DNA of 32,000 nt from Zymomonas mobilis subsp. mobilis ATCC 10988 (GCF_000175255.2 NC_017262.1:1890001-1922000); one strand, 5' to 3'. Positions 1 through 32,000 are shown, counted from the first letter of the stretch. Translations and numbers: made by a program. The notes: generated from the letters alone by a model not told the origin.

Positions 1-937
1 CATCAATCGCTCTACCAATACAAACAGCCCGAGCATGAGCAATCTCTTCGGTGTTATTATAATCTGGCTGCTTAGGAGGAAGGAGGTCTGGAGCGATTGT
101 TTTGAAAAGATGGATAATTTCATCTTTACCTAAATCGCCTGAAGCATAGGCATCTTCAAGATCAAGGATATTGTAGCAAATATCATCTGCGGCTTCGACC
201 AGAAAAACTAACGGATCACGCCGCCACCAGCAGCGATCATTCGTCTTTTCAGATTTTAGCTCAAGGGCTTCAGCCACTTCTTCAAAAAGAGCTAATTCAC
301 TTTTAAAAATACCGCTTTTTTTAAGACCGCAATAGGGGTGATCTGTAAAGGCCTGCTTTTGAATATCAGCTGTTACCGGATATTTAACAAAAGCTCCCAA
401 TACACCATAAGACAGGCGCATCCCTCCCTCATAGCGGTACATTTCAAGCTGGGTCAGCAAACGAAAGCCTTGGGCATTGCCGTCAAAACTCTTAAATTCT
501 TCTCTGTCTTCAGGCGCAATGGCTTTTAACAAAGGGGATGATTCTGCCATTTTTTGAGCGAACCACGCGCCGATGGCATTTTCTCCGGCATGACCAAAAG
601 GCGGATTGCCAATATCATGGGCAAGACAAGCCGCTTGAACAATCCCAGCAATAGTGTGGCGTTCTCCTTCTGTAATTTCCTTTTGATTTTCTAGCCAATG
701 ACCGATTTTTATACCCAAAGATCTTCCAACACTGGCGGTTTCAACGCTATGAATAAGACGATGATGAATATGGTCATTTTCATAAAGCGGATGAACTTGC
801 GTTTTATTCGCCAACCGCCGGAAAGCGGATGAAAAAGTAATCCGGTCTGCATCTTGAATAAAAGCAGGGCGATCCTGATTTTGCTGATAATCAGGTGCCG
901 ATAGCCGCTTGTGGCTCAGTAGTCTTTCCCATTTCAT
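1..937 (-). CDS. dgt: dGTP triphosphohydrolase-like HD-domain protein. Only the N-terminal ~312 codons are present; the 3' end runs off the window.
   Basis: Absent from the supplied ORF track because there is no stop codon in the window. My minus-strand translation from the ATG at 937-935 gives MKWERLLSHKRLSAPDYQQNQDRPAFIQDADRITFSSAFRRLANKTQVHPL..HIHHRLIHSVETASVGRSLG..ACLAHDIGNPPFGHAGENAI..FDGNAQGFRLLT..EAADDICYNILDLEDA. This is the classic dGTPase/HD signature. The frame stays open to position 1. Confidence 0.85.
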   Translation of the reverse strand, partial: MKWERLLSHKRLSAPDYQQNQDRPAFIQDADRITFSSAFRRLANKTQVHPLYENDHIHHRLIHSVETASVGRSLGIKIGHWLENQKEITEGERHTIAGIVQAACLAHDIGNPPFGHAGENAIGAWFAQKMAESSPLLKAIAPEDREEFKSFDGNAQGFRLLTQLEMYRYEGGMRLSYGVLGAFVKYPVTADIQKQAFTDHPYCGLKKSGIFKSELALFEEVAEALELKSEKTNDRCWWRRDPLVFLVEAADDICYNILDLEDAYASGDLGKDEIIHLFKTIAPDLLPPKQPDYNNTEEIAHARAVCIGRAID

Positions 938-1041
938 TTCGTCTATTCCAAAGAGATTTATTCAAATATCACTATAAAATAGGTCGCTTCGGGATAGAAA
1001 ACAGTCGGTCTTCCCTATTTTAATTTGATCAAGGTATTCCA

Positions 1042-4000
1042 ATGAAGCGTTTCTGGGCTGATCTCCATGTTCATTCCCGTTTTGCCCGTGCCACCAGCCG
1101 TAATCTTGATCTTGAGCATCTCGCCCTAGGTTCAGCGGAAAAAGGCATCCAGCTTGTTGCAACGGGGGATTGCACCTATCCGGCATGGCGGCAGGAAATG
1201 AAAGAAAGGCTTTACGCTGAAGGGAATGGCCTGTTTCGCCTCAAGCCTGAAATCGAACGTCCCCTCATGGCAACACTGCCTTCTGGTTGCCAAAAAGAAG
1301 TCCGCTTTATTATTTCGGGCGAAATTTCGACTATTTATAAAAAAGGCGATAAAACCCGAAAAGTGCATCATCTGGTGTATCATTCTTCCTTTGATGCGGC
1401 TGATCGCTTTGCAGAAAAATTGGCAAAGATCGGAAATATTGTTTCAGATGGCCGTCCAATTCTGGGTCTAGATTCACGGGATTTACTCGAAATAACCCTA
1501 GAATCTGGAAAAGATTCATGGCTCGCGCCGGCTCATATCTGGACGCCGTGGTTTTCTGCGCTGGGATCAAAATCAGGCTTTGATTCTATCGAAGAATGTT
1601 ATGGCGACTTGGCCAGCCATATTTTCGCCGCCGAAACCGGTCTGTCATCTGATCCTGAAATGAACTGGCGCGTTTCATCGCTTGACCGTTATCGTCTAAT
1701 TTCTAGTTCTGATGCGCATTCTCCGGCAAAATTGGGACGAGAGGCCACGCTTTTTTCCTGCGAAATGGGATTCCAGCCTCTCCGCCACGCCTTGGAAACA
1801 GGCGAAGGCTATGTGGGTACCGTTGAATTCTTCCCTGAAGAAGGCAAATACCATGCCGATGGGCATCGTAATTGTCATATTCGCCTTAATCCCAAAGAAA
1901 CTTTAGCTTTGGATGGCCTCTGTCCGGTTTGTGGCAAACCTCTTACGATTGGTGTTGCCCATCGGGTCGAGATGCTAGCTGACCGCGAAGAAGCCATTCC
2001 ACCCGCGACTGCAGGCGAGGTTAGCAGCCTGATTCCATTACCTGAAATTCTGGGGGAATTGCTGGGTGTAGGCTCCACCAGTCGCAAAGTTGCGGAACGC
2101 TACACCGAAAGTTTGCGGGTCTTAGGTTCTGAAATGGCGATTTTGCACCATGTTCCTTTGGAAGAGATGCAGGCCATCCATCCTTTATTGGAAGAGGCTA
2201 TTCGTCGTTTGCGGGCGGGCAAAGTCATCCGTCAGGCCGGATATGACGGGGAATATGGCGTTATTCGTTTATTTGAAAAAGAGGAAATGGAAAAACTGAC
2301 CAAGGGCGGCTTGCTTTTTCCGGTTACCGAGATGGTCAAGCCTTCACGCCGTCCGATAACAAAAACATCCTTACCTTCGGATGATAATCGCGCCTTTCAA
2401 GCCAGTCCTAACCTCCCCAATGTCGATCGAGAAGATCTCGCTAGAGATATCCCTAATTATCCGATGTTATCGACTTTGGATAGCGACCAAAAGGCTGCTG
2501 CTTTGATAACGGACAAAGCCTTGATGGTTCTCGCGGGACCCGGTTCCGGCAAAACCAAAATGCTGACCCAGCGCATCGCCCATCTGATACAGAAAAAGGC
2601 TATCCCTGCTGAAAAATGTCTGCTTCTCACTTTTACACGACGAGCCACTGACGAATTAAAGGCAAGGGTGAAGCAACTTCTGCCAGAAACGGAGAGCCCG
2701 CCGATTATTCATAGCTTCCATTCTTTGGCTCTCGATATGCTCAAAAAAGATAGCAAGGCTTTTGGTCTTGCTGCTGATTTCCGCATCGTGGATCCACAGA
2801 GTTTGAAAAAAGCCTTCATGGAAATGTCTAATCTATCTTCTAAAAGAGCAGATGAAGCATTGGAACGCTTTTCTCTTCTGAAAAAATCGGGAGAGGTCGG
2901 TGACCTCGAAGAAGAAATACTCCGTCAAAGCCTTGAAAATCTGAAACAAGACAATCACTGGCTCGACTTTGATGATCTTCTCATCAAGGTCGTTAATGGT
3001 TTGGAAAATAATGCGTCTTTGCGAGAAAAATGGGCAACTGCCTTTTCTTTTCTGTCAGTAGACGAATTTCAGGATATCGACATCTGGCAATATCGCCTTG
3101 TCTGGCTTCTGACGGGGAGGAATACCCAGCTAACCGTGATCGGTGATCCCGATCAGGCTATTTATCATTTTCGTGGGGCGGATTCCGAATGCTTCACCCG
3201 CTTACAACAAGATTTTCCTGAGATTGTCTGTCGTCGTCTTAATCGCAATTACCGTTCTATGGCTGATATTGTGGCGGCGGCCAATCGTATCATGCCAGAG
3301 AACAAGGGGCAGGCGTTACGAGGGCAGGGGGATAAAATTCTACTTTATCTAGCAAGTGATGAGGCGGATGAAGCCCGCTTTGTTGTCCAAAAGATAGAAG
3401 AATTGATGGGCGGCCATGACATGCTCACTGCCCAAAACGGGAAGAACACTGCGAAAAGCCAGGAAACAGCTTTCGGTTTTCGAGATTTCTCCGTGCTGTA
3501 TCGCCATAATTTTCAAGCCAAAGCTTTTGAGAAAGCCTTCAATCAGGCTGGCATCCCTTTCCGTAAAACAGCCCCCATTCCGATTACCTGCCATCTCGCA
3601 GTGAAAGCCTTTATCGAGAAAATTGAACAAAGCCCGCAAGAAACACTTCAAGATCGATTAATCGTGCTTAAAAATATCACCACTGAACTAGCACAGGAAA
3701 ATCAAGGAGAAGAGGCGGTTCTATCTCCGGCAGACAGGGAACAAGCCTATTCATGGCTCAAAATCATAGCGGAAAAATCTGGACAACAAAGCCATACTTT
3801 TTTCTTGGAGCAGATTGCCTTGGCAAATGAAGTCGATTTTCATGATCAACGAGGCGACAGAGTTTCTCTGATGACGATGCACGCATCAAAAGGACTGGAA
3901 TTCTCAGCTGTTTTTGTCACAGGTCTCGAGGAAGAAAATTTTAACCTGCATCATCAGCCTGATAATCCGACCGAAATAGCCGAGGAAAAACGCCTCTTCT

Positions 4001-4185
4001 ATGTCGCTTTAACGCGCGCTCGTGATTATCTGTTTCTAAGCTATGCTAAAAAACGCTTTATCTACGGCGAATATCAAAAACAGACCACTGCCGCTTTTCT
4101 CAATCTTTTAAAAGACATGCTTGTGACCGAGACACCTAAAAAACGTCTATTTAATGATAGAAAGGCGCAATACAGCCTATTCTAG
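1042..4185 (+). CDS. Fusion protein: endonuclease-Q-like PHP/Zn-finger nuclease domain (aa 1 to ~415) plus UvrD/PcrA-type SF1 DNA helicase (aa ~480-1047)
   Basis: 3144-nt ORF with AAGG 8 nt upstream of the ATG. N-terminal motifs: DLHVHSRFARATS..ATGD, SSSDAHSP, KYHADGHRNCH, CPVCGKPLTIGVAHRV (CxxC at nt 1921-1932), GYDGEYGVIRLF. C-terminal motifs: AGPGSGKT (nt 2533-2556), DEFQD (nt 3061-3075), GDPDQAIYHFRGA, NYRS, TMHASKGLEF, VALTRAR. Confidence 0.85.
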   Translation: MKRFWADLHVHSRFARATSRNLDLEHLALGSAEKGIQLVATGDCTYPAWRQEMKERLYAEGNGLFRLKPEIERPLMATLPSGCQKEVRFIISGEISTIYKKGDKTRKVHHLVYHSSFDAADRFAEKLAKIGNIVSDGRPILGLDSRDLLEITLESGKDSWLAPAHIWTPWFSALGSKSGFDSIEECYGDLASHIFAAETGLSSDPEMNWRVSSLDRYRLISSSDAHSPAKLGREATLFSCEMGFQPLRHALETGEGYVGTVEFFPEEGKYHADGHRNCHIRLNPKETLALDGLCPVCGKPLTIGVAHRVEMLADREEAIPPATAGEVSSLIPLPEILGELLGVGSTSRKVAERYTESLRVLGSEMAILHHVPLEEMQAIHPLLEEAIRRLRAGKVIRQAGYDGEYGVIRLFEKEEMEKLTKGGLLFPVTEMVKPSRRPITKTSLPSDDNRAFQASPNLPNVDREDLARDIPNYPMLSTLDSDQKAAALITDKALMVLAGPGSGKTKMLTQRIAHLIQKKAIPAEKCLLLTFTRRATDELKARVKQLLPETESPPIIHSFHSLALDMLKKDSKAFGLAADFRIVDPQSLKKAFMEMSNLSSKRADEALERFSLLKKSGEVGDLEEEILRQSLENLKQDNHWLDFDDLLIKVVNGLENNASLREKWATAFSFLSVDEFQDIDIWQYRLVWLLTGRNTQLTVIGDPDQAIYHFRGADSECFTRLQQDFPEIVCRRLNRNYRSMADIVAAANRIMPENKGQALRGQGDKILLYLASDEADEARFVVQKIEELMGGHDMLTAQNGKNTAKSQETAFGFRDFSVLYRHNFQAKAFEKAFNQAGIPFRKTAPIPITCHLAVKAFIEKIEQSPQETLQDRLIVLKNITTELAQENQGEEAVLSPADREQAYSWLKIIAEKSGQQSHTFFLEQIALANEVDFHDQRGDRVSLMTMHASKGLEFSAVFVTGLEEENFNLHHQPDNPTEIAEEKRLFYVALTRARDYLFLSYAKKRFIYGEYQKQTTAAFLNLLKDMLVTETPKKRLFNDRKAQYSLF

Positions 4186-4209
4186 AAAAGCAATTTCTTT
4201 AAAATTTCC

Positions 4210-4248
4210 AAGTCGATGCTCTTTCTTAGGGCATCGACTTATTTTTTA
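4210..4248 (+). terminator. Rho-independent terminator downstream of the nuclease-helicase gene
   Basis: Stem AAGTCGATGC (4210-4219) pairs with GCATCGACTT (4231-4240). It is followed by ATTTTTTATT. Confidence 0.75.
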
Positions 4249-4250
4249 TT

Positions 4251-4440
4251 CACAGATAAAAATGCCTATTTGTTAAAAAATGCAAAACAAAAACAATGTA
4301 AAAGAATATTATATAAATTTTCAAAAAATGAAAAATATGAAAATAATACTATTAAATTAAATAAACTTTATAAAATGATGAAAAATTACAAATAAAAACC
4401 CTAAATAAAACCACACTTCATGCTGTTTATAAATAAGGAC
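4251..4440. other. Extremely A+T-rich spacer upstream of the autotransporter gene; likely a promoter, curved-DNA or silencer-binding region
   Basis: Hand count gives 35 G/C in 190 nt (about 18% G+C), against about 48% in neighbouring coding sequence. There are many A5-7 and T5-7 tracts. Confidence 0.6.
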
Positions 4441-4490
4441 TTCTTTTCTTAGAAAATCAGTTGGTCATTTATTGAACAGCATGGGGGATT

Positions 4491-7400
4491 ATGACGAAGC
4501 GAAAACTTTCAAAGCGTAGCCTTTGGCTAGCGGGGGTCACTTTTCTTATTCAAGCGGGGGTTACGTTAGCTTTTCCTTCATCTGCTGAAGCTATTGTTAT
4601 CAATGATAACGAAACACCGGACAGTGTTTTGGATCAGACTAATTTCACAGGCATTGGTCAAATGGTCACCGATACAAAAAACGGTAATCTGACGACATGC
4701 ACTGGCACTTTAATCAATCCAAGAACCGTTTTGTTCTCGGCACATTGTGTCAATAATGAAGCGGCGACCAGCTATGGTTCAGGGCAGGGCGGGACACCGG
4801 TCAGCTTTGGTTTCGCAGTGGATAATAAAGACGCCGTTACAAACTGGTTATCTTCGGGGCAACGTTATCAAACCAATGTCGGGCAAGGAATCTATACAGT
4901 CGAGCAGGTAAATTATAACCCTGCCTCGATTGATCCTTCCGGCAAAAACTATCTGCATAGCGATATCGCCACCGCTACGCTTGACACACCGGCCTCTGAT
5001 GTTCCGACATGGTCGTTGCTTTTTTCTCCACTGACCGGAAATAGCGGCAGTGCGGATAAAAATGGCACGGGTTATCATGTCTCGATCAGTGGTTACGGGA
5101 TGTCCGGCATCGGTTCGACAGGCGCTACAGAAGCCATAGATTACCGACGGCGTTCTGCCGAAAATATGTTGGGTGCCTTGGCTTCTATGAATGATGTCAC
5201 AGGATTTTTATCGAATACAGCTAATGGCTCAGCACAGAACCTCTATCAGTTTGATTTTGATGATCCGAAGAAAGGGCAGCAAGGGCGCAATCCGAACGAT
5301 ATTGATTTGTTCGGTGATACTGCGCTCCAGAAAGAAGGGATGACAGCTTCCGGTGATTCCGGCGGGCCCCTTATTCTGGATCAAAGTTTTTCGAAAGAGG
5401 TTGTGATCGGCGTTTTGTCCGGTGACAACCGCTATTTTCCAGATCAGGCAGAAAGCAGTTATGGCACATCTGCCTTTTACCAGCCGCTTTATCTTTATTG
5501 GCAATGGATAGCGGCTAATAATCCCTATCATTATGCCACAGCCAAAGCCGGTGATGGGAAATGGAGCGATCCCGACCACTGGTTAAGTCAGGTGGATCCC
5601 CATTATCAGATACTCGACAGCAACGGCCAATTGGTAAACGGTATTCCGTCTACGGCCGAAGCTGGAGAAAAAGGGGACAGCCCGAAATTCGGTAGCCTTT
5701 GCTACGACAACGGGACCAGCCGCTATTGCAAGACCTTAGCGACAGGAAATAATAGCAGTGGACAGGATGCCTTGCCCCAAGCCAGCTTGGAAAATGGTCT
5801 TCCCAATGCCAGTAATTTTGTGCCAGATAATCAAGAATCTGACCGATTAAGCGGTGCCAAAGCGCGCTATTTTGATATTACGCTCTCGGCTGACGGGACA
5901 ACCACGCTTGATATGAATGCCACGGTCGATCGCTTTGCGATAGATGGGGCAGGAGCAAAGCTCGATATCCAAAAAGGTTACCGTTTAAATAGCTTGATAG
6001 ATGTCACCCAATATAATGGCTGGATGAATGTTGATGGTGCGCTGGCAACATCGGGTGATTATGCCATTATCACAGGGCTATTAACAGGTAGCGGCAGCAT
6101 CACCACACCCTATCTGACCAATGTGGCGGGCGTTATTGCTCCGACGGGTAATCTTGCGGTTAATGGTAATCTTGTTCTGTCTTCAGGTAGCCAGCTTGCC
6201 ATTCGGCTAGGCGCAGATCAAACATCAGACAAGCTGACCATTAACGGCTTGGCTAATCTTGGGGGCGCTGTTCGTTTTTCAGCTTTATCGGGGTACAAAC
6301 CGCATAGCGGTGACAAATTTACCTTTCTTACAGCCAGTGACGGCTTATCGGGGCAGTTCGCTAATGCTTCCGGTATAGATGGCATCCTCAATCCGATTTT
6401 AAGCTATGACCAAAATAGCGTCACTGCGATTATAAAAATGAATAACTATCAGGATATTGTTGATAGCCATTCTTCGGTACAAAAAGCCTATGCTCAATTA
6501 CTCGATCAAAATCGCCAAGCGAATGGCACAGGATTGGATAATCTTTATACGCGTTTGGATTTGATGGATGCTGCCCATCTGCAATCGACGCTTGAATCGA
6601 TGGCACCTCGAAATGAAGCTACCATTCGTGCGTTAGATCGAGCGGGTAGCGAAAATATGACCCGTTTTTTCCGGCAACGCCTCAATCGGATCAATCATGA
6701 AGATATGGGTGGTAGCTTAGCTTTCTATGGGCAGCCTTTAGCTTTCGCCTCAGCTTCCTCTTCTCGTAGTTTGGGACAAAGACAGGCTTCGGATATCTCG
6801 GACATGGTTTCCCTGTCTCCCCATATTAAATTTGTCGATACGGTTAGCGCTTTTGTTGCTAGTGGCTATCTCAACGGTCATAACCAGTCGATGCCCTCTT
6901 CCAGCTTGTCCGGCCATGACAATTTTAATGGCTGGTTTTTGGCAGGCGGTGCCGAAATAGCGGCGACTCCCAAGGTGACAGCAGGTATCGGCTTTTCCTA
7001 TAGTAATTTGAATGGAGACAGTTCCAGCGGACAGACTAGTAAAGCCAGTCTGACTCAAGCGACGCTTTACGCTTCTTATAAATTACCGGCTAAATTAATT
7101 TTATCCGGTCAGGTTAGCGGCGGCGTTTTCAGCAGCACGAATAAAAGACGGGGGAGCATCGACAGCCTGAATTACAATTTTAGGCAAAAAGGCTCTTCTT
7201 TCAGTGGTTCAGCTGAAGTCGTCTTGGGACGAGATATTGATCTATCCCATTTGATCATTACGCCTAATATCGCCGTTCGAGGGCAAAAAACCGATGGGAA
7301 CAATCTGACCGATCGGGCCTTAGATGGAAGCGACAGCAGCGCGGCCTTAGAATTATACCGCAAGGCTTATAATTCTGTTCAGACAAGAGCGGGTTTTGAC

Positions 7401-7691
7401 ATCTCTGGTGAAGTCAAAACGCGCGGCGTGACCTTGGTTCCTCATACCAGCGCCCATTATGTCCATGAATTATTGCATCCATCGCAATCGGTAGCAGCCC
7501 GTTTTGTCAATGGTGTTGGTGGCAATGCTGCCTTTATACTCCCCAATAGCGATCATAACTGGGGCGAAGTTGAAGGCGGTCTTAAAATAAAAGGACGTCG
7601 TATTGATTTCGACATTTCGGCTGGCACGGTCTTTGGTCGTCAGGATTTGGCCTATAACGCCTATCGTGGATCGATAACCTATCATTTCTGA
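4491..7691 (+). CDS. Type Va autotransporter with a trypsin-fold (S1-like) serine protease passenger domain
   Basis: GGGGGA lies just upstream of the ATG. Signal peptide MTKRKLSKRSLWLAGVTFLIQAGVTLAFPSSAEA. Catalytic-triad contexts TVLFSAHCV (His), HSDIATATL (Asp) and GDSGGPL (Ser, nt 5352-5372). A long Gly/Asn/Thr-rich passenger follows. The C-terminal ~280 aa form amphipathic beta strands ending in RGSITYHF, with the terminal aromatic typical of OM barrels. Confidence 0.85.
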   Translation: MTKRKLSKRSLWLAGVTFLIQAGVTLAFPSSAEAIVINDNETPDSVLDQTNFTGIGQMVTDTKNGNLTTCTGTLINPRTVLFSAHCVNNEAATSYGSGQGGTPVSFGFAVDNKDAVTNWLSSGQRYQTNVGQGIYTVEQVNYNPASIDPSGKNYLHSDIATATLDTPASDVPTWSLLFSPLTGNSGSADKNGTGYHVSISGYGMSGIGSTGATEAIDYRRRSAENMLGALASMNDVTGFLSNTANGSAQNLYQFDFDDPKKGQQGRNPNDIDLFGDTALQKEGMTASGDSGGPLILDQSFSKEVVIGVLSGDNRYFPDQAESSYGTSAFYQPLYLYWQWIAANNPYHYATAKAGDGKWSDPDHWLSQVDPHYQILDSNGQLVNGIPSTAEAGEKGDSPKFGSLCYDNGTSRYCKTLATGNNSSGQDALPQASLENGLPNASNFVPDNQESDRLSGAKARYFDITLSADGTTTLDMNATVDRFAIDGAGAKLDIQKGYRLNSLIDVTQYNGWMNVDGALATSGDYAIITGLLTGSGSITTPYLTNVAGVIAPTGNLAVNGNLVLSSGSQLAIRLGADQTSDKLTINGLANLGGAVRFSALSGYKPHSGDKFTFLTASDGLSGQFANASGIDGILNPILSYDQNSVTAIIKMNNYQDIVDSHSSVQKAYAQLLDQNRQANGTGLDNLYTRLDLMDAAHLQSTLESMAPRNEATIRALDRAGSENMTRFFRQRLNRINHEDMGGSLAFYGQPLAFASASSSRSLGQRQASDISDMVSLSPHIKFVDTVSAFVASGYLNGHNQSMPSSSLSGHDNFNGWFLAGGAEIAATPKVTAGIGFSYSNLNGDSSSGQTSKASLTQATLYASYKLPAKLILSGQVSGGVFSSTNKRRGSIDSLNYNFRQKGSSFSGSAEVVLGRDIDLSHLIITPNIAVRGQKTDGNNLTDRALDGSDSSAALELYRKAYNSVQTRAGFDISGEVKTRGVTLVPHTSAHYVHELLHPSQSVAARFVNGVGGNAAFILPNSDHNWGEVEGGLKIKGRRIDFDISAGTVFGRQDLAYNAYRGSITYHF

Positions 7692-7805
7692 TAGAGAACC
7701 ATGTCCTCAAGATAACAAACAGAAATACGCGTTTATTATACATTCTTTTTTCGGGCAGGTGATTCTCTATTACAGATAATCCTGCCTATCATGATGTATA
7801 AAAAA

Positions 7806-7840
7806 GGCCGCTCCCTAGAATAAGGAGCGGCCATTATTTT
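7806..7840 (+). terminator. Rho-independent terminator of the autotransporter gene
   Basis: Perfect 9-bp stem GGCCGCTCC (7806-7814) / GGAGCGGCC (7824-7832), followed by ATTATTTT. Confidence 0.7.
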
Positions 7841-8222
7841 GCCAGTGAGCAAGGGGGCTTACTCAATCACCTGACGATTATACACAGCAATATGGAGCTA
7901 ATTGCCGCATAAAGTGGATTTATTACGGTTAAAATCGTTTAAATCCACCTAATCCCTGTAACAAAAATAAAAGATAGTTCAATTATGGATGTAATATTTT
8001 TTACGTAAATTTTTTTTTAAGCCATCATGAAAAATTAAATATAAAGTCCACCCGCACGTCCTCTTTTGGCTTTGATCGCTTTTATTCCCTGATTTTGTTT
8101 TTATAGAAGTTCCGCTTTCTATCGACTATCATAGCTATCAATCAGATCAATGGCCGGATAAAATCGGCTGATTTTGTCACGACTATTCTATTGTCTTATC
8201 CAGTAAAAAAGGCCGGAATCAG

Positions 8223-9419
8223 GTGAATATATACGAATATCAGGCGATGGCTCTTTTGAATGAACGGGGTGTCTCGGTTGTCCCCGGTTATATGGCCGCC
8301 AATGTAGAAGAAGCCGTCAAAGCGGCAGAACAGCTTTCCTCTCCTCCTTATGTCATCAAATCCCAGATTCTAGCCGGTGGTCGCGGCAAGGGGTATTTCC
8401 GCGAATCTCCGAAAGAGGGCGGTGGCGTCCGTTTGGTCTCTGATATCGCCGCTGTCAAAAAACAGGCAGAATCAATGCTCGGTCGGCATTTGGTCACTGC
8501 CCAGACGGATGATCAGGGTATTCCGGTTGAAAAACTGTTGATTACCGAAGCTGTCTCTATTGCTCGCGAATTTTATCTTTCCCTGTTGGTTGATCGCCAG
8601 ACGGGGCGGGTGACCTTTGTCGCTTCACCCGAAGGCGGTATGGATATCGAAACCGTTGCCAAAGAAAAACCGGAAGCTATTCACCGTATCGCTATTGATC
8701 CAGCAACAGGCTTCCAACCACATCATGGTCGGATGATTGGTTTTGCGCTGGGCTTGTCCGGTGATGTCTTCAAACAAGGCATCAAATTAGCCGCCAGCTT
8801 GTATAAAGCCTTTACGACTTCGGATATGAGTCTGCTTGAAATCAACCCCTTGGTCGAAACCAATGACGGTAAACTTTTACCCGTTGATGCCAAAATCAGC
8901 TTTGACGATAATGCGCTATTCCGCCACCCTGATATTGCGGCCTTAGGGGAAGCAGGTGCTTCTGATCCTTTGGAACAAGAAGCCCGTCAGGCCGGTTTAT
9001 CCTATATCAAGCTGGATGGTAGCATCGGCTGCATGGTCAATGGTGCAGGGCTTGCTATGGGAACGATGGATATAATCCAGCTTCATGGCGAGATGCCTGC
9101 CAACTTCTTGGATGTCGGTGGCGGTGCCAGCAAAGAAAAGGTGGCTGCCGCTTTTCGGATTATTCTTTCTGACCCATCCGTCAAAGGTATTTTGGTCAAT
9201 ATCTTCGGTGGAATTATGCGTTGCGATATCCTCGCAGAAGGCATTATCGCCGCCGCTCGTGAACTGGATATAACAGTGCCTTTGGTCGTCCGGTTAGAAG
9301 GCAACAATGTTAACGAAGGTAAGGCCGCTCTTGTCTCTTCAGGATTGCCTATTATTACAGCCAGTGATCTCGGCGATGCCGCTCAAAAAATCGTAGCCGC
9401 TATCCGGCAGACTGCCTGA
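8223..9419 (+). CDS. sucC: Succinyl-CoA synthetase (ADP-forming) beta subunit
   Basis: GTG start. The product [72 protein letters not shown] is full-length and colinear with SucC (ATP-grasp plus CoA-ligase domains). Confidence 0.85.
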
Positions 9420-9481
9420 TATTTCAGCTTTCGGTAACACTAACTCCAGCATGCTTCATAAATCGGCAAAGGGAGATTCTG

Positions 9482-10231
9482 ATGAAAGTAATAGTGCCCG
9501 TTAAACGTGTGATTGATTATAATTTGAGACCAAGGGTGAAAACTGATGGCTCAGGAATCGATCTTTCCAATCTTAAAATGTCTCTCAACCCGTTTGATGA
9601 GATCGCGGTCGAAGAAGCCGTTCGGCTGAAAGAAAAAGGCATCGCCAAAGAAGTCGTTCTGGTTTCTATCGGCGTTTCCAAAGCACAGGATCAGTTGAAA
9701 ACCGGTATGGCCATCGGGGCCGACCGCAGCATCTTGATCGAAACCGAAGAAAATGTTGAACCGCTTCACGTCGCCAAATTACTAAAAGCTGTTGTCGATC
9801 AGGAAAAACCAGATTTGGTTATTGCCGGTAAGCAGGCCATTGATGACGACTCCAATCAGACTGGGCAGATGTTGGCAGCGCTACTCGGCTGGCCACAGGG
9901 ATGCTTTGCTTCCAAATTGACGATTGCCGATAATAAAATTGAAGTTACGCGCGAGATTGACGGCGGCCTTGAAACCATCAGCCTCAATCTTCCGGCAGTG
10001 GTTACTTCCGATTTGCGTTTGAACGAACCACGCTTTGTTTCACTTCCCAATATTATCAAAGCACGGAAAAAGCCGATTGAAATCAAAAAGCCGGAAGATT
10101 TCGGTATTGATATCACGCCCCGTTTAAAAACCCTAAAAGTCGAAGAGCCTCCTGTGCGTCAGGCGGGTGAAAAAGTGGAATCCGTAGAAGAATTCGCAGC
10201 GAAACTCAAAGAATGGGGAGTCGGAGCATGA
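9482..10231 (+). CDS. etfB: Electron transfer flavoprotein beta subunit
   Basis: AGGGAG RBS 6 nt upstream. [80 protein letters not shown] matches the ETF-beta pattern. Confidence 0.9.
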
Positions 10232-11160
10232 GCGTTCTTGTCCTGATTGATTATAGCGGCGATGTCCTCGACGAAGGCAGCTTGTCAGCTATCACCGCCG
10301 CTTTTCAGATTGACAGCGAAGTCGATCTCTTGGTCGCTGGTGACAATATCCGTGTGGTTGCTGAAAAAGCTGCCAAGATTAAAGGCGTGCATAAAGTCCT
10401 GCTGGCTGATTCTCCAGTCTATGCTTCGTCTTTGGCTGAAAATATCGCACCTTTGGTCGTGAAATTGGCCGATTCCTATCAGGCGATCGTCGCCTCTGCC
10501 AATTCCAACGGTAAAAATATTGCTCCTCGCGTCGCGGCGTTATTGGATAGCCAACAAATATCGGAAATCATCACGGTCGTTTCCTCTGATACTTTCCGCC
10601 GTCCGATTTATGCGGGTAATGCCATTGCGACAGTGCAATCGGCTGACAGCAAAAAAGTTATTACGGTTCGGGCAACGGCTTTTGAAAAGGCCGAAGCTGA
10701 AGGTGGCGATGCTCCTATTGAAGCTGTCGATGCTACGGAAGATAGCGGTCTTTCCCGCTTTATTTCAGTAGATCTACAGCAATCCGGTCGCGCTGATCTC
10801 AGCACAGCACCTCTTGTTGTGTCTGGCGGTCGCGCTTTGGGTTCGCCTGAAAAATTCCACGAATTGATCGAAGGTTTTGCTGACCGTGTCCATGCGGCAG
10901 TAGGGGCTTCTCGCGCTGCGGTCGATTCCGAATATGCCCCCAATGATTGTCAGGTCGGACAGACTGGTAAAATCGTGGCACCGGAAGTCTATATCGCCGT
11001 CGGTATCTCTGGCGCTATCCAGCATCTCGCTGGCATGAAAGATTCCCGCAAGATTGCGGCTATCAATATCGACCCCGAAGCCCCGATTTTCCAGATTGCC
11101 GATATTGGTCTGGTCGGTGATCTTTTCGAAGTCATGCCAGCCTTGATCGAAAAATTCTAA
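10228..11160 (+). CDS. etfA: Electron transfer flavoprotein alpha subunit
   Basis: ATGA start/stop overlap with etfB (ATG 10228-10230, TGA 10229-10231). MSVLVLIDY.. The C-terminal FAD-binding region is [56 protein letters not shown]. The track start at 10213 is probably an upstream extension. Confidence 0.9.
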
Positions 11161-11201
11161 ATCCTTTTTCCCTGTCGCAAGACAAGGCTATTCAATAAAC
11201 G

Positions 11202-11244
11202 AAATCCGGATGACAAGACAAAGGCTTGTTGTCCGGATTTTTTA
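11202..11244 (+). terminator. Rho-independent terminator after etfA
   Basis: A 13-16-bp stem AAATCCGGATGACAAG / CTTGTTGTCCGGATTT with two G-U wobbles, followed by a T-run. Confidence 0.75.
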
Positions 11245-11447
11245 TATCAACTGGCTTCACGCCTCTCTTTTTTCAAAGAGATAATCTTGGTCAATTTGTT
11301 ATCTTCGCTTCCCATCCTCGCCGTTACGGTTCTAATAAAGTTCGATATTCTCAATAGTCTGGCAATGAGTCGTCAAAATAGTTTGAAACTGTTCTAAGAC
11401 GACGCCGTTCTGTAAGTGAGATAGATAAACCTGCTCAAAAGGCAGAA

Positions 11448-12200
11448 ATGCCGATAGTCCTTAATGTCTGGCAGGTATCAATGGAGAAGAAGATGACCGA
11501 AGCCGAATGGTGGGAATTTGAAAATGTCGAAGCTATGGCAAAACAGATTGCCGACGACATCGAATTTATTATCAAGCAAGCCATTGAGAAAAAAGGCCGT
11601 GCTTTAATCATCGTTCCGGGTGGTTCTACACCGAAACTGGTTTTCCCGACGCTCGCGGCCCGTGACCTCGATTGGTCAAAAGTAACGCTGATGCTGACCG
11701 ATGACCGTCTGGTTGCCAAAGATAATCCGTTAAGCAATTTTGGCCTTCTGACCAAACATTTCGGCAATAGCGGTGCTGAACTGGTCTCCTTGATTGATGA
11801 AAATTATCTGGATGACCGCGCTGCCGCTGGCCGTGCCGCAGACCAGAAACTGGCTTCTTATAAATGGCCTGCCGATCTCGTTTGGTTGGGTATGGGGAAT
11901 GATGGCCATACCGCTTCTATTTTCCCAGGACCTAATTTCGACGAAGCTGTTAACGGGCCCCGTGAACGCCGCGCTCTTGGCCTTCTTCCGGTTCCGTTAC
12001 CGCCAGAAGCACCGGTTGCCCGCGTAACCCTTAGCTTGTCCACGCTGGCTTCTGCTCATACTGTTATGGTGGTTATCACTGGCGATCATAAACGCACGGT
12101 TCTGACCGATGCTTTGAAAGAAGGCGCTTCCAGCCGTCTTCCGGTTGGCCGCGTTCTCGGTGAAACCGAAGCCTCCATCGATGTGTACTGGAGCAAATAA
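11448..12200 (+). CDS. pgl: 6-phosphogluconolactonase (Entner-Doudoroff / pentose phosphate pathway)
   Basis: ALIIVPGGSTPKLVFPTLA..DWSKVTLMLTDDRLV..WLGMGNDGHTASIFPG matches the Pgl/NagB-fold signature. The start is uncertain: in-frame ATGs at 11448, 11481 and 11493. Confidence 0.85.
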   Translation: MPIVLNVWQVSMEKKMTEAEWWEFENVEAMAKQIADDIEFIIKQAIEKKGRALIIVPGGSTPKLVFPTLAARDLDWSKVTLMLTDDRLVAKDNPLSNFGLLTKHFGNSGAELVSLIDENYLDDRAAAGRAADQKLASYKWPADLVWLGMGNDGHTASIFPGPNFDEAVNGPRERRALGLLPVPLPPEAPVARVTLSLSTLASAHTVMVVITGDHKRTVLTDALKEGASSRLPVGRVLGETEASIDVYWSK

Positions 12201-12232
12201 GCAAGCTCTGCTTTTTTGTTTTAATAACCCTA

Positions 12233-12271
12233 TTAAAAAACCCGTATCCATTCTTGGATGCGGGTTTTTTT
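12233..12271. terminator. Bidirectional rho-independent terminator shared by pgl (+) and the 12270-12593 ORF (-)
   Basis: AAAAAA, then CCCGTATCCA (12241-12250), a TTCT loop, TGGATGCGGG (12255-12264) and TTTTTTT. The A-run and T-run flank a 10-bp stem that contains one G-T pair. Confidence 0.7.
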
Positions 12272-12593
12272 ACTGCCGATGTTCTGGCGGCAAATCACCA
12301 TCAAAGGCAATTCGGCGCAAACATTCCCGATAAAGGATTTTCATTTTTTCGTCTTTGGGTGATTTAGGTGCCAGATAACGGCATTCTAAAAATTTTTGCT
12401 CTCTTTGAGAGGTTCCTTCTGTCGGCAAGGCGGTATTTATAACAACGGGAGCCTCTATTCCCGATTTATGCCGGACAGACATATGGCTTGATGGCGCCGA
12501 TATAACCAAGAGTAAACAAAGAGCTACTGCCGTTAAAGAGGAAAGTAACACGGCAGCCAGACAGATTACGCTATTAGCAGATAAACGAAACAA
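12270..12593 (-). CDS. Hypothetical small membrane-anchored or secreted protein
   Basis: 107-codon ORF with a TTG start. The N-terminal hydrophobic stretch is VICLAAVLLSSLTAVALCLLLVISAP. I recognise no family. It sits between two terminators, which supports an independent unit. Confidence 0.35.
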   Translation of the reverse strand: MFRLSANSVICLAAVLLSSLTAVALCLLLVISAPSSHMSVRHKSGIEAPVVINTALPTEGTSQREQKFLECRYLAPKSPKDEKMKILYRECLRRIAFDGDLPPEHRQ

Positions 12594-12745
12594 GGGTATT
12601 CCATTTCAAAAAAGCTATCGTGAAAGCATATCATATTCTATTCGTTAGTAAAAATAGATAAAAACAATGCTGAATAAAGCTGTGAGTGAAGCACTCTTTT
12701 ATCCAAAGGCTATCTTTATAAAGCCTTAATTGAAAAATCCGCTGC

Positions 12746-12785
12746 TATAAAAATAGGGAGAAAAGAATACCTTTCCTCCCTATTT
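12746..12785 (-). terminator. Rho-independent terminator of the TonB-dependent receptor gene
   Basis: A 15-bp stem AAATAGGGAGAAAAG (12751-12765) / CTTTCCTCCCTATTT (12771-12785) with one mismatch. On the minus strand it is followed by TTTTTAT. Confidence 0.6.
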
Positions 12786-12828
12786 CTCAAAATCTGTCCT
12801 ATCCTTGATAGGCTTCAATCATAGTTAA

Positions 12829-15291
12829 TTATAAAGAAACATCGACTTTAAAATAATAGAAGCCCCCATTCATGCCCAATTGGGACGTGCTCATATTATA
12901 TTGTGGCACGCCCAAATAGCGATGTGCGACAGGCACACGGCTAGGACGGGCATTGAACAGATTGTTGGCACCTATCGTCAAAGCCAGCTTCGGATTTACT
13001 CGATAAGTAATATCGAGGTTGGTCACAAATTTAGGCTGGTTCAGGAATTTGAAGAAATCATAGGCCGATGCCACCGATGTATTGGCTACCCCTTTGTAAT
13101 AAGCCAATTGAGACGTGGTCTTTCCCCAGCGGATTTCATGTAAACCGACAATCCATTTTTTGTCACCGCTAGTGAACTGACCGCCCCAGATAATCTTACT
13201 ACGCGGATAAGCCGTGGTGATATAAGCAATACTCTGCGCCGTCAGAAGGTCATTTCCTTGGGCATCTGTGCTTTGATGGGTCAAGATGGTGCGATTGACA
13301 TTCGCCGCGACGCTCCAATCAATCCGTCCGATATCGCCCAGATAGGTCGGATAGGTAGCCGTAATATCAATACCACGGGTGCGGGTGCTAGCGACATTGG
13401 CAAACCAATGGGTCGATAGCGAAGCCGTTGCCCAACTCGAGGCATCAGATGGCAAGGTAAAACCGTTCATCGCCAAGGCGGTTAAAGCCTGATCACCATA
13501 GACATTACCCCCCGGCAAAATCTGATCACGCAGCTTAATCTGATAAAGATCAGCTGTAATGACCAATCTTTTGATCGGTTCAAAGGTTACACCCGCTGTA
13601 ATATTGGTTGACCGCTCCGGTTTTAGTTTCTGAGCGCCATTCGCCAAAGCCCCGGGCGAGCTAGCGCTGATAATACCGTGGGCAGCCGTTGGAGATAAGG
13701 TAACCGCGCTATAATATTCCTGCGCCAAAGTTGGAGCATGAAAGGCATTGGACAAGGTTGCTCGGAATCCCAACCATTTGAAAGGATCATAGCGCAGCGC
13801 CACCTTTCCGGTTTTGGTATCCCCGACATCAGAATAATGCTCGTAACGGCCAGCAACATCAATTTGTAACTGTTTGACGAGATGGGTCGCTACATCAAAA
13901 TATCCACCAAAGACATTCCGGCTAAATTTGCCCGCATTGGCAGCCGCCGTGCCGGGGAGGGCATCTGACCCGCTTCCATAGGTTGAATCTGCTGATCCCG
14001 CACCAATGGTATAGCTCTCATAACGATGCGTTGCCCCACCAGCGACATTGATTTCGTGAGGCCAACCATCAATGTGGAAAGCCTTGCTGAAATCAATGGC
14101 ATTACTCCATTGCTGATTATTAAACCGCTGAACACCTTTAAAGGTAGTCGGTGTTCTGCCTGTATCCCGTGACAATTGCAGATTGGCAGAATCTTTAAGA
14201 CCGATATTATCATAGTCACGGCCATAAACACTGGAAACATCCCAGTTCCAGCCTTTGATTTTACCCTTTAAGCCGGCCATGATTTCCCAATCATTTTCAT
14301 TGATGGTCTCAATAGGCGAGTAACCATTGGGATAAATAGCCGCATAACCGGGGTAATTGGTTAATGAACTCGGCAGACGATAATTTTGATAAGCACCGGC
14401 AGAACGATGGGCATAAGTGGCTAAACCATAGGCCTCGATATTATCAGTGATTTCATAGCCACCTTTAATCGCAAAGCTTTCTCGGGTCTGTTCTGGCTGT
14501 CCTAGTAATTTGTTGTCTTTAGTGCCGGTTCTCAAATCAGCTGCACTGCGATAGGTATGGTTTTGGCGCAGGAAATCACCACTGACATGAAGATAGCCGC
14601 GAGACCCCAATTTGGTGCCACCATCGAGATACACACCCTGCTGGAAACCGTCTTTAGCAGCAGTAATACCGGTCAAAGTCTGGGCATGGAAGCCGTGATC
14701 CTGTTTTTTCAGGATAATATTAACAACCCCTGCAACAGCATCAGAGCCATATTGCGCCGAAGCCCCGTCACGTAACACTTCGATATGGTCGATTGCTGCC
14801 ATCGGAATCATGTCAATATCGACAGGCGTGGATCCCTGCTGTGGACCCGGATTGGCATAGATATTGGCAGTTGTATGGCGACGTTTTCCATCGACCAAGA
14901 CAAGGGTTTCGTTCGGGCTAAGCCCTCTTAAACTTAAGGAATCTGTTAACGCACCGCTATCATATCCACCGTTTGGTACGGTCAAAGAAGGTAATAGCTG
15001 TGTCAGAGCATCACGCAAACTGGGCATACCTGTCTGGGCAAGCTGTTTTGCGGAAATAATATCAATGGGGGAAATACTTTCGCGGGCTTTTTTACCGGTT
15101 TCGCGGGTTCCGGTGACAATAATCGCATCCCCTGCATTCCCAGCAACATTCGAAGGATTCTCAGCTATATTATCAAGTGCCGGCTTGGCGGCTGTCTCCG
15201 ACGTTTCACTTGCAAAAGCGATCGTCGGATATTGTAAAAAGGTTGAGGAAAGGCAAACAAAAAAGCCACCCTTGAGGAATACTCGCTTCAT
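12829..15291 (-). CDS. TonB-dependent outer-membrane receptor
   Basis: GGGGGG RBS. Signal peptide ..LQYPTIAFA. TonB-box-like AIIVTGTRE. Plug motifs IDIISAKQLAQTG..LRGLSPNETLVLVDGKR..IEVLRDGASAQYGSDAVAGVVNIILK. A roughly 600-aa beta-barrel region follows. Substrate unknown. Confidence 0.9.
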   Translation of the reverse strand: MKRVFLKGGFFVCLSSTFLQYPTIAFASETSETAAKPALDNIAENPSNVAGNAGDAIIVTGTRETGKKARESISPIDIISAKQLAQTGMPSLRDALTQLLPSLTVPNGGYDSGALTDSLSLRGLSPNETLVLVDGKRRHTTANIYANPGPQQGSTPVDIDMIPMAAIDHIEVLRDGASAQYGSDAVAGVVNIILKKQDHGFHAQTLTGITAAKDGFQQGVYLDGGTKLGSRGYLHVSGDFLRQNHTYRSAADLRTGTKDNKLLGQPEQTRESFAIKGGYEITDNIEAYGLATYAHRSAGAYQNYRLPSSLTNYPGYAAIYPNGYSPIETINENDWEIMAGLKGKIKGWNWDVSSVYGRDYDNIGLKDSANLQLSRDTGRTPTTFKGVQRFNNQQWSNAIDFSKAFHIDGWPHEINVAGGATHRYESYTIGAGSADSTYGSGSDALPGTAAANAGKFSRNVFGGYFDVATHLVKQLQIDVAGRYEHYSDVGDTKTGKVALRYDPFKWLGFRATLSNAFHAPTLAQEYYSAVTLSPTAAHGIISASSPGALANGAQKLKPERSTNITAGVTFEPIKRLVITADLYQIKLRDQILPGGNVYGDQALTALAMNGFTLPSDASSWATASLSTHWFANVASTRTRGIDITATYPTYLGDIGRIDWSVAANVNRTILTHQSTDAQGNDLLTAQSIAYITTAYPRSKIIWGGQFTSGDKKWIVGLHEIRWGKTTSQLAYYKGVANTSVASAYDFFKFLNQPKFVTNLDITYRVNPKLALTIGANNLFNARPSRVPVAHRYLGVPQYNMSTSQLGMNGGFYYFKVDVSL

Positions 15292-15784
15292 AACACGCCC
15301 CCCATAATTTGTTAGTCTTGCATCTGACCTTTTTGTGAGATGATTTTAAAGAAAAGATTTGTTTTCAGAGCTAAAGGAAACATTTTTCTCGTAATATTAT
15401 TGTGAAAGAGAAGGATATTTTATAAAAAATTTATTCAAATGTCTAGTGATGTAATTTTAATTTTGCATATATTGTGTCTTTTTTAATACAAAATACCAAA
15501 ATGTAAAAATATAACGCATCTATCTTGTTTAATTAGACGTGGGGAAAAATAGCTATGCCACTTTCGCGAGAAAGAATATGGCCTGTTGTTGCTATGTATT
15601 TTTCGCTTAGTTATTGAATAGTAACGTTTTTATGTAAAAATTCTCTTCCCTTTGTGGACATCAAAACACTATTTCAAAGGCTTCATTTTGTTTTGAATGT
15701 ATAAAAAAACCGAAATAATCTGAATTTTTTCTTCAAGGTCACTTTGGCCTTGGGGTGCTTTGAACACCCTTTAAGGCCAGAGAA

Positions 15785-16522
15785 CTATTCGGCTTTAGAC
15801 ATTGGGCAGATAGCCTGTCGTAAAGGCGCAAGACCTCGACTAGCACGGCGGGCATCCAACTGGTCTTTATCAATCACAGGATACAGGGAGCCATCCGGCT
15901 TTACTCTTGTTCCATAGATTTGGGGCTTACCGTCTTTTGCCAAAAGCTGATCTTCGAGAATAGCGAGATAATCACCGGGAAAATCTTGTCGTGCAAAAAG
16001 ACGCCGCATCATATCCAAGGCATTTCTTTGAAAAGCAAAATCACGAGACCGTTGAATTAAAGAAAACTCAGCCGCGACCCCCTGACCACCAATTTGAGAT
16101 ACCGAAAAAAGCCCTTCTTTTTCGATCATTTTTTTAAAATCTCGAGTGTTTTTGCGGTCTGTTTCTTCGACTTCTTTCCAGTCGATCGGCTGACCTTTTG
16201 TAAAATGGTTCCGAACCGCCTGTTCATGCTCACTCATCGCAATCAGGATTTTTGCCTGCTTTTTAAATGAATCCGCTGCTTTGACATCCTGAAAATGCCG
16301 ACTGTTTAATTCTGCGCCGGGGAAGGAAAGGTCACAACTCTCGGCTACAGATTCTATTGGCTTCGTAAAAGGCTGCTCTGCCAGAGCGATAACCGAAAAA
16401 GATGAAAATATCAGAAAAATGATTTTCTTTTGAAAAGCAGACAGCCCAACAGGCATCTTATCATTCGTCATAGGGCGATGACCTGATAAATATGAAAAAG
16501 CGTTCAATGCCTTTTTAATCAT
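15785..16522 (-). CDS. Hypothetical exported protein
   Basis: 245-codon ORF. A likely signal peptide follows the internal Met (MPVGLSAFQKKIIFLIFSSFSVIALA, start at 16456). The conserved-looking C-terminus is YLAILEDQLLAKDGKPQIYGTRV..PVIDKDQLDARRASRGLAPL. I cannot place the family confidently. Confidence 0.6.
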   Translation of the reverse strand: MIKKALNAFSYLSGHRPMTNDKMPVGLSAFQKKIIFLIFSSFSVIALAEQPFTKPIESVAESCDLSFPGAELNSRHFQDVKAADSFKKQAKILIAMSEHEQAVRNHFTKGQPIDWKEVEETDRKNTRDFKKMIEKEGLFSVSQIGGQGVAAEFSLIQRSRDFAFQRNALDMMRRLFARQDFPGDYLAILEDQLLAKDGKPQIYGTRVKPDGSLYPVIDKDQLDARRASRGLAPLRQAICPMSKAE

Positions 16523-16965
16523 TGTCCAATGTATCTCTTTTTATTTTGGTAAAGAATCATGTTTTTTGAAGAAAAATTATATTTACCAAAGCATAGTCTA
16601 CTTTTATTTCTAAGGTAAATTTATACATAAATTATTTTCTTCAAAAGAAGAAATGATATCTATAAAAATGTTGAAATATTTTTCAAAATTTTTTTTATAA
16701 AAAGAAAATTTCTATTATAGAAAATGCCAATATTTTATTTTATTCCCATTATTCTTTCATTACTATTATCGGACATCATACTTGTTGAATGAGGCTTTTT
16801 CAGCTATGGAAGCCTTCATTCGTCAGAGAATTAATGCGGTTCACGTGTTAATTCTGGTTATGGTATCGAATCTTTTTATAGTCCCCCTCATGCCTTTTCA
16901 CAGGATAACAGGTCGGAAAAAAGATAAAAGATAGATACTAATCTTTCTAAATGGACAGGAAACAC

Positions 16966-18783
16966 ATGAGCCTGCGCAACGTGGCCATCATCGCGCATGT
17001 CGATCACGGCAAAACGACGCTTGTCGATCAGTTATTTCGTCAATCAGGTACTTTCCGTGAAAATCAGCGGATCGATGAAAGAGCAATGGACTCCGGCGAT
17101 CTTGAAAAAGAACGCGGTATTACCATTCTCGCCAAATGCACCTCGATTGAATGGAACGGCAAACGTATCAATATCGTCGATACGCCCGGCCATGCTGACT
17201 TTGGCGGTGAAGTAGAACGTATTCTTTCTATGGTTGACGGTGTTATTCTGCTGGTAGATGCCGCAGAAGGCCCTATGCCACAGACCAAATTCGTGACCAG
17301 CAAAGCCTTGGCACTCGGTCTGAAACCCATCGTGGTCGTCAATAAAATTGATCGTCCCGATGCGCGTGCAGCCGAAGTCCTGGACGAAGTTTTCGACCTC
17401 TTCGTGACCTTAGGTGCCAGCGATGAACAGCTGGACTTCCCGGTTCTTTATGCTTCCGGTCGTAATGGTTACGCGGGTGAAAGCGAAGAAGTTCGTGAAG
17501 GCACCTTGGCACCGTTGTTTGAAAAGATTGTCAGTCACGTCAATGCCCCGAAAGTTGACGCGGATGCACCGTTCCGTTTTCTGGTAACGCTGCTTGATCG
17601 CGACAATTTCGTCGGTCGTATTCTGACGGGTCGTATTGATGCCGGTAAGCTTTCTTTGAATCAACCTATCCATGCTATTGATATGGACGGTAATATTCTT
17701 GAAACTGGCCGTGCTTCAAAAATTATGGCTTTCCGTGGTCTGGAACGTGTTCCGGTTGAAGAAGCCTCTGCCGGTGACATTATCAGCCTTGCTGGTCTTA
17801 CGGTCGCAACGGTTGCCAATACGATTGCTGACCCATCCGTCAAAGAACCGATCGCTGCTCAGCCGATTGATCCGCCTACCTTGTCCATGCGTTTCTCTGT
17901 GAACGATTCTCCTTTGGCGGGTAAAGAAGGCACCAAGGTCACCAGCCGGATGATCCGTGACCGTCTGATGGTCGAAGCTGAATCCAATGTGGCTATCCGC
18001 GTCACTGAATCCGACGAAAAAGACAGCTTTGAAGTCGCCGGTCGTGGTGAATTGCAGCTGGGTGTTTTGATCGAAACGATGCGCCGCGAAGGTTTTGAAC
18101 TTTCCATCAGCCGTCCGCGCGTGCTGTTCACCGAAGGTGAAAATGGCCGCGAAGAACCGTATGAAACGGTCGTTATCGATGTTGATGACGAATTTTCCGG
18201 CACGGTCGTCGAAAAAATGTCACTGCGTAAAGCTGAACTGGTCGACATGCGTCCTTCAGGTGGCGGCAAAACCCGTATCACTTTCTCGGCTCCGTCACGG
18301 GGTTTGATCGGTTATCATGGTGAATTCTTGTCCGATACCCGTGGTACCGGTATTATGAACCGCCTGTTTGAGAAATATGGCCCCTATAAAGGCCCGATCT
18401 CTGGCCGTCAGAATGGTGTGCTGATTTCTCTTGGTACCGGCGCTTCTGTTGCTTTCGCCCTTGGTTCTCTCGAAGAACGCGGCGTTCTGTTCATTGGTGC
18501 TGGCGAAACCGTTTACGAAGGCATGATCATTGGTGAAAATGCTCGTGAAGGTGACTTAGAAGTCAACCCGCTCCGTGCAAAACAGCTTACCAATATGCGT
18601 TCTTCCGGTAAGGATGATGCCATTCGTTTGACGCCACCGCGCGCTATGACGCTGGAACAGGCTATCGCTTATATCGCTGATGATGAACTGGTCGAAGTGA
18701 CGCCCAAATCTGTTCGTCTGCGTAAACGTTGGCTCGATCCGAATGAACGCAAGCGTCATGCTCGTGCCAGTAAAAACCTCTAG
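16966..18783 (+). CDS. typA: Translational GTPase TypA/BipA
   Basis: [54 protein letters not shown], full-length (~605 aa). AGGA lies 5 nt upstream of ATG 16966. The track start at 16951 is an alternative. Confidence 0.95.
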
Positions 18784-18859
18784 CTGATTTTCGATCTGTC
18801 AAATTTAGGACTGTCAAAAAAATAACAGCCCCTTTGATAGCTCGCGTCAGAGTTTTATG

Positions 18860-18898
18860 AAAAAGCGCCTTCTGTTCAGGAAGGCGCTTTTTTCTTTT
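18860..18898 (+). terminator. Rho-independent terminator of typA
   Basis: Stem AGCGCCTTC (18864-18872) / GAAGGCGCT (18880-18888), followed by TTTTTTCTTTT. Confidence 0.8.
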
Positions 18899-19009
18899 AA
18901 GATATTGTTGTTTTTTGCCATATAAAAAGCATGGCATCATTCTTGCTTTATCCTGATCGACTGCCCTTATCATAACAGTCTGGACAGAATAACAGGGGGA
19001 CTATCCAGC

Positions 19010-19906
19010 GTGACAACCAATTTTGTTTCGCTTTCAAAAAAAATTGAAGGTCGCATGGAATCTATCCGCATGGCCATTGACCAAGCAGCACAGGATTCCG
19101 GTGTTGATTTCTCTTATCTTATGGCACAAGCCCGTTGCGAAAGCGGTCTTAATCCTCATGCCAAAGCGCAAGGGTCAACAGCGGCTGGTCTGTTCCAATT
19201 CCTCAATCAAAGCTGGCTTGGTGTTCTAAAACAGCATGGCGATGAATATGGCTATGGCTGGGCGGCTGATGCAATTAGCCGAGAAGGAGGACGTTGGGTT
19301 GTCCATAATCAGGAATTAAAATCCCGTATTTTTGAACTTCGGGAAGAACCTGCGGCGGCAGCAGCGATGGCGGGGGCTTTTGCTGCTGACAATGCCCAAA
19401 AACTAAAACAATGTCTGGGTCGTCCGGCCAGTCGGGGTGAATTATATTTTGCCCATTTTCTCGGGGCAGCAGGTGCCAGCCGTTTCCTGACAAAAAGAGC
19501 CGCTGATGGGAATGCTTGCGCTGCACTTCATTTCCCCAAAGAAGCTAAAGCCAATCGGGCAGTATTCTATACTCATGAAGGGAAGGGACGTAGCTTTGAT
19601 GAGGTTTATCATATGCTGGCTTCACGTCTTGACCGGAATGCCAATGATGCCGATAGCGAATGGCTGAAAAAAGGTAATCTTCACTACGCTGCCCATTATA
19701 AGGTCATCCCCGACCGCTTTGAATCTCCACAAAATAACGCCCGTCTTATTTCTCTGGCGATGCAGGGTGTCGATGGTATGACGGCTGCTGCGATGCTAAG
19801 CCACCGTCCTAATACTCATAGCGCTACCAATGCTGATGCCCATAAATATTCTAATGATGCCAGAATGGCCTATGCTCTGATTTCTTCCTCATTGAGCAAT
19901 ATCTAA
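19010..19906 (+). CDS. Lytic transglycosylase (SLT-domain) protein
   Basis: GTG start, with GGGGGA 9 nt upstream. AQARCESGLNPHAKAQGSTAAGLFQFLNQSW carries the catalytic Glu-Ser and AGLFQF motifs of family-1 soluble lytic transglycosylases. Confidence 0.75.
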   Translation: MTTNFVSLSKKIEGRMESIRMAIDQAAQDSGVDFSYLMAQARCESGLNPHAKAQGSTAAGLFQFLNQSWLGVLKQHGDEYGYGWAADAISREGGRWVVHNQELKSRIFELREEPAAAAAMAGAFAADNAQKLKQCLGRPASRGELYFAHFLGAAGASRFLTKRAADGNACAALHFPKEAKANRAVFYTHEGKGRSFDEVYHMLASRLDRNANDADSEWLKKGNLHYAAHYKVIPDRFESPQNNARLISLAMQGVDGMTAAAMLSHRPNTHSATNADAHKYSNDARMAYALISSSLSNI

Positions 19907-19948
19907 CCCTAAAATTCTAAATCTGACCATATTTAGACCAAAAACCAG

Positions 19949-19981
19949 TCGGGAAAAGATATGCACTCATCTCTTTCCCGA
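19949..19981 (+). terminator. Hairpin downstream of the SLT gene; a possible terminator that lacks a U-tract
   Basis: TCGGGAAAAGAT (19949-19960) pairs with ATCTCTTTCCCGA (19969-19981) with one bulge. No T-run follows. Confidence 0.35.
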
Positions 19982-20100
19982 TCATCATCTGAAAGAAAAT
20001 AAAGAATATTCCAATAGGATATTCTAACGGGTTTTACCGTTTTTACTCTTGGTTATCGGCTATGCCATTTTGCGCAAGCATTTTGAATGCTGTCTATTTG

Positions 20101-20330
20101 CGGTATTTTTTATATATTATTTTTATAATATGGCTGTTTCTATTTGTTTTTAAACAACCATAATAAATAAATATATTTCTTCATTAAAAAATATTTATAC
20201 ACAATAATATTATTATTTGTTTTTCTATATATGAATCAATAAAACCTATAATGAATATTTATATGCCATAGAATAATAGCATTTATAATAAGAAATTATA
20301 TTCAATGATAAGAAAGATTTTATTCTATCT
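20101..20330. other. Extremely A+T-rich island in the spacer upstream of the hydrolase gene
   Basis: Hand count gives 36 G/C in 230 nt (about 16% G+C). The 60-nt block 20161-20220 has only 5 G/C. Confidence 0.6.
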
Positions 20331-20479
20331 ACTCTCCATTGACTCTGAAACAATACGACACAAATAGGCCTTGCTGTTGGTGCGCTCTCCTCGACACAAC
20401 AATAGTGATCCGTATCAGTATACTAGATTGACTACTGATTTTTGAAGCAAGCTGAACAGCACTCACAGGAGTGAAGCAA

Positions 20480-21289
20480 ATGGCCAAAACTATTCCGATG
20501 CGTTGGCAAACTCTGGCTGATACCCCAAAAATGGTTGATGCCCTAAAGGGACAACATGCTGAAATCAATGGCTGTTCCCTCTACTATGCCATGGGTGGCA
20601 CAGGTGAGGAAACTGTCATCCTACTGCATGGGGGTATGGCAAATTCAGATTATTGGGGTATTCAAGCCGCTTTTCTGATGCAATATTATCGTGTCATTGT
20701 TGTTGATAGTCGCGCGCATGGTCGCAGTTCTACGGGCGATAAACCGCTAAGTTACAACCAGATGACCCATGACATCGCCAGCCTTATGGATCATCTTGGC
20801 ATTGCCAAAGCCAGCATTGTCGGCTGGAGCGATGGCGGCATACAAAGCATTATGCTTGCCGCTTTATTTCCCGAAAAAATCACCCGCATTTTTGCTTATG
20901 GCGCGCATATGTCTCTTGCAGGCTTAAACCAGAATTTTGGGGGTAATAAAGTCGTCAGTAGCTTCCTCGAACGCGCTGAAGAAGAATATCACCGCCTTTC
21001 ACCAACACCGGATAATTTCGATCAATTTTACGAAAATGTGCAACAACTCTGGAAATGGAAGCATGATTCTGCCTTCACGATAGATCAACTTTCTTCCATC
21101 CGTTGTCCGGCGTGGATTGTTGATGGTGATCGGGATGAGATGATTAACAGGTCACATCTTGAATATCTGTTCCAACATATTCCGGACAGCTCTTTTATGC
21201 TGTTACCTGATACAACTCATTTTGCCTTTATTCAGGCACCCAATCTATTTAATGCCGCCCTTCAAGATTTTATGTCCGTTTCAGGATGA
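20480..21289 (+). CDS. Alpha/beta-fold hydrolase
   Basis: AGGAG (20467-20471) lies 8 nt upstream of ATG 20480; the track GTG at 20471 is less likely. VILLHGGMANSDYW (oxyanion HG), VVDSRAHGRS, and the nucleophile elbow VGWSDGG (GxSxG). Confidence 0.8.
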   Translation: MAKTIPMRWQTLADTPKMVDALKGQHAEINGCSLYYAMGGTGEETVILLHGGMANSDYWGIQAAFLMQYYRVIVVDSRAHGRSSTGDKPLSYNQMTHDIASLMDHLGIAKASIVGWSDGGIQSIMLAALFPEKITRIFAYGAHMSLAGLNQNFGGNKVVSSFLERAEEEYHRLSPTPDNFDQFYENVQQLWKWKHDSAFTIDQLSSIRCPAWIVDGDRDEMINRSHLEYLFQHIPDSSFMLLPDTTHFAFIQAPNLFNAALQDFMSVSG

Positions 21290-21314
21290 TATAATCATTT
21301 TCCAAGCCACACAT

Positions 21315-21347
21315 AAAAGCAGGTGCCTCAAAACACCTGCTTTTTTA
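21315..21347 (+). terminator. Rho-independent terminator of the hydrolase gene
   Basis: Stem AGCAGGTG (21318-21325) / CACCTGCT (21334-21341), followed by TTTTTT. Confidence 0.75.
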
Positions 21348-21492
21348 CGTCTACCACTCGCTACTATCAAAAAATATTCCGGTTGATCGCTAAAAGATAA
21401 ACTTTAATACGGCAAAATATTTACAAGCTATTTTCCTATATCAAAATTATTAAAAAATTACGTTCTTGATATATAAAATTTTAGAGAGGGTT

Positions 21493-22821
21493 ATGTCGAA
21501 TAAACGAGACCGGACAGAGTCAAATCATTCGCAAGATACGTCCGATAATGCAGCCTCTCAATTGACCAAAGAAGAATGGCGCGCTGCCATACGCTTCGAC
21601 AGCACAGATATCGGCTGGATTGTTATGAGTATCGGCATGGCAATCGGGGCAGGGATCGTCTTCCTCCCAGTTCAAGTCGGCTTGATGGGCATTTGGGTTT
21701 TCCTGCTTTCTGCCGTTGTCGGTTATCCCGGCATGTATATGTTTCAGCGGTTATTTATAAATACGCTGGCATCGGCTACCGTCAGTCAAACTTATCCAGA
21801 TATGATTTCTAGCTATTTAGGGCGCAAATGGGGGCTTTTTCTGGGTGCGCTTTATTTCGTCATGCTAACCATCTGGATGTTCATCTACGCTACTGCCATC
21901 ACACGGGATAGCGCCTCTTACCTACAGAGTTTTGGTGTTACCCATAAACTCCTGTCCCAAACTTCATGGTATCCGCTTGTTCTCATGATTATTCTGGTGG
22001 CACTGGCTTCGCGTGGCGAACGGATGCTGTTTAAATTATCGGGATTAATGGTTCTGACCAAGCTGCTTATCGTGGCTGCCTTGGGAATATTTATGATTCC
22101 ACAATGGAATTTTGCTAACCTTGGTTCGGTTCCACCAACGGGCAGCTTGATTTCAAAAGCTATTATCACATTACCTTTTACGCTGACTTCTATTCTGTTT
22201 ATTCAGACTTTAAGCCCGATGGTTATTTCTTATAGAGCCCGTGAAAAATCGCCCGAAGTTGCCCGTCATAAAGCCTTGCGGGCAATGAATATTGCTTTTG
22301 CCATTTTGTTTATAACGGTTTTCTTCTACGCGATATCTTTCACACTTGCGATGAGCCATGAAAGCGCGGTTTCCGCCTATCAACAGAATATTTCGGCTCT
22401 CGCCATCATGGCACAAATATTCCCAGCCAGTTCAGTTGGCCTGATTGGTGTTGTTCTGAATATATTTGCAGTGATGACAGCCTTTTTCGGGGTCTATCTT
22501 GGCTTTCGTGAAGCCTGCGTCGGAATTTTTACAACGATATGGTCACGCTGGGTGCCTTCTGAAAAATTGCAAGGGCACTGGCTTCAATATGGTGTAATGA
22601 TTTTTGCCGTTTTACTGGCATGGGGTGCTGTTATCGTTAACTTGCCGGTGTTGTCTTTCACGACATTTTGCAGTCCGATTTTCGGGATCATCGGATGCCT
22701 TATTCCCGTTTGGCTCGTCATGAAGCGGCCAGCCCTGTCAAAATATCGTGGAGCAGGTCTTATCTTCATCGCGATCATTGGTATTCTTTTATGCCTGTCA
22801 CCTTTTGTGACATGGCTATAG
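21493..22821 (+). CDS. HAAAP-family amino-acid permease (SdaC/TdcC-like serine/threonine transporter)
   Basis: AGAGAGG RBS before ATG 21493; the track start at 21466 is a TTG extension. DIGWIVMSIGMAIGAGIVFLPVQVG near the N-terminus and KRPALSKYRG near the C-terminus parallel E. coli TdcC/SdaC (GTAIGAGVLFLP, KAPSLAKYRG). About 11 TM segments. Confidence 0.8.
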   Translation: MSNKRDRTESNHSQDTSDNAASQLTKEEWRAAIRFDSTDIGWIVMSIGMAIGAGIVFLPVQVGLMGIWVFLLSAVVGYPGMYMFQRLFINTLASATVSQTYPDMISSYLGRKWGLFLGALYFVMLTIWMFIYATAITRDSASYLQSFGVTHKLLSQTSWYPLVLMIILVALASRGERMLFKLSGLMVLTKLLIVAALGIFMIPQWNFANLGSVPPTGSLISKAIITLPFTLTSILFIQTLSPMVISYRAREKSPEVARHKALRAMNIAFAILFITVFFYAISFTLAMSHESAVSAYQQNISALAIMAQIFPASSVGLIGVVLNIFAVMTAFFGVYLGFREACVGIFTTIWSRWVPSEKLQGHWLQYGVMIFAVLLAWGAVIVNLPVLSFTTFCSPIFGIIGCLIPVWLVMKRPALSKYRGAGLIFIAIIGILLCLSPFVTWL

Positions 22822-22893
22822 ATTGATCATCGACAATCCAACCTATCTATCTTGTATAGGTATGTTTTTAAGATAAATGCTTCCAATTGATAT

Positions 22894-22930
22894 AGGAGGG
22901 AATGATTTATCCATTTCCTCCTTATTTTTT
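22894..22930 (+). terminator. Rho-independent terminator of the permease gene
   Basis: AGGAGGGAATG (22894-22904) / CATTTCCTCCT (22912-22922) with one G-T pair, followed by TATTTTTT. Confidence 0.7.
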
Positions 22931-23059
22931 ACAAAAAAACACCATAATGCACTGATTTCGCAACATTTATTTTGAAAATAAAATTTATATTTTTGAATCC
23001 TTGATTCATTCATTATTTAATTATATTTTACAAAAAATTACATATCATAAGACGTGTAT

Positions 23060-23281
23060 ATGATTTCTCGGCGTAATTTTTGCATCAGATTGGGCGTGAT
23101 TAGTCTTTTCGCGCTTATGCCGTTTTTTACCCATCAAGATATGCGTTCTGCGTTACCCAAAGCGCCCAATAAACAACATCTATTAGAAATCCAGAAGCAA
23201 GCCAATTTAGGCAATATCAAAGCCAAAAAAATTATCAGCGCTCTATCCGAAGGCCGTCAAGACGGTCTAGAGAATGAATAG
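23060..23281 (+). CDS. Hypothetical 73-aa protein with a twin-arginine-like signal
   Basis: MISRRNFCIRLGVISLFALMPFF resembles the S-R-R-x-F-L-K Tat motif plus an h-region. The RBS is weak, and the ORF converges on the porin gene. Speculative. Confidence 0.3.
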   Translation: MISRRNFCIRLGVISLFALMPFFTHQDMRSALPKAPNKQHLLEIQKQANLGNIKAKKIISALSEGRQDGLENE

Positions 23282-23301
23282 CTCTGAAGGCTAGCTTTGG
23301 T

Positions 23302-25083
23302 TTACTGGAAAGGAAAATAACGGAAGGTAACATAGAGGGTGTTACCGGATGTTGTTGGACGAACGGCATTAGCGCCAGAGAAAGCAAATTTCTTGATATA
23401 GGTATATTGTAGCCCACCCATGACGCTACCGTAAGAGCCATGAAGCATATGCCACCAGCCTCCCAAGGTAAAAGACGCTAACGTATGGGTCTGGGCATTA
23501 CAGACACCAAATTCGACATTACAGCCGCTTAAATCCTGATCGTCTATGCCATATCCATATTGGGAACCATCGGCACCCATATAACGGCGACGACCAGCCG
23601 TCTCGACCCCGCCATAGCTATATAACAGAATGGACGGCGTTGGATGTCCAATTAAACCCATTGCTCCAATAATTTCGGGGACAGGGGATAGTAACCCCCG
23701 ACTATTAAAACTTGTATCTGGCAACATCGTTGGGCCATATCGCCCGATACCTTCTCCAGCCAAAATATTACCGGTAAGCTGTAATTTATCTGCTATTAAC
23801 GGGACAGTCATGCCCGCACCGATACCGCCCCCGAAATGGGTGTGTTTTTCACTAGTCGTCGCCCCAACGGGGACAGACAAAGAGCGAAACCAACGAGCAA
23901 GTCCAAAGATTTCATAATGCCCGAACCGCGTATCAGCCGCCGTCTTTAACACAATATCCGGTGCCGGATTATAGGTGTAAACCGTATTGCTGTTCAGCAA
24001 GACACCACCGGAATTTTCATAAAATATTTTAGGACCCATTGTCTCGCCATAGGCCGCCGGTAAACGCCCACCAGAAGGCACGGACGAAGAAAAGGCAACG
24101 GTTGCTTGGGGATCTTCCAAAGAAAGGCCTACCCAATATTTTTTATTCCAGTCTTTTTCAAAACGGATTTGGGGCACACGGGTAAAGCTGATACCCGGTA
24201 TCTGGTTGTTATCGGTTACAGGGGGTAATTGTTCCTGTCTCGGTAATAGGCCTTTGCTATAATTCGTGACCAAACTCCATGCTTGCCCCATTAAAACATG
24301 GAAACCCCACTCATTTTGAGTGAAGGTGAAATAGCCTTGGCGCAAACGCGGGGTGTAACCACTAATCTGGATGCTATTGGTCGTATTGGCCGCGCCTCCA
24401 AAATCACTTTCCAGATAGGCCTGTAATTGAATGGATTTTGTCGGATCGGCCTCTAACAAAACCGAACTGCGGGTCAATTGAGACGACAGTCGTTCTTCAT
24501 CTAACCCATGATTGGGACTATTCGCATAAGGGAAATTGTTCCATGCGGTGGCAGGGCCACTGGTCATATTCGAGCTACGCCAAATATTCGATAGCTCGAC
24601 GAAGCCTCCTAACTTAACAGACACATTCCCAATACTGAAAACCGGCGGCAACCTGTCAACAGCCGTCTGGGTGATAGCTGCAGGGCTAGATGATTTTAAA
24701 TCAATAGAGGAATGAGGGGGGCTATTTTGACTACTGGCTTTGATGGGCGCGGTATTCGGGGGCGGTAAAGACATCCAATGCGGGGCAGGGGACAGCGATT
24801 TCGCACCGCTATCAGAAGAACTAGAGGGGGGCAGCTGACGCTCAGTATTGGTTTGAATAACGGCCGATTTTTCCTTCTCTTTTCTTTGTTCGATCGCATC
24901 CACTTTTTCCATAAGCTGACGGATTTGTAGTTTGATCGCGGCTAACTCTTGGTCGTCCTTTTCATCAGCCAAAGCTGGTTGATGAAAAGCGCCGATCAAA
25001 AGAAGCGCAATCATACTACCAAGGCCGGTTCTACTGGATTTTAACCGGCCTTTTAATAATCGAAATGTTTCTTGAAAAAACAC
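23302..25083 (-). CDS. Outer-membrane porin-like protein with an N-terminal coiled coil and a Ser/Pro-rich linker
   Basis: GTG start. Signal peptide ..MIALLLIGAFHQPALA. Heptad-like segment DEKDDQELAAIKLQIRQLMEKVDAIEQRKEKEK. Low-complexity linker PPSSSSDSGAKSLSPAP..SSQNSPPHSS. About 440 aa of alternating beta-strand pattern end in YVTFRYFPFQ. The architecture recalls DcaP-type trimeric porins (from memory, unverified). Confidence 0.7.
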   Translation of the reverse strand: MFFQETFRLLKGRLKSSRTGLGSMIALLLIGAFHQPALADEKDDQELAAIKLQIRQLMEKVDAIEQRKEKEKSAVIQTNTERQLPPSSSSDSGAKSLSPAPHWMSLPPPNTAPIKASSQNSPPHSSIDLKSSSPAAITQTAVDRLPPVFSIGNVSVKLGGFVELSNIWRSSNMTSGPATAWNNFPYANSPNHGLDEERLSSQLTRSSVLLEADPTKSIQLQAYLESDFGGAANTTNSIQISGYTPRLRQGYFTFTQNEWGFHVLMGQAWSLVTNYSKGLLPRQEQLPPVTDNNQIPGISFTRVPQIRFEKDWNKKYWVGLSLEDPQATVAFSSSVPSGGRLPAAYGETMGPKIFYENSGGVLLNSNTVYTYNPAPDIVLKTAADTRFGHYEIFGLARWFRSLSVPVGATTSEKHTHFGGGIGAGMTVPLIADKLQLTGNILAGEGIGRYGPTMLPDTSFNSRGLLSPVPEIIGAMGLIGHPTPSILLYSYGGVETAGRRRYMGADGSQYGYGIDDQDLSGCNVEFGVCNAQTHTLASFTLGGWWHMLHGSYGSVMGGLQYTYIKKFAFSGANAVRPTTSGNTLYVTFRYFPFQ

Positions 25084-25114
25084 GAAAACCTACATCCCAA
25101 ATATGTGATGAAGT

Positions 25115-26389
25115 TTATTTCTGACTATGTTTCCAGCCAGTTTCCCGCAAAAAGAAACTGAGAAAAATAGCCAACGCGATTCCCACGATCAGGGGCATAA
25201 AGCCACGATGGAAATCCGCGAGAGTCAGGTTTTGGTTATGCGAGCCGATCAAACCGGTAATCACAGGGGACATCAAACTGCTGGTAAGAAAAACCAGAAA
25301 GTTCATAATACCGGCGGCGGTGCCTTTAACTTCTGGCGGATTGACCTCTTTCATGACGGAAAAAGGTAACATTGCTGCACCGGAAGCAATGCCCATCAAA
25401 AGGGGCGGCATATAGGCGGGCAAGATCGCTGTTGGCAAATAAAGCAAGCTTATATAACTTAAAAGTAACAAGCTGCTTCCGCCGATTAACACCGGACGAC
25501 GATGGCCTATTTTATCAGAAATATAACCAATCAGGGGGCAGCCGATAACCCATCCCAATGGCACCATTGAAACCAAGGTGGCGGCTTCTGCAATGCTGAT
25601 ATGCTCTCCTTTAGAAAAGAAAGAGGCTCCCCAAGCTAAAATCCCGATTGTTGTTGGAGCAAACAGCAATCCCCCGATCACACCGGCCAGCCAGCTTTGC
25701 GGATTAGAAAAGATAAGCCGGAATGGCTGGATAAGACTTGAGAAATCCAGCTTCTGACGCTGTTCCTCTTCTTCGTCTTTTTTGCCATGAGGCATAACAA
25801 TAAAAGTCGATACCGTTAAAATCGCGCCAATAATCGCAAAAGCTATCCAGATTTTTTGCCACTGGACATGGAAAGCACCCGCTGGATCAAGAAAAATAGA
25901 AACCAATTTTGAACCAAAGGCTGCACCTGCCATCCCCAGACATTCAGTAAAGCCGACAAAAATAGCCAACATTCTCTGAGGTAAATATCGGGCAGCGATA
26001 TAGGATGCCCCCAAAAAAGCGAAAATGGAGCCGACTGCCTGCAAGGTGAAACCCGTAATAGCCAGCCATTCATAGCCACGGGCAAAAAATAGGCTACCTA
26101 TTGTCACAAGGGCGATGCCAGCAGGAATAGTTTTATGCGCGCCATAACGATCGAGAAGAAAACCGGCAATCAGTGCCATGCCTGCATAGGCAACATAATA
26201 AAGCGGCACCATAATACCTAAAGGATTATGCCCCCAATTTTCAGTCAAAATCCCTTGCATAATGCCGGGGGTCGCTCGGATCGCATATTGATAGAAATAG
26301 AAAACCGCACATAAAAGCCAGGCAAGAACGTAAACAGGATTCAAGGCTTGTTCGCTTTTTTGTGCATTTAAGTCGGTATGGCTTGACAC
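25115..26389 (-). CDS. MFS transporter (12-TM), substrate unknown
   Basis: Typical MFS hydrophobicity, with LLDRYGAHK in the loop 2-3 position. I place the start at GTG 26389 (VSSHTDLNAQ..). The track extension to TTG 26533 runs through AT-rich DNA and through the upstream gene's terminator. Confidence 0.8.
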   Translation of the reverse strand: MSSHTDLNAQKSEQALNPVYVLAWLLCAVFYFYQYAIRATPGIMQGILTENWGHNPLGIMVPLYYVAYAGMALIAGFLLDRYGAHKTIPAGIALVTIGSLFFARGYEWLAITGFTLQAVGSIFAFLGASYIAARYLPQRMLAIFVGFTECLGMAGAAFGSKLVSIFLDPAGAFHVQWQKIWIAFAIIGAILTVSTFIVMPHGKKDEEEEQRQKLDFSSLIQPFRLIFSNPQSWLAGVIGGLLFAPTTIGILAWGASFFSKGEHISIAEAATLVSMVPLGWVIGCPLIGYISDKIGHRRPVLIGGSSLLLLSYISLLYLPTAILPAYMPPLLMGIASGAAMLPFSVMKEVNPPEVKGTAAGIMNFLVFLTSSLMSPVITGLIGSHNQNLTLADFHRGFMPLIVGIALAIFLSFFLRETGWKHSQK

Positions 26390-26513
26390 GGATAAATGCC
26401 TTTTTGTGTTTTTTTGAAATACTAAGTTACAATTCAGAAAAAGTAAAAAATTTTCTTTATAAAAATTGGAAATATAAGATGATTGCTCCGATCGATTTGT
26501 GAGTCTTGATTGA

Positions 26514-26551
26514 ATAAAAAAAAGACCAGCCAACGTTATTGGTTGGCTGGT
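26514..26551 (-). terminator. Rho-independent terminator of the LysE-family gene
   Basis: Perfect 10-bp stem ACCAGCCAAC (26525-26534) / GTTGGCTGGT (26542-26551). On the minus strand it is followed by CTTTTTTTTT. Confidence 0.8.
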
Positions 26552-26606
26552 TAAACAGATTATAATAATTTTTGGAAAAAATAATAAATATTTTAATAAT
26601 TAAATT

Positions 26607-27263
26607 TTAAATTAAAACAAGTTTTGCCGCAAAAAATAGAAAAAATATTCCCGTAATCATATCCAAAATTCGGATAATTTTAGGATTGGCAAAAAACCTT
26701 CCTAAAGAAAGCGCCATTCCCGCCACAATCGAATACCAAAAAAGGGTCGTAACCATTTGAGTAACGACCAAGGCAAAGGAATAGGTAACCGCATTTTGCC
26801 CGACAGGAATAAAATGAGGAAAGGCGGTCATATCAAAAACCCCGACCAAGGGGTTTAAAAGCGTTGTTAATGACCCACGCCGAAAACCAGCATTGAAGGA
26901 ATCCGATGTTTTGATATCAGATTCAGATTGTTCTTCAGATAACTGCTCGGCTTCTTTTTTTGAAAAACCCTTAACCGATTGCCAAATCAGCCTCAGACTT
27001 AGATAGAGCAAATAAAGCGCGCCTGCCCATTGTATTACCGTAAAGGCTGTTTTCGAGGCAGAAATAATAGCGCTGACACCGAAAATAGTGCCAAAGCCCC
27101 ATAGACCAACCCCCGTGACAATACCCGCCACAGCCCCAATAGCCGCACGATGCCCAACGCTTAGACTTAACCTGATAATCAAGGCCGTTTCAGTGCCGGG
27201 CGTTAAAAGGATTAACCCCCATGCCGCTCCAAAGGCTAATATAGGCATAAGAAAAGATAGCAT
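26607..27263 (-). CDS. LysE/RhtB-family amino-acid exporter
   Basis: 218 aa with six TM segments and a central charged loop (KKEAEQLSEEQSESD). The N-terminal LLTPGTETALII is analogous to the conserved PGP motif region of the LysE family. Confidence 0.8.
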   Translation of the reverse strand: MLSFLMPILAFGAAWGLILLTPGTETALIIRLSLSVGHRAAIGAVAGIVTGVGLWGFGTIFGVSAIISASKTAFTVIQWAGALYLLYLSLRLIWQSVKGFSKKEAEQLSEEQSESDIKTSDSFNAGFRRGSLTTLLNPLVGVFDMTAFPHFIPVGQNAVTYSFALVVTQMVTTLFWYSIVAGMALSLGRFFANPKIIRILDMITGIFFLFFAAKLVLI

Positions 27264-27568
27264 GGTTGATATCGTCGCCCCCTTTTAGATCATTTTATTT
27301 TTTAAGGCTGACGGAATAGAACATTATTGCGGTCAATGAATAGCAACATCTTCTGAATCAGATATTACTTTTTCTATAAGAAAGATCGTTTTTTCTGAAT
27401 CTTATCGCACGAATAATGACGAAAATAGAGGGTGCCAAATCGCAAAAATGAACATTCTTGTTATCAATAATTCTGTCATTTGGCTTCCATTGAAATCAGA
27501 TAGCCCCCATAGACATGAAGCTTTTTTACGTTTCATCCCTATGGGATATGCCTTGTCTTTATCGTAGA

Positions 27569-28165
27569 TTAAGGCTCTTTTACCTTCTGGAATGAAGCCA
27601 ACCATCCATTGCGTTTCAAGGTGTCAATGAGGGTTGAGCGAGGTATCTTAAAGCTCCGGCAAACAGAAGCCTTGCTGGCACCGCTTTCAAGGGCGATTTT
27701 AATCTGTTCTAACTGTTCCTTGTCGATCGTTGGTGGCCGACCACCACGCCGTCCCCGTTTTCTTGCCGCCTCTAACCCCGCCATAATGCGTTCACGGGTC
27801 AAAGCGCGTTCATATTGCGCCAAAGCACCAAATAACGAAAACAGCAATTCACCATGGGGTGTATTCGTATTCATCTGTTCAGTCAGGGAATGAAAGGCAA
27901 TATCACGCGCTTTTAAATCTGTGATGATCGATAATAAATGAGGCAGAGATCGCCCTAAGCGATCCAGTTTCCAGACTATCAATTCATCGCCCGATTTCAA
28001 ATATTCAAGGCATTTTTTTAAACCAGGGCGATCATCTTTTGCGCCCGAAGCCTTATCAAAGAACAGATTCCGCTCATCAACGCCCGCCGCAATCAAAGCA
28101 TCTCGTTGTAGATCAACAGATTGGCGATCATCTGCTGATGACACGCGCATATAGCCAATGAGCAT
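27569..28165 (-). CDS. Serine recombinase of the small resolvase/invertase family (Gin/Hin/Pin-like)
   Basis: MLIGYMRVSSADDRQSVDLQRDAL..DRPGLKKCLEYLKSGDELIVWKLDRLGRSL..ALAQYERALTRERIMAGLEAARKRGRRGGRPP plus a C-terminal HTH (ASVCRSFKIPRSTLIDTL). Nearly colinear with phage Mu Gin as I remember it. The catalytic Ser lies in RVSS. Confidence 0.9.
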   Translation of the reverse strand: MLIGYMRVSSADDRQSVDLQRDALIAAGVDERNLFFDKASGAKDDRPGLKKCLEYLKSGDELIVWKLDRLGRSLPHLLSIITDLKARDIAFHSLTEQMNTNTPHGELLFSLFGALAQYERALTRERIMAGLEAARKRGRRGGRPPTIDKEQLEQIKIALESGASKASVCRSFKIPRSTLIDTLKRNGWLASFQKVKEP

Positions 28166-28335
28166 AAATCAAGAACCCCATGAAATTTGATATAGGGATA
28201 TCATTAACCAATCCGACTTTGTTTATCATGCAAATAATAGCCACTTTCAGAATATCGCTAAAAAACAACGCTCAAAATATTGAAATTTTGATTTCCAATA
28301 ACCGCCATCATTTCTGTTGCCTTTTAAGGCAATAA

Positions 28336-29565
28336 GTGTTTGAGGAGCTGCCAACAGAACGGCAGATCAAATGCCGTTTTATAGGGAGTGACGTTGCGTT
28401 GCCTATTGCGCTTTTAGCCTTGGCCATCGGTGCTTTTGGTTTGGGGACGACCGAGACCATCGTGATGGGCATTTTGCCCGAGCTTTCCGATAATCTGCAT
28501 GTCTCTATCGCGAAAGCAGGCCTCCTCGTTTCGGGATATGCCATTGGCGTGACAATCGCATCGCCTCTTATGGCCATTATAACCAATCGCTATTCGCGGC
28601 GGCAAACGTTGCTGCTGATGATGGCCATTTTTGTTGTCGGTAATATCTGTAGTGCTCTGGCTCCGAATTATAACCTGCTGATGGCTAGTCGGTTTTTGAC
28701 ATCGCTCTCGCATGGGACTTTCTATGGCGCCGCTTCGATTGTCGCTTGTCAGCTTGTCCCTCCCCAGAAGAGAGCCGAGGCGCTTTCTATCGTTTATATC
28801 GGGCTGACTTTAGCGATGGTGCTAGGGGTTCCGCTTGGTACATTGGTAGCGCAATTTACGTCTTGGCGGGTTTCTTTCTGGTTGATTGGTGGCGTTGGTA
28901 GCTTGGCATGGATCAGCATCTGGTATTTAATCCCACATGATAACCAGACCAATACAAGCATTCGTCTTTATGACCAATTCCGCTCTCTAACGCATCCGAT
29001 GGTCATTCTGATGATGCTGGTGTCGATGTGTACCTCTGCCGGTATGTTCGGGCTTTTTACTTATATCACGCCTTTTCTAGAAATCAGGACTGGGCTTTCG
29101 GCACATGCTACCGATTGGGTTTTGTTATTGATTGGCGCGGGTCTTTGCTTGGGTAATCTTTTGGGCGGACGCTTGGCTGACTGGAAAATGCTGCCTTCCT
29201 GCGGTGGCCTTTTAGCGATGACGATTATCATCCAACTATTATTGATTTCGGGAAGCCTCCATGTCTGGAGTTGCATATTGTTGCTTTTCTTCTGGGGTGT
29301 TTTTATCTACGCCCCGATGGCTCCGCTACAATCTTATGTTGTAACATGTGCAGAATCTGCCCCCAATATTGCTGCCGCTGTTAATCAAAGCTCTTTTAAT
29401 CTGGGCAATGCCATAGGATCTTGGTCGGGTAGCTTGTTGGTTGGAACTTTACCTTCAACCTATGAAAAATTGCCGATTTTAGCATCCGCTTTTCTGGCTG
29501 CTGGCGTTCTCTTGGTCTGTCTTTCCGGCTATCTCCAGTCACAAAAAATCAAAGAAAAGCTTTGA
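28336..29565 (+). CDS. DHA1-type MFS transporter (YdhP/AraJ-like)
   Basis: LLALAIGAFGLGTTETIVMGILPELS..AGLLVSGYAIGV..SRFLTSLSHGTFYG parallels E. coli YdhP (LLALAIGAFGIGTTEF..). The start is uncertain: GTG 28336 or TTG 28399. Confidence 0.85.
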   Translation: MFEELPTERQIKCRFIGSDVALPIALLALAIGAFGLGTTETIVMGILPELSDNLHVSIAKAGLLVSGYAIGVTIASPLMAIITNRYSRRQTLLLMMAIFVVGNICSALAPNYNLLMASRFLTSLSHGTFYGAASIVACQLVPPQKRAEALSIVYIGLTLAMVLGVPLGTLVAQFTSWRVSFWLIGGVGSLAWISIWYLIPHDNQTNTSIRLYDQFRSLTHPMVILMMLVSMCTSAGMFGLFTYITPFLEIRTGLSAHATDWVLLLIGAGLCLGNLLGGRLADWKMLPSCGGLLAMTIIIQLLLISGSLHVWSCILLLFFWGVFIYAPMAPLQSYVVTCAESAPNIAAAVNQSSFNLGNAIGSWSGSLLVGTLPSTYEKLPILASAFLAAGVLLVCLSGYLQSQKIKEKL

Positions 29566-29620
29566 CTTCGATATCGCTCTCTCTATTCCAAAATTTTATT
29601 GAGGTAATTTTATATCTTTG

Positions 29621-29658
29621 TTGATACGAAAAGAGAGAAATTTTCGTATCAATATTTT
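29621..29658 (+). terminator. Rho-independent terminator of the MFS gene
   Basis: Perfect 12-bp stem TTGATACGAAAA (29621-29632) / TTTTCGTATCAA (29641-29652), followed by TATTTT. Confidence 0.8.
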
Positions 29659-29719
29659 AACATTGAATAATGCATTAGGTTATCAGTCTGTATAGCCACA
29701 ATTATGATGAAAGCTGACA

Positions 29720-30817
29720 ATGAAGACAAAAATAGTAAAGCTTTTGACTTTGGGGACATCATTAGGAATGGCGGCTATGGGACTTATTGCGCCTGCCATA
29801 GCAAAGACTGATACCGCTAAAATTGAACCCAAAGTCATCATTGTGGCTGGCTGGGAAAATGGGGCTGATACGGGTGACAAACCCGGCGAATATCAATTCT
29901 GGGTCGAACGGATGCATCTTGATGAGAAATTACCCATCGAAGGCATATCCACACAAGTTCTAAGAAGAAATAGCGATGGCGTTTATGCTCTCGTTTTGAA
30001 AGATGGCGCGACTGATCTCACTGCCTTAGCTTTGGACAAACATTTCGATCTCAAGCACAGCTATTGGATTTTTACAGGTATCTCCGGCGTAAATCCCAAT
30101 CTTGCCTCTGTTGGGAGTGTCGCATGGTCACGATGGGTCGTTGACGGGGACGCACTTCGTGAAATTGATGATCGGGACATCCCAAAAGATTGGCCATATG
30201 GATTATATGCTATTGGCGCGGATAGACCTGATAGCCTTCCAGTGGATCCTAATCATTACGGATCGGTCACAGATGTCGCCCAATTAACCAAAGCCTATCC
30301 TCTTAACCGAGGATTAGAACAATGGGCTTACACAATCAGCCGAAATGTTCCCTTAAAAGATGATCCCGTGATTGCCCGCCAACGGCAAAAATGGACAGAT
30401 TACCCTTATGCTCAAAAAGCGCCGATGATTTTGGAAGGCGAAACACTTGGCGCGCATCGCTATTGGCATGGTGAAAGACGCAATCAATGGGCAGAAAACT
30501 GGGTTAAATTATGGACGAAAGGGCAGGGACGTTTCGTCATGACCAATGAAGAAAGCCAGATCAACCAGCGTGAAATGCGCGTTTTAGCCCAATTAGGTTA
30601 TATTGATCCCGACCGTATTCTTGTGCTTCGTTCGGGCAGTAATTTCAGTATGCCACCCAAAGGAGTCGCTATTACAGACTCCATGGGTGACGAAGAATCC
30701 GGCCAAGTGATCGCCTTTGACAATAACGAAAGAGCCGGAGAACCCGTTGTCAAAGAATTGGTCAAAAATTGGAATAAATATTTCACCCAACTTCCTGATA
30801 GTAGATTTCAATTTTAA
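29720..30817 (+). CDS. Exported NUP-family protein, a family usually annotated as 'purine nucleoside permease'
   Basis: Signal peptide MKTKIVKLLTLGTSLGMAAMGLIAPAIA. The motif GADTGDKPGEYQFWVER followed by FTGISGVNP matches my recollection of bacterial NUP (PF06516-type) proteins. Confidence 0.65.
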   Translation: MKTKIVKLLTLGTSLGMAAMGLIAPAIAKTDTAKIEPKVIIVAGWENGADTGDKPGEYQFWVERMHLDEKLPIEGISTQVLRRNSDGVYALVLKDGATDLTALALDKHFDLKHSYWIFTGISGVNPNLASVGSVAWSRWVVDGDALREIDDRDIPKDWPYGLYAIGADRPDSLPVDPNHYGSVTDVAQLTKAYPLNRGLEQWAYTISRNVPLKDDPVIARQRQKWTDYPYAQKAPMILEGETLGAHRYWHGERRNQWAENWVKLWTKGQGRFVMTNEESQINQREMRVLAQLGYIDPDRILVLRSGSNFSMPPKGVAITDSMGDEESGQVIAFDNNERAGEPVVKELVKNWNKYFTQLPDSRFQF

Positions 30818-30830
30818 AATAATAATTGTT

Positions 30831-31640
30831 CTAGTTAATGGAAATGTGTTTTCGAACAATCCTTAAAGATAAAAGTCCAATCAAAGTTAGCACACTACAG
30901 GATAGAGAAAGATACCCGAAGTGAAAATAATGACCGCTTGCTGACTCAAATTGACCATATCTAACCATCTCTGTGCATTCAGCTAGCGGAACCCATTCTA
31001 GCCATGTACGATAAGGATTGGGTATCCATTCAAGCATAAAAAAAATGGCAGATATAGGTAAACAAAAATATGTCATGGGATGAATTAAACGTTCAACAGT
31101 TGCATTTTCATAGGTAATTGCACATACTATAATAGAGGTAGCTAGGGATAGCCAAGTCATATAAACTTGACCAAGCAAGAGATAAATAGGTCTTACTGGG
31201 AGAGTCCCTAATCCGATGCAATAAGACAAAAATAGCAGAATAATAACGCTGCACATAATACCGGCAGCCTCTAAGATAACACGAGCAAATAACATATCAA
31301 ATAAACTAACCATTCTATGGTAAAGTAAGGGTGCATTCGCTTCAACTGTACCCGCTGATCTATTTACAATGTTTCTAAAGATAATAAATGTACCGTATCC
31401 AACAATTGCAAAAGGAATAGGCCTAATATCTGTCATTGAAAATGCGGTTTCTTTCGAACCAGCATGGAGTATACCAATTCCTGTTGCAAACAGCATTGGC
31501 TCAAGAATTATCCAGAGATAACCAATATTTTCCCGACCATAGCGAGTATGTAATTCCCTTAAGATAAGAGCGCCTATAACCCGGAATTGAACTTTTAAAC
31601 CGCAGAAGAAATGTGTAATTTTATTACCATCAAATTCCAT
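30831..31640 (-). CDS. kpsM: ABC-2 type polysaccharide/capsule export permease (KpsM/CtrC/BexB-like)
   Basis: ALILRELHTRYGRENIGYLWIILEP matches the KpsM N-terminal signature (REIRTRFG..LGYLWAILEP). Six TM segments. ATG 31640 is preferred over the track TTG at 31652. About 32% G+C in the one 60-nt block I counted. Confidence 0.8.
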   Translation of the reverse strand: MEFDGNKITHFFCGLKVQFRVIGALILRELHTRYGRENIGYLWIILEPMLFATGIGILHAGSKETAFSMTDIRPIPFAIVGYGTFIIFRNIVNRSAGTVEANAPLLYHRMVSLFDMLFARVILEAAGIMCSVIILLFLSYCIGLGTLPVRPIYLLLGQVYMTWLSLATSIIVCAITYENATVERLIHPMTYFCLPISAIFFMLEWIPNPYRTWLEWVPLAECTEMVRYGQFESASGHYFHFGYLSLSCSVLTLIGLLSLRIVRKHISIN

Positions 31641-31671
31641 GTTTTTTTCCAAAAAATGAATATATTAGTGG

Positions 31672-32000
31672 CTAATTTTTATTAAAAATCTCTGAAATAG
31701 TTTTTTTAATACTGCTTCTCCAATAAGGTAATCTTATTCCAAATATATCTTTAAATTTTTTACAATCGAGACAAGAGTTTTTGGGGCGCTTAGCTAATGT
31801 AGGCCAATCTGAAGTAAAAATAGGTGTTAATTTTGGTAATAATAATCCATAATTTTTAGACTCTTCTAATATAATTTTAGCAAATTCATACCATGAAGCA
31901 GATCCTGTGCCACTAACATTATAGATTCCCTGACATTTCTTCGGGCTTTTATAAAAAATTTGAGGGATGATGTGAATAATAGCATTTGCCAAGTCGTCAG
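31672..32000 (-). CDS. rfbD: dTDP-4-dehydrorhamnose reductase, C-terminal part; the 5' end lies beyond the window
   Basis: ..DDLANAIIHII..GIYNVSGTGSASWYEFAKIILEE..TPIFTSDWPTLAKRPKNSCLDCKKFKDIFGIRLPYW is colinear with the RmlD/RfbD C-terminus. The frame stays open past 31992, so the track Met is an internal TTG. Confidence 0.8.
   Translation of the reverse strand, partial: DDLANAIIHIIPQIFYKSPKKCQGIYNVSGTGSASWYEFAKIILEESKNYGLLLPKLTPIFTSDWPTLAKRPKNSCLDCKKFKDIFGIRLPYWRSSIKKTISEIFNKN

Follow-up and report, generated by a model that had tools for sequence, protein, structure and literature searches.

Published accounts confine endonuclease Q (EndoQ) to Thermococcales, some methanogens, and "a few bacteria", and describe the steps that follow its nick as unclear. 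A gene of the industrial ethanologen Zymomonas mobilis raises the question of what such a nuclease might do when it is carried on the same polypeptide as a DNA helicase. The gene lies in a 32,000-nucleotide stretch of the strain ATCC 10988 genome (hereafter, the window), where an uninterrupted open reading frame (ORF) extends from ATG to stop at 1042..4185 on the + strand and encodes 1047 amino acids (aa) plus stop codon. An initial annotation had read this ORF as an EndoQ-like nuclease joined to a UvrD-type helicase and had offered for it either a nick-then-unwind mechanism of repair or a role as a defence effector. The fusion protein is real and widely conserved; it has previously been listed as an EndoQ homologue. 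A nick-then-unwind mechanism is plausible, and the protein probably cuts and peels off damaged DNA beside the replication clamp.

The gene and its two enzymatic modules

The single 1047-aa ORF is borne out by an ORF scan and by an exact match to a product of the same length in public databases (Z. mobilis AEH63449.1 / WP_014501178.1). Because this exact protein is on record and more than 120 full-length homologues share 50-93% identity with it, the fusion ORF is far beyond chance; the invariance counts given below for the nuclease module refer to 121 family members. Every sequence string quoted in the initial annotation was located in the translation, including DLHVHS (aa 7-12), ATGD (aa 40-43), SSSDAHSP (aa 221-228), KYHADGHRNCH (aa 269-279), CPVCGKPLTIGVAHRV (aa 294-309), and GYDGEYGVIRLF (aa 400-411) in the N-terminal half, and the linker it had put at about 65 aa corresponds to a between-module stretch of about 62 aa (aa ~414-475). 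The gene looks monocistronic. It shares a 104-bp intergenic region (938..1041) with a divergent upstream gene, and no SOS-type box of the form GTTC-N7-GTTC is present in this region. A consensus scan places a terminator-like hairpin of 13 pairs, followed by a T-run, at 4210..4240 (+), 25 nt past the stop codon. The flanking genes encode a dGTPase-like HD protein and an autotransporter, and the neighbours in the window are housekeeping genes.

By sequence and structure comparison, aa 1-413 represent a genuine homologue of EndoQ rather than a generic PHP phosphoesterase: the three domains of that enzyme are all there, and its active site is intact. Residues 6-413 match chain residues 5-385 of Pyrococcus furiosus EndoQ (PfuEndoQ; 5zb8/7k30) with an E-value of 2e-47 (phmmer against the PDB), and the AF2 model aligns with 5zb8 at a TM score of 0.83-0.84 and an rmsd of about 4 Å over 400 residues (Foldseek). 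The PHP-type catalytic domain occupies aa 1-264 (1042..1833, +), as delimited by alignment to 5zb8/7k30 and by invariance in the 121 sequences. In PfuEndoQ, a two-metal site is formed by H8, H10, E76, H84, H139, and D193, with R114 and H195 essential (PMC5961232); by alignment, the corresponding metal ligands of the fusion protein are H9, H11, E94, H109, H165, and D224, and the essential residues are R138 and H226. The PfuEndoQ lesion pocket adjoins the metal site and comprises H139, T142, E167, L168, G169, L170, S171, N191, and D193, with Trp144 on a loop (PMC5961232, PMC8307549), and H139, G169, and S171 have been reported to keep T and A out of the pocket (PMC8307549). The pocket of the fusion protein includes T168, E198, T199, G200, L201, S202, and S222, with W170 as the loop Trp; seven of the nine positions and the Trp are identical to PfuEndoQ.

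Positions H8, H10, E76, H84, R114, H139, T142, W144, E167, G169, L170, S171, D193, and H195 (PfuEndoQ numbering) are invariant in 121/121 family members. The two pocket exceptions are L168, which is Thr in all 121, and N191, which is Ser in the Zymomonas clade only and Asn in 114/121. The DNA-contact positions R251 and K276 of PfuEndoQ also differ in the fusion protein, K276 being replaced by Thr. Since both pocket and DNA-contact residues have changed, the substrate range may differ from that of PfuEndoQ. The Zn-binding domain follows at aa 265-331 (1834..2034, +), with predicted ligands H275-C278-C294-C297 where PfuEndoQ uses C249, C252, C268, and C271; a His thus takes the place of the first Cys in the archaeal C4 finger, and the H/C/C/C pattern is found in 121/121. 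The C-terminal helical domain (aa 332-413; 2035..2280, +) ends in GYDGEYGVIRLF and is recognised as Pfam MJ0043_C in precomputed annotations of orthologues. NCBIfam TIGR00375 gives 151.8 bits (E 3e-44), below its curated cut-off of 326.6, the model evidently having been trained on short EndoQ forms. Shortened alleles of this Z. mobilis gene carry the NCBI name "endonuclease Q family protein".

The C-terminal half is, on its motifs, domain matches, and modelled fold, a UvrD/PcrA-type SF1A helicase with a complete motif set, so that the architecture proposed in the initial annotation is fully supported by sequence and structure searches of both modules. The UvrD/PcrA/Rep-type core spans aa 476-1003 (2467..4050, +) and contains the Q motif (Q483) and motifs I (AGPGSGKT, aa 498-505), Ia (aa 530-535), II (DEFQD, aa 674-678), III (GDPDQAIY, aa 701-708), IV (NYRS, aa 736-739), V (TMHASKGLEF, aa 945-954), and VI (VALTRAR, aa 988-994), whose residues are all invariant in a 74-sequence alignment. 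Pfam UvrD-helicase (5e-60) and UvrD_C (1e-40) both exceed their gathering scores, PcrA 1pjr is matched at 2e-66, and PcrA/UvrD structures are recovered by Foldseek at a TM score of 0.68. The fusion protein shares with UvrD, PcrA, and Rep every helicase motif and the 1A/1B/2A architecture, but the 2B subdomain (aa ~841-930; 3562..3831, +), delimited by alignment to PcrA and the AF2 model, is about half-size in the Zymomonas clade. PcrA residues 385-518 find no aligned counterpart, and only 110 aa separate GIP from motif V, where the long forms of Firmicutes and Desulfobacterota have 146-220 aa. The C-terminal extension of about 70 aa found in PcrA and UvrD is replaced by a short basic tail bearing a clamp motif. 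Identity as an orthologue of UvrD, PcrA, or Rep proper is ruled out by the small 2B, the lack of that extension, and scores against the NCBIfam PcrA, UvrD, and Rep equivalogs of 338, 311, and 289 bits, well below the respective cut-offs of 911, 951, and 965.

Clamp-type motifs and distribution of the fusion

The protein ends in a motif of the β-clamp-binding type, QYSLF (aa 1043-1047; 4168..4182, +), at the tip of a disordered basic tail. Motifs of the form Qxx[LMIF]F terminate 113 of 120 close homologues and occur within the last 12 aa of 175 of 227 full-length proteins, against 0.0005 expected. Bacterial EndoQ homologues have been reported to carry a C-terminal consensus QL[D/S]LF, the Z. 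mobilis entry (WP_011241259) being listed with QYSLF at 1043-1047 (Shiraishi et al., 2016, Sci Rep 6:25532, Suppl. Fig. S1). A second motif of this type, GGLLF (aa 422-426; 2305..2319, +), stands at the start of the linker, 15 aa past the EndoQ module, at the site where stand-alone EndoQs end in QxxLF. The fixed offset of +15 is kept in 114/115 close homologues, and L425 and F426 are invariant in the 74-sequence alignment. The internal motif is present in 85/113 diverse homologues, 61 of these 85 having the full Qxx[LMIF]F form against 0.003 expected; in the proteobacterial clade that includes Z. mobilis, it is degenerate and lacks the Gln, and in this clade it may no longer bind the clamp. 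QYSLF and, at the ancestral position, GGLLF supply the predicted clamp-interaction motif that follows the nuclease module in EndoQ. Both lie in segments with pLDDT below 50, as does the inter-module linker as a whole (aa 422-467; 2305..2442, +, disordered in the AlphaFold model). The pTM of 0.52 gives no confident inter-module geometry, and linker length across the family is narrowly distributed (median 83 aa, quartiles 82-89). These clamp-type motifs, which the initial annotation lacks, give the best indication of how the enzyme is used.

The fusion is not a local sequencing or frameshift artefact; the same arrangement is found in hundreds of genomes. When the family is clustered at 50% identity, almost all of the top 150 representatives measure 1000-1200 aa, and close relatives are encoded by the genomes of at least 542 GTDB species spread over many phyla. 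The 80 best loci yield 73 complete ORFs, 56 of which are fusions of 900 aa or more, and fused loci occur in Proteobacteria, Actinomycetota, Myxococcota, Planctomycetota, Verrucomicrobiota, Chloroflexota, Bacteroidota, Desulfobacterota, Clostridia, Melainabacteria, and others. As judged from these comparisons, the EndoQ-UvrD fusion is under selection. Its distribution is patchy and its cross-phylum identity (54-69%) is as high as that within Alphaproteobacteria, which together suggest horizontal spread of the family. Split versions also exist: at three loci (L069, L083, and L019), a stand-alone EndoQ gene is directly followed by a separate UvrD-like helicase gene of about 505 aa, with Q[LM]TLF ending both genes at L069 and L083 and the helicase only at L019. 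Other stand-alone EndoQ-like relatives have no helicase nearby (L006, L028, L039, L045, L077, and L079).

A proposed clamp-tethered repair enzyme and its alternatives

The reading that we favour, with a probability of roughly 0.6, is that the protein is the long bacterial form of EndoQ and acts as a single-polypeptide, sliding-clamp-tethered nick-then-unwind repair enzyme. QYSLF, and perhaps GGLLF too, would attach the protein to the β clamp (DnaN) that remains on DNA, by analogy with archaeal EndoQ, for which PCNA, bound through a C-terminal PIP box, is a stimulator (PMC4858679). The EndoQ module would flip out deoxyuridine, deoxyinosine, deoxyxanthosine, or an abasic (AP) site and nick immediately 5' of it, leaving a 3'-OH and a 5'-phosphate with the lesion on the 5'-phosphate side. 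The tethered helicase, with predicted 3'-to-5' polarity, would load at the nick, most simply on the intact strand, and peel off the lesion-bearing strand. EndoQ remains on its nicked product (PMC5961232), and unwinding could also strip the product-bound nuclease from the nick. A polymerase on the same clamp would then resynthesise the strand, and a 5' nuclease and ligase would complete repair. The archaeal pathway model similarly has a helicase and FEN1 acting after the EndoQ nick (PMC8438529). For the long-form enzyme, we infer the nicking specificity, helicase polarity, module coupling, and clamp binding from sequence comparison.

Evidence that places the protein at replication sites could also describe an accessory fork helicase of the Rep/PcrA/UvrD kind, recruited by the clamp, whose nuclease serves fork structures, ribonucleotides, or other lesions. 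PcrA, Rep, and UvrD are the nearest relatives of the motor, two clamp motifs are carried, and some pocket and DNA-contact residues are unlike those of PfuEndoQ. Nevertheless, the residues that exclude T and A are invariant together with all catalytic residues, and stand-alone close relatives retain the clamp motif without a helicase; the nuclease is therefore the constant element of the family, and this account is unlikely.

The protein might instead be an effector against phage or other foreign DNA, for example dU-containing phage DNA, and might even equal the CRISPR-supervised nuclease Wukong. The patchy distribution with apparent horizontal spread is compatible with such a role, and bacterial EndoQ, which is not inhibited by phage Ugi, has been suggested to be antiviral (review, PMC8307549). 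Wukong is of like size (about 1026 aa), has an N-terminal PHP exonuclease and a C-terminal ATPase, and requires both active sites (bioRxiv 10.1101/2024.12.27.630466). Wukong is described, however, as a non-specific DNase that accepts single-stranded, blunt, overhang, and forked substrates; its gene lies in a type I-C locus, flanked by cas3 and cas5c, and is under repression by a crRNA-like RNA (10.1101/2024.12.27.630466). On this description the Z. mobilis protein is probably distinct from it, with no cas context at its locus or recurrent among the 146 neighbours listed. In PADLOC, the helicase half matches GajB-type models through a generic resemblance to UvrD, and no model matches the EndoQ half. 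No GajA-like, cas, or restriction gene was found among the larger ORFs of the 32-kb window. Across more than 80 loci, the 146 immediate neighbours include no recurrent defence family, and no neighbour is common to different phyla. Matches numbered 0 among 50,697 phage records and 1 among 72,556 plasmids, the latter being of a distant stand-alone type. The clamp-docking motifs after each module also suit repair better than immunity in our reading. Genomic context thus lends no support to the defence role offered in the initial annotation, which we consider quite improbable. Gabija (GajA plus GajB) as such was rejected, no OLD-family GajA adjoining the gene and the PADLOC matches being to the generic helicase core only.

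It is similarly doubtful that the modules work independently, their fusion serving co-expression and clamp co-recruitment with no hand-off of the nick. The long disordered linker, the low pTM, the split versions with separate clamp motifs, and the EndoQ-like relatives that have no nearby helicase would all fit such an arrangement. Against it, fusion or strict same-order adjacency is retained over many phyla, linker length is tightly kept, and product inhibition of EndoQ provides a direct reason for a coupled motor. Decay of the gene to a pseudo-enzyme, or a local assembly artefact, is scarcely credible and effectively refuted by conservation: a frameshifted 493-aa allele and a partial 467-aa allele are recorded in some Z. 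mobilis assemblies and, should the gene be ZMO1484, its promoter is weak, but the 1047-aa ORF is intact in 13 of the 15 listed named members of the 24-member Z. mobilis cluster, the catalytic residues of both modules are invariant, and fused orthologues number in the hundreds. The frameshifted allele does imply that the helicase half, at least, is dispensable in some strains.

Returning to the clamp-tethered repair enzyme, a broader reading can be put forward tentatively, at rather less than even odds, in which the fused, doubly clamp-tagged form is the main natural EndoQ and a self-contained, glycosylase-independent excision machine working as a β2-clamp tool-belt. One β2 protomer would hold the nuclease-helicase through either motif while the other held the polymerase, and the enzyme's own motor would turn the nick into a displaced strand, the missing step downstream of EndoQ.

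Related systems, significance, and Z. mobilis biology

Archaeal EndoQ (P. furiosus PF1551, Thermococcus kodakarensis TK0887; PDB 5ZB8, 7K30-33) aligns end to end with the Z. mobilis nuclease at about 30% identity, sharing the three-domain organisation, the metal ligands, most lesion-pocket residues, and a clamp-interaction motif after the nuclease. The differences are an HCCC instead of a C4 Zn finger, a clamp motif of the bacterial QxxLF type instead of a PIP box, and the addition of an SF1A helicase of 570 aa, attached by a linker of about 60 aa and carrying the second clamp motif. The only bacterial EndoQ tested biochemically is that of B. pumilus/B. subtilis (PMC5961232). The Bacillus-type enzyme has the EndoQ fold and is annotated as "endonuclease Q family protein", but is only about 25% identical to the Z. 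mobilis module, which is about equally far from the Bacillus-type and archaeal enzymes; a Brevibacillus example has 393 aa and a C4 finger and lacks both a helicase and a C-terminal QxxLF.

The restriction of EndoQ to few bacteria, assumed in the initial annotation, is outdated, homologues from many bacterial phyla having been tabulated already in 2016 with the Z. mobilis protein included. The same table lists about 34 further proteins, 941-1244 aa long and drawn from many phyla, whose C termini bear a motif of the QL[D/S]LF type (Shiraishi et al., 2016, Suppl. Fig. S1); these long bacterial "EndoQ homologs" belong to the same family as the fusion. A 2017 classification of EndoQ into three families by domain organization, as cited by Miyazono (2018), may describe the architecture; in the accessible portion of this literature, no text describing or testing the helicase fusion was found. 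The comparisons above give a picture opposite to the published one, with most close relatives, across many phyla, joined to a UvrD-type motor.

AddA, RecB, and AdnB likewise link a UvrD-like SF1A motor covalently to a nuclease; in those enzymes the nuclease is a C-terminal PD-(D/E)XK domain acting on DNA ends in heteromeric complexes, whereas that of Z. mobilis is N-terminal, PHP-type, and predicted to nick at lesions, and has no conserved partner gene. NucS/EndoMS follows the same logic of a clamp-motif swap between domains of life, and like EndoQ was first studied in archaea: its archaeal members bind PCNA and its actinobacterial members use a C-terminal β-clamp motif. Its fold is unrelated to that of EndoQ, its substrates are mismatches cut on both strands, and it has no helicase fusion.

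Helicase-driven strand displacement on a sliding clamp is a candidate answer to what follows the EndoQ nick, and suggests that uracil, hypoxanthine, and AP sites could be repaired by a glycosylase-free route, one that should resist Ugi-type inhibitors from phage, in line with what has been reported for B. subtilis EndoQ (PMC8307549). If the fused form were indeed the main natural one, EndoQ repair would be a widespread bacterial pathway rather than a hyperthermophilic-archaeal speciality. EndoQ already serves as a reagent in deaminase assays (PMC11234013), and a mesophilic, ATP-driven version could be useful in the same capacity.

Z. mobilis carries ung and one further gene of the UDG superfamily as well, and the EndoQ-fusion pathway would therefore be redundant in this organism. 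The fusion gene is stand-alone and chromosomal and, if it is ZMO1484, weakly expressed. That identification is probable, and ethanol stress has been reported to induce ZMO1484 along with ung and radC.

The EndoQ and helicase modules

The gene at 1042-4185 (+) is a single unbroken open reading frame of 1047 aa whose product matches AEH63449.1/WP_014501178.1 exactly, where it is annotated as a "UvrD-helicase domain-containing protein". All 12 sequence strings quoted from it in the initial annotation were found at the expected places, and its reading there as endonuclease Q (EndoQ) joined to a UvrD-type helicase is backed by PDB search, residue mapping, Foldseek and Pfam. Residues 1-420 have no match in the local copy of Pfam, and the NCBIfam model TIGR00375 matches the EndoQ module at E 3e-44, yet with 152 bits against a curated cut-off of 327. 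The best match in a PDB sequence search is P. furiosus EndoQ (PfuEndoQ; 5zb8, 7k30-33; E 2e-47), aligned end to end (query 6-413, chain 5-385) across all three EndoQ domains, namely the PHP (1-238), Zn-binding (239-303) and helical (304-400) domains of the crystal structure (PMC5961232).

PfuEndoQ holds its metals through H8, H10, E76, H84, H139 and D193, has essential residues R114 and H195, a pocket comprising T142, E167, L168, G169, L170, S171 and N191 with loop residue W144, and Zn ligands C249, C252, C268 and C271 (PMC5961232 and a later review). When these residues were mapped through a MAFFT alignment that joined the window protein and 120 homologues to PfuEndoQ, the catalytic residues of EndoQ were invariant in 121 of 121 sequences. 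Fixed changes relative to PfuEndoQ are C249 to His, L168 to Thr, K276 to Thr and R201 to Lys; since the first is found in all members, the finger is H-C-C-C throughout. At the position of N191, 114 members have Asn and the Zymomonas clade has Ser. An AlphaFold2 model based on an alignment of 74 sequences (mean pLDDT 80) superposes on 5zb8 by Foldseek with a TM of 0.83-0.84 and an rmsd of about 4 Å; its pTM is 0.52, and geometry between the modules is not interpretable. The initial annotation had allowed that the N-terminal region might be a generic PHP domain only, but alignment, Zn-finger positions, catalytic residues and superposition are all EndoQ-specific, and that reading is therefore ruled out. 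Sequence and model together identify the module as a true EndoQ homologue.

The helicase half matches the Pfam families UvrD-helicase (5e-60) and UvrD_C (1e-40), both far over their gathering thresholds. Its closest solved structures are PcrA (1pjr, 2e-66), Rep and UvrD, with a Foldseek TM of 0.68, and it has motifs Q, I, Ia, II, III, IV, V and VI, whose key residues do not vary across the family alignment. It reaches only about one third of the cut-offs set for the equivalog models of PcrA, Rep and UvrD; it is a UvrD/PcrA-type SF1A helicase that is the orthologue of none of these three. Nothing in the fusion protein aligns with PcrA residues 385-518, which make up most of subdomain 2B, and a short tail takes the place of the PcrA/UvrD C-terminal extension. 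The 2B subdomain (3562-3831, aa ~841-930) was compared with that of the homologous proteins P0231, P0171, P0219 and P0250. The interval containing it spans 110 aa in the window and the proteobacterial clade and 146-220 aa in the helicase-fused long forms of Firmicutes and Desulfobacterota, the proteobacterial 2B being about 40-110 aa shorter, which accounts in part for the difference in total length between the forms (1030 against 1130-1250 aa). Since 2B is autoinhibitory in Rep and UvrD, it may be speculated that the trimmed version leaves the motor active as a tethered monomer.

Distribution and clamp-docking motifs

Among 5.8 billion proteins searched, more than 120 proved to be full-length relatives with 50-93% identity to the fusion protein and lengths of about 1000-1100 aa; they belong to Alphaproteobacteria (Bradyrhizobium, Rhodoplanes, Pelagibacterium, Chelatococcus, Labrys, Telmatospirillum and others) and some Betaproteobacteria. 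With aa 1-420 alone as the query, an exhaustive HMMER search of 1.84 billion cluster representatives gave 3523 EndoQ-module clusters at E<=1e-3, of which 1049 reach E<=1e-30. The top 150 clusters are nearly all of 1000-1200 aa, and 122 of them have both Walker A and DExQD; named long forms include those of Neomoorella glycerini (1249 aa) and a Desulfosarcinaceae bacterium (1169 aa). Scanning the GTDB species, each represented by a single genome, confirmed at least 542 relatives, the best 80 of which come from Alphaproteobacteria, Binatia, Myxococcota, Actinomycetota (Micromonospora, Kutzneria, Saccharopolyspora and others), Melainabacteria, Endomicrobia, Planctomycetota, Verrucomicrobiota, Chloroflexota, Bacteroidota, Gemmatimonadota, Acidobacteriota, Desulfobacterota, Clostridia and Omnitrophota. 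Within these best 80, 56 of the 73 loci whose reading frames reach a stop encode a fusion that carries helicase motifs and is at least 900 aa long. The fusion is real, old and widespread, and the concern that it might be a local frameshift or assembly artefact is laid to rest by hundreds of fused orthologues, complete genomes included.

Other arrangements were also found in the scan, whose loci carry L-numbers. Stand-alone EndoQ-like genes of ~420-450 aa with no helicase nearby occur at L006, L028, L039, L045, L077 and L079, and EndoQ is followed directly by a separate UvrD-like gene of ~505 aa at L069 (8001-10904, Omnitrophota), L083 (8001-10971, Omnitrophota) and L019 (8001-10923, Gastranaerophilales), although the split at L019 could be a frameshift in a metagenome-assembled genome. 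At the Vampirovibrio locus L037, the gene for a second protein of 1005 aa, grouped by clustering with the fusion/helicase family, lies at 4955-7972 (-), divergent from and directly adjoining the fusion gene at 7998-10862 (+).

Clamp-docking motifs were absent from the initial annotation. The C-terminal QYSLF (aa 1043-1047) is a predicted beta clamp (DnaN)-binding motif of the bacterial consensus type QL[D/S]LF, and lies in a tail (aa 1035-1047) that is disordered in the AlphaFold2 model (pLDDT below 50). The end of the protein reads Qxx[LMIF]F in 113 of 120 close homologues and QxxLL in five more. The motif falls within the last 12 residues of 175 of 227 full-length sequences, against 0.0005 predicted from how often it occurs in the rest of these proteins. 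Fusions of Actinomycetota (L026, L030, L035, L041, L046-L075) end in QLRLL or QLRLI rather than QLxLF, apparently a form of the terminal motif peculiar to this lineage. A second, internal motif, GGLLF (aa 422-426), lies exactly 15 residues past the EndoQ module, where the disordered linker begins. Its position reads xx[LM]LF in 114 of 115 close homologues and, among 113 diverse representatives, xxx[LMIF]F in 85, of which 61 have Qxx[LMIF]F (0.003 expected for the latter); in the proteobacterial clade the Gln is gone and Leu-Phe is invariant. The EndoQ genes of L069, L077 and L083 stop at this very position, with QLTLF, QLALF and QMTLF as their last residues, and the separate helicases of L069, L083 and L019 end in QMTLF or QLTLF, so that Q[LM]TLF closes both genes in L069 and L083 and the helicase only in L019. 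With a motif after each module, the layout of the fusion is therefore EndoQ, internal motif, linker, helicase and terminal motif, and it looks as if two clamp clients encoded side by side had been joined into one protein.

Both the assignment of the protein to EndoQ and its C-terminal clamp motif had been published before, because Shiraishi et al. (2016; PMC4858679), who reported beta-clamp motifs in bacterial EndoQ homologues, list the entry "Zymomonas mobilis WP_011241259, 1043 QYSLF 1047", the orthologue of the window protein. It stands in their Supplementary Fig. S1, whose bacterial homologues comprise 10 short proteins of 401-464 aa and about 34 long ones of 941-1244 aa. The earlier statement that EndoQ is confined to archaea and a few Bacillus is thereby outdated. 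The word "helicase" occurs zero times in that paper, the bacterial EndoQ assayed is of the short Bacillus type only (PMC5961232), and a 2017 paper, as described by Miyazono et al. (2018; PMC5961232), distinguished three EndoQ families "based on the domain organization", two of them bacterial. Novelty, as first claimed, survives to the extent that a full-text literature search, which did not take in the 2017 paper, found no text mentioning, discussing or testing the helicase fusion; it is lowered by the prior listing of the protein itself in the EndoQ literature. As far as we can tell, the new elements are the scale of the distribution, the internal second motif and the split genes each with a motif of their own. 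The fusion protein is an EndoQ with an added SF1A motor, catalogued in the literature and not a new kind of system, and as a lead it can be tested directly, both for the step that follows EndoQ and for a bacterial repair route of wide occurrence.

A proposed mechanism and its alternatives

SF1A helicases move 3' to 5' and can start at nicks. EndoQ flips out its target (dU, dI, dX or an AP site) and breaks the bond directly 5' of it, so that the ends are a 3'-OH and a 5'-phosphate (PMC4357722). The enzyme then remains bound to the DNA it has nicked and is thereby restricted to one turnover (PMC5961232). In archaea its C-terminal PIP box binds PCNA, and the clamp ring stimulates the enzyme (PMC4858679), and models of the archaeal pathway after the nick call on a helicase with FEN1, polymerase and ligase (PMC8438529). 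By analogy, the fusion protein would be recruited by a clamp left on DNA via QYSLF, and possibly GGLLF too, and its EndoQ module would nick 5' of the lesion. The tethered motor would load there, in the simplest case on the unbroken strand, and its 3'-to-5' movement would run downstream, lifting the lesion-bearing 5'-phosphate strand and so pulling the nuclease off its product; a clamp-bound polymerase could then fill in, with a 5' nuclease and ligase to finish. The nick-then-unwind mechanism first suggested is plausible and is sharpened by the clamp motifs, and in its clamp-recruited form it is given a probability of roughly 0.6.

Three features count against over-reading this repair model: the spread of the fusion is patchy, with cross-phylum identity as high as within-class identity; some Z. 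mobilis strains have an allele frameshifted after about aa 468; and the species possesses ung and a further gene of the UDG superfamily. Set beside repair, a role as a fork-accessory helicase whose nuclease acts on another substrate is unlikely. That the fusion holds independent modules which merely share a clamp, each with its own motif as in the split pairs, is improbable.

A defence effector, the second role first proposed, is likewise improbable, including as an equivalent of Wukong, a PHP-plus-ATPase DNase of roughly 1026 aa inside type I-C CRISPR loci (bioRxiv 2024.12.27.630466), with which the comparison is by description only. The clamp motifs speak against it, as does gene context, which lends it no support: PADLOC on the fusion protein and 146 immediate neighbours gave nothing recurrent and no defence-island context, and PADLOC and Pfam together revealed no recurrent repair or defence partner among those neighbours. 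The EndoQ module is also nearly absent from mobile elements, with no match in 50,697 phage records and one in 72,556 plasmids, namely a distantly related stand-alone gene carried by a Brevibacillus replicon of 733 kb. This Bacillales-type EndoQ differs from the window module in its length of 393 aa, its C4 finger and its lack of a clamp motif, and shares only 25% identity with it.

Shortened alleles are present in some Z. mobilis assemblies, and NCBI names them "endonuclease Q family protein". One (P0280, 493 aa) follows the window protein to ~aa 468 (nt ~2445), with 460 of 493 positions identical, before a change of frame, and another (P0285, 467 aa) is partial. The helicase half seems dispensable in such strains, unless these are sequencing errors; that the gene is decaying is very hard to credit.

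Gene neighbourhood and expression

When all reading frames in more than 80 loci were clustered, no neighbour family was common to different phyla, and no conserved operon partner (ligase, polymerase or exonuclease) was among the clusters. Those present in at least eight loci are all dominated by Micromonosporaceae and related actinomycetes. The only notable counts among the 146 neighbours are Metallophos (10) and RdgC (three loci). The Metallophos gene, a calcineurin-like phosphoesterase at ~6500-7900 (+), lies directly upstream in the same orientation in Micromonosporaceae loci (five of five checked: L046, L053, L062, L066 and L071), and may be a lineage-specific operon partner.

The ~1-kb stretch upstream of the fusion gene in the window had appeared free of reading frames and yielded no RNA gene by ARAGORN or Rfam; it instead holds a divergent dGTPase-like HD-domain gene (1-937 (-); Pfam HD, motif HDIGNPPFGH) that is cut by the window start. 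A Brevibacillus stand-alone EndoQ (L084) is preceded by a NUDIX gene, also for a nucleotide-pool hydrolase, ending 2 nt before it; the occurrence of such hydrolases upstream in both places may be coincidence. Downstream lie a terminator-like hairpin, an autotransporter gene with a trypsin-like protease domain (1066 aa, 4491-7691 (+)), sucC, etfBA, pgl, a TonB-dependent receptor gene, bipA and transport genes. Neighbours differ in Pseudothauera and in Z. mobilis subsp. pomaceae; in the latter (L001, 5046-11123) the fusion gene is divergent from sucC across a 1.7-kb gap in which no autotransporter was called, and a local rearrangement between this subspecies and the window strain has occurred. 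Elsewhere in the window, two sizeable reading frames of 451 and 593 aa (21466-22821 (+) and 23302-25083 (-)) have no Pfam match, and a serine resolvase/invertase gene lies among transporter genes at 27569-28165 (-).

The alphaproteobacterial LexA-box consensus, GTTC-N7-GTTC, is absent upstream of the fusion gene. Its sole exact occurrence in the window, at 11329-11343 (+), falls between etfA (ending at 11160) and the 6-phosphogluconolactonase gene (starting at 11448), and one such site in 32 kb may well be chance. In expression data the fusion gene is probably ZMO1484, "UvrD/REP helicase", identified via its accession in ZM4, AAV90108.1, and the agreement in product name; ZMO1484 has a weak constitutive promoter and is induced in 5% ethanol together with ung and radC.
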